Source of the DNA: a virus
Direction: 5' to 3' (one strand)
Length of the DNA stretch: 52,845 nucleotides
Virus record (IMG/VR): IMGVR_UViG_3300034251_000012
Location: 1 to 52,845 of that record
In this document: one piece after another, positions 1 to 52,845 of the stretch
Layout: every line of letters begins with the position of its first letter
Numbering within the stretch: position 1 is the first letter of the stretch
Made by a program: the position numbers and the translations under genes
Notes under the pieces: model-generated
Databases searched by the model: none
The model's input: only the letters and a program-made list of their open reading frames with translations
What the model was told of the DNA's origin: nothing

Positions 1-127
1 GTCAATGCGCCGCCGGGCAGCGAAGCCTCTATATAACAATCTCGGAAAAGCCTGATCTGGCATAGCCTCACCTCACCTCGCAAACCCCATGTTGTTGAGC
101 ATGCCAAAAGTGGTCTCGTGGTTGGCG
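1..127. repeat. Terminal direct repeat, copy 1 (assembly overlap indicating circularity)
   Basis: Exact identity with 52719-52845. Positions 1-63 duplicate the first 21 codons of the minus-strand gene 52317..52781. Confidence 0.95.
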
Positions 128-3100
128 CTCATGTCTTCGATAACGGCTTTACCGACAGCACCCGGGTTCTCCGACGCGCCGATTGCCAACGACTGTCCGT
201 GGGGCATAGCCTGCACGCGCGCCCACTGCGCCGTGCTCCGGTCGAGCGCGTCCTTGACGCTGCGGATCATCCCCGCAATGCCGCCCGAACCATCCGATGC
301 AACGGCCGAAGAGGGCTGCGCGCCGCTGTTGTAGTTGAAGTCGGCATACTTGGTACCGGCGGCATCTCCATCTTCACCGCCGGCGAAGGAACCGCTGCCG
401 ACGCCCTGAGACTTTGCCGCCGAAGCTGTACCCGAGCCGAAGATGGCGCGGCTCGCCAGCGCGCCCCCGCCGGCGATGAGGGCAACAGCCCCGTAGAATT
501 TCGCGGCAGCGAAGTGCTGCGAAGCCGCGTAGTAGTCATAGACGGCGGCAGAGGCGAGGCCAGCGGCATACTCGTAGACGGCCTTGACACCGCTCTCTGC
601 GGAGAGAGAGGCGAGCGTGGCGGTGAGCATCCGCGCAAGCGCTTTGACGGAGAACTCTCCGGTAGACAGGAAGGCCGCGGCCATCGATCCTAGCCCACCC
701 ATCACGCCTTCGAACGCGCCCGACAGCATGCTTTCCATGTTGCCGGCGCTGTCGCTCATTCGCGAGAACGCGTCCTCGGCGGCGGCGGCTGTGGACTCGA
801 ACACCGAGCCTGTCTGCGTCATCGCGTCTCCGAACACGTCTCCGCCTATGCTGCGGTTGCTCGAAGGGTCAGCCAGCTCTTTCGTCCGGGTCTTCTGGTA
901 TTCCCGCTCCTCGATCTCCGCGTCGGTCTGCTGCTGCTGGAGAGCCCGCAGCTCGTCATACTTCTTCTGGATGGCTAGCTTCTTCTCTTCCAGCTCGATC
1001 TTGTTTTTAATGGACCTTACGGCGTGGAGAAGTTCCTGATGTTCCCTCTCGTTGATGTCGGCCTGCACCTGATCATTGGCCAGATTGATCCGGTCAATTT
1101 CGATCTGGTAGCGCTCGTCTATGTACTGACGTTCTTTGCCCAGAATTCGTGAGAGCGCGTCGAGGTTAGCCGTCCGAGCATTGATGCGCGCCGCCGAGAT
1201 GCCGTTCTCGCGATCGAGCATGCGCCGCACGTCCTCGCGGCTCCGCTCCATATCCTTCTCTCTACCGTCGCGCGCGCGACGCACGCCCTCCTCTTCCTCA
1301 TTCACCCTTTCCTGCTCGGCCTGGAGGAGCTGAGCGTTTAAATCGGAGACGTCCTTTTTGTGTTTAAACCGCTCGGCGATCTCGGCCTTCAGTGCATCAA
1401 TGCGCCGCTGTATGGCGGCGACGACTATCGTCGTGACGGCCTCCTCAGTGCGCCCGAATTGCGCGGACCCGCGCTCTGCGACGTCGCGCAGACGGCTGAT
1501 TGTGCCCGCCTCGCCCGCAGCGGTCGCTCCCTCTCTCAGAGACTTTTTACGGAGAGCGTCTATCTCCTTCTCGAAGCTGGCCTCGCGCGTGCGCGCCTGC
1601 TGCTCCGCAAATTTCTTCGCGGCCTCGGCGTTGAAGACGGCCAGCTCTCCCTCCAGCCGGCTACGAAGCTCGGCGTTCGCGCCGGCGGCCTGCACGCGCC
1701 GCTCCAACTCCTTGCGCTGGACGTAGGTGATGCCCTGCTCGATGGCGACGATTTTGCGTGTGTGTGCTTCGCGTAAGGAGTTGTCACGCTCGATTTCCAG
1801 TTCGAGCGCTTGGATGCGCCCCTCCGCGCGGATTCTCGCGGCCTCTATGGAGTCGGCGATCGCCTGTTCTTCGATCTGCCGTTGCAGCTCGGCATGTTCC
1901 GCCCGCGCCTTTCGCTCATCATTCCTGTACTTGTCGGCGACCGCCTTTTCTTCGACTCTCAGCGCGGCGATCCGGCCCTGCCGATTCGCCTCCGTTTCCC
2001 CCTCTTTGAGTTCGGCCTTCTCCTCTTCGGCGATGCGCGCGCGGATGACGGTGACTTCGACCTCAGCGGTCGTGCGAGCGGCGTTAATTCGCTCGTTCAT
2101 CGCACCCTCCGCGGACTTCTGCCGACGCGTGACTTGCCGCTCGATCTCAGCCGTCAGGTTCTCTTCGATCTGCTTCTGCGCCGCCAAGCCGGCCTCGAGC
2201 ACTTCGATACGGGCATCTGAAGCCGATTTCTCACGCTTCGAGGCCAGGTCGAGTTGCTTGTTCTTCTCCTCGTCGTCCTCGCCCTTCGACGGCTTGTTCA
2301 TCTCCGCGTTGAGGGCTCTGAGGTTCTCGGCGTAGAGCGACCCGAACTGCGGATTGGCGGGAGACATCTGGCTGACCGTCTTCAGCAGCGTGGCTAGGGA
2401 AGCGAGCTGATCGACGGTCTCGCGAATCTTGAGGGCGATGCCCCCGGCCACGAGCGTGACGACTGTGCCGACGCCAGACACGTCATTGGAGATAAGCCGC
2501 AGCCCCCGCGTGAATTCTGGGACCAACTGGCGACCGAAGTTGTTCTTCAGCGCGGTGATCTGCTGACCGAGTTCACGCAGCGAGCGCTGGAAAGCCTTCG
2601 CGTTCTCCGCCGCCTCGTTACTCATCAGCAGGCCGGCGGACTTGAGCTGTTTCTTGTACGCCTCGAAGTCGCCGCCCACTTCGCGCAGGATGGCGCCGAC
2701 CTTCCCGCTCTCGTCACTGAAGATTTTCTGTAGCAGCGCGGCTTTTTCCGTCGGGTTCTCCAGCCCGTTGTAGGCATTGATGAACTGGATCAGCGCCGCG
2801 TCGTTGTCCTTAGCCGCCGTCTTCGCGTCAATGCCCAGTTGCAGGAGCAGGCTCGAGACCTGAGGGAGCTTACCGGCCGCGGCCTCGGCAATATTGCGGT
2901 TGAAGATGTTGATCGACTCGCGGATGGCGGTGACGTCTTTACCGGTGCGCTGCGCGGCGACGCTGAGCACCGACATGTTCTCCGCCTGCAAGCCAAGTGT
3001 GTCAGCGAGCTTCGCCACCTCGTAGTCAGCCTCGGCAGTTCCCTTCGCGATGCTGAACATGACGGCGTAGAACGCGCCGGCGGCCACGGCAGCGGCCACA

Positions 3101-3912
3101 AGCGTGCCCACGAGTAAACCGAGCGGCAGTGCGATGCCCGCTGCTGCCCCAGCCGCAGACAACATGCTCTTCGCCGCGCCCGTGCCAGACAGCGCAAGGG
3201 AGTCAAGCTTCGTCGCGCCTGTGTCCAGAGTAGGGGTTACATCGCGCATAGAGTGCGCGAAGCGGGCGACGGGGGAATTCAACGCCATGAACGAGCGGTG
3301 ATTGCTTTCGAGCACCGGCAGCAGCTTTGAAGTCTTGCTGCCGAAAAGATCGATGGAGATGCTCGTCCGGTCGAACTGATCCGGTATGCGACGAAACTCT
3401 CTGAGAAACTTTTGGAATTCGGGCTGCGGGCGCCTGACGGCCGCCTCCACATCCACGCCGAAATCTCTAAACATCCTGCGGAGGTTATCGCCCTTGTCGC
3501 CCGTCTCGGTGAACGCCTGTAGGGCCTTGGCCGAAAATAAGGCCAGTGCCGTGCTCATGAGCGACACGTCCTTTTTTGTCGACTGAGTGGTCACCCCCTG
3601 CGTGAGGAGGCTGGAGGTGAATTTGTCGGAGACGCGTGCGGCTTCCGATTGCGCCTTGTTGAAGGCGGGGATTTCCTGGCTGGCGAACGAGCGGAGAGCG
3701 GCGCGGGCGGTCGAGATGCCGAGCGACCCGGCGAACCCGAGGCGACCGCGAACGGGCGAAGAGAGGACGCTCAGCGCGCGCTGGCCGATCGTCTCGATGG
3801 CGCGCACCTCTTTAACGTAGTCGGCCTTGAACTTGCGTATATCGCGCGAGGCTTCCGGGCCGCCCGCGAGTTGCAGCTTAAACAGAAGAGCGATGGCTTC
3901 GCCGGTTCTCAT
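73..3912 (-). CDS. Tail tape measure protein
   Basis: This 1279-aa ORF is the longest in the window. It has a long Glu/Arg/Ala-rich coiled-coil core and Gly/Ala-rich hydrophobic segments near both ends. It lies between a chaperone-like ORF and the distal tail genes. Confidence 0.85.
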   Translation of the reverse strand: MRTGEAIALLFKLQLAGGPEASRDIRKFKADYVKEVRAIETIGQRALSVLSSPVRGRLGFAGSLGISTARAALRSFASQEIPAFNKAQSEAARVSDKFTSSLLTQGVTTQSTKKDVSLMSTALALFSAKALQAFTETGDKGDNLRRMFRDFGVDVEAAVRRPQPEFQKFLREFRRIPDQFDRTSISIDLFGSKTSKLLPVLESNHRSFMALNSPVARFAHSMRDVTPTLDTGATKLDSLALSGTGAAKSMLSAAGAAAGIALPLGLLVGTLVAAAVAAGAFYAVMFSIAKGTAEADYEVAKLADTLGLQAENMSVLSVAAQRTGKDVTAIRESINIFNRNIAEAAAGKLPQVSSLLLQLGIDAKTAAKDNDAALIQFINAYNGLENPTEKAALLQKIFSDESGKVGAILREVGGDFEAYKKQLKSAGLLMSNEAAENAKAFQRSLRELGQQITALKNNFGRQLVPEFTRGLRLISNDVSGVGTVVTLVAGGIALKIRETVDQLASLATLLKTVSQMSPANPQFGSLYAENLRALNAEMNKPSKGEDDEEKNKQLDLASKREKSASDARIEVLEAGLAAQKQIEENLTAEIERQVTRRQKSAEGAMNERINAARTTAEVEVTVIRARIAEEEKAELKEGETEANRQGRIAALRVEEKAVADKYRNDERKARAEHAELQRQIEEQAIADSIEAARIRAEGRIQALELEIERDNSLREAHTRKIVAIEQGITYVQRKELERRVQAAGANAELRSRLEGELAVFNAEAAKKFAEQQARTREASFEKEIDALRKKSLREGATAAGEAGTISRLRDVAERGSAQFGRTEEAVTTIVVAAIQRRIDALKAEIAERFKHKKDVSDLNAQLLQAEQERVNEEEEGVRRARDGREKDMERSREDVRRMLDRENGISAARINARTANLDALSRILGKERQYIDERYQIEIDRINLANDQVQADINEREHQELLHAVRSIKNKIELEEKKLAIQKKYDELRALQQQQTDAEIEEREYQKTRTKELADPSSNRSIGGDVFGDAMTQTGSVFESTAAAAEDAFSRMSDSAGNMESMLSGAFEGVMGGLGSMAAAFLSTGEFSVKALARMLTATLASLSAESGVKAVYEYAAGLASAAVYDYYAASQHFAAAKFYGAVALIAGGGALASRAIFGSGTASAAKSQGVGSGSFAGGEDGDAAGTKYADFNYNSGAQPSSAVASDGSGGIAGMIRSVKDALDRSTAQWARVQAMPHGQSLAIGASENPGAVGKAVIEDMSANHETTFGMLNNMGFAR

Positions 3913-4017
3913 TTTTTCTTCGGGCCTAGCAATATCGCCGTCATCAGGGCCAGCGGGTCGGGTGCGAATTCCGCCAGCAGTTCGTCGGCTGCCAGATCGA
4001 TCATGAGCGCGACGACC

Positions 4018-4596
4018 CTATCTTTTATCCCGAGTCTTACGCTTACATGCTCGCCGCCTGTTCGACACGTCCGCGCTAACCTGCCGAAGTTTGGGCTCTC
4101 GAGGAAAGTTGCTCAGATCGTCCACCTCGACCTGACCCCCTTCCGTCTCCACGGGCACGCCCGGGCAGCCTTCGAGCACCCAGCGGAAAATAAAGGCGAA
4201 ATCTCTGTCGGGGAGGCTCTTCAGTTCTATCTGGCCGGGATCGTTCGGGTCGGCTCGTTCGACGATGCGCGGGTAGACGATGGCCCGAGTGACGGCAGCG
4301 ACCATGAACTCATTCGCTTTCTTCACCTTATCGGGGTCTCCGCGCAACTCTTCCTCTATCTCCGATTCGGTCTCGGTCTTGCGTTTCCCGCGGTTGCGCG
4401 CGTTCTCCATGATCTTGTCCATGAAGGCGAGCGGGGCCGCCCCACCGATGATCCATGTCTCGAGCGAGGGGCGCGTCGCTTTGCAGACGAAGCCGCTCGG
4501 CAGCGGCAGATCGATCACTAACCCGGGGACGGGTTCGGGGACGGCCAGACTGCGCCACGCGTTGGCGTTCATAGCGGTATTAGGTCTATTGCTCAT
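4018..4596 (-). CDS. Tail assembly chaperone candidate
   Basis: It sits immediately upstream of the tape measure gene. Its central segment is acidic (ETESEIEEELRGDPDK). The Arg/Lys-rich tail looks non-native, and an overlapping open frame reaches the tape measure start codon (see finding). Confidence 0.5.
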   Translation of the reverse strand: MSNRPNTAMNANAWRSLAVPEPVPGLVIDLPLPSGFVCKATRPSLETWIIGGAAPLAFMDKIMENARNRGKRKTETESEIEEELRGDPDKVKKANEFMVAAVTRAIVYPRIVERADPNDPGQIELKSLPDRDFAFIFRWVLEGCPGVPVETEGGQVEVDDLSNFPREPKLRQVSADVSNRRRACKRKTRDKR

Positions 4597-4637
4597 TTTA
4601 TTTGCGCCTCAACTCTTTGTTTGTTAGGCTTCGACGG

Positions 4638-5177
4638 ATGAAGCTATTCACCTTCGCTCTGCTGCTCACCCTACTCATTATTTCTATGCAGGGCTGCAGC
4701 GGAGCCGGCCCCAAAACAGCTCAAAACGGGAATGCGAGCAACTGGTCCTACACCGAGAAGCAAGACAAGATGGGGCGAGGAGTTATAAAGGCAGCCACTA
4801 CGGCCAGCTCTAACACGGTAGCGTTTAACTTCCCGGGTAACGTCCCACAGCAGGCTCGCTTGACGCTTCGCAATCATCCACAGGAAGGCGGCGAAGTGAT
4901 TTTCAGTGTTGTCAAAAGCCAATTCTTGAGCACCGGCTATAGGAAAAAGGTGTTGGTTCGATTTGACGATCGCCCGCCGATCATTTTCTATGCAGACGAA
5001 CCTGCCGATAACAGCACGGATACAGTATTTATTGATGACTATCAAAAGTTTTGCGCAAACCTTAGGCATGCTAAGAAGGTAATGATTGAGGCGCAGTTTT
5101 ATCAGGAGGGTGGCCGTATATTTGAGTTCAACGTAGGCGGCCTCGACTGGGATGCTTTCAACATCTCTAAGCCCTAA
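4638..5177 (+). CDS. Lipoprotein of unknown function (moron on the opposite strand inside the tail module)
   Basis: The N-terminus MKLFTFALLLTLLIISMQGCSG has a lipobox-like SMQGC. It is the only plus-strand gene in the late region, is visibly AT-richer than its flanks, and is followed by a perfect 23-bp hairpin. The start is set at the internal ATG at 4638 rather than the track start at 4602. Confidence 0.7.
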   Translation: MKLFTFALLLTLLIISMQGCSGAGPKTAQNGNASNWSYTEKQDKMGRGVIKAATTASSNTVAFNFPGNVPQQARLTLRNHPQEGGEVIFSVVKSQFLSTGYRKKVLVRFDDRPPIIFYADEPADNSTDTVFIDDYQKFCANLRHAKKVMIEAQFYQEGGRIFEFNVGGLDWDAFNISKP

Positions 5178-5217
5178 ACCACGCCCGCGCCCACCTATAT
5201 CCCGCTTTCCATCTACT

Positions 5218-5265
5218 GTCAGGCACCCACCCACTCTAAATATTTAGAGTGGGTGGGTGCCTGAC
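5218..5265. terminator. Bidirectional terminator-like hairpin between convergent genes
   Basis: Perfect palindrome gtcaggcacccacccactctaaa / tttagagtgggtgggtgcctgac (23-bp arms, 2-nt centre). It lies between the lipoprotein gene (+) and the tail tube candidate (-). Confidence 0.7.
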
Positions 5266-5284
5266 ATGCTCAGAGCCGATCCGC

Positions 5285-5899
5285 TTACGCCGGCGGCGGA
5301 ATGTTGAACTCACGGTAGAGCTTGTCCCCGTCCGTGCGTGTGGGGACATTCAGCGCCTTGATCACCATGTCCTGCTTCGAGCGTTCCGACTTCTTAAACT
5401 GGAGTGTGTGTGATCCGGAATTGTAGCCGGCATAGATGATCACGCCGACCCATCCGCCATCCTTCGTCGGCGAGACCACGGCCATAGGCATGGCAGGCAG
5501 GATAATCCTGTCCCCGCCGGCCGTGATCCGCTTCGTGGTCACACCGCCGACCGTATTTGTCGAGTACGTCCCCCAAGGGATCATGTCGGCCTTGTGCTCG
5601 ATGTCGAGCACCTCAAGTGCCGAGAAGGCGATCTGCGCCGCCACTGACTCCACGCCGACCTCGATCGGCGAATCCTCTTCGTCCACGTTCTCTTCGTAGA
5701 ACGTCGGCTCCGCCGTGAAATCGTAGCCAGCGTCGGTCGCACCGATGTAGATGAAGTCGGGATTTTGAGTAAGATCGGGTACGCCATTGGCATCAAGGTC
5801 TAAATCTTGGTTAAGCGCCGGCGCAGCGATGTTGTAATAGAGTTTCCCGCGCTTGCGGTGGATGTGAATCGGCAGAATATTCTGCGAGCCTTCATTCAT
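5285..5899 (-). CDS. Major tail (tube) protein candidate
   Basis: A 204-aa ORF positioned between the head-tail joining genes and the chaperone/tape measure genes. The call rests on synteny only. Confidence 0.5.
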   Translation of the reverse strand: MNEGSQNILPIHIHRKRGKLYYNIAAPALNQDLDLDANGVPDLTQNPDFIYIGATDAGYDFTAEPTFYEENVDEEDSPIEVGVESVAAQIAFSALEVLDIEHKADMIPWGTYSTNTVGGVTTKRITAGGDRIILPAMPMAVVSPTKDGGWVGVIIYAGYNSGSHTLQFKKSERSKQDMVIKALNVPTRTDGDKLYREFNIPPPA

Positions 5900-5944
5900 G
5901 TGACTGACTCCTTTTACTGAGAATGAGCCGGCAGTGCCGGGCGA

Positions 5945-6232
5945 TTAGGACTGGCCGTTATCTCCCGACTTGTTGGCCTTCGCGGCGGCAGCAGGGCGTG
6001 GTGTCGTTGTTGTGTCCGAACCCGTTGGGGTCGTCGCTGAGGGACTGCCCATAGGCACGCCCCCGCTGACAACGTCGGAGAGAGATTTGGTGCCGGGCGG
6101 CAACTCCACCATCTCCCCGCTTCTGGTCTTCACTTTGACCAGCCCACCCTCGGACTTGTCGATCCCCGGGTTGTAGTCGTAGCCGGTTCGCGCTTCCGCA
6201 ATCTCTCCTGCCTTATCGTTTTGTTTACTCAT
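5945..6232 (-). CDS. Hypothetical structural-module protein with a Thr/Pro/Ala-rich C-terminus
   Basis: A 95-aa ORF in the late operon, overlapping the upstream gene end by 8 nt. Confidence 0.45.
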   Translation of the reverse strand: MSKQNDKAGEIAEARTGYDYNPGIDKSEGGLVKVKTRSGEMVELPPGTKSLSDVVSGGVPMGSPSATTPTGSDTTTTPRPAAAAKANKSGDNGQS

Positions 6233-6764
6233 CGCTGGTTGTCTCCACTTCCATATAGTTGATCGTTAAAATCTGGCTCGCGACCAGCACGAAAGAGTTC
6301 TCGCTGTCGTATTCGCGCTCTCCGAAGCGCTCGGTGCCGATCGTCCACCTGAAGTCGTCACGCATCCGAAACCCGTTCTCCAGTGCGACGGGGATGTCTC
6401 CCACTAGATCGGCTTCGCTCATCTCAGTTAGGATCGATCTGAGCGCGAGGTTGTAATACTCCAGCTCCTCGATCAGGATGTCGGGGTCGCGCCCGAAATG
6501 CTCCACCTCGACGAGCAGCCGCTTCTTCTCGTCGTAGGAGTTGTCGTCGTCAGAAACCGGATCGTTGCCGAGAGGTAAGAGGATCACGACCGGGGACATT
6601 TCCCTGATCGCGCGCGCGGTGAAGATGCCCTGCACATCCGGCAGCACCATCCCTGTCGGCGCGAAGTATGTGAGCGCCGCCGCCATGTCCCGCTCGATGA
6701 CGGTCTGGACGTTCCGGCGAAAGGGCGCGAGCGGGAGGAATTTAAATTTCGGATTCCAGCTCAT
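6225..6764 (-). CDS. Tail terminator / head-tail joining protein candidate
   Basis: A 179-aa ORF translationally coupled with both neighbours (4-nt and 8-nt overlaps). The call rests on position only. Confidence 0.4.
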   Translation of the reverse strand: MSWNPKFKFLPLAPFRRNVQTVIERDMAAALTYFAPTGMVLPDVQGIFTARAIREMSPVVILLPLGNDPVSDDDNSYDEKKRLLVEVEHFGRDPDILIEELEYYNLALRSILTEMSEADLVGDIPVALENGFRMRDDFRWTIGTERFGEREYDSENSFVLVASQILTINYMEVETTSDE

Positions 6765-7237
6765 TTAGTCTTCAACCCTTCGTCTTCAATCCGGTCTCTC
6801 ATGCTCTCTTCGGCAACCTCGGTCAGCAGTTCGATGTCGGCCGGCGTCAGGTCAATGATGCCGAAGCGTTTGTCAAGAGGGTGCGCCTGAGGCAAGTCCG
6901 AGCCGAGCAGCAGAGTGTTGGGTCCCACGCCGATATGGATGTTGCCCGTCGCTCGCTTCCGGGTCATCGAACGCATCAGGCTGCCCGTGGCCTGCAAGAT
7001 CGGCTTGTCACCGTGAATGGCACGCTTGCGACGCCTGTAGGCGGGCGACATTTCTTCCCTGCGCCACCTGCCCCTGCCCTCGGTGTCAAATATTTCCTGC
7101 ATGATCGGGTAGAAGCCGCGCTCGGCCACCTCTTCCAGCGTCGGCTGGTTGTCTTCGAAGACGTGACCCACTGCGTCGAGCTGACGGTTGAATAACGTGG
7201 CGCCTTCTATTTTCCCGATGAGAGATGGGAACGTCAT
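6761..7237 (-). CDS. Tail completion / virion morphogenesis protein candidate
   Basis: A 158-aa ORF. The segment EIFDTEGRGRWRREEMSPAYRRRKRAIHGDKPILQATGSLMRSM resembles HK97 gp10 / Mu G-type morphogenesis proteins from memory. Synteny agrees. Confidence 0.45.
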   Translation of the reverse strand: MTFPSLIGKIEGATLFNRQLDAVGHVFEDNQPTLEEVAERGFYPIMQEIFDTEGRGRWRREEMSPAYRRRKRAIHGDKPILQATGSLMRSMTRKRATGNIHIGVGPNTLLLGSDLPQAHPLDKRFGIIDLTPADIELLTEVAEESMRDRIEDEGLKTK

Positions 7238-7590
7238 CGCTTTACCCCTCCCTGCTTGATCTCACGCGCGTAGAATTTCCAGACGAAAGGTTCGCTATCC
7301 GGTGCGTCCCAGGTCTCCAGCGTGCAGAGCAGTCCGTGGACGTCTAACCTATCCGTCTGCCTGACGAGTTCGAGCGTGACCGTGTCTTGCCTGGTTACTT
7401 CGATCACGTAGAGCGAGGAAACATCACTATGGTTGCGCTCCTTTGCAGGAAGCCACCCGGCAGTGACTGTCAGCAGTGGCTCGTTTGCCTGACCGGCTCG
7501 CTTTTCAAAAAACTTTAGTTCTGCGCCTTCACCCAAACGTCGTGTCCGTTCGCGGTCAAGCTGTCGCGCGCGCAGCCTCGTTCTGTCCAT
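7234..7590 (-). CDS. Head-tail adaptor candidate
   Basis: A 118-aa ORF coupled to its neighbours in the head-tail joining block. Confidence 0.4.
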   Translation of the reverse strand: MDRTRLRARQLDRERTRRLGEGAELKFFEKRAGQANEPLLTVTAGWLPAKERNHSDVSSLYVIEVTRQDTVTLELVRQTDRLDVHGLLCTLETWDAPDSEPFVWKFYAREIKQGGVKR

Positions 7591-7911
7591 CTACAACAAC
7601 TCCTTCACGGACGCAGGATCGGCACTCTTGACGACCGCGCCTCCGCCTGACGCGCGCGCCGTGTATGCCTTCCGGCGCTCGACGCAGTGCTTGTAGATTT
7701 CCGACTCACTTCCGTGATACTCCGACGCCTCATTCGCCTTCCAGTCCCACCCTTCAGCCGCAGCTCGGTACAGCATGCGCATGTCAAAGACCGTCGCCCC
7801 GCTGGACACCAGATCAAGCAGTGCGTTGAGGTCTTCTGAGCTGAGGGCGGGCTCCGACGTTGCCGCCGTCCCCCGCCCCAGCCACGTTTTCGCGCTCTCG
7901 CGGTTCATCAC
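7591..7911 (-). CDS. Head-tail connector candidate
   Basis: A 106-aa ORF downstream of the capsid gene. The call rests on position only. Confidence 0.4.
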   Translation of the reverse strand: MMNRESAKTWLGRGTAATSEPALSSEDLNALLDLVSSGATVFDMRMLYRAAAEGWDWKANEASEYHGSESEIYKHCVERRKAYTARASGGGAVVKSADPASVKELL

Positions 7912-7939
7912 TAAAGCTCCCGATCACAATCCGACTTGC

Positions 7940-8398
7940 TTACCTGAGCGCCTCGCGGATTCTCGCCGCCGTCGTCTGGCCGATGCCTTTGATGGCGGTC
8001 AAATGTTCCTCGGTGAGACCTTCGAGTTGGGAGCGGCTCGTGATGCCCGCTTCGGCCAGTGCCGCGCGCGCGCTCGCGGGGATGTTTTCGGGGAGCATGT
8101 CGTCTCCACGGCCGCGTCCACCGATATTGTCCGCCCCACGTTGATCCGACCCGAGCCTGCCAGAGTCGAAGCTCTCAGTTTCTTCGTCGCCTCCGCCGTC
8201 ATCCAGCAGGCGCGCTTCCTCTTCAAGCAGGCGTGCGCGGCGCTCGATGTCTTCACGCGCTGCGCGCCTTTCGTCAGGCGTCTGCGCGAGCGTCGTGCCG
8301 CTCGGCACTTGCCGGGTAACCTGACCCTTTGCTGTCATGATCGTGCCGCCTTCCGCAATGGCGCGCTGTAAATGTTCACGTCTCTCTTTTGCCGACAT
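7940..8398 (-). CDS. Protein with a C-terminal helix-hairpin-helix motif, encoded in the head module
   Basis: The C-terminus LTAIKGIGQTTAARIREAL is HhH-like (GIG). The middle of the protein is acidic and low-complexity. Confidence 0.5.
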   Translation of the reverse strand: MSAKERREHLQRAIAEGGTIMTAKGQVTRQVPSGTTLAQTPDERRAAREDIERRARLLEEEARLLDDGGGDEETESFDSGRLGSDQRGADNIGGRGRGDDMLPENIPASARAALAEAGITSRSQLEGLTEEHLTAIKGIGQTTAARIREALR

Positions 8399-8483
8399 GG
8401 TCTCTCTCCTCTGTCTCCTGAAGCCTGTGATTGACGGACGGCGACTCTTGCCAAGCGCCGCCCGTCAATTCAGAACGGACTGT

Positions 8484-9641
8484 TTAGAACGGCTCGCCGA
8501 CTTCGATGGTCTCCTCGATGGCGTCATCGCCCACGGCCGGCGCGAGCGTAATCGCCGCCGTCTCCTGAAGCATGTGCTTACGCGACCAGCCGCGGCCGAC
8601 GCCCCAGTAAGTGACCTGCGGCGGGTTCAACTCGCCCGTCGCGTAGGCGATGGGGCCGCGCGTGTTGCGCGGCAGTGACCCGATCATGCCGCCGGTGCCC
8701 GCGACGAGGTTTGAAACCGTGACCTCGGTCGGGATGCCGTTGGCGAAATCAGCGACCTGACGGCTGTTGTCGTTGGCGCGCGACGAGAGTGCCGACTTGT
8801 TGATCGGCAAGAACGGCTCCGAAACAATTGCGCCGCCCTCGTCTTGCGACCAATAGCGCGAGTCATAGAACTCAATCTCGGAGATGCCGAAGACGCGCTC
8901 GGCGAGGGTCTGCATGCTGCGGGTGTCAGCGGTGTTGAGGTTGACGAACGAGACGTTCGGCGCGAGGTACGTGCGCGCCATCTCTTTAAATTCATCGCAC
9001 TGGATGACGTGATCGAACGCCGCGCGCGAAAGCGTCCAACGGTCATACATGATGCCGTAGCGCACCTGCGCACGACGCTTGAGCTGCGAGATGTAGGTGA
9101 CGATCTTGCAGTTCGCGTGGTCGGTGATCGGGACTTCGAGCGTAATCTTGAGGTCGGCGGGCATGCCCCAAGTGACGTTCTCCATCTTGATGCCGAGGCG
9201 GTTGTAACTGAATCCGTCGATCCAGCGAGCCACGCAGATGGCTTCCATGCGCTGGCGCACGCCCAAAAGGAGCGCGTCAACGATGGAGTTCTCCGTGTCG
9301 GTGAAGAAGCCCGTGTCGTCGTTGACGCCGGCGGCCGTGATGGCTTCGAGCTGCTTGAGCTGCTCCTGCGTGAGCATCTGGCCGAGTTTCAAGTTCGGCG
9401 CGCCGCTGGTTTCCAGCGTGAACTTGCCGGCCGAGTAAACGGCGGCCTTCTGGTCGTCGGCGACCAGATCGGCGATGAGCACGCGACCCGTAAAACGCGC
9501 CATGATCTCGCCGTCGGAGGCCGAGACGATGGGCGTGCGGTTGAGTGCGATGAGATTCGCGGGCAGCTCGCGCGTGTCCTGAAGCGCCCGCATGATGGCG
9601 TTGACGCGCGCGGCCTGAAGGATTTGCATGTTCGGAGCCAT
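8484..9641 (-). CDS. Major capsid protein (lambda E-like position)
   Basis: A 385-aa ORF that follows the protease and a 264-aa protein, matching the lambda order of protease, decoration protein and capsid protein. Both the upstream and downstream regions are intergenic. Confidence 0.7.
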   Translation of the reverse strand: MAPNMQILQAARVNAIMRALQDTRELPANLIALNRTPIVSASDGEIMARFTGRVLIADLVADDQKAAVYSAGKFTLETSGAPNLKLGQMLTQEQLKQLEAITAAGVNDDTGFFTDTENSIVDALLLGVRQRMEAICVARWIDGFSYNRLGIKMENVTWGMPADLKITLEVPITDHANCKIVTYISQLKRRAQVRYGIMYDRWTLSRAAFDHVIQCDEFKEMARTYLAPNVSFVNLNTADTRSMQTLAERVFGISEIEFYDSRYWSQDEGGAIVSEPFLPINKSALSSRANDNSRQVADFANGIPTEVTVSNLVAGTGGMIGSLPRNTRGPIAYATGELNPPQVTYWGVGRGWSRKHMLQETAAITLAPAVGDDAIEETIEVGEPF

Positions 9642-9684
9642 GATTATCTAAATCTCCTTTTTCTCTGTACTTGTGACCGTGCGC

Positions 9685-10479
9685 TTATTTGTCCTGAACG
9701 TACTCAACGCGCGGGAAGGCGGTCTCGAATTCGGCGACCGTGGGACCGGCGGCGAGCGAGTGCGCGCCCGTGGTAATGAGCAGACGCGCTTTCCACGTGG
9801 GGCCGCCGTCGAAGACTGCCGGGTGGTCGGTGACTCCCCCGCCGAGGCCGGGGATGACCCCGTTCTCGAGCACCGTCAGGTTGAGAATGAAACACTCGCC
9901 GCGCGTCAGCGTCTGGCGACCGTCCGCCGCGGCCGGGTCGTAGGGGCCGTACTTGCCGAGCCCGGTGTTGCCCTGCGTCGTTGTCGCCACGACGACGGTG
10001 GGCGAGGTGCCGCCCGTCAGGTTGTTGTCCGTGAGCGTGAGCGCGGCGACGTTGCGCGCGTCGTTGAAGGTGACCGTGTAGACGTTCGAGGCCTTCGACA
10101 CCGTCGCCGACGCGCCTGCGGCTTCGAGCGCCGCTTCCACGTCCGCGGCAGAGGCGTTGTAGGCGATGGCGCCCGTCTCGTGCGTATCGCCCTCCTCATC
10201 CGTGTAGGTGAGTGAGAAGGTGCCGCCCGTCGGCACGCCGTTCACGGTGAGCGTCTCGACCTCGTGCTGCGTGATGCGGCAAAGGATTTGACCGAAGCGC
10301 AGATACTTCTGGCCGTTTTTGACGACGTTGTCGTCGGTGAGCGTCGTGTCTTCCGCGACGGCCACGATGGTTGACCAGTCGAGAGTGACGCCGCCGTGCT
10401 TCCAGTGGGCGAGCATGCTCGCCGCCGCCATGACCGCGCGACCGACCGCGCCGAGTACCTGTCTGCCATAAGTAGTCAT
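9685..10479 (-). CDS. Head decoration / auxiliary capsid protein candidate
   Basis: A 264-aa ORF between the protease and the capsid gene. It contains an inserted Thr/Ala-rich domain (TLTVNGVPTGGTFSLTYTDEEGD...). Confidence 0.4.
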   Translation of the reverse strand: MTTYGRQVLGAVGRAVMAAASMLAHWKHGGVTLDWSTIVAVAEDTTLTDDNVVKNGQKYLRFGQILCRITQHEVETLTVNGVPTGGTFSLTYTDEEGDTHETGAIAYNASAADVEAALEAAGASATVSKASNVYTVTFNDARNVAALTLTDNNLTGGTSPTVVVATTTQGNTGLGKYGPYDPAAADGRQTLTRGECFILNLTVLENGVIPGLGGGVTDHPAVFDGGPTWKARLLITTGAHSLAAGPTVAEFETAFPRVEYVQDK

Positions 10480-10515
10480 CGAACTGACCTCCTTCAGTGT
10501 CGGCTCTCGCCGCGG

Positions 10516-12045
10516 TTATTTTTTGCTGTTGTTCTTGTTCGTGTTGGCCTTCTCAGCCCACGCGCGCGCGCCCTTGTCGGCGGCTTCGACGCTGGCCTTC
10601 TCCGGGTCGGCGTCGTTCACAAGGACGGCCGCGCCTGCGGGCAGCGCGGCCGTGGCCACCTCCTGCGTCAGGTTGTGGGTCGGGAGACCGGCGACGAACG
10701 TTTTCAGGTTCTCGACGCGGGAGCCGGACGCGAGCGGGGAGCGAGCGTCGTCATCGGCCGCCGAGAGGTACGTCGCTTTGAGACCGTCCAAAGCGGCGGG
10801 CAAAGCTTTCTTCGAGGCGACGGTCTCACGGGCGAACGTCTCAGCCGCCGCCGCGCTCTGTTCGCTCACGAGCTTGTCGTAGGCCGCGGCCTTCGCGCGC
10901 GTATTCGCATCCACGGAAGGCTGCGCCGTGTGTGTGGTATGCGCCCCGTTGCCGCCGCCGGCAACCGCGCCTTCCCCGTTGCCGTCCGGCGCTTCCAACG
11001 CTTCGAGCGCTTCCCGGCGCTCTTCCGTGCTCATGCCCCCGAACAGTTTCTGCCAGATGGTTTTCTTATCGCTCATGTTCGTCTCCCCGTTGTCGGACGC
11101 GGACGCGCCTCCGGCGCCCCCGAGTGGTTTGCTGGTGACGAGCGCGTGGAGCGCGCCGTCGAAAGTGCCGAGCGCATCGGCCAGTCCCGCGCGCACCGCC
11201 TGTTTCCCTATCAGCGTCGAGCCTCTGCCGAAATCGCTCACGACACGCTCGCGCGGGACGCCGCGCAACTCCGCGACGGCATCAATGAAAAGCCCGCCCA
11301 TGTAGTCAGCCTTGTCCTGATAGACTCGCTTTCCTTCTTCCAGCGTGACATCAGGGCGCTTGTACGGAGACTCCGTGTTGACGAATTCGATGTCGTCTTC
11401 GGGCATCCGCGGCGGGATAGCGATGACCACGCCGATTGACCCCAGTGAAGCCCAGTCGTTGGCGATGATGCGGTGCGAGGCGGCCGAAATGAAATAAGCT
11501 GCCGACGCCATCCAGCCGGCCGCGTAGGCGTGGATCGGCTTCGTGTTTTTGGCGCGGGCGCGGGCGATGGTCTGCGCCAGCTCCGAGATGCCGCGGGCAT
11601 CGCCGCCGGGACTGTCCACGTTGAAGAGGATGGCCTTGACGTTCTCCGACTCGAAGGCAGTGATGAAGTCGTTGCGTATCTGCTGCGCGCCGACGGAGCC
11701 GGAAGACATGCCCCGCACACGCGGGACGATGGGGCCGATGACGTCGATGATAGCGACGCCTTTGCAGAGCGAGGTGTAGCTCGTGTCCTTCATCTGCTCG
11801 GTTTGCGCGGCCATGCTCGACTCATCATCGCGGTGCATGTGCATCGAGGCGCCGAGACCCTCTTCCTCGTGCTGAACCCAGAGGCGCTCGATGTCAGTGG
11901 CCGTCAGGCTGCCGACCTGGGACTTCACCCCCAACGCGTCAACATAAATGCGCTTCAGGGCGACACAGGCCTCGCGGGTCATCATCCATTCGGTTGTGAG
12001 CGCATCGCTCAGGAGGTGCGTGAGATTGGTGGCCGTTGCGGTCAT
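10516..12045 (-). CDS. Prohead protease (S49 / SppA-ClpP fold) with a scaffold-like Ala-rich C-terminal half
   Basis: S49 hallmarks are present: FNVDSPGGDARG and AAGWMASAAYFI. The C-terminal ~200 aa are Ala/Glu-rich like a scaffold. The gene overlaps the portal gene end by 4 nt. Confidence 0.8.
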   Translation of the reverse strand: MTATATNLTHLLSDALTTEWMMTREACVALKRIYVDALGVKSQVGSLTATDIERLWVQHEEEGLGASMHMHRDDESSMAAQTEQMKDTSYTSLCKGVAIIDVIGPIVPRVRGMSSGSVGAQQIRNDFITAFESENVKAILFNVDSPGGDARGISELAQTIARARAKNTKPIHAYAAGWMASAAYFISAASHRIIANDWASLGSIGVVIAIPPRMPEDDIEFVNTESPYKRPDVTLEEGKRVYQDKADYMGGLFIDAVAELRGVPRERVVSDFGRGSTLIGKQAVRAGLADALGTFDGALHALVTSKPLGGAGGASASDNGETNMSDKKTIWQKLFGGMSTEERREALEALEAPDGNGEGAVAGGGNGAHTTHTAQPSVDANTRAKAAAYDKLVSEQSAAAAETFARETVASKKALPAALDGLKATYLSAADDDARSPLASGSRVENLKTFVAGLPTHNLTQEVATAALPAGAAVLVNDADPEKASVEAADKGARAWAEKANTNKNNSKK

Positions 12046-13487
12046 AGACGTCCCTCCGTCGAAACCCTCAAGCGCGCTGCGGCGCGCAGCGCCGACGACA
12101 GATTCGCGTGCAGCGCCCGCGCTTCACCCGGCGTAAACGTTTCGCCGTCGTTCTCAACGCCCTCGGCAACAGGCGCAGATTGTTTCGTCCGTTGCGGCCA
12201 CTCCTCGCCCTCCTCGGGCATCGGCAGCCCCAACTGCTTGCAGAGAGCTGCCCAGACGGAATCCGGCACGTAGGGGGCGATGAGCGTCGCGGCGCGCGCA
12301 TCCGTCGCCCAGTCCTTTCGGGAGGAGTCGCCGAGTGAGACGGCCGGTGTGAGCGCCATTGCCGCTTCGCCAAAGTTGTAGCGCAAGAGCGGCTTCAGGA
12401 TGTCCGTGCGGATACAGGCAGCGACGATGCCTTTGAGGTTCCAGATGCGCAACTCCAGCACGTCCATGTGCGTCAGGCTCTGGGCGCGCGTGCCATGCTG
12501 GCCTTCATTCGTCGCGAGGTCTTGCAGGAGGATGGCGCGCGTGATCTGCCGGTCACACATCTCGAAGAACGCTTTGAACTCGCCGCCATCGCCGGAAGCA
12601 TCCAGCACCTGCACCTTCGCGTCATAGGGAAATGCGGCTGCGGAGTTGTTCTCGAGCAGGGCGAGCTTGTTGGCCATCACTTCGGACGAACTCATCTCGA
12701 CTTTCGACCCGTCGGCGTTCTCCATTTCGGTCAGGCTGTCGTCATCCGGCGCAGTAAACCCGACGACGGAGGGAATGGCCTTCTTCTCCAGACGCTTCAG
12801 GCAGACCGGCAGCCCCGTGCGCTTGGCCAACCACCAGTTGTAGGCGGCGCGCATGGCGGGCGCGGTGCCTCGGGGGTCTTCATCCTTGCGCTCGAAAGTC
12901 GGAATAAAGAACTTCTCGCGAGGGATGAGTTGTCGTCCCGCACCGCCCCATACCTGAAGACCCAGCACATTCAGAAACGGGTCAACGACGAACTGAGCGG
13001 CCTCACGCGTCTTGCACTTGAGCTTATCAATGACGAGGCGTGGGCGGCCGTCAGCGTCCAGATCTTCCCGGTAAGTCTGCTCGACCACCTTGTGGCCGGT
13101 GACGAGCGCGGCCTTGACGGCTTCATTTAAAGTCTCCCGGAAGGGCCGCTGGGGCGTCTCGAAGAGGTTGAGGGTGCTGAATTCGGAGTAGAGGGCTGCC
13201 TGCTCGCTCTTCGCCTGGTCTTCCTTGTCGTCCGTGTAGAGCGGGAAGAGCTGCACGCCGTCGCCGAGTATGGCGTCAACAAGAAGGGTTACATCCTTGA
13301 GCACCTCCGGGTCAGTCAGGAGTCGCTCGAAGCCGCCGGGCCCGATCAACAACTCGGCCTCATCCGAGAAGAGCGAACCGAGCGCCGTGCCGATGCGGGC
13401 AGAGAAAAACCCGCCCGTGGCTACGTATTCCCTATCGGGAGTGAACGAAGCGGCGGACGGATTCAGCGAGCGGAGCGGAGTGGACAT
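12042..13487 (-). CDS. Portal protein
   Basis: A 481-aa ORF between the large terminase and the prohead protease. Confidence 0.75.
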   Translation of the reverse strand: MSTPLRSLNPSAASFTPDREYVATGGFFSARIGTALGSLFSDEAELLIGPGGFERLLTDPEVLKDVTLLVDAILGDGVQLFPLYTDDKEDQAKSEQAALYSEFSTLNLFETPQRPFRETLNEAVKAALVTGHKVVEQTYREDLDADGRPRLVIDKLKCKTREAAQFVVDPFLNVLGLQVWGGAGRQLIPREKFFIPTFERKDEDPRGTAPAMRAAYNWWLAKRTGLPVCLKRLEKKAIPSVVGFTAPDDDSLTEMENADGSKVEMSSSEVMANKLALLENNSAAAFPYDAKVQVLDASGDGGEFKAFFEMCDRQITRAILLQDLATNEGQHGTRAQSLTHMDVLELRIWNLKGIVAACIRTDILKPLLRYNFGEAAMALTPAVSLGDSSRKDWATDARAATLIAPYVPDSVWAALCKQLGLPMPEEGEEWPQRTKQSAPVAEGVENDGETFTPGEARALHANLSSALRAAARLRVSTEGRL

Positions 13488-13566
13488 CGAGAGATCAGCT
13501 AATAATCAGGTCAGTTGAAGGGACGTGCGCGCCGGTCGTTGCCGGCGCGCAGTTGTTAGAGGTAGG

Positions 13567-13623
13567 AATATAGGGCAGGGTGAGAGACTTGTGGTGGGCG
13601 CACGGGAAACGCACGGGAAACGA
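13567..13623 (-). promoter_or_regulatory. Candidate late promoter A: 31-nt conserved element, then 20 nt, then a TATATT -10 box
   Basis: On the minus strand the sequence reads TCGTTTCCCGTGCGTTTCCCGTGCGCCCACC-N20-TATATT. The same 31-mer with the same spacing occurs at 19875-19931. The site lies between the terL stop and the portal start. Confidence 0.45.
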
Positions 13624-13626
13624 CTG

Positions 13627-15120
13627 CTAAAGTATTCGTATGTTGGCCGAATGACGCGGGCCGGCGGTGGCGGGCTTCTGTGGTGGCCTGCGTGCAGCCA
13701 TACACCCATACCTAAAATCATCGTAGGCGTCGTCGCCTCCCTGCCCGTCCTCATCCACGTCCACCTTCAGCACGTCCTCGGGGCGGTGCGGGTCGTGTTG
13801 GAGCGTCGGCAGCGTTTCGATCAGCTTCGAGCACCGCTCGGAGATTTCGAGGAGTGGCTCGACGCCGTTATCCACGTCGCCGAGGAGCCGGAGCACTTCG
13901 CCCGCCCCGTTGATGCGATCCATGTTGGCGGGCGTGAACTTGAGACCGTGCTTCAGGTACTGTTTCGCGATGGTCACGCCCGACTCGTCGCCCTTGTGTG
14001 CGAACACGTCATCGCCGGCGACGATCTCCCGGAGGCGCTCGACCTTCACGTTATGGCGCGCGAGCATCTGCTTGATGCCCTCGGCGTTCTGCGCGGGTAG
14101 TTTCTTCGCCGCGTAGTACTCGTCTACAACGCGCCGCCTGCCGTCGAACTCGGTGAAGAGGTGGCAGGAGGTGGGGTGCGTGAACCCGTAGTCGAAGGAG
14201 AGCCAGACGGGCGCGCTCGTCGGTATGCGGTCGAGCATCTCCTTCGGCTTGACGTGTGCGTCGTGGCGCCATGTGGTGAAGAACTGGCCTGCGGCGATGT
14301 CCCAGTCGCCGTAACGGTAGGCCTTGAGCTTCCAGCCCGTATTCTTCTCCAGGTTGGCCCTATACTCGGGGTTGACGAAGACGTTGTCGTCAATGGTGGC
14401 GAAGATGAAGCGGGTATCAATCTCGGCACCGGCGCGCGCCGGTGCGATGAAAGTGGCTTTAAACCAAGCGTGGCCGACGCCGCCCGGGTTGGTGGTAAGG
14501 TAGATGCGCGGGCGGAAGCCCGGCTTCGACGTTCGCGACGAGTCGCAGAGTGTGCGGAACTTGGAGAGAGAGAGGGTCGTTGCCTCCTCGATGACAATGA
14601 TGTCGTACTCGAGGCCGAGGTACTGGTCGATGTCCGACTCGTTCTTAAAGTGCCCCGTGATGATCCGGCTGCCGTTCGCGAACTTGATGACGCCGTCGTT
14701 GTGGTTGTAGTCGTGCGGGACGAAACGCAGCACGCTCAGGCGGAGGTCGTTGAACTGCTCGCGCGCGTTCTTCGAAATCTTGCGGAGGTAGAGGACCTTG
14801 AGGTTGGGGACGCGCAAACAGTCGTCGAGTGCGACCTGCGCGAAGACGGCGTGACTCTTACCGGGGCCGCGCGCGCCGCCGAATCCGACCCACACGGGCC
14901 GGCCGGGCAGATCACACTCGCGTGCCGCTCCGTGGAATTCGAGTTGCTTCGGCTGCGGGACGTAGCCCGCGGCGAGGAAGCGCTCGAGCGTATCACGAGG
15001 TACGCCCCGGGCTATCGAGACTGACGCGAGGAGCGCGACGGCGGCCGTGAGGGCGGTGCCGCGTAACGTCCCGCTACTTCCCCGCGCCTCCGTCTCCGCT
15101 GTCTGATCCGCCGTTGCCAT
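13627..15120 (-). CDS. terL: Terminase large subunit
   Basis: Walker A is GFGGARGPGKSHAV and Walker B-like is DIIVIEEATTL. The protein is 497 aa and lies upstream of the portal gene. Confidence 0.9.
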   Translation of the reverse strand: MATADQTAETEARGSSGTLRGTALTAAVALLASVSIARGVPRDTLERFLAAGYVPQPKQLEFHGAARECDLPGRPVWVGFGGARGPGKSHAVFAQVALDDCLRVPNLKVLYLRKISKNAREQFNDLRLSVLRFVPHDYNHNDGVIKFANGSRIITGHFKNESDIDQYLGLEYDIIVIEEATTLSLSKFRTLCDSSRTSKPGFRPRIYLTTNPGGVGHAWFKATFIAPARAGAEIDTRFIFATIDDNVFVNPEYRANLEKNTGWKLKAYRYGDWDIAAGQFFTTWRHDAHVKPKEMLDRIPTSAPVWLSFDYGFTHPTSCHLFTEFDGRRRVVDEYYAAKKLPAQNAEGIKQMLARHNVKVERLREIVAGDDVFAHKGDESGVTIAKQYLKHGLKFTPANMDRINGAGEVLRLLGDVDNGVEPLLEISERCSKLIETLPTLQHDPHRPEDVLKVDVDEDGQGGDDAYDDFRYGCMAARRPPQKPATAGPRHSANIRIL

Positions 15121-15562
15121 AGACTTTCAGGATCGTCGCCGCGATGTCAGGGGGCACGAGCGGCTCCCCGCCCCTGCCGGTCAACTCGCGCCTGTTGGTG
15201 AACGCGCCCCCAACCTCTTTGGCGGCCTTCTCGGCCATCTCGGCCGCGAGCACGAGGTTTCCCCGTTCTTCGTAATACTCCGCCGCGCGCTGGTAAAGCT
15301 TGAGCCGGTAAACTTGTTTTGCAATCCCCACATCGACCTCGCCCTTGACGAAGGCGGCGCGTGTCGCATCGAAGAGCACCTTCCACTTCGCGCCGAGCCT
15401 CTTCCTCGCGCCGGCCTTCTCGGGATGATAGAAGTGCACCTGATCCCGGGTGATCGTGACGCCGAACTCCGCCCCCACGTCTTTGATAATTAGCGACGGC
15501 TTTCTGAAGCACGCATGTGCTTGCACGATAAAGGTTTTAACTTCTTCCTTAAGTTCTGCCAT
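15074..15562 (-). CDS. Terminase small subunit candidate (DUF2280-like)
   Basis: The N-terminus MAELKEEVKTFIVQAHACFRKPS and the segment AKEVGGAFTNRRELTG resemble DUF2280 phage proteins from memory. The gene lies immediately upstream of terL and overlaps it. Confidence 0.6.
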   Translation of the reverse strand: MAELKEEVKTFIVQAHACFRKPSLIIKDVGAEFGVTITRDQVHFYHPEKAGARKRLGAKWKVLFDATRAAFVKGEVDVGIAKQVYRLKLYQRAAEYYEERGNLVLAAEMAEKAAKEVGGAFTNRRELTGRGGEPLVPPDIAATILKVYGNGGSDSGDGGAGK

Positions 15563-15624
15563 TTAATTAACTGACCACCCGAAACGTAGGAGCACGTGTG
15601 GGAGCAGACCACAAAGCCGTAATC

Positions 15625-16263
15625 TCATGCCGCGAGCCTCAGGCACGTGCCGCACACGCCTTCAATGTGTGCGGGGGCAATCGTGGGCTTTGCCCGCGCG
15701 GCCTCGACGAGTTTTACGGTATCGCCCGCGGCCGCTCCCACGCCGTAGCGGGCGACGATGCCGACGAACTCTTCGACGTCGTGGCCGCGAATGCCCCAAA
15801 CGGGGACGCCCTTCGTCGTGATGTGCTTCAACGCACAATGGTAAAGCTCGTGCTCGACGAGCGCGCAGAAAGTCGGATTGTCTATCCGGTTGGCGTAAGG
15901 GGCGTAGAGCGTGATGAGGAAGTCGGGAATGTTGCCCGGTTCGTCTTCGTTAGGGAACCAGCCGCGGAGCTGCGCGCGGTGGCGCGACTTCTCCCACTTG
16001 CTCATCATCGGCTTGGGCTTCGTGAGTTCGGCCGTGCCGACAACGGGGCGCATCTGCCGGTCGTTCTCCTCATTAGTCCAAAGCACGCCAATCGTAGCCA
16101 TCTGGAGATGCGCGTGATGGGGGTTATAGAGAAGGGAGCCGTCGAAGAGGAAGACGTCGAGCGCCCAGTCGGCCACCTCGGGCGCGGGCACAAACAAGTC
16201 TTCACTACCGAGGTGAGTCAGCGACAACGGCGGGAATGGCCGCTTTAAGTCCGGCAACTTCAT
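15625..16263 (-). CDS. Putative phage metallopeptidase (HExxH)
   Basis: The motif ALVEHELYHCAL contains HExxH. The protein is 212 aa. Confidence 0.6.
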   Translation of the reverse strand: MKLPDLKRPFPPLSLTHLGSEDLFVPAPEVADWALDVFLFDGSLLYNPHHAHLQMATIGVLWTNEENDRQMRPVVGTAELTKPKPMMSKWEKSRHRAQLRGWFPNEDEPGNIPDFLITLYAPYANRIDNPTFCALVEHELYHCALKHITTKGVPVWGIRGHDVEEFVGIVARYGVGAAAGDTVKLVEAARAKPTIAPAHIEGVCGTCLRLAA

Positions 16264-16376
16264 TTCCTTGCACTCTTCTGCTCTTTCTGCTTCTTCAGCA
16301 GGAACTTCCGCAACTGCTCGGGGCTACGAATTTTCGGTAACTTCCCGAGTGATATTTTTTGCGCACCCTTCTTCAT
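16260..16376 (-). CDS. Small basic ORF (38 aa)
   Basis: Sequence MKKGAQKISLGKLPKIRSPEQLRKFLLKKQKEQKSARK. Its stop overlaps the downstream start as ATGA. It falls below the ORF-track size cutoff. Confidence 0.3.
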   Translation of the reverse strand: MKKGAQKISLGKLPKIRSPEQLRKFLLKKQKEQKSARK

Positions 16377-16494
16377 GCCCGTCTCTTCCTATGTCCACTC
16401 AAAACCGTTTAGTGTCGCCCGAATATTCGCTAAAGCCTCGGGCGTTCGTGTGTGTGTAATCGGCTAAAGCCCAAAATCGTTGCTCGCCGACTAT

Positions 16495-16713
16495 TCAGCC
16501 ATACCTGCCACGCGGCATGTACTGATCCTGAATTCTGAGCAACTGGTTGTAGCGCACCTGCCAGTCGTCCCGGATGTAGTTGTGGAGCGCGCGCGTGACG
16601 TCCGTGTCGGTGAAACCAAAGTAGGGAGCCGGCGCGGTACCATCCCGGTCCGCCATTGACTCTTCCACTTCCGGCACTTCACTGCTCTCGATCATGGTTC
16701 GTTCGTTACCCAT
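16495..16713 (-). CDS. Hypothetical protein
   Basis: A 72-aa ORF abutting the upstream receiver gene (1-nt overlap). Confidence 0.45.
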   Translation of the reverse strand: MGNERTMIESSEVPEVEESMADRDGTAPAPYFGFTDTDVTRALHNYIRDDWQVRYNQLLRIQDQYMPRGRYG

Positions 16714-17132
16714 CAGTGGACTTCATTAGAGGCAGGTACGGTCATAACTTCGACCTTCGGCCGGAGCGCAGCCTCAACAGCGGCGAAGAGTGCTGCCGGC
16801 TCGATTGGCTTCCGCACAACCTCTGCATTCCCGACGAAGCGAGCGTGCGGCCCGGTCATGTCGTCCATGTACGCCGTGACGAAGATGATCGGCTCGCCGT
16901 AGCCCTGCTTTCTGAGTCGCCGCGCGAGCGTAAAGCCGTCCATCACGGGCATCGCCCCATCGAGGAGAAAGAGGGTGTAGCGGCCGGGGACGATCATCGC
17001 GAGGGCTTCCGCGGCGCTCATCGCCATCTCCACCTGATAGCCCTTCACTTGTAATGTGCGGGCGATCATCTCGGCTTCGAGGTCGTCAACGACGAGCAGG
17101 CGCGGGTCTTTATCGGGCATGTCTGACTCCAT
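16713..17132 (-). CDS. Stand-alone response-regulator receiver (CheY-like REC) domain protein
   Basis: All canonical REC positions are visible: LLVVDD, LFLLDGAMPVMDG (phospho-acceptor Asp), IIFVTAY (Thr) and VVRKP (Lys). There is no output domain. Confidence 0.85.
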   Translation of the reverse strand: MESDMPDKDPRLLVVDDLEAEMIARTLQVKGYQVEMAMSAAEALAMIVPGRYTLFLLDGAMPVMDGFTLARRLRKQGYGEPIIFVTAYMDDMTGPHARFVGNAEVVRKPIEPAALFAAVEAALRPKVEVMTVPASNEVH

Positions 17133-17622
17133 ATTCGACCACCATAAGGACGCCTTTCAGCAACCCTGCGAGCAACACGGCGACCGCGGTGATGAATCCG
17201 AGCACGAACTTCCAGTTCTTCATCTTGTTGATCAGCTTGCCCTGCTCGGCGAGGCGCAGATTTTCCTGAGTCAGCTTCTCGCTCTGCGCCTGTAAAAGGG
17301 CGATCTTTTCAGCGCTCTCTTCGCGGATGGCCTTGACCCTCTCGCTTTGCAGTTCCTGCTGATGCTCGGCGATTTGCCGCATGCGCTGGGCGTCAAGGTC
17401 GAAGACCACTTCGAGCTTGCGTGAAGTTTCGAGGTTGGCGGTCTTGAATTGCTCGGCGAGCGCCGTCATGGTGTCGTTGCCGCGCGCAATGCCGGCCTCG
17501 ATGCGATTGAAACGCTGCTCCATTAAGAGCATCGGCGCGTAGTTGGTTTTCAGGTCGTGCACCTCAGCCTCTAGCTTCGTGACCCGATCACGGCATGGTT
17601 GATCAACCGCTTGTTCCGGCAT
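17110..17622 (-). CDS. Coiled-coil protein with a C-terminal transmembrane anchor
   Basis: Heptad-like Glu/Leu/Gln-rich body. The C-terminus is WKFVLGFITAVAVLLAGLLKGVLMVV. Confidence 0.55.
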   Translation of the reverse strand: MPEQAVDQPCRDRVTKLEAEVHDLKTNYAPMLLMEQRFNRIEAGIARGNDTMTALAEQFKTANLETSRKLEVVFDLDAQRMRQIAEHQQELQSERVKAIREESAEKIALLQAQSEKLTQENLRLAEQGKLINKMKNWKFVLGFITAVAVLLAGLLKGVLMVVEYGVRHAR

Positions 17623-17790
17623 GGCGAGGATGTTTCCCTTCTTTCAAAGTTAGCCGCTTTCTCTTCGTCCCTCGCCTTCCGTGCCGGCGGCGGTTAATAT
17701 CCGCGGCAGCTTGGCGCCGAGTCTATAGCTCGATGTCCAGGTCAGGGGCGGGAGTATGATTCGCGGTCTGCTCCCGTCCCGCTCCGCAAA

Positions 17791-18450
17791 TTACTGCCCC
17801 GCCTTCGGCTCCAGCTCCGCGATAGACGCGGCGAACTCTTCGGCGTTGCGCTTCATGGTCTTGACCGCCCGGTCGAGCTTCCGGCGCGAGTCGGCATCGA
17901 GCAGGAGTTTCAGCTCGCCCCCCTCGTCCACCATCTTTTGCAGGTCGTCGCCCTGCGTGCGCAGGAATATGAGCGAGCCGGTCGTGATGCCGGTGAAGAT
18001 GAGCTGGCTGCGTCCCTTGATGACGAGCATGCCCTCGGAGTTCAATTGCTGCGCCGTGACTAGGAGGTTCTCGACGAGCGTGGCCACATCGCCGCCGCCG
18101 ATCTCGTCGAGGCGCGCGATGTTCTCCGCGGCCGCGAGCGCGATGGCGTTGCCTCGCTGGCCGAGGCGCGCCATGCGAAGCGCGTCGGCGGGCATCACCT
18201 CACCGGAGCGTCGAAGGGAGCGCACGGTGGCGATGCCGGATTCGAGGGCGGTCGCGGCGATGTCGAAGGAGGAGGCGACCGCGCGGACGATCTGCTTCTG
18301 CCGCTCGACCTTTTTCTGTTCGGGGGTGCGGTTGTCGTTGGCTGTTTTGTCGGACGGGCAGCCGGTCAGGGCCGCGACCGAGAGGATGAGCGCGAGGAGG
18401 GTGGCGGTATTTGTTCGGAGAAGTCTGCTGATCACGTTATGTCCTTTCAT
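17791..18450 (-). CDS. Lipoprotein of unknown function
   Basis: Signal peptide with lipobox: ATLLALILSVAALTGCPSD. Confidence 0.65.
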   Translation of the reverse strand: MKGHNVISRLLRTNTATLLALILSVAALTGCPSDKTANDNRTPEQKKVERQKQIVRAVASSFDIAATALESGIATVRSLRRSGEVMPADALRMARLGQRGNAIALAAAENIARLDEIGGGDVATLVENLLVTAQQLNSEGMLVIKGRSQLIFTGITTGSLIFLRTQGDDLQKMVDEGGELKLLLDADSRRKLDRAVKTMKRNAEEFAASIAELEPKAGQ

Positions 18451-18594
18451 CTATTCACGATTCGGCCTAGACGGAAGGGAGCGAGGTGGTGACCTCGCTC
18501 CCTTATCCCCCATTCGAGGGCGCGCCGCTTTCAAGCGTTACTCGCGCAACGGACGCCTTGTGTCTGGGGCGCGCGCTCGACTTTCCCGGTTCGG

Positions 18595-18945
18595 CTAGGC
18601 GGTGGTGATGGCCGTGTCGCCCGGCGGTGCGTGTTCATTCGTCGCCGCCCTGCTGTAGGGAGACGCGTGCCCGCTTTCGGCGTTGACGAGCGCAACGAGG
18701 CGCGTGCCCGGCGGCGACTCGGCCTCGGGCGCGGAGAGCGCCTGCTCGTGGTTAAGGAATGCCGCGATCTCAGCGGCCGGGGTGATGCTGGTGGTACTGG
18801 CGGCCTGGGCGACGACATGCGTCGTCATCGTCGCTTCGGTGCGCGCGCCGGGCGAGGACTGCGCAGCGGCCATGTCGGGCAGCAGCGTGTAGATCATGAG
18901 AATGGCGACCGCCATCGTGACGAACGCCAACCGGTTGATTCGCAT
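18595..18945 (-). CDS. Secreted or membrane-anchored protein
   Basis: The N-terminus MRINRLAFVTMAVAILMIYTLLPDMAAAQS looks like a signal peptide or signal anchor. Confidence 0.5.
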   Translation of the reverse strand: MRINRLAFVTMAVAILMIYTLLPDMAAAQSSPGARTEATMTTHVVAQAASTTSITPAAEIAAFLNHEQALSAPEAESPPGTRLVALVNAESGHASPYSRAATNEHAPPGDTAITTA

Positions 18946-19017
18946 AAAGCTCTTTCCTCCTTCGGAGTAACTCGACGTGGAACAACTAAGATCACGTGGG
19001 GAATTAAGGAATTATGA

Positions 19018-19365
19018 CTACTTGTTTTGCGCGCGCGATCTGACGGCCGAGATAAGCTGTCCGATGGCCTGGACTTTAGCGACCGAGACGTCGCCGCGTT
19101 TGTCAACATACTTCCAGCCGACGGCCGCGCCGCCGATGATGCCGGCGCTCACCAGATATTTAAGGGCGTCGATCAGAATGGGACGCACCACCGGGTCTTC
19201 AACGAAGATAAGTCCGAGCACGATGACGAGCAGGAGCGCGACCGGCGCGAGGGCCGAGATGATGGCGACTTTGAAGCTGGACGTCTCGACGCCGGGCTTC
19301 GGCGGCTCGACGACGGAGGAGACGGCTTCGGCCGCGTTTGTGTTCACAGAGTTCTCATCAGCCAT
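19018..19365 (-). CDS. Holin candidate (two transmembrane segments)
   Basis: Hydrophobic segments FKVAIISALAPVALLLVIVLGLIFV and LVSAGIIGGAAVGW, with a charged C-terminus. It lies directly downstream of the endolysin gene. Confidence 0.55.
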   Translation of the reverse strand: MADENSVNTNAAEAVSSVVEPPKPGVETSSFKVAIISALAPVALLLVIVLGLIFVEDPVVRPILIDALKYLVSAGIIGGAAVGWKYVDKRGDVSVAKVQAIGQLISAVRSRAQNK

Positions 19366-19376
19366 GGTTTACCTCA

Positions 19377-19847
19377 TCACTTAGGTTGCAAGCGTTCGAC
19401 TTCAGACCACACCAACGGCAGCCCAGCGCGCTGGTAGAGCGAGTAACAGAGCGACACCGGCGGAACTGGCTTCATCTGCACGTGCGGCAGATCGGGCTTG
19501 CGCCACGTGCCGCCCCACTCCAATCCGACTCGCGCGGCCTCGCGTCCGATGGCTTTCCAGACCGGGTGCGGCTCCGGCCAGCCGAGTTTGCCGTTCACGA
19601 CGAGCGCGAAGTCCACGGCCAGCCCGAAATTGTGATATGACCGACCTCCGCGGGCGTCGGTCACTTGCGGACGTTTATCGCCATTGCGTCCCTGCGCGTA
19701 GAGGGCGTTCTGCTCTTCGACGGTGCGTAGTCCCTGAGTGACTTCCAGTTGGAATCCCTGCTTGGCGAGGGACTGCACAAGCAGTCGCACCCGGCGCGCG
19801 AATTCGGGATAGAGAGAGGTGAGTCTATTTTCGGACGATTTATTCAT
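19377..19847 (-). CDS. Endolysin, peptidase M15 (VanY / L-Ala-D-Glu peptidase-like)
   Basis: Zn-ligand motifs GGRSYHNFGLAVDF and EWGGTWRKPDLPHVQ are present. The start is set at the internal ATG at 19847 (MNKSSENR); the longer 243-aa track ORF runs through the regulatory repeat. Confidence 0.85.
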   Translation of the reverse strand: MNKSSENRLTSLYPEFARRVRLLVQSLAKQGFQLEVTQGLRTVEEQNALYAQGRNGDKRPQVTDARGGRSYHNFGLAVDFALVVNGKLGWPEPHPVWKAIGREAARVGLEWGGTWRKPDLPHVQMKPVPPVSLCYSLYQRAGLPLVWSEVERLQPK

Positions 19848-19874
19848 CTTGTAATTCTCAACAGCGGCCGGGCG

Positions 19875-19931
19875 ATTATGACCGCTCACATCACGGAAAC
19901 GGTGGGCGCACGGGAAACGCACGGGAAACGA
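19875..19931 (-). promoter_or_regulatory. Candidate late promoter B: the same 31-nt element, then 20 nt, then a CATAAT -10 box
   Basis: The 31-mer is identical to that at 13593-13623. The -10-like hexamer lies 20 nt downstream, about 28 nt upstream of the endolysin ATG. Confidence 0.45.
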
Positions 19932-19932
19932 G

Positions 19933-20157
19933 TTAGTACGGTTGCTGCTTGAGCCTTGCGGAGCGACGCGCGGATAGCCGTTTGCGGTCGCGATCCATGT
20001 CCTGATGCGTCTTGCATTGCTTTTTGCCGGTGGCGGGAGAGTCTCCGCATTCCGGGCACAGATTGGCGGCGCGGCGCGTGCCGCGCAGGCGGCGCATACG
20101 CACGGCACCGGGCGACTCGTCTCGGGGCATTGCCGACTGCGGTCTCTTCGTCGTCAC
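19933..20157 (-). CDS. Small basic Cys/His-containing protein (possible zinc-binding DNA-binding protein)
   Basis: A 74-aa protein with CPECG...CKTH and an Arg-rich composition. Its stop lies 2 nt before late element B. Confidence 0.45.
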   Translation of the reverse strand: MTTKRPQSAMPRDESPGAVRMRRLRGTRRAANLCPECGDSPATGKKQCKTHQDMDRDRKRLSARRSARLKQQPY

Positions 20158-20195
20158 TATCGTCCTCCACTAGGTTCTGCGTTGAGGAGCGGGGT

Positions 20196-20432
20196 TTACA
20201 TTGAACCGTGTCGCGCGCCACGCCGGCCGGAAGACCCTTCCTCTGTCTGGGCGACGACCTTGTCCTCTCTCAGCCTGACGACCGCCGCGACCTCGCTGCC
20301 CTCACCGGGGTTGTAATGATTCACCTGCACCGTGAGGTCGCACTGCTCGGCGTGACGGATGGCCAGCTTGAGCAGTTTGGCGACGTTGACGACCTTCTTC
20401 GCGGCGGCTATCTGTTTTTCGTTGACGTTCAT
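20196..20432 (-). CDS. Hypothetical protein (78 aa)
   Basis: Internal ATG (MNVNEKQIAAAKK...) within the 209-aa track ORF. Its start overlaps the upstream small ORF stop as ATGA. Confidence 0.4.
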   Translation of the reverse strand: MNVNEKQIAAAKKVVNVAKLLKLAIRHAEQCDLTVQVNHYNPGEGSEVAAVVRLREDKVVAQTEEGSSGRRGARHGSM

Positions 20433-20578
20433 GAGTTCCTCCCCAAGAAAGGCGCCGCCACCGCGAGCAGCGCCGCGCAAATGACGAGCAGAATGAGGTA
20501 GGCCGTCCACGTAAGACAGCAGCGGCAGCCGCCGAAGGCGGCCAGTTCGGCGAGGGCAGGGTTGTCGGAGAGGTTCAT
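20429..20578 (-). CDS. Small membrane protein (49 aa)
   Basis: Sequence MNLSDNPALAELAAFGGCRCCLTWTAYLILLVICAALLAVAAPFLGRNS, translated by hand. It has ATGA overlaps at both ends (20575-20578 and 20429-20432). Confidence 0.4.
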   Translation of the reverse strand: MNLSDNPALAELAAFGGCRCCLTWTAYLILLVICAALLAVAAPFLGRNS

Positions 20579-21654
20579 CGCGCTCCTCCGGCCGCGAGCA
20601 GGTCTTTGCTTGCCGCGGCCTCTTGTTGCAGTCGTTCGAGTTCGGCTTCGAGGCGGGGGTGTTTACATTTGGCGGTGCCGCGCGCGCGGCCTTCCGGCGT
20701 GTCTTCGCCGGCCGGGTACCAGAATCCTTTGCCGTGACAGTCCGGGCAGGCGGAAGTGTCGCGCGGACGTTTCGGCTCGGCCGGGTTTTCGACCTTCGCG
20801 ACGAACTCGCGGACGGCGCCGTCATAGACGCCGGCGCGCGCGTCTTTCGTCATGGCGTAGCCGTGCGGGTTGTGGACGCTCTGCTGGTTGCGGGCGTAGG
20901 CGATACGCACCTCGTCGCAGAATTCCGATCCGTGCGGAGTTTTACACTCACACACCGGCTTCTCCGCCGGGTGGCCTCGACCGTTCGCGGGAGTCTCGGA
21001 AGGCGCGGCGGCTGTGTGTGTGTGTTTCTCCTGGATTTCTTCCTGGATTTCCCCTGTGTATTGTGTGTAAGTCCCACTTACCACCCCCGGTATGTCGGAC
21101 TTACCGGGGGTGGTAAGTGGCATTGACCGGGGGCGGTAAGTCCCACTTACTGGCTTAGCCGGTAAGTCCGACATACCGGTGTCCGATAAAGCTGGTAAGT
21201 CAGACTTACCAGCTCCGCGCGTGTGGCGGGGGGTGGTTTCGCGGGCGCTCTCGGTGCGCTCCCGGCCGCGCCGTTTGCTCTCGGCGGCGCGCCGTTCGAG
21301 GCCGGCCACGTCCACCTTCCCCGCGCTCAGTTGAAGCGTGTAGCAGGCAGCCTCGTTCATCTGCCGGTTGTTCGGCTCGATTAAGACCTGGAGGCCGAAC
21401 TGTTCGAGCGTGGCGAGCGCCTTGATGATGGTCGGGCGCGAGAGGCCGGTGCCGTGGTCAAGCGGGTTACCGTTGCGGTCGCGCGCGCCCTGCTCGTATT
21501 GCGTGAGGCTGATGCGATCCTGCCGCTTCTGGAAGCCGAAGATGCGCCGGACGGTGTAAGTCAGCACTTTCCACTCGTCCGAGGTCAGCAGGTGCATGAA
21601 CTGATCGACGTAATCATTAGGGGTTTGATAGCTGTTGGGTATGAAATCGGTCAC
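20575..21654 (-). CDS. Replication initiator (lambda O-like winged-helix N-terminus) with a C-terminal CxxCxGxG zinc motif
   Basis: The N-terminus DEWKVLTYTVRRIFGFQKRQDRISLTQ...GLSRPTIIKALATLEQFG is typical of phage replication-O-type wHTH proteins. An iteron cluster lies inside the gene. The C-terminus carries CPDCHGKGFWYP. Confidence 0.65.
   Translation of the reverse strand: MTDFIPNSYQTPNDYVDQFMHLLTSDEWKVLTYTVRRIFGFQKRQDRISLTQYEQGARDRNGNPLDHGTGLSRPTIIKALATLEQFGLQVLIEPNNRQMNEAACYTLQLSAGKVDVAGLERRAAESKRRGRERTESARETTPRHTRGAGKSDLPALSDTGMSDLPAKPVSGTYRPRSMPLTTPGKSDIPGVVSGTYTQYTGEIQEEIQEKHTHTAAAPSETPANGRGHPAEKPVCECKTPHGSEFCDEVRIAYARNQQSVHNPHGYAMTKDARAGVYDGAVREFVAKVENPAEPKRPRDTSACPDCHGKGFWYPAGEDTPEGRARGTAKCKHPRLEAELERLQQEAAASKDLLAAGGAR
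21029..21213. repeat. Iteron / inverted-repeat cluster (candidate lytic origin) inside the initiator gene
   Basis: About nine GGTAAGT/ACTTACC heptamers occur within ~150 bp. A 21-nt inverted pair is present: ccggtatgtcggacttaccgg (21087-21107) and ccggtaagtccgacataccgg (21159-21179). There is a palindrome gctggtaagtcagacttaccagc (21191-21213) and a tandem TCCTGGATTTC x2 (21029-21051). Confidence 0.6.
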
Positions 21655-21974
21655 TCGCCCCTCCGCTTTCTCGCCACGGCCGCGGCCAGCGATTCGAGCT
21701 GCGCGTCCGGTGACTCCCCACTCCCGGCCGGGGCTGTGACGGGGGCGGCAGGAGGCTCCGCCGCGAGACTCACGCCCGGTTCCATCCTGACGACGAAGTA
21801 GACGCCCCTGAGCGCCGCGCGTTCGGCCGTTTGGGTCGTCCCCTCCTCGAAGATGAGGATGTCGCCCGGTCGCGCGCCGAGCTTGTCTCTGACCGACGCG
21901 GGGACGCGCGCGCGGTAGCCCCCGCTGCCGTCGAGGAGGAATTGCGCTTTAGCCGTGATGAATTCTCTGGTCAT
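21651..21974 (-). CDS. AbrB/SpoVT-like DNA-binding protein
   Basis: The motif RARVPASVRDKLGARPGDILIFEE matches the swapped-hairpin AbrB/MazE signature. Its stop overlaps the initiator start by 4 nt. Confidence 0.55.
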   Translation of the reverse strand: MTREFITAKAQFLLDGSGGYRARVPASVRDKLGARPGDILIFEEGTTQTAERAALRGVYFVVRMEPGVSLAAEPPAAPVTAPAGSGESPDAQLESLAAAVARKRRGE

Positions 21975-21986
21975 AAAGATTCGACT

Positions 21987-22412
21987 CTAAAATGTTTGGA
22001 GTGGCGCGGAGGCCGTGAACTCCTCGTCGCGCAGGTAGTAGTTCGTCAGCATGCGCACGTCTCGCGACTTGATGCGCCCGTCTATTTCCAACCGCTCGAT
22101 GGCTGTCATGAAGTCGGAATTGCGGAGCGCCGTCGCCTGCTTGATGGCGGCGCAGGTGCGGCGGCCGGCGGCGACGGCTTCGAGCACCCGGCGCTCGCCG
22201 TCCGAGACTCCCGCCGTCTGGCTCGCCACGCGTCCGGGCGAGCGCATCTGCCCGCGCCGCCAGGCGGCTTTGACGTCCGCGTCGCCGTATATCCGCGACG
22301 TGAGCGTCCCCGGCTTCAGCCACAACTCCCGCGCGGCCGCGCCCACGTTGAGGCCACGCGCGGCGAGGTCTTCGAGGGCTGCCAGATCAATCGCGATTTT
22401 CGTCGGCATCAA
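21987..22412 (-). CDS. HTH DNA-binding protein
   Basis: The N-terminus LAARGLNVGAAARELWLKPGTLTSRI is HTH-like. A second wHTH-like segment is ERRVLEAVAAGRRTCAAIKQA. Confidence 0.5.
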   Translation of the reverse strand: MMPTKIAIDLAALEDLAARGLNVGAAARELWLKPGTLTSRIYGDADVKAAWRRGQMRSPGRVASQTAGVSDGERRVLEAVAAGRRTCAAIKQATALRNSDFMTAIERLEIDGRIKSRDVRMLTNYYLRDEEFTASAPLQTF

Positions 22413-22427
22413 CTATTCCCCTGCGAC

Positions 22428-22658
22428 TCAAAACATCTTCGGCGGCGGCGGAGGTTGCGCGCCCTCTTTGCGGCGGCTGATCGTGTCGCTCCATGCGGCG
22501 TGCGTCCGGCGGAGCGTGTAGATGTCCTGCGCGCCCCACCCGTCCACGTTCGCCTGCCTGACGGGATGGCCGAGCACCCGCCCACACATCGCCTTGATGT
22601 CGGCGAGGAGGCGGAGGCGCTCGCCGTCCGTGGAAGGCATGATGAAGCCGCGCGGCAT
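22428..22658 (-). CDS. Hypothetical protein
   Basis: A 76-aa ORF in the early operon. Confidence 0.45.
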   Translation of the reverse strand: MPRGFIMPSTDGERLRLLADIKAMCGRVLGHPVRQANVDGWGAQDIYTLRRTHAAWSDTISRRKEGAQPPPPPKMF

Positions 22659-22825
22659 CAGTCCACCCGGTCGCGCGCGAGCACCGCGTTGAGGCGCACG
22701 CGATCCTCTTCGGTCGCGGCGGCGCTGAACTTGTTCTTCAGGACGTTGCGCTCCTCGATGAGGCGCTTCCCTTCCTCCGAGACGCGTCCGACGACGCGTG
22801 ACCCGTCAAATACTTCACTCGGCAT
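22658..22825 (-). CDS. Hypothetical protein (55 aa)
   Basis: Internal ATG (MPSEVFDG...) preceded by GGGAGGGG. The upstream part of the 204-aa track ORF overlaps the zinc-ribbon gene and is probably not coding. Confidence 0.4.
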   Translation of the reverse strand: MPSEVFDGSRVVGRVSEEGKRLIEERNVLKNKFSAAATEEDRVRLNAVLARDRVD

Positions 22826-22836
22826 AAACCCCTCCC

Positions 22837-23067
22837 TCATGCCGCCGGCATCAACTTGAACAAGTCGGCCGGCAGCGGAAACTTTCGCCTGCACGCCTTT
22901 TGCGCGCACGTCACTTCGCCCCCGCGCCCCACCGCCTCCACGTCGTGTTTGTCCCACCCGGCAGACTTCGGGAAGCCCGGAGAGTTCACGACCGCGGTGC
23001 AGTGCGGGCAGAAGACCCAGACGATGATGTCGCTGATCTGGAATGTGGCGGGCGTCTTGCGTGGCAT
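22837..23067 (-). CDS. Zinc-ribbon protein
   Basis: CPHC ... CAQKAC forms a four-Cys arrangement in 76 aa. Confidence 0.5.
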   Translation of the reverse strand: MPRKTPATFQISDIIVWVFCPHCTAVVNSPGFPKSAGWDKHDVEAVGRGGEVTCAQKACRRKFPLPADLFKLMPAA

Positions 23068-23099
23068 GTGCGGCCTCCTGTGTTATCGGACACGCACGG

Positions 23100-23321
23100 T
23101 TAGAGACCGACCACGCGCTCGGCCTGCGGCCCCTTCGGCCCCTGCGTGATCTCGAACTCGACCTCCTGCCCCTCTTCGAGCGTCTTGAAGCCGTCGCCCT
23201 GAATGGCGCTGTAGTGGACGAAGATGTCGCTCCCGCCCTCCGGGTGGGCGATGAAACCGTAACCCTTTTCATTGTTGAACCACTTGACCTTACCCTTCAA
23301 TTTTTGCGTCTCTTGATCCAT
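23100..23321 (-). CDS. Cold-shock domain protein (CspA family)
   Basis: [15 protein letters not shown] (RNP1) and DIFVHYSAI (RNP2) are present. The protein is 73 aa. Confidence 0.9.
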
Positions 23322-23453
23322 GTCGCTAATCCGTCCTTTTCCAAGTTAGTTGTCGTCACATCTGGCGTGCGGGAAGGCTCCCGATCCCTCCCGCACTGGC
23401 GGCGCGGTTGTAGAGCTTGTCCGCGTGACGCCTTTTCCAGATTCCTGAGCGGC

Positions 23454-25118
23454 CTATGCCGCCCGTTGCGTTAAATACCGCTCGGCCATCCGCCGGATGT
23501 AATCCCCGTCAACGGCCAGCCTCTCGATGAGCTCACCCTGCGGAGTTCTCACGCCTTCGATCTGCCGGCGCTTCAGTCCCAGCACCTCTGCGATCATCGG
23601 GTCCGCGCCCTCGTCGCTCACCATGAAGTAGGCCATCACCGCGCCCGGTTGCCCGTCGCGATGGACGCGGCCGATGCACTGCTCATGCACGCCGGGCGAC
23701 CAGTCGAGTTCGCCGAAACAGAGCGTCTTCGCCACCCCTTGCAGGCCGTCGAGGCCCGCGCCCGACCGGAGCGACATGATCAGCACTTGCGCGTCACCCT
23801 CGGTGAACGCCTTCTTCGAGTTCTCCTTTTGCGTGATCGATTCCGTCCCGGTGTACATCACGGGCCGCAGGTCGGAGAGGCGGTCGAGCCAGATGGAATA
23901 CACTTCGCGGTGCCAGCCGTAGAGCACGACCCGCTCACCGGATTCGACCAGCAGGCGCACGAAGGCGGCCACATAAGGAGCTTTGGCGATGCCCGTGGCT
24001 TGCCGGAGACGGTTGTTGAACTCCTCCCGCGCGCGCATCTTCTCGCCGCGCCCCTCCTCCCCCGCTCGCAGGATGAGGCGCGCCAGTTCCGCGCAGGAGT
24101 CGCCGACGGCGTCGAGGGCTTTCGGGTCGGCCTCGACGTACTGGTGAAACTTCGAGAGCGCGGGCAGTTCCCGCCCCACGTCCTCACGCGTGCGGCGCAG
24201 CATCAGCCCGGAGTCACGCAGGTACATGCCGAACGCTTTGGGGTTTTTAATCGAAGGCTTCCGGAAATCGCTGTCCGTCCACTCGCGCATGAACTCGTCA
24301 CGCTCGCCGAGACTCCCCGGGGAGACGACGTCCAGCACCGAATAGAACTCGCCGCCGTAGTTGTAAATCGGAGTCGCCGACAGCCCCATCCGGTAGCGCG
24401 CCCGCAACGCCAGGTGCCGCGCCGCCGCATACTTCTGGCTCCCGGCGTGCCTCAACTCCTGGCACTCGTCGAAGCAGACGGAGCGCGTCGTCCGCGCGAG
24501 CGTCTCGGCCCAGCCGTTTAATTTGTGATAATTCAACACGACGACATCGGGTTTCTCTTTGAACGGGTAGGGCTGCCCGCTCTTCGCCACGTGGACGTTC
24601 AGTCCCGGCGCAAATTTGTTCATCTCGTCGCGCCATTGCCGGGGCAGGTGCGCGAGCGTCACGACCGCGGCGGGCAGCGTCTCAGGTTTTGTCAGCGTGC
24701 AGATAAAGCTCACGGTCTTTCCCAGTCCCACGTCGTCGGCGAGCAGGAGGCTTCGCCGGTTCAACATCATCGTCGCCGCCACCTTCTGATACTCGCGCGG
24801 CGGCAGCGCCAGCTCGAATGCGGCCGTCTGCGACCGCTCGTGCATCACGTCGAAGACGTATTGCTCGACCTTCCGGTGCAGCGTCGCCTGCACGCCGAGG
24901 AGCGAGCGGTCGCCCTCCTCCATCTCCAGCGGGTAGCGCTCCATGAACCATTCAAGGTCGCGCGCGTTCTCTCTCGACCCGGATATGCGGTGCGTGCCAT
25001 AGCTCGCCTTCGAGAGCTTCCCGAAGACCCGTTTGAGCCGCATTGAGACGTGCGGCTCGCAGTCCACCAGCCACGTCTCCGATTCACGGTCGAACCTGAC
25101 CCGGCCGTAAGTTTTCAA
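23454..25118 (-). CDS. SNF2-family helicase / DNA translocase
   Basis: Motif I is LLLADDVGLGKT, motif II is VCFDECQELRH and motif VI is EQCIGRVHRDGQ. Confidence 0.9.
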   Translation of the reverse strand: MKTYGRVRFDRESETWLVDCEPHVSMRLKRVFGKLSKASYGTHRISGSRENARDLEWFMERYPLEMEEGDRSLLGVQATLHRKVEQYVFDVMHERSQTAAFELALPPREYQKVAATMMLNRRSLLLADDVGLGKTVSFICTLTKPETLPAAVVTLAHLPRQWRDEMNKFAPGLNVHVAKSGQPYPFKEKPDVVVLNYHKLNGWAETLARTTRSVCFDECQELRHAGSQKYAAARHLALRARYRMGLSATPIYNYGGEFYSVLDVVSPGSLGERDEFMREWTDSDFRKPSIKNPKAFGMYLRDSGLMLRRTREDVGRELPALSKFHQYVEADPKALDAVGDSCAELARLILRAGEEGRGEKMRAREEFNNRLRQATGIAKAPYVAAFVRLLVESGERVVLYGWHREVYSIWLDRLSDLRPVMYTGTESITQKENSKKAFTEGDAQVLIMSLRSGAGLDGLQGVAKTLCFGELDWSPGVHEQCIGRVHRDGQPGAVMAYFMVSDEGADPMIAEVLGLKRRQIEGVRTPQGELIERLAVDGDYIRRMAERYLTQRAA

Positions 25119-25474
25119 AAGGCGTTCCCCATCACCAGGCTGACCATGACGACCGTGCGACCGTTGACGGAATCGGCCGGTATGTAGTGGCTCGCGCGCG
25201 TCGTGACGATGATGATTGAGTCGAGAGCGTCCGATTGCGCGTACCGGTGAACCTGGCGGATGAGCGCGGCATTCGAGCCTCCGATCTTCACCTCGATCCC
25301 CACCCGCCCGACTTTGAAATCAATCCTGTCTTGCGGCGAGAGCCGGTATTCGCGCTCGAAGGCGATGGCCTCCTCCTCGAATGCCCGGGCGATGGCCGCT
25401 TGTAGCTCGTTCTCCGTCTGACCGGCGAAGCGGTACCGCTCAAGCAAGCCGATGAGTCCCTCCAGAGTCGGCAT
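25115..25474 (-). CDS. PD-(D/E)XK nuclease-like protein (VRR-NUC-like)
   Basis: The pattern DRIDF...GIEVKI followed by IRQVHRY fits D...ExK...Q. It is coupled by a 4-nt overlap to the SNF2 gene, a pairing common in phages. Confidence 0.5.
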   Translation of the reverse strand: MPTLEGLIGLLERYRFAGQTENELQAAIARAFEEEAIAFEREYRLSPQDRIDFKVGRVGIEVKIGGSNAALIRQVHRYAQSDALDSIIIVTTRASHYIPADSVNGRTVVMVSLVMGNAF

Positions 25475-25486
25475 GATTTCTCCCGG

Positions 25487-25693
25487 TTATTTCCTGCCGG
25501 TCTTCTTGCCGCTCTGGCCGGTTCGGCGCGTCAGGTTCCCGATCTGCGAGGTGCCGGGCGTGGGGCCTTTGTGCGGCTCCGCGCCGGTCGATCCCCAGCC
25601 GTACCCGGAAGAGCTGCGGTCACATGACGAGCCGTTCGGGTGTCCGCCCGGCGTGTTCCCGCCCTGATTGCTGTTCGAGTCGTGTTCGGACAT
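25487..25693 (-). CDS. Gly/Ser-rich small basic protein
   Basis: A 68-aa low-complexity ORF. Confidence 0.4.
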   Translation of the reverse strand: MSEHDSNSNQGGNTPGGHPNGSSCDRSSSGYGWGSTGAEPHKGPTPGTSQIGNLTRRTGQSGKKTGRK

Positions 25694-25768
25694 CTCGTTA
25701 CTCCCTTCGCTATGTTTGGTTGTTGGTTGAAGTCGTGATGAAAGTGGCGCGTTCCCGCTCGGAGCGGT

Positions 25769-25939
25769 TCAACTACCCATGCCCGCCGCGTCTCGTAGCT
25801 GCTCCGTGTACTCAGTTGCTAAAGCCTCTGCGTCGTCCGCGCCTTCCTCGCTTTCGAGGTACGCAAGGAAATCCTGCCAACGCGACTCTATAAAGCCGAG
25901 CACGCTGCTTAACGGAAGGTCTTCAAGGTTTGGTTTCAT
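25769..25939 (-). CDS. Small acidic hypothetical protein (56 aa)
   Basis: ATG at 25939 preceded by AGGAG. The track start is an upstream TTG. Confidence 0.45.
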   Translation of the reverse strand: MKPNLEDLPLSSVLGFIESRWQDFLAYLESEEGADDAEALATEYTEQLRDAAGMGS

Positions 25940-25940
25940 G

Positions 25941-26438
25941 TCACACTCCTGATTGCAAAGAACTTTCAAGCTGCTTCCGAGTCCGAGGAGCCTCCGAACG
26001 ATTCGGCATAACAGTTGCCCCCCCCCCCCGCATCTCTTTCATTCGCTCCCGGATGAATGGCATCAGCCGATCAACGTATGCGCTTTCAAAGTGTCCTGCG
26101 AGGGCGCGCTCCAACGCCCTGATCGTGTCCTTTCGCTTGATGCGCGTGTCGTTGTCGTTGAGCCGGTTGCGGCGGCGGCTCGACTGATACTCGGCACATA
26201 GCTCCCTGTACCAGTCGGCGTTGTACTCGGCCGCGACGCGGATGCAGTGGCCGGAGTGGCGCGGCTCGGGAGCGGGTATCAGCACCACGTCGAGCCGCGC
26301 GCCTTCGAGTTCGGCGAGCAGGCTGTGAACCGCTTCTCGGAAAAGTTCGCTCGCATCCATCGCTCTCGCAGGCGACTCAAAACGGCTTTGAGTGGGAATC
26401 AAGATTGTCAAATGAAGACGGCGCATCCGCCTTACCAC
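25941..26438 (-). CDS. Hypothetical protein containing a G12 homopolymer in its coding sequence
   Basis: A 165-aa ORF. Positions 26018-26029 are 12 consecutive C on the plus strand and encode RGGG. Confidence 0.5.
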   Translation of the reverse strand: MVRRMRRLHLTILIPTQSRFESPARAMDASELFREAVHSLLAELEGARLDVVLIPAPEPRHSGHCIRVAAEYNADWYRELCAEYQSSRRRNRLNDNDTRIKRKDTIRALERALAGHFESAYVDRLMPFIRERMKEMRGGGATVMPNRSEAPRTRKQLESSLQSGV

Positions 26439-26567
26439 GTTCGAGCGCCAGGAGAAGCGCCCAATGCGCCGTCTTCAGTGCCGGTCGATCCCCCGAAAGA
26501 ACCGGCACACCTTAAAACGTTCTCGCATGAATATATGCGAGATTGTTATAGTCCGAAGCAAAAAAAA

Positions 26568-26795
26568 TCACGCCGCGGCTTCCTCGACCGGGTTGGAGAC
26601 TTCCAGCCACGTCACGCCGTAGGCGGCCAGCAGCACGGGTATCTTCTCCGTCGGCGGCCGGAAGAGGCCGCGCTCGATGCCGGAGATCGCGGCCTGCGAA
26701 TAGACACCTTTAGTGCGGCGCGCCACCTCGGCCTGCGGCATCCAGCCTCTTTTCTCTCGTAGTTTTGCAGGGTCAATAACTCGGAGGTCGTCCAT
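26568..26795 (-). CDS. Cro-like XRE-family HTH regulator (first gene of the leftward early operon)
   Basis: The HTH is MPQAEVARRTKGVYSQAAISGIERG. The gene is divergent from the CI-like gene across a 160-bp operator region. Confidence 0.7.
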   Translation of the reverse strand: MDDLRVIDPAKLREKRGWMPQAEVARRTKGVYSQAAISGIERGLFRPPTEKIPVLLAAYGVTWLEVSNPVEEAAA

Positions 26796-26801
26796 GTCCT
26801 A

Positions 26802-26831
26802 CCTATAACACAGCCTGTTTTAACGTGTCAA
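26802..26831 (-). promoter_or_regulatory. Leftward early promoter candidate with an embedded operator
   Basis: On the minus strand it reads TTGACA-N18-TATAGG. The operator TAACACAGCCTGTTTTA (26806-26822) lies in the spacer. The -10 box ends 6 nt before the cro-like ATG. Confidence 0.5.
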
Positions 26832-26884
26832 CACATTATTTTAACGCCGTGCCGCCCGCTCTCTCGCAGTTCTAAAACAATTCG

Positions 26885-26914
26885 TTGCGCTTTCTAAACA
26901 GTCTGTGTTAAGGT
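26885..26914 (+). promoter_or_regulatory. Rightward (repressor) promoter candidate with an embedded operator
   Basis: It reads TTGCGC-N18-TAAGGT, a weak match. The operator TAAACAGTCTGTGTTA (26895-26910) is the inverted copy of the leftward operator. Confidence 0.35.
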
Positions 26915-26955
26915 GCGCGCGTTAGTTCAACCACGGTATTTCTCCCGAGAGGCAA

Positions 26956-27492
26956 ATGGTAAATCAGATGGGGGCCGACATGGTCGTTACATTCGGCGAC
27001 TGGATCAAGGCCAAACGAGAAGCTAGGGGCATGTCACAAACCGAGTTGGCTCGGTTGTCTGAACCTTGCTCACAAGGTTACATCTCCAATCTGGAGCGCA
27101 ATTCTTACGAGCGCCGAGACGAGATGAGCAACCAGCCGAACAAAGACCTGGTGATCAGGATCGCGCAAGCACTCCAGTCTTCCGAGACGGAAGCCCTGGA
27201 GGCCGCAGGCTACATCGTGCATCACCCCGAGCTTAACGCGAACCAACTGCGAGCTGCTGACTTGATAATCTTGCTCCCGAAGGACAGGCAGGAAGAGCTG
27301 ATCCGCGAGATGGAGTTGAAGGTGCAGATGTACGGTCACGGCGGCGGTGGCAGCGGTGCCCCGTCCGTCAAGCCAGGTGATGAACTCTGGCGACAGCCCA
27401 TCGGCACGACAGCTCAGAAACACCGGAAGGGCAAAAAGGCGGGCAAGAACACAGTGAGGAGGCCGCAGTCGTCAGATCGCCGAACGGCATAG
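26956..27492 (+). CDS. CI-like XRE-family repressor lacking an S24 autocleavage domain
   Basis: The HTH is MSQTELARLSEPCSQGYISNLERN. The C-terminal half is Gly-rich and basic with no Ser-Lys peptidase-like region. Confidence 0.7.
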   Translation: MVNQMGADMVVTFGDWIKAKREARGMSQTELARLSEPCSQGYISNLERNSYERRDEMSNQPNKDLVIRIAQALQSSETEALEAAGYIVHHPELNANQLRAADLIILLPKDRQEELIREMELKVQMYGHGGGGSGAPSVKPGDELWRQPIGTTAQKHRKGKKAGKNTVRRPQSSDRRTA

Positions 27493-27546
27493 GCACGCCC
27501 GGCCCGCCGCGGGGCAGGCTAAAAACGTGCTTGATATGTGTCTAAC

Positions 27547-27777
27547 TTACGGCAATATGAAGATGAGCAGAGTGGTCAGCTCATCGATCAGTATTTCGCC
27601 GAGGGGTGTGTCTTGTGCCTCGTCAGAGGTGCTAACCGAGGGTGAGGCCGGAGGCGGGGGAGGGGGCATCCGGTCGCCGCCAGTGACAATGATGCCCTCG
27701 GCCATGACGAGGGATGACAGAATACAGGTCATTACGAAGGCACAGATAGTGTGCCTCACCAAATTTGAAAATCTCAT
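27547..27777 (-). CDS. Small secreted pro-peptide candidate (76 aa)
   Basis: The N-terminus MRFSNLVRHTICAFVMTCILSSLVMA-EG looks like a Sec signal peptide. It is followed by a poly-Pro linker and a hydrophobic C-terminus LTTLLIFILP. The start is set at the internal ATG at 27777, with GGAAAGG upstream. Confidence 0.45.
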   Translation of the reverse strand: MRFSNLVRHTICAFVMTCILSSLVMAEGIIVTGGDRMPPPPPPASPSVSTSDEAQDTPLGEILIDELTTLLIFILP

Positions 27778-27896
27778 TTTCTTGTGAGCCTTTCCTGAGT
27801 GAAGGCCGGCTTCGACTGCGAATCGACGCCGACGTAAATACACAAACCCAATCCGAAGTGTATCATAGGGTTAAGGCTCTCAAGAATTATACGATC

Positions 27897-29291
27897 ATGC
27901 ATCTCACGGTTTATTCTCACAAATCGTACCTTCCCTCCATCCCCGATGAGAAGGCCGAACACGCGCTGGCGACAGCGCGGCAATTCAAGCAGCAGGGATG
28001 CTATGAAGAGGCGCGCGAGACCATCGCCGACTACTGGCAGGACATCGGCTCCCGTTACAACATAGACTCGCTCTCGGAGCCTGTGCGAGCCCGCATGTTG
28101 CTCATGATCGGAAGCCTCACATGCGCCCTCGGAACCCAGCGGCGCATGAAGGGCGCGCAACGCATTGCCCGAGAGACGTTGCGACTCTCGATTCAACTCG
28201 CGACCAAAGTCAATGACCCCGATCTCGTTGCAGCAGGCTTGTGTGAGGTCGGCTACACGTTTTACCGGGACGGTAAACTTGACTCGGCAAGAGTGATACT
28301 ACGCAAGGCCGAGCAGATCGAAGGTTTAGTTGAAGGTGAGACGCTCGCCTTTATCCGCTATCGACAGGCCTGCGTTGAGCACCTTTTAGGCAACCTCGAC
28401 GAGGCTTACAGTATCCTGACTCAAAATGCTCGCCTTTTCGACATACATGTCTCCGGCAATGAGAACCTAATCGGCGGCTTTCACAACCTACTCGCCATCG
28501 TACTGCTGGGCTTAAGCACTACAACTTCAGAGTCTACCTTTATAGACCGAGCTTTCATCGAATACTATGCTGCCCAGTATCATTTTCAGCGCGCTGGTCA
28601 TACTCGTTTTGAAGCTGCTGCCCTGAACAACATCGGCTTCATCCTGTTCACTCAGGGGAAGTTCGATGAGGCTCATGACTATCTCGACCGCGCCCGGACA
28701 ATTTTCATCGCGGTTGATGACGCCGCCCGTGTGGCACAGGTGGACGAAACTCGTGCGCGCGTTTACACGGCTCAGGGTGACCTCGAAAAGGCCGTGACCC
28801 TCATCAACGCTGCGGTCGCCAGCCTGAGAACCACCGAAGAAAGAATGCTCCTTCGCGAGGCTATCGAAGAGCAGGCGAAGATCATCAAACTCGCCGTCGA
28901 AAAGAGCATCAGAGTCCCGAAATTCTGTCACCTCTCAAGTGCCGATAACATGCGTAACACCGCTCAGAAGAAAGAGGAGGACGTTTTCACTCTTGAAATG
29001 GCCGACGGGGATGAATCACTCGCCGATGCAGGCATCCAGCCGGGCGACATCATTCCTTTCCTGAGCACGAGCACCGCTGATCCTGGCCGTTTCGTCGCGG
29101 CCTTTCACATGCGCAAGCAGACCTACCTCATGGGCTTCTACTATCCGGGCGTCGAGCCTCCGCCGGAATCGGGCTACGAGTTCGACGATGAAGTAACCAT
29201 GTTCCGCTACGCCAACGACGAATACGATCCAGACTATTTCCTGCCTCACGAAATAACAATCATCGGCATCCACCCCACGCTCCGCCATTAA
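27897..29291 (+). CDS. TPR-repeat protein fused to a LexA/S24-like C-terminal domain
   Basis: TPR-like repeats are present (e.g. AALNNIGFILFTQGKFDEAHDYLDRARTIF). The C-terminus EMADGDESLADAGIQPGDIIPF...GRFVAAFHMRKQTYL aligns by eye with LexA GDSM...GD...K. The start is set at the ATG at 27897 to avoid overlap with the divergent peptide gene. Confidence 0.65.
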   Translation: MHLTVYSHKSYLPSIPDEKAEHALATARQFKQQGCYEEARETIADYWQDIGSRYNIDSLSEPVRARMLLMIGSLTCALGTQRRMKGAQRIARETLRLSIQLATKVNDPDLVAAGLCEVGYTFYRDGKLDSARVILRKAEQIEGLVEGETLAFIRYRQACVEHLLGNLDEAYSILTQNARLFDIHVSGNENLIGGFHNLLAIVLLGLSTTTSESTFIDRAFIEYYAAQYHFQRAGHTRFEAAALNNIGFILFTQGKFDEAHDYLDRARTIFIAVDDAARVAQVDETRARVYTAQGDLEKAVTLINAAVASLRTTEERMLLREAIEEQAKIIKLAVEKSIRVPKFCHLSSADNMRNTAQKKEEDVFTLEMADGDESLADAGIQPGDIIPFLSTSTADPGRFVAAFHMRKQTYLMGFYYPGVEPPPESGYEFDDEVTMFRYANDEYDPDYFLPHEITIIGIHPTLRH

Positions 29292-29293
29292 AC

Positions 29294-29328
29294 GGAGAAA
29301 GCGCCTCGCCCTCGGAGGCGCTTTCTCC
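29294..29328 (+). terminator. Terminator-like hairpin after the TPR-S24 gene
   Basis: ggagaaagcgcctc / gaggcgctttctcc form a 14-bp stem with a 7-nt loop. No clear T tract follows. Confidence 0.5.
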
Positions 29329-29350
29329 CGTCTGCCTTTAAAACAAACTG

Positions 29351-29380
29351 TTGACAGATTATCACAGCTTGTATTATCAT
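29351..29380 (+). promoter_or_regulatory. Near-consensus sigma70-type promoter of the rightward early operon
   Basis: TTGACA (29351-29356), N18, TATCAT (29375-29380), about 64 nt upstream of the first ORF. Confidence 0.65.
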
Positions 29381-29443
29381 AAATTCCATTAGGGCTATCG
29401 TTTTGGAAATACGACAGACTCTACCGGCAACCGTCAATGAAAC

Positions 29444-29644
29444 ATGACATTCAACCCGCCACTCAAACACATGGAGCGCGTCCGGTACTACACCGCGTCG
29501 CTCCGCGACGGTCGCCGCAGCCACAGCGACGGGCAGATCACCGGCGTCCGCCAGCGCGGCGAGCGCACCGAGATCAACATCATGGGCATTTCCTACTGGA
29601 TTAACGCCAACCGGATTGTTTATCGCTACGACTTCAACCAATAG
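29444..29644 (+). CDS. Hypothetical protein
   Basis: A 66-aa ORF, first in the operon downstream of the consensus promoter. Confidence 0.45.
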   Translation: MTFNPPLKHMERVRYYTASLRDGRRSHSDGQITGVRQRGERTEINIMGISYWINANRIVYRYDFNQ

Positions 29645-29658
29645 ATCGAAAACCATCA

Positions 29659-29883
29659 ATGCTCCTGAACGAAAACCAATATCTAAGAGTGCGAAGCGTG
29701 CCGGGCGGACTCGATTTCGATATGTGTGAGCGCACGCCGCTCGGAATAGTTCATGTTGTTAAGAAGTTCGTTCCCACGAAGAAACTACTCACAGCTCGCC
29801 GCCAAGCTGTGCAACTAGGTACCCTGCTCGACTTTATGCACCTCGAACTTGAGAACCTCAACAATGAAAAATCTTCAAGTTGA
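29659..29883 (+). CDS. Hypothetical protein
   Basis: A 74-aa ORF. Confidence 0.45.
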   Translation: MLLNENQYLRVRSVPGGLDFDMCERTPLGIVHVVKKFVPTKKLLTARRQAVQLGTLLDFMHLELENLNNEKSSS

Positions 29884-30109
29884 AGCCATTCGCATTGAGT
29901 TCCGCCGCGCCGCGGTGCGCCGCCCTGTCGCGCGTCGCTATCACGTGTCGCTCACCCAGTGGGAGATCGACCGGCGCACAGCGAAGTTCAACTCGAAACT
30001 CACCGAGCGGCGTCTCGTTTCGAGCGCCGTCCTCGGCCGTGACGATGACATACCCCGCCGAGACCTCGGTCACGGCTTGGAGGAGGTACGACGTGAGCGC
30101 ACTGCTTAA
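29864..30109 (+). CDS. Hypothetical basic protein
   Basis: An 81-aa ORF from the ATG at 29864 (MKNLQVEAIRIEF...). Confidence 0.4.
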   Translation: MKNLQVEAIRIEFRRAAVRRPVARRYHVSLTQWEIDRRTAKFNSKLTERRLVSSAVLGRDDDIPRRDLGHGLEEVRRERTA

Positions 30110-30581
30110 ACTTCCCTTCGACCCCGGCGACGACGATGCGGCCGACGAGCGCGAGTTCGAGGCGTTGACAGAAGCTCTCAACGAAGTCACAGCGAAATGC
30201 GCGGCCGGCGCTGTCGAACAAGACCGCGCCAACGCGCGCCGCGCGGAACTGATGAGCGCGGTCGGAAACCACCGCCGCCGGCGCGCGCGCACGCTGCTCG
30301 ACCGGTTCCTCCCGCCCATCACCTTCTACCAGATCGAGTTTGCCGACCCGACGCCCGAAGAGATCGTTGCCTTCGCCGACGAGAGCGTCGAGGTGGACGC
30401 CGAGATACGGCGACACCAAAAGCTCCTCGGTCTCACCGACGCCCTCGTCAATCAATTCGTGCGCCAGACGTGGAAAATATCCGCGCGCTGGCCTGACCTC
30501 AACTTCCGTTACCGGCGCCTGCTGCTCGGGGCGCTCCGCGAAAAGGCGAAGCCTTTAACATCACTCAAAGGAGCACTTTAA
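30093..30581 (+). CDS. Hypothetical acidic protein (162 aa)
   Basis: GTG start at 30093 preceded by GGAGGAGG at optimal spacing. The upstream part of the 233-aa track ORF is out-of-context Arg/Ser-rich sequence. Confidence 0.55.
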   Translation: MSALLKLPFDPGDDDAADEREFEALTEALNEVTAKCAAGAVEQDRANARRAELMSAVGNHRRRRARTLLDRFLPPITFYQIEFADPTPEEIVAFADESVEVDAEIRRHQKLLGLTDALVNQFVRQTWKISARWPDLNFRYRRLLLGALREKAKPLTSLKGAL

Positions 30582-32386
30582 TGTCCGCTGTCATTGATCC
30601 GAACATTCGCGCCCTTCATGCCCGCCTCTCGATGGACGATCTGGAGATCGTCGAGCAGCTCGGCCTTTGGGGCTGGACACTGGTCGCCGACGGCCGCGGC
30701 TACCGCTGGGAGAAAGAAAAGGGCGTCGGCGGTAGCGCAATTCTGATGGAAGACGAGCAGGTCGTCTCGATGGCGCGCGAGATGATGTCGCGCATGGATG
30801 AGCCGGCCGCGCCGGTCGAAGCGGCTCCCGGCGCGCCGACAGAAGAGCCGGCCGCTGTCCTCCCGGACGATCTCAGCGCGCTCGGCTGGGTGCTCCTCAC
30901 GAATCACGGGATGTGGTTCTGCCGTCAAGAGGAAGCCAACCTGACGACCGGCATGAAGAGCAAGGTCAAGGCCGCGTTCGACGAGGCGCGGGAGATTCAG
31001 GCGCGGCAGCCCATTACCACGCAGGAGACCTCCGAAGAGTTGCCGGAGATGCCCCAAGACCTCGCCGACGTGGGCTGGACGTTCAAGCGTGAGGGCGACG
31101 AGTTGTACGCGGAGCACGAGGAGCGTTATGTCTGCACGAGTCGCGACCAGTCAGACCCGGCCGTCGTCATCGCCGAGGCCTACAGCATGCAGGAAGACTA
31201 CGAGCGAAGCGTCGAGGAGGCGAATCGCGTGCCGGTGCGCCCCAACACAACCGCTCCTGACGAGCAGTTGCTTCCAGTTGATTCCATCCGTCTCGACGGC
31301 GACACGCAGACGCGCGCGCAGCTCGACATGCTCACCATCACCAACTACGCCGAGTTGATGCGCGGCGGCACCAGATTTCCTCCGGTCGAAGTCTTCTTCG
31401 ACGGCGAGCATTACTGGCTCGCCGACGGCTTTCACCGCGTCGCCGGGACGAAGCAGGCCGAGATCACCGAGATCAATGCCAACATCCGGCCGGGCACGCA
31501 GCGCGACGCGATTCTCTTCTCCGTCGGCGCGAACGCGCTGCACGGCCTCCCGCGCACGAACGCCGACAAGCGGCGCGCCGTCGAGAAGCTCCTGACCGAC
31601 GAGGAGTGGCGCGGTTGGACGGACGGGCGCATCGCTGACGCCGCCGGGGTCTCCCCGCCCTTCGTCAAGTCCATCCGCGACGAGTTCACTCAAAAGGGAT
31701 TAGAGTCGCCGGCCGTGCGCATCGGGAAAGACGGGCGCAAGATCGACACCTCCAACATCGGCGACCGCGAGGCGGCGACGGCCGCGGCCGAGGCGCAGCC
31801 GGAGCTGCCGGGCGCGGCCGCAGTGGAGACGGCCGCTGGTGACGCGCCGGCTGCCGTTGCCGATAATTCCCTCTCAAATGAGGAGCCGAAAAAGGCAACG
31901 AGCTTGCCCGCAGGCGTCTCGGAAGCCCCGGGCGACACTCAGGCCGCACCGGTCGCCGCCGCCCCGCCAGAGGTCACGCCTGCGCAGACCGCGGCCGTCG
32001 CAGCACCCGCTGCCGCTGGAGTCGCATGGCCGGAGCAGCACCTCATCATCACCTTCGACATCAAGGCCGGGAAGTCGTCGAAACGCGCAGTCACGATCTC
32101 AGGTCGCGCCGGAGAAGGCGTGCCCGTCTTCCTCACCGAGTTCACCCTCGCCGACCTCGAACCGATGTCTACCGCCTTCGCCTCGCTCGTCGGCCGGCTG
32201 GGCGGTGGCGTCGGCGCGCCCGCGGTTACTCCTACGGTCGAAGCCGAGGCCGAGGCCGCGCCCACCAACGCTCCCGCAAAGAAGGGCGGCGGGCGGAAAC
32301 CGGCGAAGCGTGCCACGAAGAAAGCCGCAGCCAAGAAAACGAAGAGCGGGAAAGCTAAACAGCCCGCCAAACAGGCGCGCGGGTAA
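30581..32386 (+). CDS. ParB/Srx-fold (ParB N-terminal domain) protein with triple N-terminal repeats and an Ala/Pro/Lys-rich tail
   Basis: The ParBc hallmark is present: VDSIRLDGDTQTR...HYWLADGFHRVAG...ILFSVGANALHGL. There are three ~45-aa GW-containing repeats at the N-terminus and a Lys-rich C-terminus. Confidence 0.8.
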   Translation: MSAVIDPNIRALHARLSMDDLEIVEQLGLWGWTLVADGRGYRWEKEKGVGGSAILMEDEQVVSMAREMMSRMDEPAAPVEAAPGAPTEEPAAVLPDDLSALGWVLLTNHGMWFCRQEEANLTTGMKSKVKAAFDEAREIQARQPITTQETSEELPEMPQDLADVGWTFKREGDELYAEHEERYVCTSRDQSDPAVVIAEAYSMQEDYERSVEEANRVPVRPNTTAPDEQLLPVDSIRLDGDTQTRAQLDMLTITNYAELMRGGTRFPPVEVFFDGEHYWLADGFHRVAGTKQAEITEINANIRPGTQRDAILFSVGANALHGLPRTNADKRRAVEKLLTDEEWRGWTDGRIADAAGVSPPFVKSIRDEFTQKGLESPAVRIGKDGRKIDTSNIGDREAATAAAEAQPELPGAAAVETAAGDAPAAVADNSLSNEEPKKATSLPAGVSEAPGDTQAAPVAAAPPEVTPAQTAAVAAPAAAGVAWPEQHLIITFDIKAGKSSKRAVTISGRAGEGVPVFLTEFTLADLEPMSTAFASLVGRLGGGVGAPAVTPTVEAEAEAAPTNAPAKKGGGRKPAKRATKKAAAKKTKSGKAKQPAKQARG

Positions 32387-32407
32387 GCGTCGCCGAGAAG
32401 GAGATTT

Positions 32408-32794
32408 ATGGCGTTAGTGAAAATCGACGGGGCGGAGATCGAGCTGCCCGACGACATGTGCAAAACCGACAAGGGTGTCCGCGACGCCCTCACCCCCTAT
32501 TACCCGGGCGCGGCAAACTCGGACGTGAAGCGCGAGACGAAGGGCAGCGCGACGATCATCACGGTGACAAAACGCGCGGGCAGCAAGGGCAGCTACGCGG
32601 CCGTCTTCGAGGCGCTCGAACGTGCCCCCGAAGAGATCACCCCGCTTCTCCTCTTGTCGCCGCGCGCGCGCCGCGGCGACGTGGACGCTGCGCTCTCGCG
32701 TTCACTGGAAGACGCGCGGGAGGTGGCGCGCGCACGCGCGGCGCTCGACGCCGCGCCCTCTGTGGCTGCGGCGGATGTCCCGGAAGGGTTCTGA
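32408..32794 (+). CDS. Ubiquitin-like (beta-grasp, PRTRC protein C-like) domain with a ~67-aa C-terminal extension
   Basis: The first 61 aa end in TVTKRAGSKG, resembling from memory the small PRTRC Ubl proteins that end in G-x-K-G. A strong AAGGAG RBS is present. Confidence 0.55.
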   Translation: MALVKIDGAEIELPDDMCKTDKGVRDALTPYYPGAANSDVKRETKGSATIITVTKRAGSKGSYAAVFEALERAPEEITPLLLLSPRARRGDVDAALSRSLEDAREVARARAALDAAPSVAAADVPEGF

Positions 32795-32804
32795 GATTGA
32801 AGCC

Positions 32805-33698
32805 ATGAACCTCCGCTCCGTCACACGGATCAAGTCGCAGCTCCTCGCCGCCCCCGCGTTCATCAACGTGCGGGAGGCGGCGGTGCGGCTCGTCAGCGCC
32901 CGTGACCGCTGCTCGCCCGGGGAAGCGCTGAGGCGCATCAAGATGGACGGGGATTTCACGGACGTCCTCGACCTGCTCCGTCTCGTCCTACCGGAGCCGG
33001 AGCAGGAGTGGCGACGCAAGTTCGTCACCATCTACGACCTCTCGCCCGTGCTCGGCTTCCCCATCAATGAAGATTACATGATGGACATGGCCGAAGAGTG
33101 GCGTGCGGAGGGCGCGCGGATCGGAGACATGTCAATCCCTTTGTACAGTCTGAACCCCACCGGCGAGAATTATAGCTCCGTGTCGCTCGCCTACTCGCTG
33201 GCCCTGCTCCTCGACCGCACGCCCTCGGCCGAGGAATACCGGGGATCACGCATTGACGATGAAGTGTGGGCGCGCCTCTCAGTTACATACGACCTCGAAC
33301 CGGCGGATAGACCCGAGGGTGGCGTCTCTGACGAGGCAATCGAGGCGACCTTCTCCCGGCAGCGCAACCCCCTGCGCTACATACCGCGCGCGCAGGCCGT
33401 GACCCGCTACGACACCGGGTGTGGCTTCCTCGACTTCAATGACGAGTGGGGCGATGCGGACATTGAATGGTCGCGCCAGAACGTGATCTGGCTGCGACGT
33501 GACTACAAAGACTCCCAGCGGATTCTGAAACGAATTGAGAAGCTCGACGAATGGCTGAAGCGCGATACGACGGAGCGCATCTCGCTCGCCCTCAGACTTT
33601 ATCGCAAGGCGCAAAACACAGATGTCAAGAAAAAGCAGACAGCCCGCATCCCCGTCAACACCGGAACAGGCGGCCGAGCGCTCGTTGATGTTCTTTGA
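32805..33698 (+). CDS. Cassette protein of unknown function (297 aa; occupies the position of PRTRC protein F)
   Basis: Internal ATG at 32805 (MNLRSVTRIK...). It lies between the Ubl and the E2-like gene. Confidence 0.5.
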   Translation: MNLRSVTRIKSQLLAAPAFINVREAAVRLVSARDRCSPGEALRRIKMDGDFTDVLDLLRLVLPEPEQEWRRKFVTIYDLSPVLGFPINEDYMMDMAEEWRAEGARIGDMSIPLYSLNPTGENYSSVSLAYSLALLLDRTPSAEEYRGSRIDDEVWARLSVTYDLEPADRPEGGVSDEAIEATFSRQRNPLRYIPRAQAVTRYDTGCGFLDFNDEWGDADIEWSRQNVIWLRRDYKDSQRILKRIEKLDEWLKRDTTERISLALRLYRKAQNTDVKKKQTARIPVNTGTGGRALVDVL

Positions 33699-34332
33699 CG
33701 GGCAGATTCTCTACCGCAGGCGCACCGAGCGCGGCGAGCAGTATAAGTTCTTATCACCGGCCGCCGTGGCGGAGGCCTTTCGGCAGGCGCCCTTCGACAC
33801 CGGCCACCTGCCGCCCGGCGTCTTCAGGTGCGGCCAGAGCGCGCGCGGCGACTTCGCCGCCCTCGTCATCCCGGCACAGCGTCACGAGCTGTCTGTTGAA
33901 AGCGCGCGCCGCGGCGGCGGGCGGGCGGTGCTCAGTTTGTGGCTGCCGGCATTCGTCTTCTTCGGCATCGCGCAGAGCTATCACGTCTGGGCGGTGAAGT
34001 CGGATGTGACTACGCCCGATCTCGTGCTGCATCACGCGCCGCTGCCGAACGTCTTCAACAACGGCGGCATCTGCTGGGGGCAGAACGACCGCCCCGCCGC
34101 CTCGACGCAAACCATCACCGAGGCGTGGAAACTCTTCATCGGATCGCCATTCAACGAGCATGCGGCGTCGAATAAAGTCCGGGGCGTCGCGGGCGACGTG
34201 CGCCCGTATCTGCGGAACGTCTCACGGTCGAAGAGGCGGTTTCCGCTCGGCGATCTGCTGCCGATGAGGATGCACGGCAGGAGCACGCTCGACCCGGCGA
34301 TCACGGAACTCATTCAGGAAGGTGGGCAATGA
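33688..34332 (+). CDS. E2/UBC-like protein (PRTRC protein B-like)
   Basis: HHAPLPNVFNNGGICWG resembles the E2 HPN...G-x-I-C active-site region. The start is ambiguous (33622 or 33688). Confidence 0.6.
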   Translation: MFFDGQILYRRRTERGEQYKFLSPAAVAEAFRQAPFDTGHLPPGVFRCGQSARGDFAALVIPAQRHELSVESARRGGGRAVLSLWLPAFVFFGIAQSYHVWAVKSDVTTPDLVLHHAPLPNVFNNGGICWGQNDRPAASTQTITEAWKLFIGSPFNEHAASNKVRGVAGDVRPYLRNVSRSKRRFPLGDLLPMRMHGRSTLDPAITELIQEGGQ

Positions 34333-34994
34333 TTCAACTCGCAGGCTATCGCGTCATCCGCCGGGGTGAAAATTTGCAGGACGCGGCGGATCGGTCGGAC
34401 ACGCCCCCGCGCTCGACGATGTTCGATTACCTCTTCGGCGCGAACGGCGTCTTCATCAAGGCCTCGCGCATGTTCCTGAGCGCCTGCGTCCCTGTCGGCT
34501 GGTGCGACATCCGCGGCCTCGCCGTGATCGAGCCATCCGTTGCCCTCGACGCCCCGCGGGTCCCGGCCGCCCTCATCGCGCGCGCGCTGAACCGCTCGCG
34601 TGAAGTGTGTGTGAGAGCGGGCAAGCCCCGGGAGATTCTGTTCTACCTTATTTACGAAGACACCTCGGAGACGACCGGCGAGTGGAGGCTCGTCGAGCCG
34701 GAGCAGATCGCGACCGGCGGGAGCGTCCACCCGACGGACGACGCCGGCGATGAATACCGCCGGGCGATCATCGAGCTGCACAGCCACAATGAGATGCAGG
34801 CCTTCTTCTCGTCGCAGGATGACCGGGACGAGCAGGGCTTCAGAATCTATGCCGTGATCGGAAACATCTTCACGAAGCCCGCCTTGCGCGTGCGCGTAGG
34901 CGTCTACGGTTACTTTTACGAGCTGGCGGCGGCCGACATCTTCGAGTTGCCGGAGGGGCTGGAAGACGCGGCAGAGATCGGAGAGAGACGATGA
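34329..34994 (+). CDS. JAB/MPN+ (JAMM) metalloisopeptidase (PRTRC protein A-like)
   Basis: ELHSHNEMQAFFSSQD gives H-x-H-x7-S-x2-D, with upstream Glu residues. It has an ATGA overlap with the upstream gene. Confidence 0.8.
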   Translation: MIQLAGYRVIRRGENLQDAADRSDTPPRSTMFDYLFGANGVFIKASRMFLSACVPVGWCDIRGLAVIEPSVALDAPRVPAALIARALNRSREVCVRAGKPREILFYLIYEDTSETTGEWRLVEPEQIATGGSVHPTDDAGDEYRRAIIELHSHNEMQAFFSSQDDRDEQGFRIYAVIGNIFTKPALRVRVGVYGYFYELAAADIFELPEGLEDAAEIGERR

Positions 34995-35431
34995 ACATTT
35001 ACATTGCTAGTAGTTGGAAGAATGTCCACGCAGTCGAAATGCTCACCGCATTGCTGCGTGAGCGCGGCCATACGGTGCTGTCCTTCGTGGAAAACAATCA
35101 CGGAGAGAATCCTAACTCGTCCATCAATGAAAAGGCCGGAGAGAAGCCCGTGCCATTCGACGAATGGTGTGCCTCCCAAGACGGCGCTCGCTCGTTCACC
35201 TATGACATCGCAGGCGCGACAACCTCAGACCTTGTGATCTACGTCGGCCCGTCAGGCACTGATGCCTGGGCGGAAGTCGGCGCGGCATGGGCGAGCGGCA
35301 GACTAATTCTCGGGCTGTGGGCAAAGGGCGAGCCGGTCGGGTTGATGCGCCGCATGGTCGAATGGTCAACGGACTATCGCCAGCTACTCATTAACGTAGA
35401 TTCTGTCGTGAAAGCGAAAGAGAAGCAATGA
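34991..35431 (+). CDS. Nucleoside 2-deoxyribosyltransferase-like protein
   Basis: The N-terminus is MNIYIASSW and the segment DLVIYVGPSGTDAWAEVGAAWASGRLILG fits the NDT-like fold signature. The gene is AT-richer than its neighbours and has ATGA overlaps on both sides. Confidence 0.5.
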   Translation: MNIYIASSWKNVHAVEMLTALLRERGHTVLSFVENNHGENPNSSINEKAGEKPVPFDEWCASQDGARSFTYDIAGATTSDLVIYVGPSGTDAWAEVGAAWASGRLILGLWAKGEPVGLMRRMVEWSTDYRQLLINVDSVVKAKEKQ

Positions 35432-36315
35432 GAAAGAACCCGACGACACTCGATCTCTCCTACGCAGTCGCCGCGACCGTCCTCGCGCGCCAGCCCGAGC
35501 GCGGCCCCATCACCTTCTGGCTCGTCGGGTGCGGCGGTAACGGCTCGCACGTCGCGCAGCACCTCGGCCGCCTGCTCTTCTCGATGAAGGCGCGGGGCAT
35601 ACGCGCGCGCGCGATCTTCGTGGATCACGACACGGTCGAGCCGAAGAATGTCGGCCGGCAGAATTTCAGCTCGCCCGAGGTGGGTCGCAACAAGGCCGAG
35701 ACGCTCGCCCGCAGGTTCGGCGCGGCGTGGGGTCTCGACATCGAGGCCGTGCCCTCCCGCTTCAAACACACCATGTTCACGCTCGATGCCGATCAGGACG
35801 AGCTGGGCGTCATCGTCGGGTGCGTAGACAACGCCGCGGGGCGCGTCGAGATGAATAAGTGTCTCTCCCGGAATGGGCAGGGGCGTGTCCCTGACGTGTG
35901 GCACCTCGACTGCGGCAACCACGAGCAGGCCGGGCAGGTGCTCCTCGGCTCCGCGTGGCACGCCGACCAGTTGAAGGGCGCCTTCCCCTCCCGCTCCCTG
36001 TGCCATGCGCTCCCCGGCCCGGCGCTGCAAAGCCCGGAGCTACTCGTCGCGCGCCCCGAGGAGCGGGCGGCGGCGAAGAAGATGTCATGCGCCGAACTCG
36101 TCGCGGCGAACCAGCAGTCGCACGACATCAACGCGGCCGTCGCGGTCGCCGCGAAGACGATGCTCACGCAGCTCTTCCTGACGCGAGACCTGAAGCGACT
36201 CGCATGCGAGGTGAACAATCTGGCAGGCTCGATGCGCTCGACCTACGTCACGCCGGAGGCAGTTGCCCGGATCACGTCCAAGCCGGTCAAATTCATTTAC
36301 AGGGAGGCCGCCTGA
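35428..36315 (+). CDS. ThiF/E1-like adenylating enzyme
   Basis: The Rossmann loop is WLVGCGGNGSHV, followed by FVDHDTVEPKNVGRQNF...VGRNKAETLA, typical of the ThiF/MoeB/E1 family. Confidence 0.85.
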   Translation: MRKNPTTLDLSYAVAATVLARQPERGPITFWLVGCGGNGSHVAQHLGRLLFSMKARGIRARAIFVDHDTVEPKNVGRQNFSSPEVGRNKAETLARRFGAAWGLDIEAVPSRFKHTMFTLDADQDELGVIVGCVDNAAGRVEMNKCLSRNGQGRVPDVWHLDCGNHEQAGQVLLGSAWHADQLKGAFPSRSLCHALPGPALQSPELLVARPEERAAAKKMSCAELVAANQQSHDINAAVAVAAKTMLTQLFLTRDLKRLACEVNNLAGSMRSTYVTPEAVARITSKPVKFIYREAA

Positions 36316-36992
36316 TGGAACTCGGAGAAGTCCGGCGCGCCGCCGAGACGCTTGTCACCATGATGAGCAAATACTGCGAGCGCGTCGAAATCGGCGGCAG
36401 CATCCGTCGCGGGAAGCCGCAGGTCAAAGACATGGAGATCGTCTGCGTACCGAAGTGGGAGATTGCCCCCATCGAGGAGCAGGTGCGCGACCTCTTCGGC
36501 TCGCCGCCCAAGACCCCGGCCAATTTCAACCTGCTGCACTACTGGGCAGTGTGTGAGCAAAAGATTCTGACGTGGATCAAGCCGGGCACGCAGGAGATCA
36601 TCCCGTGGCAGGTGAAGCCAGAGGGCAAATACTGGCGCGGCGTCTTCACCGGCGCGGCGATGGAGAGTTTCAAGCTCGACCTCTTCCTCGCGCGGCCTGA
36701 GAACTTCGGGATCATCCATCTCATCCGGACGGGCGCGGCGGAGTTCTCGGCCGCCGTCCTCGGCCACGCGAAGCACAACACGCCCTACCAGACGGAGAGC
36801 AGCTACTACGAGGAGCACGAGATGAAGGGGAAGCCCGAAGGCTACTTGGTGCGCAAGGCGACCGGCGAGCGGGTCGAGACGCGCGAAGAGCATGATGTGT
36901 TCGAGTTGCTGGGGCTGGAGTATCTGGCGCCGGCCGAGCGGATTGATGGGCGCAGCCTGCGCCCGCTGGCTCGAAGGGTTTCCGAGTCGTGA
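36315..36992 (+). CDS. Pol beta / PolX-like nucleotidyltransferase
   Basis: GGSIRRGKPQVKDMEIVCV (GS...D-x-E) and the C-terminal HDVFELLGLEYLAPAER resemble minimal family-X polymerases. The start overlaps the E1 stop. Confidence 0.6.
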   Translation: MELGEVRRAAETLVTMMSKYCERVEIGGSIRRGKPQVKDMEIVCVPKWEIAPIEEQVRDLFGSPPKTPANFNLLHYWAVCEQKILTWIKPGTQEIIPWQVKPEGKYWRGVFTGAAMESFKLDLFLARPENFGIIHLIRTGAAEFSAAVLGHAKHNTPYQTESSYYEEHEMKGKPEGYLVRKATGERVETREEHDVFELLGLEYLAPAERIDGRSLRPLARRVSES

Positions 36993-37025
36993 CTTAAAAC
37001 GTCCGTTTGTTGGGCATGGAGAATT

Positions 37026-37235
37026 ATGAGTGAAAGTAACGTGTCGGGAAATGGCGAGCGCGTGTTTCGCATCCACGCGACTCAGACCATGTTTGATGAG
37101 CGCGTCGAGCGAATGGAGGTTCCCATTCTAGCGGCCTCAGAGTCGCACGCCGTCTATCTGTTTTGGAACTCCCAAGCCCCGCGAACGTCTCTTGTTCGAG
37201 CGATGGAAATCATTGCCGTCGTGCGTGACGAATAG
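37026..37235 (+). CDS. Hypothetical protein
   Basis: A 69-aa ORF, last in the rightward operon, with GGAGAAT upstream. Confidence 0.4.
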   Translation: MSESNVSGNGERVFRIHATQTMFDERVERMEVPILAASESHAVYLFWNSQAPRTSLVRAMEIIAVVRDE

Positions 37236-37694
37236 CCCTCTTTTTTGAATATGGAGAATCCCATGAGCTATCCCTACTATTGATCGTGGCGGAGTGGTTG
37301 GGGCGATAAGGAACTTGACTCAAAACGAATTAGAGTGAAAATGGGGATTATGAGGGGAGATATGAGTAATGGCTGACGACAGGGAATGGTTTACATCTTT
37401 CGACAGCGAGTTTTTAATACGTGAACTGGAAAACAAGGATACCCACATCGTAAACCTTTACGGCCGTCTGGTACACGGCGAATGGGAATATGCAATCGTT
37501 CGCTGGCGCTACCGCCGCCTACTCTCATCCTGCGATTCAAGGGTAAACAGATTCTCGAAGCGGAAGAGTTGTGAAAATTCTTCTTACCTTAAACCCCTGC
37601 ACTTCCCCGCCCTCCTTATCCCTTTGTGCGTCGCTATCAACAGTTGCAGCCGTGTAACCCGGCGTGAAACCCGCGCGCGCCTATTGGCTGCCGC

Positions 37695-38789
37695 CTACCT
37701 CCGGGACGGGCTGGAGCTGTGTGTGTGTGTGCATCTCGCGACGCCCTTGTCCGGCCCCTCCGGGTACCAGAAGCCGACGCCGGCGCAGTCCGGGCACTTG
37801 CGCCGCTCTTCCCGGCTGAGCGCGGGCGCGGCCACGCTCTCCAGCACGGTGGCCATCTCCGCCACACGCGCCTTGTCCGCTTTCCACAGGCGGCGGCGCA
37901 GGTGCTCCGAGAGGAACGCCGGCACGTTCGAGACCGTCGTGCGCGCCGCCGCGATCCGCAGCTCCGCGACGAGTATCTCCGCCAGCTCCTCCCACCGCTC
38001 GCCGCTCGTCGAGACCTTGCCCGTCAGTTCCCTCTCGACCTCGATCAGCTTGGCGGTCAGCCGGCGCGCGCCAGCGTCATCATCAGAATTCCCTTCTTTA
38101 GTCTTAATTAAAGTCTTAGCATCACTCGAAGGTGTTGATTCTATAACCACTTGACCCCCTCCACCTCCTACCGGTTTTTGGGTAGACCCTCCACCCAATT
38201 CTTGATCGGAGGTGGGAGGTGGTATGAGGTGGTGGTAGGAGGTGGAGGGAGGGGGCAGCTCTTCGGGAATGAAGACCTCATATCGCGCCCCGTCGTTGTC
38301 GCCGAGTTCCCACTTCTGCACGATCAGCCCGACGGCTTGCAGATGCCTCAGATGCCCGCGCAGGGTGTTGTGACTGATACCCGCCCACTCCATCATGTCG
38401 CCCTGTCTGGCCTGGATCATCCGGACGGGGACGATTGCACCTCGCGTGCGTTGGTAAAGGGCGTCGTAGAGCTTCTTCGACGTGCCTTTGAACAGGCCGG
38501 CCGGCAGCGCGTCGCGGCTGATCGAATTGGCCACCCGCGCGAAATCTCTTCGGGGGGCTGCGTCCTGAGAACTGGGTGGAGGGGGGTGGTGGTAGGTGGT
38601 GGTAGGAGGGGGCAGAGCAGCTTCCACCGGAGACTCGGGGGCGTCGTGTGATCCCGCCAGCAGGAATGCCAGCGCCTTGCGCGCCGGTGTTTTACCTTCC
38701 GGGGCTGCGCGCTCAAGCGCTTCGTTCGCCCGCTGATCCGCTGCTGATAATTTGGTTTTCGGCGGTGGCATGAGCGACCTCTTTCGCAA
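37695..38789 (-). CDS. Second initiator-like / centromere-binding-like protein (paralog of 20575..21654 at the C-terminus)
   Basis: The wHTH-like core is MMEWAGISHNTLRGHLRHLQAVGLIV. The C-terminal CPDCAGVGFWYPEGPDKGVARCTHTH matches CPDCHGKGFWYPAGED...KCKH of the other initiator. Internal DNA repeats encode PPPTTTYHHPPPP and PPPSTSYHHLIPPP. The 5' end overlaps parA by 77 nt, so the true start is uncertain. Confidence 0.55.
   Translation of the reverse strand: MRKRSLMPPPKTKLSAADQRANEALERAAPEGKTPARKALAFLLAGSHDAPESPVEAALPPPTTTYHHPPPPSSQDAAPRRDFARVANSISRDALPAGLFKGTSKKLYDALYQRTRGAIVPVRMIQARQGDMMEWAGISHNTLRGHLRHLQAVGLIVQKWELGDNDGARYEVFIPEELPPPSTSYHHLIPPPTSDQELGGGSTQKPVGGGGGQVVIESTPSSDAKTLIKTKEGNSDDDAGARRLTAKLIEVERELTGKVSTSGERWEELAEILVAELRIAAARTTVSNVPAFLSEHLRRRLWKADKARVAEMATVLESVAAPALSREERRKCPDCAGVGFWYPEGPDKGVARCTHTHSSSPSRR
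38157..38250. repeat. Inverted and direct GGTAGG/GGTGG repeats inside the second initiator-like gene
   Basis: ccctccacctcctacc (38157-38172) is the reverse complement of ggtaggaggtggaggg (38235-38250). Related copies lie at 38187-38196 and 38209-38225. Confidence 0.5.
38575..38612. repeat. Second block of GGTGGTAGG repeats in the same gene
   Basis: ggtggaggggggtggtggtaggtggtggtaggagggggcag; compare ggtggtaggaggtggagggagggggcag at 38231-38258. Confidence 0.5.
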
Positions 38790-39498
38790 GTCGGTTGTAA
38801 TCCAGATACCCGCTTGATCGCGAGTAATCGAGCAGTGGGCGACCGGCCGACATGGCGACCGAGATGTCCGTGTTCAGATTGATCTTGGCATTGAGCAGGT
38901 GGCTCTCGAATTCCTCTTCGAGCCGGCGGCGTAAATTCTCGGACTCTTTGACGCCTTGACGGAAGAAAGTTTGTAAGGCCAGCACTTTCCATCGCTTTGA
39001 GAAAGCCTGACTGAGTCCCGTCATCAGGTCGAGCAGTTCGAGCGCCTCTTTGAGCGCCAGAGAGGATGAGACGGGCACGATCACGTGATCGGCAGCCATC
39101 AGTGCATTGACTGTCAGGAGCCCTAAATTCGGCGGGCAGTCAATCACGGCGTATTCGTATTCCAGCCCTTCGAGGGTGAGAGCCAGTTTCTCTTCACGAC
39201 GGTAGACGTTTCTGAGTTCCACTTCTCCCATGGCCAGCTCGCGGTTGGCAGGGAGCAGGAACGTGTGATCGCGCAGCGCACGAATAGCGTCGGGCGCGAC
39301 CGCACGGCCGAAGAGCACGTCATAGATGGTCGGCGAGAGCAGGTTGGCGTCGAGCGCGAATCCTTGCGCGCAGTGGCCCTGCGGGTCGAAGTCCACGAGC
39401 AGGGTCTTGTGCTTTAAGCCGAGGAAGGCCGCGAGGTTGACAGACGTGGCGGTCTTACCGACTCCGCCCTTCTGGTTCGCGATGGCGATTGTGATCAT
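38713..39498 (-). CDS. parA: ParA/Soj-family partition ATPase
   Basis: The deviant Walker A is IAIANQKGGVGKTATSVNLAA. The protein is 261 aa. Confidence 0.9.
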   Translation of the reverse strand: MITIAIANQKGGVGKTATSVNLAAFLGLKHKTLLVDFDPQGHCAQGFALDANLLSPTIYDVLFGRAVAPDAIRALRDHTFLLPANRELAMGEVELRNVYRREEKLALTLEGLEYEYAVIDCPPNLGLLTVNALMAADHVIVPVSSSLALKEALELLDLMTGLSQAFSKRWKVLALQTFFRQGVKESENLRRRLEEEFESHLLNAKINLNTDISVAMSAGRPLLDYSRSSGYLDYNRLAKEVAHATAENQIISSGSAGERSA

Positions 39499-39704
39499 GC
39501 GGCTTCCTCCTTCGGTTTCCTCGGCCGGCCCACCTTGAGCTGCGGGACGGTAGCAGTCTCGGGCACCTCCCAGTAATGACCGGACGGCGTCTCTCGCTTG
39601 ACGGCCTCCGGGATGAGTCCCTGCTGGAGCCAGTTGGCGACGGTCGTATAAGCCACCCCCTGCCGGGCGGCGAACTGTCTCGGCGTTAGCATCTTTCCCC
39701 CCAT
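39495..39704 (-). CDS. Excisionase/MerR-type HTH DNA-binding protein upstream of parA
   Basis: The HTH-17-like segment is LTPRQFAARQGVAYTTVANWLQQGLIP. It has a 4-nt overlap with parA. Confidence 0.6.
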   Translation of the reverse strand: MGGKMLTPRQFAARQGVAYTTVANWLQQGLIPEAVKRETPSGHYWEVPETATVPQLKVGRPRKPKEEAA

Positions 39705-39743
39705 TTCGATCAGCCTCTCCCCCGGCTCTATCGGGTGCCGGGC

Positions 39744-39772
39744 ATCATAGTCGCCCCGCGAAAATAAATCAA
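39744..39772 (-). promoter_or_regulatory. Promoter candidate of the HTH-parA operon
   Basis: On the minus strand it reads TTGATT-N17-TATGAT. The palindrome AAAATAAA/TTTATTTT lies at 39761-39781. Confidence 0.55.
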
Positions 39773-39801
39773 GTTTATTTTGTAGCCCCTACCTTTTTCT
39801 C

Positions 39802-39830
39802 TTGACATTCTATCTTGTAACCCCTACAAT
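39802..39830 (+). promoter_or_regulatory. Consensus sigma70-type promoter flanked by direct repeats
   Basis: TTGACA (39802-39807), N17, TACAAT (39825-39830). The direct repeats TGTAGCCCCTAC (39781-39792) and TGTAACCCCTAC (39816-39827) bracket the -35 and overlap the -10. Confidence 0.65.
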
Positions 39831-39866
39831 GTTTCTTGTCGGCGGAATGAAAAGACGGAAGGGAAA

Positions 39867-40061
39867 ATGACGATGACGACCAAACTCGACGAACTCAAAC
39901 GCGACCTGAACTACATGACCCGCACGGTCAATCAAATGCTCACGGATGACTACGAGGCGGTCGAAGTCATGCACCGCACCATCGCCAACATGCGCGCTTC
40001 CATCTCGGAGATCGAACTCGACGCGCAGCCCGACACCTCGGACGCCCTGATCGCGGCGTGA
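39867..40061 (+). CDS. Hypothetical protein
   Basis: A 64-aa ORF with a GGAAGGGAAAA RBS-like tract upstream. Confidence 0.45.
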   Translation: MTMTTKLDELKRDLNYMTRTVNQMLTDDYEAVEVMHRTIANMRASISEIELDAQPDTSDALIAA

Positions 40062-40113
40062 ACCTTAAACCATCAACCATCAACCTAAAATCACAGTCAC
40101 AGGAGAGAGAACA

Positions 40114-40577
40114 ATGTTTGTCGTGAAAGAGACCCCGCAATTGCTTAAGGCAAAGCAGAAAGCATACGAAGAGCGGCCGGACGTGCGCAAGGTAGAGGGT
40201 ACATCCGGGAATACCGGGTCGAAGGCTCGCAGGGAACTTACTACACCGTCATCGCGCAGCGCGTCGGCCACTGTCTGACGATTCATTGCGTGTGCGTCGC
40301 CGGTTTGTACGGGACAGTCTGCTATCACGCCGCCGCCGTGCTGCAAGAGTTTACTGCCGAGCAAGCGGCGAAGGCTGCCGCACCGGCGCGCGACTCACGC
40401 CTCGCGCTCGTCGAGAAGCAGTTGCAGTTCGTCGCCCGCCGCGCCGCGACCCTTGCCGCCGTCCGTTTCGACGTGGCGGACGAGATCGAGAGCGCAGCCC
40501 GCTCCGCCCTGCACGCCCTCGCCGAATACGAACTGGCCATCTCTGACAGCCACGCACTCCCGGCGCGCGTCGCTTAA
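40114..40577 (+). pseudogene. SWIM zinc-finger protein gene interrupted by a frameshift near 40197-40199
   Basis: The ATG at 40114 has an AGGAGAGAG RBS and opens a 54-aa frame that stops at 40278. The -1 frame continues as ...YIREYRVEGSQGTYYTVIAQRVGHCLTIHCVCVAGLYGTVCYHAAAV (CxCxnCxH) to 40577, and has no ATG, GTG or TTG start before the GTG at 40290. Confidence 0.5.
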
Positions 40578-40651
40578 TAAGCGAAGGCTCGGAAGAGCGG
40601 TAACTCTTCCGAGCCTTCTTAACAACCTGACCACAAGGAGATCAGATCGTC

Positions 40652-41776
40652 ATGCACGAAAACAATACCACTCCGGCCGCCCAAACGGTCACACTCTTCA
40701 ACCGCACGCCGGGACGCGACGCCGTTTACATCCTCGAACTCAAAGAGGTTGACGGCCGCTGGCAGTTGTTCTACTCGAACGGGCGGCGCGGCTCGACGCT
40801 CACGACTAAACCCGTCACACAGCCCGTCGCCTACGAAATCGCGCTCAAAGCCTTCGAGAGCAAAAAGAGAAGCAAGCTCGCGGGCGGCTATCACCCGGCG
40901 GAGTATTTCGGTGAAGGGGACGCGAGCGCGCAGACGCACGTGGCTACGTCCGACGGAGAGCGCGAGACGGGCGTCTTCCCGCAACTCCTGACCGAAGCCG
41001 ACGAGCGCGAGGCCGACGAGTTCATCCGCGACTCCGCATGGTGGATGCAGGAGAAGTTCGACGGCAAGCGCATCATCCTCGACGTTACGAGCGGAAGGGT
41101 GCGCGCCATCAACCGCCGCGGGCTTGTCTGCGGCATCTCTGAGAGCATCCGCTCGGCAGCGGTCGCGCTCTCGTCCGAGTTCGGCGACTTCCGCCTCGAC
41201 GGCGAGGCGATGGGCGACACCTTCGTCGTCTTCGATTGTCACAGCATCAACGTGTATGACTTGTCGGGCTGTGCCTACAGTGCGCGATTGAGCAACTTCA
41301 CGGGCTTGGTGCGGCAGATGCCTCCGGCTCTGCGTCTTGCCGACGTGTGGATGACTGAGACGGAGAAGGCCGAGCATTTCGCGCGCATCAAGGCCGAAGG
41401 GCGCGAGGGCGTCGTGTTCAAACGGCACGCCGCGCCCTACACGGCGGGCAGGCCGAACTCCGGCGGCGACCAGCGCAAGGTGAAATTCACCGCGACCGTG
41501 ACGGTCGTCGTCGAGCGCGTCAACGCGAAGCGGTCTTTCTCGATGCTCGCCTACGTTGACGGCCAGCCGACGAACATCGGCAACTGCACCGTCCCGGCGA
41601 ATCGCGAACTGCCCACCGCGGGGCAATTCATCGAAGTCCGTTACCTATACTCCTATCCCGGCGGCTGCCTCTTCCAGCCGCGCTACGTTGACCTGCGCGA
41701 CGATCTCACGCTCGCCGACGTGGCCGCACAGCCCGCCCTGAAATACAAGGCTGAGGACGGAGAGGACTGCGAGTAA
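40652..41776 (+). CDS. ATP-dependent DNA ligase with an N-terminal WGR-like domain
   Basis: Motif I is WMQEKFDGKRII, motif IV is EGREGVVFKRH and motif V is QRKVKFTAT. The N-terminus VYILELKEVDGRWQLFYSNGRRGS is WGR-like. Confidence 0.85.
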   Translation: MHENNTTPAAQTVTLFNRTPGRDAVYILELKEVDGRWQLFYSNGRRGSTLTTKPVTQPVAYEIALKAFESKKRSKLAGGYHPAEYFGEGDASAQTHVATSDGERETGVFPQLLTEADEREADEFIRDSAWWMQEKFDGKRIILDVTSGRVRAINRRGLVCGISESIRSAAVALSSEFGDFRLDGEAMGDTFVVFDCHSINVYDLSGCAYSARLSNFTGLVRQMPPALRLADVWMTETEKAEHFARIKAEGREGVVFKRHAAPYTAGRPNSGGDQRKVKFTATVTVVVERVNAKRSFSMLAYVDGQPTNIGNCTVPANRELPTAGQFIEVRYLYSYPGGCLFQPRYVDLRDDLTLADVAAQPALKYKAEDGEDCE

Positions 41777-41850
41777 CAATTGACCACGGGGAGGCCGCGC
41801 GACGGGTGCGGCCTCCCGCTGCGGAATGATGACAGAGGAGTGTGTGTGTA

Positions 41851-42186
41851 ATGAAAGAAAATTTAGCGAGAGCCGAGAACGATAACGCCGCGGGCGGCGC
41901 GACCCGCCCCGCCGAGGTACGCTTCCAACTGGGGCGCACGCTCATCACGCCGGGGGCAGAGGACGCCCTACAGGAGGCCGGAGACGACGGCCGCGGCTAC
42001 CTGCGCCGCCATGCCGCGGGCGACTGGGGCATCGTCGGTGCTGAGGACAGGGAAGAGAACGAGCTGTCGGTGCGCGAGGGCTTTAGGATTCTGAGCGCGT
42101 ACCTGACGGGGAAGGGCGTGAAGATATGGATCATCACCGAGGCTGACAGGTCGGCGACGACAATCCTGCTGCCCGAAGAGTATTAA
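41851..42186 (+). CDS. Conserved hypothetical protein (GDWG...WIITEADRS...TTILLPEEY type)
   Basis: ATG at 41851 with a GAGGAG RBS. From memory, the C-terminal motif is seen in plasmid- and phage-borne hypothetical proteins. Function is unknown. Confidence 0.5.
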   Translation: MKENLARAENDNAAGGATRPAEVRFQLGRTLITPGAEDALQEAGDDGRGYLRRHAAGDWGIVGAEDREENELSVREGFRILSAYLTGKGVKIWIITEADRSATTILLPEEY

Positions 42187-42187
42187 G

Positions 42188-42234
42188 AGTGAGAGGCCGC
42201 CACTCAAAACGGTTTTGAGTGGCGGCCTCTCACT
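42188..42234 (+). terminator. Terminator-like perfect hairpin
   Basis: agtgagaggccgccactcaaaac / gttttgagtggcggcctctcact form 23-bp arms, directly after the stop at 42186. Confidence 0.65.
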
Positions 42235-42263
42235 GTTGCCATTAGGCGGTGTCACCTCTTAAG

Positions 42264-42722
42264 ATGCCCGTCATGAAAACTTCATCGTCAGCGACCGCTA
42301 ACCTCTCACTAGTCGCCGTCATCTGGATCGTTATCGTGCTCGGGTGTAGCGCCCCTCCCTCTTCTCCCTCTTCTTCGTCATCCGCCCCGGGCAGCACGCC
42401 CCCGCCGGCCACGCTCGTCGTCGAAGCCTCCGCCCTGGTGAAAGCCTACGAAGACAACGAGGTGGCGGCCGACAATTTATACAAGGGAAAGTTTCTCGAA
42501 ATCACCGGCACGATCAATACCATCGGCAAAGACATTCTCGATGACATGTATGTCTCTTTGAGGAGCGGGCGAGAGTTAGAGATATTCGGCGTTCAATGTT
42601 TCTTCGCCGAAGAGCATAAGTCCCAGCTCGCCGCCCTGAAGAAGGGCCAGCAGGTGAAGATTATAGGCCGCTGTGACGGAAAATTCGGGAACATCCTCAT
42701 CAAGGATGCTCGTCTCAAGTAG
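42264..42722 (+). CDS. Lipoprotein with an OB-fold (tRNA_anti-like) domain; moron
   Basis: The signal sequence and lipobox are LVAVIWIVIVLGCSAPP. The segment AYEDNEVAADNLYKGKFLEITGTI...VKIIGRCDG resembles the OB-fold tRNA_anti-like family. The gene is AT-richer than its flanks. The start is ambiguous (GTG 42249, ATG 42264 or ATG 42273). Confidence 0.6.
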   Translation: MPVMKTSSSATANLSLVAVIWIVIVLGCSAPPSSPSSSSSAPGSTPPPATLVVEASALVKAYEDNEVAADNLYKGKFLEITGTINTIGKDILDDMYVSLRSGRELEIFGVQCFFAEEHKSQLAALKKGQQVKIIGRCDGKFGNILIKDARLK

Positions 42723-42771
42723 CGAGCCGGATGCGTGAAGCCGCACCCGGCCGTCAAATCCCACCACCTCA

Positions 42772-43635
42772 TCACTCGAAGCATCTGGCGATGAATGCGG
42801 TCAGATCGTCCGTCGTCTTCTCAACGCCCACGTTGTGATCTCCCTCCAGCGTGACGACCTCGCTCTCCAGCGCCGCGCCCGCGACGAGCCGCGCGAATGC
42901 CCCGCCGTGCATGTACCACGGCACGATGCGATCTCCGTCTCCGCCGTAGAACCTGAGCCGGACACCTGCCCAGTCGCGCGCGTCACGCGTCTGCGGATCG
43001 TGCCCGATGGTCTGCGCCTCGAAGTTCGAGCCGTCCGGGTTGATGCCGTAGGCGAAGTTGATGCCGGTGGCCATCTGCGCATTGTAGTTGTACTGGCCGC
43101 GCAGGTGCGTCACCGGGTAGTAAAGCGCGGCGCACCTGACCGGGATGCGCCCGTCCGGAATTGAGGTCAGGGTCACGAGGCCGCCCATCGAGTTGCCGAG
43201 CATCGCAACGCGCGTCGTGTCCACCCCGTACCGGCTCACGATGTAACTGTATAGCTCGAAGTTCGCGTCGAGTGCTTTCCGGTTGCCCCAGTTGTAATAG
43301 CCGCCGTCCGGGTTGTCGGTCAGGCGGGACATGGCGACGATGTAGCCCTGCTCAAGCAGCGCATCGAGGAGCGCGCGGAAGGGCGGCAGATCGTAAAACT
43401 GCCGCTCGGTCTGACCCGCGGCGTGGTTCAGGATGACGAGCGGGCGCCCCGGCCCGAAGCGATGGTTGCTCTTACCTATCGCCCGACGTGGGATGAACAC
43501 CATCGCAGGCGTCGAGAGTGAGGTGACGGACACCATGTGAGGCGGCGTCGTCTCGCGCGCGGCTTTGAATTTGGATTGTGAAAAGGCCGGGGAAGTAGTG
43601 AGTAGAAGGGCGAGCGTCAGGGTGAGAGTTTTCAA
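42772..43635 (-). CDS. Secreted alpha/beta hydrolase (esterase/lipase-type), paralog of the fibre C-terminus
   Basis: The signal peptide is MKTLTLTLALLLTTSPAFSQS. The nucleophile elbow is GNSMGG, and candidate Asp (GDGDRIVP) and His (EGDHN) are present. About half of the residues match 825-aa protein residues ~590-825 by eye. Confidence 0.8.
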   Translation of the reverse strand: MKTLTLTLALLLTTSPAFSQSKFKAARETTPPHMVSVTSLSTPAMVFIPRRAIGKSNHRFGPGRPLVILNHAAGQTERQFYDLPPFRALLDALLEQGYIVAMSRLTDNPDGGYYNWGNRKALDANFELYSYIVSRYGVDTTRVAMLGNSMGGLVTLTSIPDGRIPVRCAALYYPVTHLRGQYNYNAQMATGINFAYGINPDGSNFEAQTIGHDPQTRDARDWAGVRLRFYGGDGDRIVPWYMHGGAFARLVAGAALESEVVTLEGDHNVGVEKTTDDLTAFIARCFE

Positions 43636-43738
43636 AGGGTGAGTCTCCGTAATAGATTTACTACATGAAGGGTAGTACGGGTAAACTACTACACCAAACG
43701 TAGGATTTCGTAAAGGTTAATTTGTGTATGATTAAGGG

Positions 43739-43978
43739 ATGGTGGTATCGAGAGTGCGGGAGGTGGCGGAGGCGCGCGGCATCAGAAGTTCCTATGAGCT
43801 TCAGAACATTGCCAAACTTGCGCCGACGATGGCGGTCAGGTTATGGCGCGGCGAGGTCACGCGATTCAGTGTGGAGACGCTCGATAAATTATGCGTTGCG
43901 CTCAGGGCTGAGGTAGGTGAACTGCTGGTGCATGTGCCGGCCGGTGAGCGAGAGGGAAGTGACAAAGGTCAGCATTGA
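43739..43978 (+). CDS. XRE-type HTH regulator divergent from the hydrolase gene
   Basis: VREVAEARGIRSSYELQNIAKLAPTMAVRLWRGE is HTH-like. The start is uncertain (ATG 43739 or a downstream GTG). Confidence 0.6.
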   Translation: MVVSRVREVAEARGIRSSYELQNIAKLAPTMAVRLWRGEVTRFSVETLDKLCVALRAEVGELLVHVPAGEREGSDKGQH

Positions 43979-44023
43979 GGCCAGAGGCTTAGAAGTTCTA
44001 AGCCTCTGGCCTCAATGCTGACC
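43967..44023. terminator. Bidirectional terminator-like perfect hairpin
   Basis: ggtcagcattgaggccagaggcttagaa / ttctaagcctctggcctcaatgctgacc form 28-bp arms between convergent genes. Confidence 0.65.
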
Positions 44024-44036
44024 GGCCGACATGGCA

Positions 44037-46514
44037 TCAGACGAATACGCGATCAAGGAAGGTCAACAGGTCGGTGATCATCCCCTCAATATTTTGCAGG
44101 TGAGTGCCCGCCGAGCTGACGATGTCCTCTTCAGTGGCTACGCTCGCTATCTGCGCCGCGAAGTCCCCGGTGTTCTCCGTCGGGTTGACCGTCACGTCGC
44201 CCGTGTTGCGGTAGAACCGGAAACGCTTGTTGAACGAAGCGTGCGCGCCGAGCAGGCGCGGATCATGACCGGCGGTTTGTGTCGCATAGTTGCCGCCGCC
44301 GGGAATGTTGTAGGCCGTGTTGATGCCGGTGCTGAAGCCGTTCGCGTAGACGTGGGCGAGGTCAAAGACGCAATCAATGCAGGCCGCCCCTTTGACCGGG
44401 ATGTTCCCGTCCACAAAGGCGAGCGCGGTTGCGAGGCCGCCCATGCTCAAGCCGATCATGGCCACCTTCGTCGTGTCAACGTTGTAGTTGGCGACGACGT
44501 AATCGTAAAGCTCGACGTTGGCGTCAATGGCCGCTTGGTTGCCCCAGTTGTTCTCTCCGGTCGCAGTGTTATCCGTCAGCCGAGAGATCGCAACAATGTA
44601 GCCACGCTCGACGAGCGCGGTCAGGATCGAGCGGTAGCTGGCCGTGTCGAAGAACATGCGCTCGTCGAACCCGGCGGCGTGATTCAGGATCACGAGCGGG
44701 CGGTTGCCCTTCAGCCCCTGTTTCTTGACGACGAGCGCGGGCGTGCTGAGTGTCGGCGCATAGCCGCCCGTCTCGTCAATCCAGTCGTGCTCCCACGTGA
44801 GGCCGTTCGACGCGCGGATCGCCGCGTAGTGAATGGCAACGTCGGCAGCGGAGTGCGCGTGGTCGAGCACTCCCACCATCCGCACGAAGCCCGCGCCCGG
44901 CCCGATCTTGAAAGACGTGAAGACGCCCGGATTCGTCTGCGGCGTGAAGGTCTGCGCGAGCTGGCCGTCCACGTAAAACGAGACGCTCGTCGCCGAGGTC
45001 TGCACGTAGGTCAAGACTGACCACTCATACATATAGCCCTTCGGCGTCGTGCCTTCCGAGCCGCTCACGCGGTAGGCGTGCCAGCGATTGCCGAGCGAGA
45101 AGATGTGATTATTCGTGTCGAAGTAGAGTAAGTAAGAGCCGGGGAAGGCGGCCTGCCTTTTGGCGAGGAGATAGATCGTCTTCGTCTCGTCGGCCGGGAC
45201 GGGGACGGTCGCATACTTCGTGGTATCGAGCGCGACGACGAAGGGCCGGTCGCTCTCGGAGAATGTCCCCGCGGCCGTCTCGCTCGCGTAGTAGCTCAGG
45301 CGCAGGCCCGAGGTGGCCTGCGTACCGTTGCGCGCGTTGCCCGACAAGTCAGGCCACGTCTGCACGAGGTCGCCCTGCGTGAGGTCGAGTTCGGCCGCGT
45401 CGAGGAACGTGAGGAAACCGGAGATCGTGTCGGGGCTATAGGGAAGCGCGCCCGTCGTCAGCATCTTGTTGACCGCGCCGACCAGATTCAAGTTGCTCGC
45501 CGTCAGCCCGCCCGAGACGCTCATGCCCCCCGTCACGATGGGGGCCGTCAGGGTCTTATTCGTGAGCGTGGCCGTCGCGGCGTTCTTCGTCGCGTCCGAG
45601 GTGTTGTCCACGTTCCCCAGTCCGAGACTCGTGCGTGCCGTGCCGGCGTTCGCCACGTCGCTCAAATTGAGGGACGGGCGGAGCGGCGTGTAGCCGAGCG
45701 CGGTCGTGACATTGCCGCTCGACAACGAGGCGTAGACCGCGCCGGAGACTGCTTCGCTGAGCGCCAGGACGGCCGCCTGCGAGGCGAAGGTGTACTGGGC
45801 GGCGAGGTTCATGTCCATCACCTTGTAAGGCGCGAGGTTTACAGTCGCCGTCGAGAGCGGAACGTCGTAGATGCCGAGCAAGGTCTGCGTCCCGGCGGCG
45901 TTCACGTGATTGACCTGATAGTAAGCGGTCGGCGTGAGTGAGCGCGACGGGTAGACCGAGACATCGAACTGCCCGGAGACGTTGAGGACGGCCGAGACGG
46001 TCGCGCCCTTCGGGATCAGGCCGCCGGGCGAAGTTGTCGGCTGCGTCAGGATGAACGTCACCTTGCCCGTGAGCGGGGAGCCGCCGGCGTCGGTGAGAGT
46101 GTCAATGATGCGCGTCTTCGCGTTCGTGACGGTGAGCGTGACCGTGCCGGCCGTGCTCGTCTGGCCGCCGCTCGTGACCGTGAAGTTGAAACTGTCCGCG
46201 CCGACGTAATCGGTGACGGGCGTGTAGACGACCGCGCCGGTCGCAGTGTTGAGGCCGGAGAGCGTGCCGTGCGCCGGGCTGGTGGTGGTCGCGTAGACGA
46301 GCGATGTGCCCTCCGCGTCGAAGCCCTGCAACTGAACGGCGTTCTGCCGGTTGGCGGCGACGGTCGTCGAGAAGCTCGTCGCGACGGGCGTTGTGAATGA
46401 GGCCGCCGCAACTTTTAAGGTAAAGGCTTCAAGTGATTCTCTCGACCACGTCGAGGCGTTAGTTGCGATTGTGAAGACGAGTAAGAGCGCGATGAGCGAT
46501 TTAAAGGTTTTCAT
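44037..46514 (-). CDS. Fibre-like multidomain protein with a C-terminal alpha/beta hydrolase domain
   Basis: Contains an Ig/cadherin-like segment (GTLSGLNTATGAVVYTPVTDYVGADSFNFTV), the fibre motifs NLSDVANAGTARTSLGLG and ATLTNKTLTAP, a LamG-like region and a C-terminal GLSMGG hydrolase. The N-terminus looks like a signal peptide. Confidence 0.7.
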   Translation of the reverse strand: MKTFKSLIALLLVFTIATNASTWSRESLEAFTLKVAAASFTTPVATSFSTTVAANRQNAVQLQGFDAEGTSLVYATTTSPAHGTLSGLNTATGAVVYTPVTDYVGADSFNFTVTSGGQTSTAGTVTLTVTNAKTRIIDTLTDAGGSPLTGKVTFILTQPTTSPGGLIPKGATVSAVLNVSGQFDVSVYPSRSLTPTAYYQVNHVNAAGTQTLLGIYDVPLSTATVNLAPYKVMDMNLAAQYTFASQAAVLALSEAVSGAVYASLSSGNVTTALGYTPLRPSLNLSDVANAGTARTSLGLGNVDNTSDATKNAATATLTNKTLTAPIVTGGMSVSGGLTASNLNLVGAVNKMLTTGALPYSPDTISGFLTFLDAAELDLTQGDLVQTWPDLSGNARNGTQATSGLRLSYYASETAAGTFSESDRPFVVALDTTKYATVPVPADETKTIYLLAKRQAAFPGSYLLYFDTNNHIFSLGNRWHAYRVSGSEGTTPKGYMYEWSVLTYVQTSATSVSFYVDGQLAQTFTPQTNPGVFTSFKIGPGAGFVRMVGVLDHAHSAADVAIHYAAIRASNGLTWEHDWIDETGGYAPTLSTPALVVKKQGLKGNRPLVILNHAAGFDERMFFDTASYRSILTALVERGYIVAISRLTDNTATGENNWGNQAAIDANVELYDYVVANYNVDTTKVAMIGLSMGGLATALAFVDGNIPVKGAACIDCVFDLAHVYANGFSTGINTAYNIPGGGNYATQTAGHDPRLLGAHASFNKRFRFYRNTGDVTVNPTENTGDFAAQIASVATEEDIVSSAGTHLQNIEGMITDLLTFLDRVFV

Positions 46515-46558
46515 TGTTTCCTCATGTTGAAGAGTTGTTGTCTTGCATTAGGCGTGAA

Positions 46559-48661
46559 TCACTTCGCCACCCATGCGCCGGACTCCCTGACGTAGAATGT
46601 AGACCCGGCTCCGCCGTCCGTCCGGTGAAAGGTCGAGCCGTTCGCCGGACTCGTCGCGGGCACGCCTGTGCCCCATTGAATCTCGACGCCGCCGCCGAGT
46701 TGGATCGAGTTCGTCCCGCTCTTAACCCTTAACTTTTCCGCCCACGAGACGCCGTCGAAAGTGGAGATAATGGCGTCGTCGGTCAATGCCGCGATGCCGG
46801 GGTTCGCCATGCCGAACGCCGCGCCCTTCGTTGGCGTGCTGTCCTTCCAGAATTCGAAAAAGTTCTTGCCCGAACCTGCTTGAAACCTAATGCGGGAGGT
46901 CAAGGAGTCGGCCTTAACTTGCATTTGCGGGCTGGTCGCGCTCGTCACTTCAACCACGCCGTTCAAGTTCGCCCCGGCGAAGGTGGGCGCGGCCGTGGTG
47001 TGAATGTTTTGCGGGAGCGAGATTGTGACCGCGCCGGTCGAACCGCTGACCGTGACTTGATTCGTTGTGCCGGCGACGGACGTGACCGGGGTCGCGTAGG
47101 TTTGATCGCCGCGCAGGTAGGTGGAACTGCTGGCCGTGCCCGAGCCGAGCCGGGCGGTAGCCACCGTCCCCGCCGCGATGGCTGAAGCGTTCAGCGTGCC
47201 GCCGGTGGCCGTCGTGGTGTGCCCGTGGGTCGCGTTCGTGAAGTCGCCGATGGTCGGGGTCGTGAGCGTCTTGTTCGTCAGCGTGTCGCTCGTCGCCCGG
47301 GCGACGAGCGTGTCCGTGCTGGTGGGCAGGGTGAGCGTCCCCGTATTAACGATTGTCGAGATGACCGGCGCGGTCAGGGTCTTATTCGTGAGCGTGGCCG
47401 TGTTCGACCGCTCGGCGAAGACGTGTGCGGTCGTCGCGATCTGCGACGTGTTCGTGCCGGCAGCGGCAGTGGGCGCGAGTGGCGTGCCGGTCAGGGTCGG
47501 TGAAGCGAGTGGAGCTTTCAAGGCGAGGTCGCTGGTTAAATTCGTCACCTGCGACTCGGTGATGGTTACCGGGTCGCCCCCCGCTGCCGCGTGCGTTGAC
47601 GCGTGCGCAGTCGGCGTGCGCGAGTCGGACAGGCGCGTGTCGTTGCCCTTGACCACTTCGCCGCTCGCCGCATTGCTGGAGGCGGCCACGTTCAGGGTCG
47701 CCGCCGTCCCGAGGCCGAGGTTCGTGCGCGACGTGGCTGTGCTCGCGACGTCCGAGAGGTTCGAGGCGATCTTCAACTGCGCGTCGTTCGTCACGGCACT
47801 CAGGCCGACCTGCGTCTTCGTGACGGCGTGCGGGTTGGCCGTGTCGGCCACGTGCGCGGAGAGCGATGCGGAGGAGGCCTTAGCGTCGAGCTGCGCCTGT
47901 AGCCCGGACGTGACGCCGTCGAGGTAATTGAACTCTGTGTTAGTAACGATGCCCGTGCCGATCTTCGTCGCGTTAAGCGTCGGGATGTCGGCCTCGACGA
48001 GCAGGCGCGGGGAGAGGACGCCGCCGCCGCCGCTCGGCGCGGCGAGGACTTTGTTCGCCGCCTGCGACGCCCACGTGGCCGTGAGCGTGCCTGAAGTCGT
48101 CACCGGCGAGCCGGAGATGGAGAACTCCGCCGGGAGTGCGAGACCGACGCTCGTCACCGTGCCGCTCGTGCCTGCCGCCGGCGCTGCCCACGCCGTCGTG
48201 CCGTCCCCCTGCTTCGTCATGACGTGCCCTGTGGACGCCCCGGACGCGTTGGAGGCGCCGATGCCAACCTTAGCCTCCAGCTCCAGCACCGCGCCGCGCG
48301 CGCCGTTGATGTGCGCGGAGGCGAGCGGGAAGCGCACCGTCGCATTGATCGAGTGCGCGGCGGCCGGCGTGCCGGAGAAGCCGCGCGTGACCGTGAAGGT
48401 CGTCCCCGTCGCCACGGTGGCCGCCATCAGCTCATTGTCTATTTGCAGGACGGTCGTCGTCGGCAGCCCCGCCGTCGAGTTGACGGTGAGCGTGGTCGCG
48501 CCGGAGGTGGCCGCGGCGGTCAGGAAAGTGAACTTCTGATCGACGGCCTGTGGGAGCGTCGCCCCGGTGTCGAGCGCGGGCGGGTAGGCGGTCGTCCCCT
48601 GCGCCGGCGCGGTCGAGGCGAAGAGGCATGTCAGGATGATGATGGCGGCGAGATGCTTCAT
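46559..48661 (-). CDS. Tail fibre-like protein with repeated LTNKTLT motifs
   Basis: Contains NLSDVASTATSRTNLGLG, ATLTNKTLTAP and DTLTNKTLTTP in a Thr/Ala/Gly-rich body. Its start overlaps the upstream tail gene stop as ATGA. The N-terminus looks like a signal peptide. Confidence 0.7.
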   Translation of the reverse strand: MKHLAAIIILTCLFASTAPAQGTTAYPPALDTGATLPQAVDQKFTFLTAAATSGATTLTVNSTAGLPTTTVLQIDNELMAATVATGTTFTVTRGFSGTPAAAHSINATVRFPLASAHINGARGAVLELEAKVGIGASNASGASTGHVMTKQGDGTTAWAAPAAGTSGTVTSVGLALPAEFSISGSPVTTSGTLTATWASQAANKVLAAPSGGGGVLSPRLLVEADIPTLNATKIGTGIVTNTEFNYLDGVTSGLQAQLDAKASSASLSAHVADTANPHAVTKTQVGLSAVTNDAQLKIASNLSDVASTATSRTNLGLGTAATLNVAASSNAASGEVVKGNDTRLSDSRTPTAHASTHAAAGGDPVTITESQVTNLTSDLALKAPLASPTLTGTPLAPTAAAGTNTSQIATTAHVFAERSNTATLTNKTLTAPVISTIVNTGTLTLPTSTDTLVARATSDTLTNKTLTTPTIGDFTNATHGHTTTATGGTLNASAIAAGTVATARLGSGTASSSTYLRGDQTYATPVTSVAGTTNQVTVSGSTGAVTISLPQNIHTTAAPTFAGANLNGVVEVTSATSPQMQVKADSLTSRIRFQAGSGKNFFEFWKDSTPTKGAAFGMANPGIAALTDDAIISTFDGVSWAEKLRVKSGTNSIQLGGGVEIQWGTGVPATSPANGSTFHRTDGGAGSTFYVRESGAWVAK

Positions 48662-49431
48662 GATATTTCCTCTGCGTAGGCCGTCTTTCGGGTGGACGGG
48701 TTGTGAACGTCGTGCGGGTCGGATACGAAGGCCGTGACGGTGGTCTCCGGCGCAATGGCGGTCGCGCTGCCGAGGCCGGGGGCGGCCGTGTCGGGCGACC
48801 AGTCAGACCAGCCGCGGCCGTCGCCCGCGTCCTCCATTGAGTTGTTCTGCCAGCGGTAGCGCACCTTGCAGTCGAAGGCGGCTTGCGCCAGTTGAATTCT
48901 GTTGGAGACGCCGTTCGGGGGCGTGGAGATGACAACGTCGTCGGAGTCGCGCCGCACCTGCACCTCCGAGGCGACGAGCGAGTAGCCGTAGTCGTCCGGC
49001 TTCGGGTAGAAGATGACCCAGTCGTCCGTGTTCTCAGCCTTCGTCACAGTAGGGGCGACGGTCACGAGCGGCACGTGCGCATCCACCGAGTCGAGCCCGG
49101 GTGCGGTGGCCTCCGTGGAGAAATCAATGTCGTGGGTCGTAGCGTCCTCCAGTTCGTCAACAGCGGGGACGCCGAAGGCGTTGTAGGGAAGCGCGAAGAG
49201 TCTGACTTTTTTGTTTGCAACGGGCGTATATTGAAACGATCCGGCCGCGCCGCGCGGCATCCTTCCGAGAGTGTTGGGCACGCCTATGAGCGCATCCGTC
49301 TCCTCATCAACCTCCTGCCAGAAGACCTCGACGAAAGCGGCGTCAACGGTGGCTGCGGGGAAGTACGGCGCGAGCGCTTTAGACTCCGCAACAATGTTCA
49401 ATCCCCGTGACGGTTCTGCGATAATGTCCAT
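48658..49431 (-). CDS. Tail / baseplate-associated protein candidate
   Basis: A 257-aa ORF in the distal tail block. The call rests on position only. Confidence 0.45.
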   Translation of the reverse strand: MDIIAEPSRGLNIVAESKALAPYFPAATVDAAFVEVFWQEVDEETDALIGVPNTLGRMPRGAAGSFQYTPVANKKVRLFALPYNAFGVPAVDELEDATTHDIDFSTEATAPGLDSVDAHVPLVTVAPTVTKAENTDDWVIFYPKPDDYGYSLVASEVQVRRDSDDVVISTPPNGVSNRIQLAQAAFDCKVRYRWQNNSMEDAGDGRGWSDWSPDTAAPGLGSATAIAPETTVTAFVSDPHDVHNPSTRKTAYAEEIS

Positions 49432-49439
49432 TGATTTAA

Positions 49440-49892
49440 CTACCCCATGTTTCGCACTGACTCAGGGAAATTCCTCTCGTTACCGCGTGACGCCGCCAGC
49501 AGGTTCGGTGGCTGCTCTCCTAACGGCCAGACTCTAACTATCGCCAGCTCTATATTCTCGACGCTGTTCGCCCATCCATTCGCCCGCCCGTTCCTGATGT
49601 GCGCACGAACCCTGAAATACTTGCCGTCGTAAATAGGTATCAGCGCGCCGATACGCTCAACGTTTCTCTCTCTGTACTTCTCGATCAACTCGGCCGACTC
49701 CTCACTTGTCATCTCGCGCTCGTTGATGCGCCAGTTGGGGTGGGACTCGTTAGGCGGCAGTGTCAGGTCGAAAACTCGCCCGCCGGTGAAATGTAAATTC
49801 AGGCTGATCGTGACCGGTATGACGGTTCGGTTGTGCCCGGCGGCCCATCTCTCGCCGTTTTGCTTAATAAGCTGATCAATCTGCTCGTTCAT
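49440..49892 (-). CDS. Hypothetical tail-module protein
   Basis: A 150-aa ORF, somewhat AT-richer than its neighbours. Confidence 0.4.
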   Translation of the reverse strand: MNEQIDQLIKQNGERWAAGHNRTVIPVTISLNLHFTGGRVFDLTLPPNESHPNWRINEREMTSEESAELIEKYRERNVERIGALIPIYDGKYFRVRAHIRNGRANGWANSVENIELAIVRVWPLGEQPPNLLAASRGNERNFPESVRNMG

Positions 49893-49902
49893 CCCTCGCC
49901 TC

Positions 49903-50148
49903 CTAAGTCAAAGTCTGCTCTGCGTAGCCGCATCTCAGATCGGTCGCGTGTTCCCACTTAAAACGGATTAGAGTGCCCGCCGCCGGTGCCAGTGTTCCGG
50001 CTTCCACCACGCCCTCCGCGTCCGCCACGATGTCGGCGAGCGCCGCCGCCCCCGTCACGTTGTAGACCTTGACAACAGCGTCCGGGATGGTTGTCCGTGA
50101 GCCGTCCGCCGCCTTCACGAAGACCTGAAATGATTCGTAATCAGCCAT
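49903..50148 (-). CDS. Hypothetical tail-module protein
   Basis: An 81-aa ORF. Confidence 0.4.
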   Translation of the reverse strand: MADYESFQVFVKAADGSRTTIPDAVVKVYNVTGAAALADIVADAEGVVEAGTLAPAAGTLIRFKWEHATDLRCGYAEQTLT

Positions 50149-50150
50149 AA

Positions 50151-52316
50151 TTAAAGTGTCAGCGTGAAGTTGATGGTGTCTTTGCCCATCGTCACCACAT
50201 CGAAGCCGACGGGATAGGGACGCGAGCCCGCGTGTCCCCCCGGGTTAAATAGAAGCTCTGAAGTGACGAGCGGCGGCGGGTCGGCTTCCATTTGGGCGTA
50301 GAAATCAACCGGGTAGGCCTGCACCTCGAGTTCCACGCGCAAGTCACTCCCGCGCGTGATCTTCATGACTCTGAAATAGTCGAAGCCGTAGATTTCCAGC
50401 TCCGGCACGATCAATCGAATTAGCTGATAAGGCCTGATGCGCAATGCCTGCGAGAGCCACGTCGTGAAGGTCACCCTCAGGTTGTTGAGGATCCCCCCGG
50501 AGTCGAGCGGGCCGAGGTACAGCAACAGGTTGGCGAGGCGCGCGGCCTCAGAGATGTTAGTGATGCCAAAGGCCGGGTAATTTTTGGAGACGACGCGCTT
50601 CGTGCGATCGCCCCAGGCCTTCCCGGCCGCCAACTGCTGTAGTTGATCGCCGAAAGGCACGGTCACGTTTTCGCCGAAGTTCGCGTCATCGTCGAGGGAG
50701 ATGTTGATCTGGTTGATGATCTCGTCGTCCCCCGTGTAGCCCCAGGAGATGTCGGGACGCCGCCCGTCGCCAATGCAAATGTTTACGTCCGCCCCCCTCG
50801 TTGTGAAGACAGGGATTTGGTCGTCGATTGTCTCCTGCTTCAGGGGGTAGAAGTGTTTCTGCCCGGCGAAAGAGAAGGGCACGGCCATGCGCGCGGCGAC
50901 GCAGGCGTCATAGATTTGCTGCTGCGTGGCGCGCGCCGTCAGTTCGATATTTGAAGTCGAGCGGGTGCCGGCGAAGACGTTGCCGTTCGGATCGTGGAAA
51001 GAGACCTGCTCGGCGTGCCATGCCGCGGTCTCGATCGCGCTCGGGATGTTGTAGCGCGCGATGTCCTCACCGTATCCCCACCGCTTGTCCGTGAGCATCC
51101 TCAAGACGTTCCAGACCGGCTGCTGGCAATAGCTCTCGACGTAGCTCTCCGGATCGGAATACTGCCGCACATCGCGCAGGCCTTCGCAGAGGATGGAGCC
51201 GGACAATCCGGACGCCGAGACGTTGCGGTAATCGCCCTGAATGCGCCCGAACGCCACCGACGTTCCCGAGTAGCTGTTGATGTTCGGGCTGAAGGACGTC
51301 GGAGGCTGCGCTAAGGCGCCGTCCCGCACGTTCAAGTGCTGATAGCCGACGAAGACGTTATTGATGCGAAAATCGGAGAGCGACCAGACCGGGCCCTCTG
51401 CCACCTCAAACTGCGCGGCGACGAAGCCTTTGTCCGGATGGTTCGTGTTGTTCTCCGCGCGATATGCGAGCAGGCGGAGCGCCTTCAAGCGGCGCCTGCC
51501 CATCACGACACGGATGGGGTCATGCAAATTGCCCTCGTTGCCGCGCGCGACGGCCAAGAGGTTCGGACCCTTCGTCTGGTTGTTCATCACGCCTTCGACG
51601 ACCGTGTTGAAGGCGGGCCAGTAACGAGTGGTCTCTAAATGAGCCAAACAGGTCGCCACCGAATCACGGGCACAGTTGGTCCACGGCTCTCCCGTCGCGG
51701 GATTGATGAGAGTGCCGATGCTGCCACCCACGTGGACGTTGCGCGGGCAGCCCTGATGCTGGTCTATCTCCTCCTGCGATGCGAGATGCCCTGCCCATAT
51801 AAAGGTGCAGCTCGTTGCCGGGATGCGGTTCGGCAGAAGCAGGTTGGGCGAGCGGAAGCCGCTCGTCACCGTGAGCTTGAGAGTGACGCCGTTCGCGTTC
51901 TTCGGCGCGCCGAGCGTCCCTGTCCAGTCCTCGAGTGTCAGGTGAACCTGCGGATAGTAGGAGAAGACCTGAACTTTGATGCCCTGCCCGTACGTGTGAC
52001 AAAGGCGCGAAATCTCACCGTCGAGATCGGAGAGTTGCACGTCCACCTTGTCATCGGAGATAGATGCCGTCCGCGGCAGCTTCAGGAATCGCTGCCCGTT
52101 CGAGGTGATAATCTTGGCCACTGGTGACAACGGGACGAGCACGATCGTTTGAAAGCCGGCAATCAGGTCAATGTTCGTGAAGCAGTAGTCACGGGCGCCC
52201 TCAGGCGCAGGCCAGTTGAACCGCACCACTTCGGTGAAGAGGATGCGTTCTCCCGTCGCGCGCAAGGATTCGAGCGCGAGCACTTTGGCTAAGATTTCGG
52301 CATCTGTGTCGGGCAT
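50151..52316 (-). CDS. Tail tip / hub protein candidate
   Basis: A 721-aa ORF, the second gene after the tape measure, abutting the 154-aa gene with no gap. Confidence 0.5.
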   Translation of the reverse strand: MPDTDAEILAKVLALESLRATGERILFTEVVRFNWPAPEGARDYCFTNIDLIAGFQTIVLVPLSPVAKIITSNGQRFLKLPRTASISDDKVDVQLSDLDGEISRLCHTYGQGIKVQVFSYYPQVHLTLEDWTGTLGAPKNANGVTLKLTVTSGFRSPNLLLPNRIPATSCTFIWAGHLASQEEIDQHQGCPRNVHVGGSIGTLINPATGEPWTNCARDSVATCLAHLETTRYWPAFNTVVEGVMNNQTKGPNLLAVARGNEGNLHDPIRVVMGRRRLKALRLLAYRAENNTNHPDKGFVAAQFEVAEGPVWSLSDFRINNVFVGYQHLNVRDGALAQPPTSFSPNINSYSGTSVAFGRIQGDYRNVSASGLSGSILCEGLRDVRQYSDPESYVESYCQQPVWNVLRMLTDKRWGYGEDIARYNIPSAIETAAWHAEQVSFHDPNGNVFAGTRSTSNIELTARATQQQIYDACVAARMAVPFSFAGQKHFYPLKQETIDDQIPVFTTRGADVNICIGDGRRPDISWGYTGDDEIINQINISLDDDANFGENVTVPFGDQLQQLAAGKAWGDRTKRVVSKNYPAFGITNISEAARLANLLLYLGPLDSGGILNNLRVTFTTWLSQALRIRPYQLIRLIVPELEIYGFDYFRVMKITRGSDLRVELEVQAYPVDFYAQMEADPPPLVTSELLFNPGGHAGSRPYPVGFDVVTMGKDTINFTLTL

Positions 52317-52781
52317 CTATAGTTCGTCCGGGTTGCCTTCGGTCTCACCGAGAGAGCCGTCCTCCAAAGTGTTGACGCCGCGCACGAACACCTGCTCGAT
52401 CTCCAGACTCGTGTTCGATAGCTCGTGGTTGACCCTATTGATGTCCAAAACGTTCTGCGGGAAGTAGCAGAGGTAGTCCTTGCGCTCGTGCGGGTCAGTG
52501 AAGACGATGGGGCGATTACCCTCTCGCTTGCTTTCGACATATAGCTGCCAGATGTAATCGAGGCGGGACACACGGTGCCCGCCCGGCACCGTGACGTAGA
52601 GGTCCGTGTAGAGGCGGTTGTAGCCTATCTGCCAGGAGCGCAGGCCGTTGACTGAACCGACAACGATGTCTTCGCGGTAGCCGCCGGGGAAGGATGCGCT
52701 CAGCAGGGTCTCGTTGAAGTCAATGCGCCGCCGGGCAGCGAAGCCTCTATATAACAATCTCGGAAAAGCCTGATCTGGCAT
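52317..52781 (-). CDS. Distal tail / minor tail protein candidate
   Basis: A 154-aa ORF. Across the circular junction its start (52781, equal to position 63) lies 9 nt downstream of the tape measure stop (73). Confidence 0.45.
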   Translation of the reverse strand: MPDQAFPRLLYRGFAARRRIDFNETLLSASFPGGYREDIVVGSVNGLRSWQIGYNRLYTDLYVTVPGGHRVSRLDYIWQLYVESKREGNRPIVFTDPHERKDYLCYFPQNVLDINRVNHELSNTSLEIEQVFVRGVNTLEDGSLGETEGNPDEL

Positions 52782-52845
52782 AGCCTCACCTCACCTCGCA
52801 AACCCCATGTTGTTGAGCATGCCAAAAGTGGTCTCGTGGTTGGCG
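52719..52845. repeat. Terminal direct repeat, copy 2 (assembly overlap indicating circularity)
   Basis: Exact identity with 1-127. Confidence 0.95.

Follow-up and report, generated by a model that had tools for sequence, protein, structure and literature searches.

The question raised by this locus is whether an AT-richer island beside a phage repressor gene encodes a small exported pro-peptide together with its intracellular sensor, and whether such a pair could serve the lysis-lysogeny switch next to which it lies. The island occupies positions 27547-29291 of the window (the whole analysed stretch of 52,845 nt, IMG/VR record IMGVR_UViG_3300034251_000012) and has a GC content of 0.546, compared with 0.619 for the whole window, a value as low as which was reached by 1.1% of equal-sized windows in a scan. 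The coordinates, both ORFs and the GC drop given in the initial annotation were all reproduced. The features of the locus are as follows:

26568-26795, minus strand: divergent Cro-like HTH protein, 75 aa (Pfam HTH_31 and HTH_3)
26956-27492, plus strand: CI-like XRE/HTH_3 regulator, 178 aa, immediately 5' of the cassette (Pfam HTH_3, E 3e-9; PHROG repressor families)
27547-27777, minus strand: small secreted pro-peptide gene, 76 aa (ATG at 27775-27777, TAA stop at 27547-27549)
27550-27612, minus strand: conserved hydrophobic/amphipathic extreme C-terminus, DTPLGEILIDELTTLLIFILP, which aligns with the family C-terminus
27649-27699, minus strand: first mature unit plus poly-proline, EGIIVTGGDRMPPPPPP, which fits the family motif starting at the cleavage site
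27700-27777, minus strand: predicted Sec signal peptide, aa 1-26, read from the sequence and fitting the family consensus
27778-27896, no strand assigned: 119-nt divergent intergenic region between the small ORF and the TPR gene, with putative promoters for both
27897-29291, plus strand: TPR sensor protein gene (P0001), 464 aa from ATG, the start being backed by full-length alignment with protein P0089
27924-28916, plus strand: TPR superhelix, aa 10-340 (AlphaFold; stacked helical pairs, 16 helices, pLDDT >90)
28980-29288, plus strand: C-terminal domain of about 100 aa, aa 362-464, with one relative, P0089

In the window, the two-gene cassette directly follows the CI-like gene, in whose 178-aa product Pfam finds HTH_3 only, in keeping with the earlier description of a repressor devoid of an S24 domain. 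From the position of these genes, a lysis-lysogeny role is plausible. The 66-aa and 74-aa ORFs downstream of the cassette gave no Pfam or PHROG matches, and the phage carries further accessory genes elsewhere, one of them Sie-like. The intergenic region contains a promoter-like TACACA-16-TATCAT at 27839-27866 on the plus strand, and AGGAAAGG is located 11 nt 5' of the small ORF ATG; operator palindromes (inverted repeats) of the host type were looked for in this 119-nt spacer and are absent. Searches of 50,697 phage records with the region, at both DNA and protein level, returned no relatives, and neither did an IMG/VR scan with the TPR protein as a single query. Two further copies of the phage locus, L001 and L002, match the window at 100% identity, leaving among the three copies no polymorphism on which a dN/dS estimate of selection on the small ORF could draw.

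The 76-aa protein begins MRFSNLVRHTICAFVMTCILSSLVMA|EGIIVTGGDRMPPPPPP and ends LLIFILP. A profile built from 71 chromosomal homologues, without the phage ORF, had this ORF as its sole match in the window (E 1.8e-7), the runner-up among 2104 six-frame segments having an E value of about 0.8; because of this difference, we regard the ORF as a genuine gene rather than a chance reading frame. Gene callers picked a 61-aa start, which would cut the signal peptide short, whereas comparison with the family favours the 76-aa start. By heuristic reading, the predicted signal peptide consists of an n-region MRFSNLVRH, an h-region TICAFVMTCILSSLV and a c-region V-M-A, with the cut before EG; the family consensus MK.LR..caa.vLtl.L..safA|G[DE] can be aligned to it. 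Directly at the cut begins the family motif, exemplified by EGIIWTDKTPPPPP in L045 and L079 and by DGVIIGGGDKTPPPPPPPP in L003; this motif is repeated internally at ≥5/6 identity in 23 of the 71 host peptides and occurs as a single copy in the phage peptide. At the other end, the family consensus reads D.[VL]TE[IA]AL.LLQ..L.L[FL], from which the phage C-terminus departs. The family can thus be described as small proteins with a Sec-type signal peptide, a short and often repeated motif, a poly-Pro or P/S/T linker and a hydrophobic extreme C-terminus. All the relatives listed (120 of 149 database matches) are 62-108 aa long, and for this reason the C-terminal motif is not a general sorting tag carried by bigger proteins. 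Family profile and consensus together agree with the divergent ORF, predicted signal peptide, poly-Pro stretch and hydrophobic C-terminus originally proposed.

The full ORF of the TPR gene opens at a TTG at 27765, upstream of the ATG adopted here. TPR_12 is significant in P0001 (Pfam E 1.6e-14), and both Pfam and the AlphaFold model confirm the repeats, which span about 73% of the 464 aa and not, as initially described, the entire protein. Foldseek searches with the TPR body placed the peptide-binding TPR domains of LGN/Pins at the top, followed by Rap receptors (4gyo, 4i9c, 8rtc and 6t46, E ~1e-4); the likeness of the body to Rap does not exceed that to LGN and other generic TPR superhelices, and among viral structure models the TPR protein matched generic TPR proteins only. 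Its closest relatives by sequence (E ≤1e-55 to the closest) are TPR-HTH_8, receiver and sigma54-activator proteins of Acidobacteriota, those of Pyrinomonadaceae sharing 35-41% identity over aa ~17-330. In these host proteins, whose outputs were classified by Pfam on representatives, the module forms the N-terminal part before Fis-type HTH, receiver or sigma54-activator portions. Its place N-terminal to varied outputs and a model closest to peptide-binding superhelices suggest that the TPR module serves for input.

The pairing of the two genes is conserved. In about 72 of 80 Pyrinomonadaceae loci (GTDB), a small gene is found divergently upstream of a homologous TPR module, ending 67-310 nt, mostly ~130-180 nt, from the TPR gene (119 nt in the window). 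The small ORF, for which lack of conservation had been named as a ground for abandoning the proposal, is therefore kept in most loci. The profile of the 71 chromosomal peptides recovers exactly one ORF per independent locus, always upstream of the TPR gene. The gene of P0089 likewise has a divergent 68-aa gene of the same architecture, an architecture seen in L003, L006, L007, L008 and L090. The partner is a TPR-only protein in L006 (230 aa), L029 and L008, in the last case followed by a receiver-domain gene, a TPR-HTH_8 protein in L007, and a TPR-sigma54 AAA-HTH_8 protein in L090, where the cassette lies between an HTH regulator and an integrase. Overall, the unannotated pair is present in hundreds of Acidobacteria genomes, and the family, in which every entry bears the label 'hypothetical', counts no fewer than 552 TPR loci among species representatives and 149 clusters of peptides, with several paralogous cassettes of differing peptide sequence per genome. 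The pairing is kept whether the TPR output is HTH_8, a receiver, a sigma54 AAA+ module, the phage-type C-terminal domain or none at all, which fits a sensor and ligand pair. The cassette was also found in two more mobile-element-like contigs, so that the receptor and exported pro-peptide, first noticed in the window as a neighbouring pair, appear as a conserved locus core in chromosomes and in other mobile elements alike. Clustering of the neighbouring genes revealed no conserved transporter, importer, exporter, protease or modifying enzyme beside the cassette, nor any other conserved neighbour; apparent neighbour clusters proved to be antisense shadow ORFs within the GC-rich TPR gene. In L006 and L090, the surrounding phage genes have no homology to those of the window. 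Since no HTH is detectable in the gene upstream of the L006 cassette or in the ORF directly upstream in L090, the location beside the switch is mainly a property of the window, and in part of L090. A search of curated families and of the literature, largely outside subscription journals, found no prior description of the cassette.

RRNPP and arbitrium systems had been put forward as the logic of this pair. Textbook examples differ from it in several respects. Rap-Phr systems, including that of phi3T, share a phage-borne TPR receptor without DNA-binding domain and an adjoining gene for a Sec-exported pro-peptide; there, the peptide gene lies downstream of and co-oriented with the receptor gene, whereas here it is divergent and upstream. 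Moreover, no sequence homology to Rap-Phr was detected, the host belongs to the diderm Acidobacteriota and not to Firmicutes, the pro-peptide has a greater length, a proline-rich linker and a conserved hydrophobic C-terminus, and the receptor has an extra C-terminal domain. Arbitrium (AimR-AimP-AimX of SPbeta-like phages) shares a secreted pro-peptide and a cytoplasmic TPR receptor, both encoded where a temperate phage has its regulatory region, and a density-dependent lysis-lysogeny decision would be the natural functional analogy for the phage pair. AimR, however, binds DNA and has an N-terminal HTH, and its gene is followed by aimP in the same orientation, whereas the receptor studied here has no HTH, the layout is divergent, and neither an AimX-like output nor homology was detected. 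The divergent arrangement recalls Rgg-SHP of streptococci, in which a small hydrophobic peptide gene diverges from the gene of a TPR-type receptor and the signal comes from the hydrophobic C-terminus; SHPs are shorter, Rgg has an N-terminal HTH, and again no homology was detected. Finally, in NtrC/Fis-type regulators and enhancer-binding proteins, the host TPR module occupies the place of the input domain before sigma54 AAA+/HTH_8 or HTH_8/receiver portions, all of which are missing from the phage protein. Among regulators of this type, we know of no published example in which a TPR input domain has a secreted peptide gene dedicated to it, and a literature search for such a case found none. 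SHPs differ additionally in being exported by PptAB, not Sec (PMC10075063).

The operational signature of RRNPP_detector asks for a propeptide of 10-100 aa with a Sec signal and a neighbouring receptor of 250-500 aa with TPRs (PMC10075063). The pair shows all five of these RRNPP-type features: a propeptide of 76 aa (62-108 aa in the listed family), a Sec signal with the layout V-M-A|E (heuristic reading), a receptor of 464 aa, TPR_12 at the E value given above, and adjacency across the 119-nt divergent spacer. It likewise combines the features of the new cassette itself, namely a match to the peptide profile, a homologous TPR module and a divergent short-spacer layout. The proposed RRNPP/arbitrium logic is consequently upheld as regards this signature, but not as regards descent: P0001 has no Pfam, NCBIfam or PHROG match to RRNPP/AimR families, its TPRs begin at aa ~10 with no N-terminal HTH, and judged by homology the receptor is not a member of the RRNPP/AimR family.

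Taking these data together, we give an even chance to the reading that the two genes, one for a peptide and one for its sensor, form a cassette common to a temperate phage and its Pyrinomonadaceae (Acidobacteriota) host lineage, the assignment of the carrier as a temperate phage of such a host being part of the same estimate. The small protein would be exported and cleaved by signal peptidase, after which a fragment from one of two candidate regions for the mature signal (C-terminal helix or N-terminal unit) would re-enter the cytoplasm. Lodged in the concave groove of the superhelix, it would switch the output domain joined to the TPR module. In the phage protein, the ~100-aa domain would have taken the place of the DNA-binding output, and the receptor would therefore work through protein contacts, like Rap-type receptors. 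Its likeliest targets would be regulators of the host or the neighbouring switch formed by the CI-like and Cro-like proteins, and phage behaviour would then vary with the density of cells that harbour this phage or a relative of it. Several points speak against this reading: the hosts are diderm, the cassette lacks a conserved neighbour that would serve as importer, protease or exporter, and the phage peptide has one N-terminal unit and a C-terminus that is off the host consensus.

The best-surviving alternative, which we consider rather unlikely, is that the small secreted amphipathic protein is itself an effector (bacteriocin-like, surfactant-like, acting on the envelope or in superinfection exclusion), the expression of which the TPR protein merely controls or accompanies. 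The hydrophobic/amphipathic end of the mature part is typical of membrane-active peptides, the inverted repeats in the shared promoter of subsets of host loci are consistent with autoregulation of a divergent pair, and the Sie-like gene and other accessory genes of the phage would suit such a function. Against it, no immunity or transporter gene is conserved nearby, and the two genes stay adjacent where the DNA-binding domain is missing (TPR-only proteins in L006, L008 and L029) or replaced (phage-type C-terminal domain), which would be hard to explain by a link through promoter binding alone.

Improbable to a greater degree is a secretion-coupled partner switch, in which the TPR protein would bind the cytoplasmic precursor, probably at its C-terminal helix, and be freed upon export, by analogy with TPR class II chaperones of type III secretion or with the logic of FlgM. 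With such a mechanism, no peptide would have to return into a diderm cell; binding of C-terminal helices or tails is common among TPR proteins, and P0089 and P0009 show a weak similarity to T3SS TPR chaperones (NCBIfam, far under the cut-off, hence a hint). However, Sec substrates normally leave quickly, no dedicated secretion system is linked to the cassettes, and diversified paralogous peptides within a genome suit signalling specificity better.

A third alternative concerns the C-terminal domain, which had been aligned by eye with the LexA/S24 fold: as an S24/LexA-type Ser-Lys peptidase, it would cut itself or the CI-like repressor and so couple peptide sensing to induction. An exhaustive HMMER search of 1.84 billion representatives identified P0089 as the sole relative with this domain (37% identity between the domains in alignment A1, 30% between the full-length proteins), the conserved motifs being D.SLA..G..PGD, VAA.H.R, GFY and E.TI.G.H..LR. 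Two further HMMER matches were spurious repeat proteins, and L020, which seemed to cover part of the domain, is actually a TPR-HTH_8-receiver protein; a word-indexed search and a metagenome scan with the two-sequence alignment of the domain gave no matches. The part of the proposal that stood is a local likeness: hhalign of the domain against LexA, UmuD and lambda CI (probability 22%, 38 columns) recovered the shared motif F.L....S[LM]...G[IY]..GD on the nucleophile strand and set Ser374, invariant in P0001 and P0089, on LexA Ser119, the S24 nucleophile. In addition, predicted strands are collinear with LexA by eye, Pfam Peptidase_S24 reaches E 0.035 with the domain alone (0.22 with the full protein), and the CI-like protein, itself without S24, has an Ala84-Gly85 after its HTH, a dipeptide that is common behind XRE HTH domains and not diagnostic. 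The assignment as a whole was not borne out: the score is below the gathering cut-off (14.2 versus 23.3 bits), Peptidase_S24 has no match in P0089, a PDB profile search found no LexA, UmuD or CI chain at E up to 10 (its matches to NAA10 and cardiolipin hydrolase, E ≥0.5, were taken as chance), no Lys is invariant between the two C-terminal domains (P0001 Lys407 stands opposite Glu), and neither linker, IRVPKFCHLSSADNMRNTAQKKEED in P0001 or RVVQPNEQPAPSNAILSNSPGTHT in P0089, contains the Ala-Gly or Cys-Gly of a self-cleavage site. AlphaFold yielded an unusable model of the domain (pLDDT 40.5 with the two-sequence alignment, <50 within the full-length model). We therefore hold a canonical S24 function to be very improbable. 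A non-canonical hydrolase activity, with which the conserved Ser374, His404 and His459 are compatible, is a more speculative possibility.

Other readings of the small protein were discarded, namely as a RiPP precursor or sorting signal, given the lack of a conserved neighbouring enzyme or transporter and the length range of the listed relatives (120 of 149), and as an arrest peptide or secretion monitor, suggested by the signal peptide and poly-Pro, given the lack of a conserved downstream gene on the same strand.

Returning to the peptide and sensor cassette, a broader and more tentative possibility is that the diderm Pyrinomonadaceae may hold a large undescribed family of peptide-signalling systems, each made up of a Sec-exported pro-peptide and a cytoplasmic TPR sensor whose output would be HTH_8, a receiver, a sigma54 activator or a kinase, with several specific paralogues per genome. 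Temperate phages would have captured the cassette and exchanged its output for a new domain, for an arbitrium-like, density-dependent decision at their immunity switch or for eavesdropping on or jamming the signals of the host. Peptide quorum sensing via cytoplasmic TPR receptors, and the phage communication built on it, are textbook biology of Firmicutes. To our knowledge, this kind of signalling has so far been described only in Gram-positive bacteria and their phages. Large surveys have been designed around Gram-positive genomes (PMC10075063; PMC9765709). If the peptide and sensor reading is true, peptide communication would extend to a major soil phylum of diderm bacteria and to its phages, raising the question of how the peptides cross two membranes and return. 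The locus might then represent the first arbitrium-like system known from outside Firmicutes, and the family would offer synthesisable candidate signals for bacteria that abound in soil and are barely tractable. Even if the small proteins are effectors, they constitute an unannotated family that deserves a name.

Gene content identifies the window as a tailed-phage genome, with structural and lysis genes (tape measure, major head protein, protease, portal, large terminase, endolysin) and genes for replication and maintenance (an O-like replication initiator, a ParA-like and a ParB-like protein). No integrase was detected among the window ORFs scanned, and the phage may persist as a plasmid prophage. 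The features considered here are as follows:

15625-16263, minus strand: phrog_513 'transposase' (E 1e-50), adjoining the terminase region
23454-25118, minus strand: SNF2-family helicase, in the leftward early operon
26568-27492: divergent pair of XRE-type HTH genes, 75 aa (minus; Cro-like) and 178 aa (plus; CI-like)
27547-27777, minus strand: 76-aa ORF, directly after the 178-aa HTH gene
27897-29291, plus strand: 464-aa ORF (TPR protein P0001), separated from the 76-aa ORF by a 119-nt divergent spacer
29444-29883, plus strand: ORFs of 66 and 74 aa, 3' of the TPR gene and within the low-GC stretch
30581-32386, plus strand: ParB-like protein (phrog_1033, 601 aa) with a long low-complexity tail
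33688-36315, plus strand: ubiquitin-like conjugation cluster, by Pfam Prok-E2_D (33688-34332), Prok-JAB (34329-34994), a 146-aa ORF and ThiF/E1-like (35428-36315)
38713-39498, minus strand: ParA-like protein (phrog_164)
42249-42722, plus strand: Sie-like superinfection-exclusion protein (E 8e-19)

The initial annotation had located both ORFs of the cassette, their divergent layout and their low GC correctly: the GC content of 27547-29291 is 0.546 vs 0.619 for the genome, and only 1.1% of equal-sized windows are as low. Composition also stands out at 37001-37500, where GC is 0.49, and at 43501-44000, where the GC skew shows a spike of +0.34. The 178-aa HTH protein lacks an S24 domain in the Pfam/PHROG domain search, and the 66-aa and 74-aa ORFs have neither a Pfam/PHROG match nor a counterpart in the compared locus L006 or beside P0089, the only other protein with the C-terminal domain of P0001. 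The SNF2-family helicase strongly matches helicases of defence systems (DpdE, ZorD and DrmD; best E 6e-29), and the E1-like protein matches PADLOC E1-E2 models (E 3e-10). Ubiquitin-like conjugation clusters are known as anti-phage systems.

The small ORF is a genuine gene, conserved and linked to the TPR module. P0089 (472 aa, 30% identical to the phage TPR protein over its full length) is encoded on two short metagenome contigs, both carrying a divergent upstream gene for a 68-aa protein, MNKWKLSLAASLLAALLSPLSVKA|DDGVIIGGGDKTPPPPPPPPEAPSVASPEWLVAFELALGLVPRV, with the layout of the window's peptide. Four more loci show this layout upstream of a TPR gene. In L006, a 52.5-kb low-GC contig, that gene encodes a TPR-only protein of 230 aa; in L007 the product is TPR-HTH_8; in L008 it is TPR-only, with a receiver-domain gene next in line; and in L090, an IMG/VR contig, it is TPR-sigma54 AAA-HTH_8. 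A scripted scan of the best 80 genomic loci found a small ORF of this kind upstream in about 72, ending 67-310 nt from the TPR start (mostly about 130-180, often exactly 133-134). A profile built from 71 chromosomal peptides only, searched against all six-frame segments of independent loci, matched exactly one ORF per locus, always that upstream of the TPR gene, with E-values of 1.8e-7 in the window, 1.1e-7 in L006, 1.7e-10 in L090, 2.9e-5 in the P0089 locus L003, 4e-16 in L007 and 2e-24 in L008; the next-best segments reached E about 0.8. The proposed pairing of a TPR protein with a small, putatively exported pro-peptide is thus borne out by the upstream ORF in most of the best loci and by the single profile match per locus. 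Clustering of all neighbouring ORFs revealed no second conserved partner, be it a transporter, a protease or a modifying enzyme.

The family consensus opens with a signal peptide (MK.[YL]R...A..vL.l.l..s.fA|G[DE]). The new N-terminus carries a short unit (e.g. GDIHTG, DGIMWTD, GQMDTT), a PPPPPP or P/T/S/A-rich linker follows, and the extreme C-terminus (D.[VL]TE[IA]AL.LLQ..L.L[FL]) is conserved; the alignment favours the 76-aa start over the 61-aa start of the gene callers. The N-terminal unit recurs within the same peptide at ≥5/6 identity in 23 of the 71 peptides (mean best match in shuffled sequences, 3.06/6). Many host pro-peptides (L011, L012, L023, L031, L037, L041, L047, L048, L062, L068, L074, L079 and L088) carry 2-4 near-identical copies of a 6-8-aa unit starting at the cleavage site, such as GDIGVG x4, GIMHTG x3 and GDMSTG x3, and in this resemble multi-copy signal precursors. 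The unit varies between paralogues, and the phage peptide has one copy. A profile search of 5.8 billion proteins retrieved 149 relatives; the 120 listed are all 62-108 aa long, labelled 'hypothetical' and without a Pfam domain. Neither the peptide nor the TPR subfamily has a Pfam or NCBIfam model.

TPR repeats are significant in the 464-aa protein (Pfam TPR_12, E 1.6e-14), and an AlphaFold model from an alignment of 59 homologues shows a continuous TPR superhelix at aa 10-340 (pLDDT >90), with aa 344-464 below 50. Its best structural matches are the TPR domains of LGN/Pins (E about 1e-6), whose inner groove accommodates extended peptides, followed by RRNPP-family Rap receptors (E about 1e-4, among them the phage phi3T Rap) and MalT domain III; viral structure models yielded generic TPR proteins only. 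Residues 17-330 (approximately) are 35-41% identical to a large family in Pyrinomonadaceae and other Acidobacteriota; a scan of one genome per species yielded at least 552 of these relatives, often with several in the same genome. Since these relatives sit there, the phage host is most likely a member of the Pyrinomonadaceae/Acidobacteriota lineage. In the Acidobacteriota relatives the TPR module is always N-terminal and is followed by a Fis-type HTH_8, HTH_8 plus receiver, sigma54 AAA+ plus HTH_8, histidine-kinase domains or nothing, an arrangement suggesting that it is placed, and would behave, as a sensory input domain.

For the C-terminal domain (aa 362-464), 1.84 billion representative proteins contained a single relative, and the AlphaFold model of the domain is unusable (pLDDT 40.5). 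The initial annotation had aligned it by eye with the LexA/S24 Ser-Lys peptidase fold, a reading that our results do not support. On its own the domain scores 14.2 bits against Pfam Peptidase_S24 (cut-off 23.3), P0089 has no match to that model, and a profile of both domain sequences, run against the PDB with E values up to 10, retrieved no chain of LexA, UmuD or CI. Alignment by hhalign with LexA, UmuD and lambda CI C-terminal domain sequences gave 22% probability over 38 columns, setting the invariant Ser374 on LexA Ser119, a local agreement only; by eye, the later strands appear collinear with LexA. The defining catalytic features were looked for and not found, with no Lys invariant between P0001 and P0089 and no Ala-Gly or Cys-Gly cleavage site in either linker. 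An active S24 peptidase is accordingly very improbable, and the domain is best regarded as a new, probably beta-rich output or interaction domain.

The described RRNPP and arbitrium systems belong to Firmicutes and the mobile elements of that phylum (PMC10075063; PMC9765709), and five operational features serve to call RRNPP-type pairs: the propeptide is small and has a Sec signal, the receptor is 250-500 aa long and contains TPRs, and the two genes are direct neighbours (PMC10075063). The cassette has all five, the Sec signal being predicted. Homology does not place its receptor in those families, as it has neither an N-terminal HTH nor a sequence match to them; moreover, domain order is reversed in its host relatives, and the cassette hosts are diderm Acidobacteriota, not Firmicutes. 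We therefore file the cassette, by analogy, as one that would work like an RRNPP or Rap-Phr system without being a member.

Host spacers between the peptide and TPR genes (L012-L079), often exactly 133-134 nt long, contain inverted repeats at fixed positions in subsets of loci: TTGCR-N5-9-YGCAA some 41 nt ahead of the ATG of the TPR gene in 7 of 51 (0.15 in shuffles) and CTTATC-N-GATAAG in 9 of 51. AAAGG-N6-CCTCAC is near-invariant directly before the ATG. The inverted repeats are probably operators for the HTH_8 outputs; none of the host type was found in the phage spacer.

A second mobile-element context is provided by L090 (IMG/VR UViG_3300045837_000213, 4597-10086), in the order:

4597-4827, minus strand: Cro-like HTH
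ORF without assignment
minus strand: small peptide
5917-8115: TPR-sigma54 AAA-HTH_8 protein
204-aa protein with a signal-like N-terminus
8785-10086: tyrosine integrase

The cassette thus lies between an HTH regulator and an integrase in L090 and after the CI-like gene in the window, a position in keeping with the lysis-lysogeny module first proposed. No HTH was detected in the gene upstream of the L006 cassette, and the phage genes around the cassettes of the window, L006 and L090 share no homology, so the link is only positional and tentative; control of the lysis-lysogeny decision by the pair seems rather unlikely.

Across these loci, the conserved unit appears to consist of the TPR module and the small, putatively exported protein; the output domain can be swapped or missing. 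Were a DNA-binding regulator with its target gene next door the sole link, such a pattern would be hard to explain, and a pair kept despite varying output is what a ligand and its sensor would look like. We consider the chances evenly balanced that the small protein and the TPR protein work together as a peptide and its sensor; the candidate signal region is either the conserved helix at the C-terminus or the unit at the N-terminus, which is often repeated. No description of the cassette was found in curated family libraries or in the full-text literature, whose coverage was incomplete, so that absence is not proven. If the ligand-sensor interpretation is correct, the cassette would be a phage-borne case of peptide and TPR-receptor communication, itself a known kind, with both its phylum and its architecture new.

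Follow-up and report, generated by a model that had tools for sequence, protein, structure and literature searches.

A divergent PRTRC-type ubiquitin-like conjugation cassette with a predicted pro-ubiquitin-like precursor in a tailed-phage operon

What use might a tailed phage have for an operon that encodes the parts of a ubiquitin-like (Ubl) conjugation system? The question is raised by IMG/VR record IMGVR_UViG_3300034251_000012, all 52,845 nucleotides of which were analysed and are referred to here as the window. It is the complete genome of a tailed phage, about 52.7 kb long, with genes for terminase, portal, protease, major head protein, tape measure and tail fibres, and because a 127-nt terminal repeat lies at its ends the assembly is taken to be complete and circular. 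This siphovirus-like phage probably infects a member of the Chloroflexota. The cassette lies on the plus strand beside HTH/TPR regulators, and the related phage or prophage loci L005 and L006 carry the module at the same genomic position. A near-consensus promoter had been predicted beside the immunity region, and a promoter-like site lies upstream of the operon on the plus strand at 29351-29380, TTGACA-18-TATCAT (11/12 matches in a consensus scan), a pattern match that may not represent the promoter type of the host. With moderate confidence, we read the locus as a divergent PRTRC/6D-type Ubl conjugation module in a regulator-proximal phage operon, the most likely function of which is protein conjugation for the replication or establishment of the element.

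The plus-strand open reading frames, motifs and start/stop overlaps of the original prediction all exist and lie where it had placed them. Adjacent genes share one nucleotide at 30581 (TAATG) and 36315 (TGATG) and four nucleotides (ATGA) at 34329, 34991 and 35428, and the genes for the 297-aa and E2-like proteins overlap by 11 nt (33688-33698). The interval had been described as six genes and in fact holds eight, with a 146-aa gene between those for JAB and ThiF and a 225-aa gene after ThiF. The 146-aa protein (34991-35431) is similar to nucleoside 2-deoxyribosyltransferases (phrog_12607, E = 1.1e-13), with Nuc_deoxyrib_tr at E = 0.017 as its sole Pfam support; the gene has no counterpart in L005, L006 or any other locus compared and is a lineage-specific insertion outside the cassette core. 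The 225-aa protein (36315-36992), with a region like the thumb of DNA polymerase beta (Pfam PF14791, E = 1.9e-7), is encoded by a gene translationally coupled to ThiF and is also lineage-specific, without a homologue in any other locus. The gene order is, as predicted, that of PRTRC, and the locus is an E1/E2/JAB/Ubl cassette of that kind.

The identities of the three enzymes are established by Pfam matches that all pass threshold, and in comparisons with 31-84 relatives the catalytic residues prove conserved. The 214-aa E2-like protein (33688-34332; Prok-E2_D, PF14460, 77 bits, E = 1.9e-21) has the predicted motif HHAPLPNVFNNGGICWG at the expected residues, with a predicted catalytic Cys129 (34072-34074) within P-L-P-N...G-G-I-C-W-G. 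This cysteine is kept in 84/84 sequences, and P118, P120 and N121 in at least 90%. The gene is annotated by JGI as 'PRTRC genetic system protein B', and the protein scores 62.5 bits against PRTRC_B, for which the cut-off is 131.45. The 221-aa JAB/MPN+ metallopeptidase (34329-34994; Prok-JAB, 31.3 bits) carries the JAMM signature HSHNEMQAFFSSQD, an exact HxHx7Sx2D with HxH at 34779; residues E102, H151, H153, S161 and D164 are at least 90% conserved among 31 homologues, and the score against PRTRC_A is 59 bits (cut-off 101.8). The 295-aa single-domain ThiF/MoeB-type E1 (35428-36315; ThiF, 50.9 bits) has both predicted motifs, the Gly-rich loop GCGGNGS and DHDTVEPKNVGRQNF, as well as D66-x-D68, R77-Q78 and D134. 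Its adenylation residues are at least 90% conserved, Cys221 (36088-36090) is near-invariant (79/80 sequences), and it reaches 137.3 bits against PRTRC_ThiF (cut-off 144.75).

The 297-aa protein (32805-33698), which occupies the PRTRC_F position, is fast-evolving. It has no similarity to canonical PRTRC_F and no match in PDB, Pfam, PHROG, NCBIfam or PADLOC, and is 30% identical to its positional equivalent in L005 (E = 2e-30). With jackhmmer, the family extends to 80 loci, in which D210 and W222 alone are invariant and P63 nearly so. The protein is a candidate adaptor or specificity factor.

New here is the reading of the 128-aa protein (32408-32794) as a putative pro-ubiquitin-like precursor, predicted to mature at Gly61. 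A Ubl domain (residues 1-61; 32408-32590) ends in an invariant K-G, the Gly61 codon being 32588-32590, and is followed by a helical tail domain (residues 62-128; 32591-32791), delimited by alignment, that ends in an invariant P-x-G-F. The sequence TVTKRAGSKG, which had been singled out, does end at residue 61. The beta-grasp fold proposed for 32408-32794 agrees with an AF2 model of beta-beta-alpha-beta-beta plus helices (pLDDT about 80), although a Foldseek search gave no statistical confirmation, with a best E of 0.22 and the Bil Ubl chain 8tz0_E among the top, non-significant hits. The window protein does not directly match PRTRC_C or Prok_Ub. Comparison of its family with PRTRC_C by hhalign gives E = 5.3e-4, with KG in register. 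The family profile also matches P0067, a poly-Ubl from one relative, at 4e-18, and P0067 matches Pfam Prok_Ub at 1e-15, so that the family is linked to Prok_Ub transitively. With five head-to-tail repeats, each ending AGTKG, and a three-residue cap, P0067 has the architecture of polyubiquitin.

The tail co-occurs with the JAB gene. The Ubl homologue stops exactly at KG in 40/40 JAB-less loci, and the protein has a tail of at least 33 aa in 21 of the 23 loci with JAB; the tail domain itself is found in 22/22 JAB-containing loci of the window's type. The same rule, a tail with JAB and a Gly end without it, holds in canonical PRTRC. A tail of 60-88 aa is present in 17 of the 18 phage-borne copies and the other has a single extra residue, plasmid copies from Cupriavidus and Xanthomonas have a tail, and the JAB-less homologue of Alteromonas pAMDE1 ends in Gly without one. 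Most JAB-less loci belong to a single family of Anaerolineae elements in many copies, and about two JAB-less lineages can be counted, so the association reflects a small number of independent events. In L020, L029, L030 and Sphingobium, JAB is kept although the tail region or the segment downstream is encoded by an open reading frame of its own, suggesting that JAB is not solely a precursor-processing enzyme.

The first gene (30581-32386) encodes a 601-aa protein with three G-W-containing repeats, recognised by eye, in its N-terminal region. It had been described as a ParB/Srx-fold protein with DGFHR. The motif is present at residue 282 (nt 31424), and residues 223-401 (nt 31247-31783) match phrog_1033, 'ParB-like partition protein', at E = 1.5e-21, but the Pfam and NCBIfam ParB models give no match. 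A weak match to ParB in the PDB (E = 0.05) aligns DGFHR to the GxRR box, and the domain has no similarity to canonical PRTRC ParB. An Ala/Pro-rich linker separates this domain from residues 491-540 (nt 32051-32200), which are matched by an iterated profile built from the proteins encoded beside the Ubl domain in 18 JAB-containing loci; a Lys-rich tail follows (nt 32276-32383). By sequence comparison, this 'ParB' is a ParB/Srx-like domain fused to a module, here termed the E-position module, that is found just upstream of the Ubl gene in relatives. The module has no detectable homology to PRTRC_E.

Comparison with about 100 related loci suggests a link between the cassette and the DNA-replication modules of mobile elements. 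Among the 18 E-position proteins, 12 end in Q[LMI]x[LF]F, similar to the sliding-clamp-binding consensus (PMC12309361), and the clamp-binding motif of PolC, QLSLF, recurs unchanged at the C-terminus of those from L017 and L019. The background rate of such C-termini is 1.8% of open reading frames, mostly helicases from the same elements. All 18 phage-borne PRTRC_E proteins have GLDLPI, GLDLF or something very similar as their C-terminus; the tips of plasmid-borne PRTRC_E are loose (SFELF, PASLW, DLASLL) and could be SSB-tip-like instead of clamp-binding. DnaN paralogues lie within 10 kb in eight JAB-containing loci and immediately upstream of the Xanthomonas PRTRC, and other neighbours of the cassettes include SSB, RepB-type primase, methyltransferase-helicase and PIF1-like helicase genes. 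The window has neither a clamp-binding motif nor DnaN, so its replisome link is borrowed from relatives. Replication, partition and counter-defence had all been proposed, and replication alone gains comparative support.

In the proposed mechanism, the JAB metallopeptidase would cut the 128-aa precursor after Gly61, yielding a beta-grasp-type modifier of about 61 aa that ends in Lys-Gly and a helical tail protein of about 67 aa that ends in Gly-Phe. The single-domain E1 would adenylate Gly61, probably with a thioester at Cys221, and the modifier would then be handed to Cys129 of the E2, which would join it to lysines of target proteins. The 297-aa protein would probably direct this conjugation, and JAB may also undo it. 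The 601-aa protein, with its ParB/Srx-like domain, E-position module and Lys-rich tail, could bring the system to DNA; in relatives, the module ends instead in the clamp-binding-like peptide. We infer that the system modifies proteins associated with DNA or the replisome, whether from the host or from the element, during replication or establishment of the mobile element.

A possible but doubtful alternative is prophage or mobile-element defence or superinfection exclusion, in which the lysogen is protected because the Ubl is conjugated, as in Bil, to proteins from rival phages or plasmids. The location on a phage is compatible with such a role, lysogen-expressed genes often lie near HTH/TPR regulators like those adjoining the cassette, and a PADLOC model derived from the surroundings of type III-C CRISPR loci hits the small protein. 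Among bacterial E1/E2/JAB(/Ubl) systems, those that have been characterised, CBASS type II (6B) and Bil type II (6C), act against phages, and NCBIfam also names an 'anti-phage 6A-MBL system'. However, the E2, JAB, 297-aa (F) and ParB-like proteins have no PADLOC match, and the cassette is translationally coupled within a long operon. Its relatives sit among DnaN, SSB, primase and helicase genes rather than in defence islands, their partner proteins bear the clamp-binding-like tips, and the typical carriers are conjugative plasmids and ICEs.

Counter-defence, with the Ubl placed on host immune or repair proteins or JAB stripping host Ubl or cGAS conjugates, is unlikely. The carriers are mobile elements, which have to gain a foothold in each new host, the rapid evolution of the 297-aa protein and of the tail would fit an arms race, and SSB and methyltransferase-helicase genes, typical of early-entry regions in conjugative elements, adjoin the cassette in Anaerolineae elements. 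Nothing points directly to immune targets, however, and known anti-defence proteins in the libraries searched show no similarity; a full E1-E2-Ubl set exceeds the needs of a deconjugase, and JAB is dispensable in two lineages.

It is improbable that the cassette is a plasmid-type partition or maintenance accessory, as in the 'ParB/ThiF partitioning cassette' of annotation, with a segregation complex built around ParB under the control of the Ubl system. TIGRFAM and PMC13366799 are the source of the name and of the link to ParB, a ParB-family gene stands first in canonical cassettes, and the window, with ParA and no detected integrase, may replicate as a phage-plasmid. However, its ParA operon (37695-39498) is separate from the cassette and is followed by a partner gene of its own, L005, a close relative, is integrated beside an integrase, and no ParB is annotated in the stretch examined beside the cassette of Ralstonia phage Dina. 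The ParB/Srx domain, which is not similar to a canonical PRTRC ParB, is missing from most cassettes of this clade; a search of 87 cassette loci finds it only in L004, the contig of the window itself, and in L005, L006 and L015. Given the separate ParA operon, the fusion to a cassette-specific module and this narrow distribution, identification of the 601-aa protein as a partition ParB is probably wrong. Sulfur-carrier chemistry of the ThiS/MoaD kind, or small-molecule or nucleotide modification, with the E1 adenylating the small protein for a thiocarboxylate, is highly improbable, since despite a single-domain E1 whose next-best NCBIfam matches are ThiF and MoeB, and the deoxyribosyltransferase-like and Pol-beta-like genes in or beside the cassette, an E2 carrying the invariant Cys is never missing, polyubiquitin-like and precursor architectures occur with JAB, no sulfurtransferase or rhodanese partner was found and both nucleotide-related genes are unique to this phage among the loci compared.

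Conjugation in support of replication or establishment is the reading retained for a cassette type known from sequence since 2006, as operon type '6d' (Iyer et al. 2006). The match to PRTRC stands in gene order and fails in the curated models: the best NCBIfam matches, PRTRC_B, PRTRC_A and PRTRC_ThiF, are each under cut-off, and the C, E, F and ParB models match no window protein. The cassette had been described as known from plasmids and genomic islands, but phage carriage is already on record. RefSeq annotates a full PRTRC cassette in phage Dina, a database survey found PRTRC in 17 IMG/VR viral contigs, and it has been described in Burkholderia gladioli prophage AB2 and in BgVeeders33 (2026; PMC13366799). 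Defence genes, as a general observation, are often carried by prophages. No functional study was found in the literature searched, consistent with the earlier view that the function of PRTRC is not established. The characterised relatives of the cassette, CBASS Cap2/3 and Bil, are both defence systems. The window cassette, which falls in a distinct clade with Chloroflexota, cyanobacteria and Acidobacteriota at its centre, is best described as a divergent sister of PRTRC that shares its gene order.

The plus-strand run of translationally coupled genes in the window is a real and intact ubiquitin-like (Ubl) conjugation cassette, and a member of a new clade within a bioinformatically known kind of system. 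The open reading frames, the 1- and 4-nt start/stop overlaps and the quoted motifs all lie exactly where the original prediction had placed them. Its identification of an E1/E2/JAB/Ubl cassette of the PRTRC (ParB-related, ThiF-related cassette) kind was essentially right, given that the genes follow the PRTRC order and that the E2-like protein matches Pfam Prok-E2_D (77 bits), the JAB protein Prok-JAB (31.3 bits) and the E1-like protein ThiF (50.9 bits), each above the Pfam threshold. The genes that it listed are present, but it had missed two others in the interval. A nucleoside 2-deoxyribosyltransferase-like gene (34991-35431; phrog_12607, E = 1e-13) lies between those for JAB and ThiF, and a gene (36315-36992) whose 225-aa product includes a region like the thumb of DNA polymerase beta follows ThiF, each translationally coupled. 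Both are found only in this phage and are absent from all relatives compared, which suggests that the phage performs some additional nucleotide or DNA transaction.

The enzymes retain their key residues across relatives. Cys129 of the E2 is conserved in 84 of 84 aligned sequences, near a motif that reads P-L-P-N, not H-P-N. The E1, with 295 aa and one ThiF domain, keeps the Gly-rich loop, DxD, RQ and Asp134, as well as a single near-invariant cysteine, Cys221 (79/80), and the JAB protein keeps Glu102, His151, His153, Ser161 and Asp164. Sequence searches of solved structures gave no match for the E2, JAB or F-family profile, and none for ThiF at E <= 0.001. The 297-aa protein diverges rapidly across loci, and a search for homologous proteins returned no relatives of it. 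A clamp-type motif considered for its C-terminus in this sub-clade (RALVDVL) was dropped, as the pattern is not systematic across loci.

The small protein is a pro-ubiquitin-like protein, on mainly comparative evidence. Its 13 close relatives are all 130-133 aa long, with a highly conserved N-terminal 61 residues that end invariantly in T-V-T-K-x-A-G-x-K-G and a variable second half that ends invariantly in P-x-G-F. An AF2 model places a beta-beta-alpha-beta-beta arrangement at residues 2-55, followed by tail helices (pLDDT 77-80). Foldseek searches with full-length and domain-only models against PDB and BFVD gave nothing significant (best PDB-search E = 0.22), and the non-significant top folds included the Bil Ubl chain 8tz0_E (rank 8, TM about 0.5) and protein L/G-type folds. 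Given that no match was significant, the beta-grasp fold of the small protein is predicted, short of structural proof, and the comparative evidence for its identity as a Ubl is stronger than the fold searches. The best viral structure matches to the model are two unnamed BFVD proteins, A0A7R7G2U4 (E = 0.019, probability 1.00) and A0A7R7J324 (E = 0.11), which could be Ubl-like proteins of other ThiF-encoding phages, such as Bacillus jumbo phages.

An HMM of the N-terminal domain, iterated over 87 loci, collected 64 ORFs, including the PRTRC_C protein of Ralstonia phage Dina, and a family-profile search of 1.84 billion representative proteins found 378 relatives. In loci that lack a JAB gene and for which the small gene was captured, 40 of 40 proteins end exactly at ...G-[RK]-K-G; most of these loci are copies of a single element family from Anaerolineae, so few independent events lie behind the association of JAB with a tail. 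In the same JAB-less loci, the E2 gene directly abuts that for ThiF. Where a JAB gene is present, 21 of 23 small proteins run on for 33-394 residues past that end, and in the two exceptions (L029 and L030) the tail is a separate ORF directly downstream. Canonical PRTRC obeys this rule too: among PRTRC_C proteins from phages, 17 of 18 carry a hypervariable tail of 60-88 aa, plasmid PRTRC_C tails measure 8 aa in Cupriavidus and 63 aa in Xanthomonas, and the JAB-less cassette of Alteromonas pAMDE1 encodes a 75-aa homologue ending in Gly.

One relative, P0067 (locus L105, 1361-2245), is a 294-aa protein with five head-to-tail Ubl copies, each ending in AGTKG, and a final three-residue cap, DRA. 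It is, by its architecture, a putative bacterial polyubiquitin-like precursor. Pfam Prok_Ub matches P0067 in five stretches (E = 1e-15), as well as the Dina PRTRC_C protein (3e-25) and a JAB-less homologue (6e-6). The P0067 gene comes from a metagenomic contig of 3 kb, where the next ORF encodes 88 aa. Together, the KG ends, the JAB/tail pattern and the repeat breaks of P0067 place the functional C-terminus of the small protein in the window at Gly61, with JAB as the obvious candidate maturase.

The tail is a domain in its own right (32591-32791 in the window). In this clade, an HMM for it matches every one of the 22 loci with JAB and no JAB-less locus. The domain lies inside the Ubl ORF in 19 loci and is a separate ORF in three (L020, 8424-8675; L029, 8857-9102; L030, 8603-8920), and this helical domain has G-F at its extreme C-terminus in 20 of the 22 and G-Y in the other two. 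Because the domain occurs in every locus of the clade with JAB, even as a separate gene, JAB tracks the tail domain and not fusion alone. The idea that JAB is a processing enzyme alone was rejected, since cassettes with the tail as a separate ORF retain JAB.

The small protein (32408-32794) also matches, over residues 3-91, the PADLOC model PDLC01077 ("C3a152, Type III-C specific"; E = 5.7e-9), whose family is defined by its occurrence, as an accessory gene, close to type III-C CRISPR-cas loci. The match may merely reflect PRTRC-like cassettes near CRISPR loci on cyanobacterial plasmids.

The 601-aa protein upstream is a fusion of a ParB/Srx domain with the small module that relatives encode beside the Ubl domain. 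Its residues 491-540 match this module in 18 JAB-containing loci, mostly in the ORF just upstream of the Ubl gene; in a few loci the module overlaps the called Ubl ORF, and in L020 it is fused to the Ubl. Relatives encode it either as a protein of 138-225 aa or joined to DUF3102, and its location is the PRTRC_E position. Residues 223-401 of the 601-aa protein match the PHROG "ParB-like partition protein" (E = 1.5e-21). The ParB/Srx region aligned weakly with CTP-binding ParB structures, with DGFHR at the position of the GxRR box, and this domain accompanies the cassette in four loci only (the contig of the window, L005, L006 and L015). By eye, the N-terminal 220 residues of the protein (30581-31246) contain three G-W-motif repeats, LGLWGWTLVADGRGY, LSALGWVLLTNHGMW and LADVGWTFKREGDELY; this region matched no family.

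PRTRC was defined by the model set TIGR03734-03742 (ParB, E, C, F, B = E2, A = JAB, and ThiF), and is the equivalent of the operon type called 6d by Iyer, Burroughs and Aravind (2006, PMC1779556). The best NCBIfam matches for the JAB, E2 and E1 proteins of the window are PRTRC_A, PRTRC_B and PRTRC_ThiF, each below its cut-off. PRTRC_ThiF (TIGR03736) falls just short, with 137.3 bits against 144.75 (E = 5e-40, model positions 11-241 of 245); PRTRC_B (TIGR03737) scores 62.5 bits against 131.45, and PRTRC_A (TIGR03735) 59 bits against 101.8. The E2-like protein is labelled "PRTRC genetic system protein B" by JGI despite its score. The C, E, F and ParB models, which strongly match the proteins of phage Dina, do not match any protein of the window even at E <= 10. 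An alignment of the small protein with PRTRC_C (TIGR03738) is marginal (hhalign E = 5.3e-4) and has the KG in register, so the homology is probably distant. The 297-aa protein corresponds to PRTRC_F (TIGR03742) by position only, with a BLASTP E of 0.17 against the Dina F protein and a profile-profile probability of 0.2%. Homology to PRTRC_E (TIGR03741) was not detectable for the E-position module (hhalign E = 0.2), and BLASTP found no similarity between the ParB-like protein and the Cupriavidus PRTRC ParB (TIGR03734; E = 2.8). A first idea, that the C-terminus of the 601-aa protein is a PRTRC_E homologue, was supported by neither BLASTP nor hhalign, and the positional and architectural analogy alone was kept.

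The order ParB-E-C-F-B-A-ThiF on a mobile element is nonetheless present, except that a single gene covers both ParB and E and that an additional gene separates A from ThiF. The hallmarks of operon type 6d are likewise found, in that Prok-E2_D, Prok-JAB and ThiF exceed their Pfam thresholds and the Ubl is tied to Prok_Ub transitively. The shared order and best-matching enzyme models, set against sub-cut-off scores and unmatched C, E, F and ParB models, place this PRTRC-like cassette in a separate clade. When one genome per species was scanned, 96 E2 relatives were recovered, mostly from Chloroflexota (Anaerolineae, Chloroflexia and Ktedonobacteria), cyanobacteria and Acidobacteriota, and the nearest plasmid ThiF proteins, at about 40% identity, are from Chlorohelix and cyanobacteria.

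Carriage of PRTRC by phages, which the original prediction presented as more novel than it is, is already known, but rare. The RefSeq annotation of Ralstonia phage Dina includes PRTRC E-C-F-B-A-ThiF, a canonical cassette was recovered from 17 viral contigs of IMG/VR, and a 2026 paper describes PRTRC in the B. gladioli prophage AB2 and in BgVeeders33, with its function stated as unstudied (PMC13366799). Relatives of ThiF occur in 13 of 50,697 phage records, and tblastn with the E2 against the same records found none. PHROGs contains no family for the E2, JAB, ThiF, small or 297-aa proteins. In IMG/VR, the clade of the window is represented by one E2 relative, and the small protein has no relative there; the sole match of the cassette DNA to the phage collection is 298 nt at low identity. 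Its nearest relatives, two loci from metagenomes, share the layout and likewise follow a TPR/HTH regulator: L005, beside an integrase on a 172-kb contig that also encodes RecA and other cellular genes, and L006, on a 62-kb phage-like contig.

The window is a complete phage genome. It carries a 127-nt exact direct repeat at its ends (1-127 = 52719-52845), which marks it as a complete circular or circularly permuted assembly with a unique length of ~52,718 bp (about 52.7 kb). It encodes a large terminase, portal, head maturation protease, major head protein, 1,279-aa tape measure and tail-fibre proteins. Upstream of the plus-strand cassette operon lie genes for an HTH_3 regulator (26956-27492) and for a TPR protein (27765-29291), and the pattern TTGACA-18-TATCAT at 29351-29380 is promoter-like. 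A stand-alone response-regulator receiver domain protein (16713-17132, minus strand; Pfam Response_reg, E = 1.9e-18) is unusual cargo, encoded between the packaging genes and a region with a peptidoglycan-peptidase gene. Pfam identified no integrase among the ORFs tested, and a ParA gene (38713-39498, minus strand) makes up a separate operon together with the partner gene that follows it (37695-38789), for a protein of 358-364 aa; given both, the phage may be maintained as a phage-plasmid.

The chemistry of the cassette is well supported by sequence logic: the precursor would be cut by JAB, activated by the ThiF-type E1 and passed to the E2 cysteine. For its role, replication or establishment of the mobile element is favoured, based on the neighbourhoods and docking motifs of relatives, on the constant association with plasmids, ICEs and phages, and on the lack of PADLOC defence-model matches for the E2, JAB and F proteins. 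In related cassettes, 12 of the 18 proteins at the E position have the C-terminal pattern Q-[LMI]-x-[LF]-F (for example RQLTLF, QQLPLF, EQMTLFG, NQLSLF), a pattern that is terminal in just 1.8% of background ORFs, most of which encode a methyltransferase-helicase (QLALF) or PIF1-like helicase (RQITLF) of the same elements. Genes for proteins with such tips (QLTLF, QLSLF, QLPLF) lie directly upstream of the Ubl gene in loci L008-L030 (for example L011, 7925-8521; L017, 8300-8737). The clamp-binding consensus is QL[S/D]LF, or more generally QxxLF, with QLSLPL a tight binder and QLSLF the motif at the C-terminus of PolC (PMC12309361). The PRTRC_E proteins of phages, 18 in number and encoded in L001 and L088-L104, all end in GLDLPI, GLDLF, AVDLF, GVDIF or similar; plasmid-borne PRTRC_E tips are looser than the clamp motif and could be SSB-tip-like.

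Eight of the loci with JAB have a DnaN paralogue no more than 10 kb from the cassette; that of L014 matches solved beta clamps (E = 1e-43), and that of L016 has all three DnaN domains. A Xanthomonas plasmid has the order DnaN-ParB-E-C-F-B-A-ThiF-SSB, and in JAB-less elements the cassette is flanked by SSB and a RepB-type primase. The window itself has no DnaN, and the clamp motif ends no ORF of at least 50 aa there and occurs inside none of the cassette proteins. The E-position module instead ends in a Lys-rich tail in the window, L005, L006, L015, L021 and L042. Our reading is that the E-position protein may anchor the system on DNA or on the replisome, and that its ways of doing so are interchangeable. 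No paper in the literature searched ties these cassettes to DnaN or reports clamp-type tips.

The JAB-less cassettes (L031-L087, from Anaerolineae and related MAGs) have the order Ubl, 93-aa ORF, F, E2, ThiF and are part of a highly conserved element that also encodes SSB, a RepB-like primase and a methyltransferase-helicase with DUF6094. This element is multicopy per MAG, as in isolates CH1 and H89_877, suggesting that it is an actively spreading mobile element.

A more specific proposal, to which we give little credence, is that PRTRC/6D-type cassettes are replisome-directed Ubl systems. The upstream protein would dock on the beta clamp, or in this phage on DNA via the ParB/Srx domain and Lys-rich tail; the E1 and E2 would modify the clamp or clamp-bound replication and repair proteins, favouring replication of the element; and the released tail domain would be a second effector. 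If true, this would be a bacterial counterpart of PCNA ubiquitylation.

Defence of the lysogen and counter-defence are live rivals to a role in replication or establishment. Bacterial E1/E2/JAB operons were sorted into five types in 2006 (PMC1779556), of which 6B (CBASS) and 6C (Bil) are demonstrated anti-phage systems and 6E (Bub) is demonstrated to conjugate proteins; 6A-MBL is a named anti-phage system in NCBIfam. Type 6D/PRTRC is the one that resides on plasmids, ICEs and phages, not in defence islands. Partition is also a live rival. The 601-aa protein is unlikely to be the partition ParB of the phage, given the separate ParA operon and the patchy distribution of the domain. A role as sulfur carrier is unlikely, given that no cassette lacks the E2 and that the precursors are built like polyubiquitin.

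No functional or structural study of 6D/PRTRC was found in the literature searched. The added value here lies in the putative maturation site, the JAB/tail rule, the polyubiquitin-like relative, the fusion nature of the "ParB" and the association with replication and the clamp, which together make the function of 6D/PRTRC directly testable. Handles for experiments are the maturation site Gly61, the candidate catalytic residues Cys221 of E1 and Cys129 of E2, the JAMM histidines, the natural JAB-less and polyubiquitin-like variants, and a possible docking of the neighbouring protein by a clamp-binding peptide. Should the link to replication hold, bacterial Ubl modification would extend beyond immunity, to a mobile-element strategy for manipulating the replisome.

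Among known systems, canonical PRTRC is closest in layout, sharing the gene order ParB-E-C-F-E2-JAB-E1, the E2 family Prok-E2_D, a Ubl ending in G-x-K-G and carriage by mobile elements, including phages. The window differs in the fusion of ParB/Srx to the E-position module, in a tail domain from a different family that ends in G-F, in its two extra inserted genes, and in a clade centred on Chloroflexota, cyanobacteria and Acidobacteriota rather than Proteobacteria. The Bil systems (BilABCD, types I and II) likewise have separate Ubl, E2, JAB and E1 genes, no E3, and a Ubl whose conserved Gly is followed by extra residues that need removal. However, the Bil E1 is a large IAD-AAD-CYS enzyme and that of the window a single-domain ThiF, which sets the cassette outside the definition of Bil, and the E2 families differ. 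Bil is also a host defence in defence contexts, whereas cassettes of the window type occur in the replication modules of mobile elements. Type II CBASS, 6A-MBL and Bub share with the window a homologous E1 adenylation domain (PADLOC "E1-E2", E = 3e-10; NCBIfam 6A-MBL cap2_3, E = 4e-10) and a JAB partner. In contrast to type II CBASS Cap2/Cap3 (6B), in which an E2-E1 fusion neighbours a CD-NTase and an effector, the E2 and E1 of the window are separate genes, there is no CD-NTase, and only the adenylation domain matches the "E1-E2" models; in contrast to 6A-MBL, the cassette has no metallo-beta-lactamase. Bub (6E) uses Ser/Tyr oxyester residues and a DUF6527 protease, whereas the catalytic Cys residues of both E2 and E1 are conserved in the window and its relatives, and Pfam gave no DUF6527 match among its proteins. 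With eukaryotic systems, the sequence relationship is no closer than the superfamily, and the bacterial clamp is DnaN, not PCNA. The likeness is instead one of design: head-to-tail repeats with a C-terminal cap, as in P0067, or a fused modifier released by a peptidase, recall polyubiquitin and ubiquitin fusions, and the association of relatives with the sliding clamp recalls the ubiquitylation of PCNA, with modification of the bacterial clamp as a hypothetical parallel.

Follow-up and report, generated by a model that had tools for sequence, protein, structure and literature searches.

The window, by which is meant the whole stretch of 52,845 nucleotides analysed here, carries a minus-strand operon of three genes encoding a small HTH protein, a ParA ATPase and a protein termed here X. 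On balance, this HTH–ParA–X operon is somewhat likely to be a compact plasmid-type maintenance cassette, in which X would act as a divergent lambda-O-like initiator with an origin inside its own gene. The operon had been recognised in the initial annotation, with ParA identified by its KGGVGKT motif, and its ORFs of 69, 261 and 364 aa are confirmed. The features of the cassette, together with the paralog of X encoded elsewhere in the window, are as follows:

39705–39866, no strand assigned: divergent promoter region, from a promoter scan and direct reading of the sequence
39495–39704, minus strand: small HTH protein of 69 aa with weak Pfam matches to MerR/HTH_17
38713–39498, minus strand: ParA partition ATPase of 261 aa, matching Pfam AAA_31 (1.7e-37) and CbiA (2e-13)
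37695–38789, minus strand: protein X, a putative divergent lambda-O-like initiator homolog, 364-aa ORF
20575–21654, minus strand: O-like initiator of 359 aa, matching the PHROG "replication initiation O-like" (9e-12)

The ParA and X genes

ParA bears the deviant Walker A motif KGGVGKT and matches the ParA-like PHROG (3e-43) as well as NCBIfam ParA_partition (1.9e-22, which is under that model's cut-off). Since it has no N-terminal HTH, it is small, of a type Ib-like size. The probable start codon of X is the ATG at 38771, which gives a protein of 358 aa and makes the X gene overlap the 3′ end of ParA by 59 nt; the gene caller of the source had cut X to 279 aa. The HTH–ParA–X cassette contains no ParB gene, either here or at the other loci. 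The only ParB-like protein of the window (601 aa, 30581–32386) was considered as a partner of ParA and set aside, because it is part of a PRTRC-like cassette and is missing from the cassettes at other loci.

The cassette is widespread in soil Acidobacteria, and the host lineage of the phage is uncultured Pyrinomonadaceae. A protein search with X gave more than 1,558 clusters, while X homologs were found neither in 50,697 deposited phage genomes (INPHARED) nor in 72,556 plasmids (PLSDB). ParA lies directly upstream of X and overlaps it in 74 of 86 loci; the other 12 have an AAA_22 ATPase instead. Up to eight cassettes occur per MAG (Pyrinomonadaceae hosts), and copies within one MAG never share their repeats. 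Stand-alone cassettes reside on non-phage contigs of 66–376 kb, with no further rep-like gene within ±10 kb; the contigs bearing a cassette range from 26 to 376 kb.

Protein X as a probable relative of O-like initiators

In Pfam (E ≤ 0.1), X has weak matches to RP-C (E = 0.0055) and HTH_20 alone; no match was found in NCBIfam or PHROGs, and the Pfam and NCBIfam searches gave no ParB or ribbon-helix-helix (RHH) match. Its relationship to O-like proteins emerges from the comparison of family profiles. The X family aligns with the PHROG-positive O-like family by hhalign at 97.6% probability (E = 4.4e-12) over 229 columns that include the winged helix and the C-terminus. The proposal of the initial annotation that X is an initiator-like paralog is thereby strengthened, and X appears to be homologous to the O-like initiators over its whole length. 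Among the 93 members of the X family, Phage_rep_O (PF04492) matches nine, weakly and always below the cut-off, and RP-C matches two, also weakly; a RepA_N Pfam match was obtained neither for X nor for the 93 members. A PDB sequence search with the X-family profile returned nothing below E = 0.28. Within X, three parts can be distinguished:

38655–38771, minus strand: basic N-terminal tail (MPPPKTK…ERANEALER…), whose type tracks the ParA subtype
38265–38558, minus strand: winged-helix DNA-binding domain, aa 78–175, with pLDDT >90 in the AlphaFold model
37710–38084, minus strand: C-terminal domain, aa 236–360, with three long helices and a CPDC…C-x-H zinc-knuckle-like hairpin

The best Foldseek matches of the winged helix are the N-terminal domains of RepA_N proteins (4pt7, 4pql and 5kbj, E = 1.6e-3 to 1e-2), with TM scores of 0.2–0.5, followed by generic wHTH proteins. 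These fold matches are weak and generic, and the centromere binder AspA of pNOB8 is among them.

The C-terminal domain is modelled with a pLDDT of 85, and its fold search against the PDB gave no match (best E = 4.2). The Cys and His codons of the hairpin lie at 37725–37796, and C332, C335, C353 and H355 are invariant. A C-terminal motif common to X and the O-like protein, as reported in the initial annotation, is recovered by BLASTP (E = 6e-10, 36% identity over 92 aa, CPDCxGxGFWYP…C-x-H). Its likening to the zinc motif of DnaJ has to be abandoned: there is a single CPDCxGxG plus a C-x-H, and no DnaJ zinc-finger model of Pfam matches at E ≤ 0.1. The HTHT tract described in both paralogs is present, encoded by (TG)n at 37718–37731 and 21013–21024, which are the sole (TG)≥5 runs in the window.

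The basic tail is a candidate ParA-interacting peptide, as suggested by sequence covariation: the identity of ParA correlates with that of the tail (Spearman rho 0.66), whereas its values with the winged helix and the C-terminus are 0.15 and −0.06, respectively. The same correlation could be caused by physical adjacency together with recombination in block A (see below). The tail of another X subfamily starts with MSQKKKSGLQRGLSEIV, which we take to resemble the N-terminus of chromosomal ParB/Spo0J.

Repeats inside the X gene

The initial annotation had assigned private repeats to each paralog. This is borne out, as the X gene has G-rich blocks and the O-like gene six palindromic iterons. The copies (spanning 38208–38258 and 38575–38615) and the perfect 16-nt inverted pair described for X do exist, the necessary correction being that all of them are situated inside the coding sequence:

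38568–38618: repeat block A, encoding aa 58–72 (LPPPTTTYHHPPPP), just 5′ of the winged-helix coding segment
38208–38261: repeat block B, oriented like block A, encoding LPPPSTSYHHLIPPPTS (aa 177–193)
38154–38202: inverted repeat copies (block C), encoding GGGSTQKPVGGGGGQ, with the inverted-orientation peptide VGGGGGQ

Blocks A and B share an exact match of 16 nt, CCTCCTACCACCACCT on the coding strand. Positions 38157–38172 are the perfect 16-nt complement of 38234–38249, and 38187–38202 are complementary to 38568–38583 at 15 of 16 positions. With up to three mismatches allowed, GGTAGGAGGTGGAGGG has six matches versus 0.27 expected, a number attained by none of 100 shuffles, and four of the six are in the gene. 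The segment containing block A is predicted to be disordered, and both blocks encode segments with pLDDT <50 in the AlphaFold model.

The comparison of the repeats covered 85 non-identical loci homologous to the cassette, taken from MAGs of Pyrinomonadaceae and from viral contigs. The positions of the repeats are kept, and their sequence varies from one locus to the next but agrees between the copies of a single gene. When blocks A and B belong to the same gene, the median of their longest exact match is 16 nt (maximum 45), as against 7 nt for blocks of different loci. For the inverted repeats the medians are 13 and 7 nt, respectively, and control segments of these genes give 8 nt. The 9-mers proper to each locus are confined to the two blocks and occur nowhere else within ±3 kb; at the 9-mer level, no repeat copies that could mediate autoregulation through X's own sites were found in the promoter or flanks.

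Covariation links the repeats to the winged helix of X and not to its C-terminus. Loci sharing repeats have identities of 0.82 in the winged helix and 0.84 in the recognition helix against baselines of 0.48 and 0.33, as compared to 0.58 against 0.53 in the C-terminal part. The peptides encoded by the inverted copy are unrelated between lineages (GGGGGQ, GWAGLG, VRDVRQ), yet the copy itself follows the DNA unit of the lineage, which indicates that selection acts on DNA. By these comparisons, the repeats of X are DNA-level sites rather than a product of chance or a protein feature alone. The small HTH protein was considered as the factor specifying the repeats and was not retained, given that the repeats track the recognition helix of X, even though the two are not cleanly separated.

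The suggestion that the G-rich repeats could form G-quadruplexes is not supported for this gene: no canonical motif of four or more G3+ tracts with loops of 1–7 nt is present at 37600–38900 on either strand. In the homologs, the template strand bears such a motif in block A at 30 of 85 loci and in block B at 24 of 85, so it is no family-wide property.

The AT-rich element

Past the DNA-binding domain, the iterons are followed by an AT-rich region within the same gene, both in the window and family-wide:

38077–38150: AT-rich segment, GC 0.34 at 38100–38149, with a conserved family element inside

The AT dip lies directly 3′ of block B (GC 0.34), and GC3 drops there to 0.26–0.38 versus 0.55–0.75 elsewhere in the gene. 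The conserved element, AAGACT-N6-AAGACT…GATGATGA, is found as its reverse complement at 38077–38119. AAGACT-N6-AAGACT is present in 76 of 87 loci, where it follows the repeats and always keeps the same reading frame; conservation of its wobble bases is 90% or higher, and its background rate is 0.03 per kb. The segment is a candidate DNA-unwinding or host-factor site. Because the element also encodes the conserved peptide KTSFKT..DDD, its conservation may partly reflect the protein, RNA or translation level. In a repABC plasmid, the origin is located inside repC, and replication is lost when its A+T-rich region is altered by silent changes (PMC3155836).

No enrichment of DnaA boxes was seen within ±2 kb of the cassette, nor was there a GC-skew switch across it in 46 loci. 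Gene orientation diverges at the cassette: the share of coding sequence lying on its strand is 29% upstream and 60% downstream (p = 0.003), which is weak evidence.

The phage genome and its O-like paralog

Two independent assemblies yield the same circular genome of 52,718 bp, and host flanks are absent from both circles. The phage encodes terminase, portal (Mu-like), capsid, protease and tape-measure proteins, along with CI-like and Cro-like HTH proteins, so that one replicon combines a full tailed-phage gene set, ParA and two initiator-like genes. The absence of an integrase or recombinase, claimed in the initial annotation, withstood an HMM check: there was no Pfam match (E ≤ 0.01) to an integrase, resolvase, transposase or protelomerase in about 66 ORFs of the window, with several ORFs of 200–700 aa lacking a family assignment as a caveat. 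Signatures of DDE, tyrosine and serine recombinases were likewise missing among the scanned ORFs, the gaps between which are all <600 nt. Helicase-loader families, to which a lambda P homolog would belong, did not appear in the Pfam and PHROG matches of these ORFs, and scanning the window for Rfam families and tRNAs gave nothing. Gene content makes a plasmid-prophage lifestyle most likely.

The O-like gene contains six palindromic iterons of about 20 nt at 21065–21212, spaced by about 23 nt, and it shares a module with an SNF2 helicase; the two are presumed to form the lytic replication module. A DnaA_N domain is found in other O-like homologs, and in P0144 the match to the window protein stops at about residue 216, short of the C-terminus.

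Proposed mechanism and alternative explanations

We infer DNA binding, origin firing, ParA contact and the lifestyle of the cassette and phage from the features described above. The winged helix of X would bind the lineage-specific repeats on either side of the segment encoding it (blocks A and B and the inverted block C), and the resulting nucleoprotein complex would open the adjoining conserved AT-rich element. The C-terminal domain, common to X and the O-like initiator, would then recruit host replication proteins, and the basic N-terminal tail would engage the ParA encoded upstream. The repeat-bound complex of X might double as the partition complex; ParB would be missing because this complex itself serves partition. 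In this manner, the cassette would keep the integrase-free circular 52.7-kb prophage as a low-copy plasmid, and lytic replication would be left to the O-like gene and its six iterons. A further-reaching version is possible but should be held tentatively: X would be initiator and ParA adaptor at once, the in-gene repeat complex would be origin and centromere, and the whole would make up a ParB-less, self-contained replicon of about 2.6 kb with swappable modules (ParA/tail, winged-helix/iteron and C-terminal), underlying many co-resident secondary replicons and phage-plasmids of Pyrinomonadaceae.

The initiator reading has to be weighed against the tight coupling of X to ParA, a classic signature of a centromere-binding protein, and a plasmid-replicon role of X against the complete O-like origin that the phage already possesses. 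The lack of DnaA-box enrichment and of a GC-skew switch, the weak, generic fold matches of the winged helix and the mere nine weak Phage_rep_O matches among 93 family members also speak against the proposed mechanism. In an alternative explanation, X is solely a centromere-binding partner of ParA, i.e., a winged-helix ParB analog, with the repeats as the centromere, the C-terminal domain as an oligomerisation module and the prophage plasmid replicating from the O-like origin at 21065–21212. The gene order with its overlap (74/86 loci) and the tracking of ParA subtype by the basic tail are in line with this, as are the pNOB8 AspA fold match and the lack of another ParB candidate in the cassette. 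Arrays of short direct and inverted units also resemble type Ib centromeres (the heptads of omega protein, TP228 parH). This explanation is nonetheless rather doubtful: X is apparently homologous to O-like initiators along its whole length, an AT-rich element with conserved wobble bases serves no obvious need of a centromere, no second rep gene lies within ±10 kb of the cassettes that stand alone on large contigs, and an AAA_22 ATPase takes the place of ParA in 12 of 86 loci.

Other alternatives concern the repeats or the lifestyle. The repeats might be a protein-level feature without any cis role, that is, proline/threonine-rich disordered linkers beside the winged helix homogenised by slippage or gene conversion. 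Their short, low-complexity units and the predicted disorder (pLDDT <50) fit such linkers, but the inverted copy encodes entirely different peptides and still follows the lineage DNA unit, the repeats co-vary with the recognition helix rather than with the adjoining C-terminus, and classic palindromic iterons occupy the corresponding position in the gene of the O-like paralog, which makes this very improbable. It is also conceivable, if improbable, that the cassette does not serve plasmid lysogeny: the phage would be strictly lytic or pseudolysogenic, or would integrate by an unrecognised recombinase, and ParA–X would position replicating genomes or act as an exclusion or incompatibility weapon against related resident replicons. 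The unassigned ORFs of 200–700 aa, the Mu-like portal and the many related cassettes of the hosts speak for it. Against it stand the closure of both assemblies into one circle with no host flanks, the CI-like and Cro-like genes, the missing DDE, tyrosine and serine recombinase signatures and the occurrence of the cassette alone on large non-phage contigs.

Comparison with known replicons

Lambda O with ori-lambda resembles X in having an N-terminal winged-helix domain followed, in the linker part of the gene, by iterons and an AT-rich stretch, as well as a C-terminal domain for partner recruitment, as proposed for X; the O-like paralog of the window has the classic lambda O layout. X differs from lambda O by a further repeat block ahead of the winged-helix coding segment, an extra basic N-terminal tail and a C-terminal Zn-knuckle domain without a known fold. 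In every case X has an ATPase partner, mostly ParA, and its repeat units are short tandem C-rich motifs, whereas those of lambda O are palindromes of about 19 bp.

RepA_N initiators (pSK41, pAD1, pCF10) have a conserved winged-helix N-terminal domain and a host-specific C-terminal domain, between which the gene has a variable region containing the repeats of the origin. Their structures 4pt7, 4pql and 5kbj are the best Foldseek matches of X, but with E-values of only 1e-3 to 1e-2, and RepA_N plasmids, unlike the cassette, have separate partition genes that include their own DNA-binding adaptor. In type Ib partition systems (TP228 ParF–ParG, pSM19035 delta–omega), a small ParA without an HTH is followed immediately downstream by a partner with a flexible basic tail, and the cis sites are short direct and inverted units; the cassette resembles this arrangement, its own cis sites being putative. 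In contrast to the ribbon-helix-helix dimer of type Ib, X is an O-like winged-helix protein of 360 aa, and its sites lie inside its own coding sequence beside a conserved AT-rich element.

In repABC replicons of Alphaproteobacteria, RepA is the ParA, RepB the ParB and RepC the initiator, with oriV in repC; the host phylum of the cassette is Acidobacteriota. Both systems unite in one operon a ParA-type ATPase and an initiator gene containing the origin with an A+T-rich region (PMC3155836), the origin being putative for X. Large secondary replicons use the repABC operon, with several compatible copies per genome, and the cassette may do likewise. The cassette differs from repABC by the lack of a RepB/ParB gene and by the small HTH gene in first position, and X differs from RepC in that RP-C matches it weakly (E = 0.0055; 2 of 93 members). 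X has clear iterons, unlike the repC of p42d, which is devoid of them (PMC3155836). The Rfam scan of the window detected no counter-transcribed RNA like that of repABC.

P1 and N15 are phage-plasmids without an integrase, in which plasmid-type replication and partition are kept apart from lytic replication. Extrachromosomal mycobacteriophage prophages with parABS are likewise temperate tailed phages with no integrase, plasmid-type replication and ParA partition (PMC7157519). The phage described here differs in having neither a ParB partner for ParA in the cassette nor a protelomerase, and in that the protein proposed as its plasmid initiator is paralogous to the O-like initiator presumed to act in lytic replication.

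Implications

Neither Pfam nor PHROGs has a model for the X family, no structure of a member has been solved, and the family is absent from PLSDB and from the deposited phage genomes. A literature search gave no paper clearly describing it or Acidobacteria phage-plasmids. Should the proposed reading be correct, it would represent a large uncharacterised replicon family with soil Acidobacteria as hosts, phage-plasmids would be documented in Acidobacteriota, and the presence of up to eight cassettes per MAG would suggest many secondary replicons in Pyrinomonadaceae genomes. X would be a further case of an initiator gene carrying its own origin, extended to a direct initiator–ParA coupling without ParB. 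The 2.6-kb cassette would be a candidate backbone for shuttle vectors, and a compatibility series could be built from its many naturally diverged types of repeat.

Promoter region and the small HTH protein

The promoter scan places a candidate minus-strand promoter of the cassette at 39744–39772 and a strong plus-strand promoter at 39802–39830. Two operator-like TTGTA-N5-TACAA palindromes (39780–39792 and 39816–39830) are candidate operators, judging from their sequence. The 69-aa HTH protein, which has PHROG excisionase/regulator matches of about 4e-4, is probably the autoregulator of the operon. The HTH family of the first cassette gene varies by locus (HTH_17, HTH_3 or HTH_8-like).

The Phage Genome and Its Two Initiator-like Genes

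The window holds the complete genome of a tailed phage, which is circular and integrase-free. The window's ends overlap by exactly 127 nt. An independent 52,859-nt contig (ERZ27253079, k141), opening at window position 26568, shows 100% identity in the 15,994 nt that were compared. With the overlaps subtracted, both assemblies have the same length (52,859-141 = 52,845-127 = 52,718 bp); thus, the genome closes as a circle without host flanks. The initial annotation had recognised no integrase, recombinase, transposase, or protelomerase, and an HMM check upheld this: no integrase, resolvase, DDE transposase, or protelomerase families were found at E<=0.01 in ~66 ORFs, the unscanned gaps all being <600 nt. 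Pfam and PHROG searches identified structural and lysis genes (tape measure, capsid, S49 protease, Mu-like portal, large terminase, DUF2280, and M15 endolysin), as well as genes for an SNF2 helicase, CI-like and Cro-like HTH proteins, a DNA ligase, and a DNA polymerase beta thumb protein. The segments considered below are as follows:

39495-39704, minus strand: small HTH protein, 69 aa, weak MerR/HTH_17 Pfam matches
38713-39498, minus strand: ParA-class ATPase, 261 aa, KGGVGKT, Pfam AAA_31 at 1.7e-37
37695-38789, minus strand: protein X, 364 aa, only weak Pfam matches to RP-C (0.0055) and HTH_20
30581-36315, plus strand: PRTRC-like E1/E2/JAB cassette with a ParB-like protein (Pfam/PHROG)
20575-21654: O-like protein, 359 aa

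The three minus-strand ORFs, which form the HTH-ParA-X cassette, are all present as first described. In the source's annotation, X is cut to 279 aa (P0001, 77% coverage), beginning 3′ of the first repeat block, while the family alignment favours a form of ~358 aa starting from the ATG at 38771. The proposed kinship of X and the O-like protein in their C-terminal segment was borne out by BLASTP (E=6e-10, 36% identity over 92 aa, including CPDCxGxGFWYP…C-x-H). The HTHT tract pointed out in both proteins is encoded by (TG) runs at 21013-21024 and 37718-37731; the 52.8-kb window has no other (TG)>=5 microsatellites. The tract is not kept among X homologs.

The O-like protein matches the PHROG family "replication initiation O-like" at 9e-12. 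Its gene carries, at 21065-21212, six ~20-nt palindromic iterons with the core GGTAAGTCnGACTTACC and a spacing of 23-33 nt, after which come a purine-rich direct repeat of GAAATCCAGGA and a stretch of (CA)n; these repeats are predicted to constitute a classic lambda-type in-gene origin. Each initiator-like gene has repeats of its own, as initially claimed.

Repeats within the X Gene

The G-rich repeats reported for the X gene are real, with copies at 38208-38258 and 38575-38615, and the 16-nt inverted pair (38157-38172 / 38234-38249) is perfect. With <=3 mismatches allowed, the motif gives 6 matches against 0.27 expected, and none of 100 shuffles gave as many. The repeats fall within the coding sequence: aa 58-72 (LPPPTTTYHHPPPP) and aa 177-193 (LPPPSTSYHHLIPPPTS) are read from them, and VGGGGGQ from the inverted arm. 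AlphaFold predicts a confident winged helix at aa 88-175, disordered segments at aa 46-82 and 192-234, exactly at the repeat positions, and a helical C-terminal domain with a small Zn-knuckle-like hairpin.

Loci with X homologs were collected from species-representative genomes (80), from IMG/VR (12), and by direct look-ups (several). Every X homolog has short tandem units immediately before and after the winged-helix coding region, and these units are alike within one locus and unlike between loci: on the coding strand, the unit is CCTACCACCA in the window and ACCCATCCCA, CCCCTGTCA, ACCACTCCCCA, ACTCA/ACTCG, CCCAGCCCA, or CTAGTAC elsewhere. Among 85 non-identical loci, the two blocks of one gene have a median longest exact direct match of 16 nt (max 45), versus 7 nt between loci; for the longest inverted match of the downstream block, the medians are 13 nt versus 7 nt, with 8 nt for control segments from the same genes. 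The locus-own 9-mers are confined to the two clusters and absent elsewhere within +-3 kb. The inverted copy tracks the DNA unit of its lineage, while the encoded peptides are unrelated across lineages (GGGGGQ, GWAGLG, VRDVRQ, SRGSRGG), so that selection at the protein level cannot account for the pattern. Judging from sequence, the repeats are DNA-level sites within the X gene. Locus pairs with common repeats show high identity in the winged helix (0.82, baseline 0.48) and the recognition helix (0.84, baseline 0.33) but only 0.58 (baseline 0.53) at the C-terminus, indicating a single specificity module made up of repeats and winged helix.

The Constant AT-Rich Element

In all loci aligned on the winged-helix start, GC content dips to 0.34 at +450 to +480 nt, with GC3 of 0.26-0.38 across ~30 codons versus 0.55-0.75 in the rest of the gene. 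The dip holds a near-constant family sequence, AAGACT-N6-AAGACT…GATGATGA; 76 of 87 loci have the AAGACT-N6-AAGACT element, always in one frame and with wobble positions >=90% conserved, over a background of 0.03 per kb. Its reverse complement lies at 38077-38119 in the window, where GC is 0.34 at 38100-38149. This arrangement, variable iterons adjoining a constant AT-rich element, is that of an origin. Among documented cases, repC comes closest, with an origin in the gene and an A+T-rich region in which silent changes kill replication (PMC3155836). DnaA boxes were not enriched, and no GC-skew switch was seen.

Coupling to ParA and Possible Operon Control

A ParA gene directly precedes X in 74 of 86 loci and usually overlaps the X reading frame (50 loci with the stop codon placeable). 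In the other 12 (L011, L022, L047, L052, L055, L071, L074, L078, L080, L084, L093, L094), its position is taken by an AAA_22 (ExeA/TniB-like) ATPase of ~280 aa, likewise overlapping X (3e-21 at L011:5010-5852). No ParB or RHH gene was found within the cassette in the contexts inspected across loci. The N-terminus of X is a lysine/arginine-rich tail whose type tracks the ParA subtype; one type reads MSQKKKSGLQRGLSEIV, which we take to resemble the ParA-stimulating N-terminus of chromosomal ParB. ParA identity correlates with that of the tail (Spearman rho 0.66, to which physical adjacency could add), versus 0.15 for the winged helix and -0.06 for the C-terminus.

Two TTGTA-N5-TACAA palindromes at 39780-39830 flank a near-consensus plus-strand promoter of the rightward genes (TTGACA-17-TACAAT, 11/12 matches). 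A weaker minus-strand promoter at 39744-39772 points toward the cassette.

The X Family

Homologs of X fall into more than 1,558 clusters, all without a Pfam domain; nearly all of these come from soil metagenomes and from MAGs of Pyrinomonadaceae or other Acidobacteria. Searches of PLSDB plasmids and deposited phage genomes, and a sequence search of the PDB, found no relatives of X. The best fold matches of whole X are the N-terminal domains of RepA_N initiators (4pt7, 4pql, 5kbj), only at E=1e-3 to 1e-2 and amid generic wHTH proteins; the C-terminal domain modelled alone (pLDDT 85) has no PDB fold match. Profile-profile alignment of 93 X homologs with 37 O-like homologs gave 97.6% probability (E=4.4e-12, 229 columns), covering the winged helix (X 99-175, O 22-110) and the C-terminus. 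These comparisons place X in a large, uncharacterised family that is probably homologous to O-like initiators.

Some O-like homologs (P0140, P0144, P0157, P0167, P0190) have a DnaA_N (PF11638) domain, and the match of P0144 to the window's O-like protein stops at about residue 216, leaving its C-terminal remainder unaligned. This suggests that the CPDC domain, the C-terminal domain common to X and the O-like protein, may fill a partner-recruitment slot. The linkers of the DnaA_N-bearing homologs encode repeated peptides, e.g., VVNGIDR three times.

The closest relative of X (84% identity), whose repeat unit CCACCTCCTACCA is a variant form of that in the window, sits at the extreme end of a 46-kb contig (L001, JGI 3300035686), with a fragment of a DDE_Tnp_1_2 transposase after it.

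A Proposed Origin inside the X Gene or a Possible Centromere

On balance, we lean towards a model, its functional steps being inferred, in which X is an initiator with the origin inside its own gene. The winged helix would bind the upstream, downstream, and inverted repeats (blocks A, B, and C), X would open the adjoining AT-rich element, and its C-terminal domain would recruit host replication proteins, while the N-terminal tail would pass the same repeat-bound complex to ParA for segregation. The small HTH protein is probably the operon autoregulator, acting at the palindromes in the divergent promoter region. Lytic replication would be left to the O-like gene with its six iterons, together with the SNF2 helicase nearby. 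The main rival explanation, to be weighed on the ParA coupling on one side and on the origin layout and O-like homology on the other, takes X for purely a centromere-binding partner of ParA, which seems less likely.

Under the origin-in-gene model, the cassette is comparable to lambda O with ori-lambda and to the repABC and RepA_N replicons, where the origin also lies inside the initiator gene, and the proposed lifestyle, that of a prophage kept as a plasmid, resembles that of P1, N15, and the parABS mycobacteriophages (PMC7157519). The cassette belongs to neither the repABC nor the ParB family and probably not to the RepA_N family, and the link of X to Phage_rep_O is detectable at the profile-profile level only. 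New are the iteron blocks flanking the DNA-binding-domain coding segment on both sides, the AT-rich element constant across the family, the mosaic of three modules inherited separately, and the host phylum; the direct initiator-ParA pairing without ParB is apparently new as well.

Distribution of the Cassettes and Other Phage Genes

The cassette is found in 12 viral contigs of 20-68 kb and also, by itself amid accessory genes, on 66-376-kb contigs, with no further rep-like gene and neither integrase nor phage genes within +-10 kb. Among the genome-contig loci (L005-L084), one MAG may hold up to 8 cassettes (MAG9 JAIVJZ 8, SMAG_U7400 7, SMAG_U3420 5). Copies in one MAG never have common repeats (66 pairs, median match 8 nt, max 14 nt), the pattern that incompatibility avoidance would give. 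Contig ends are enriched for cassettes (16/75 within 600 nt downstream of X, 8/75 within 600 nt upstream), which could reflect assembly breaks at shared paralogous sequence or element boundaries.

The PRTRC-like ubiquitin-type conjugation cassette of the phage comprises a 601-aa ParB-like protein (phrog_1033, 1.5e-21), Prok-E2_D / PRTRC_B, Prok-JAB, and a ThiF E1 (PRTRC_ThiF 137 bits, just under the model's cut-off), and is followed by the DNA polymerase beta thumb-domain protein at 35898-36992. Further phage genes, at 16713-17132 (minus), 21651-21974 (minus), 40652-41776 (plus), and 42772-46514 (minus), code for a response-regulator receiver domain that stands alone, for a MazE-like protein (its gene immediately precedes that of the O-like protein), and for an ATP-dependent DNA ligase. 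They also encode two alpha/beta-hydrolase-containing proteins, one of which, with Big_9 and cadherin-like domains, may be a tail-associated enzyme.
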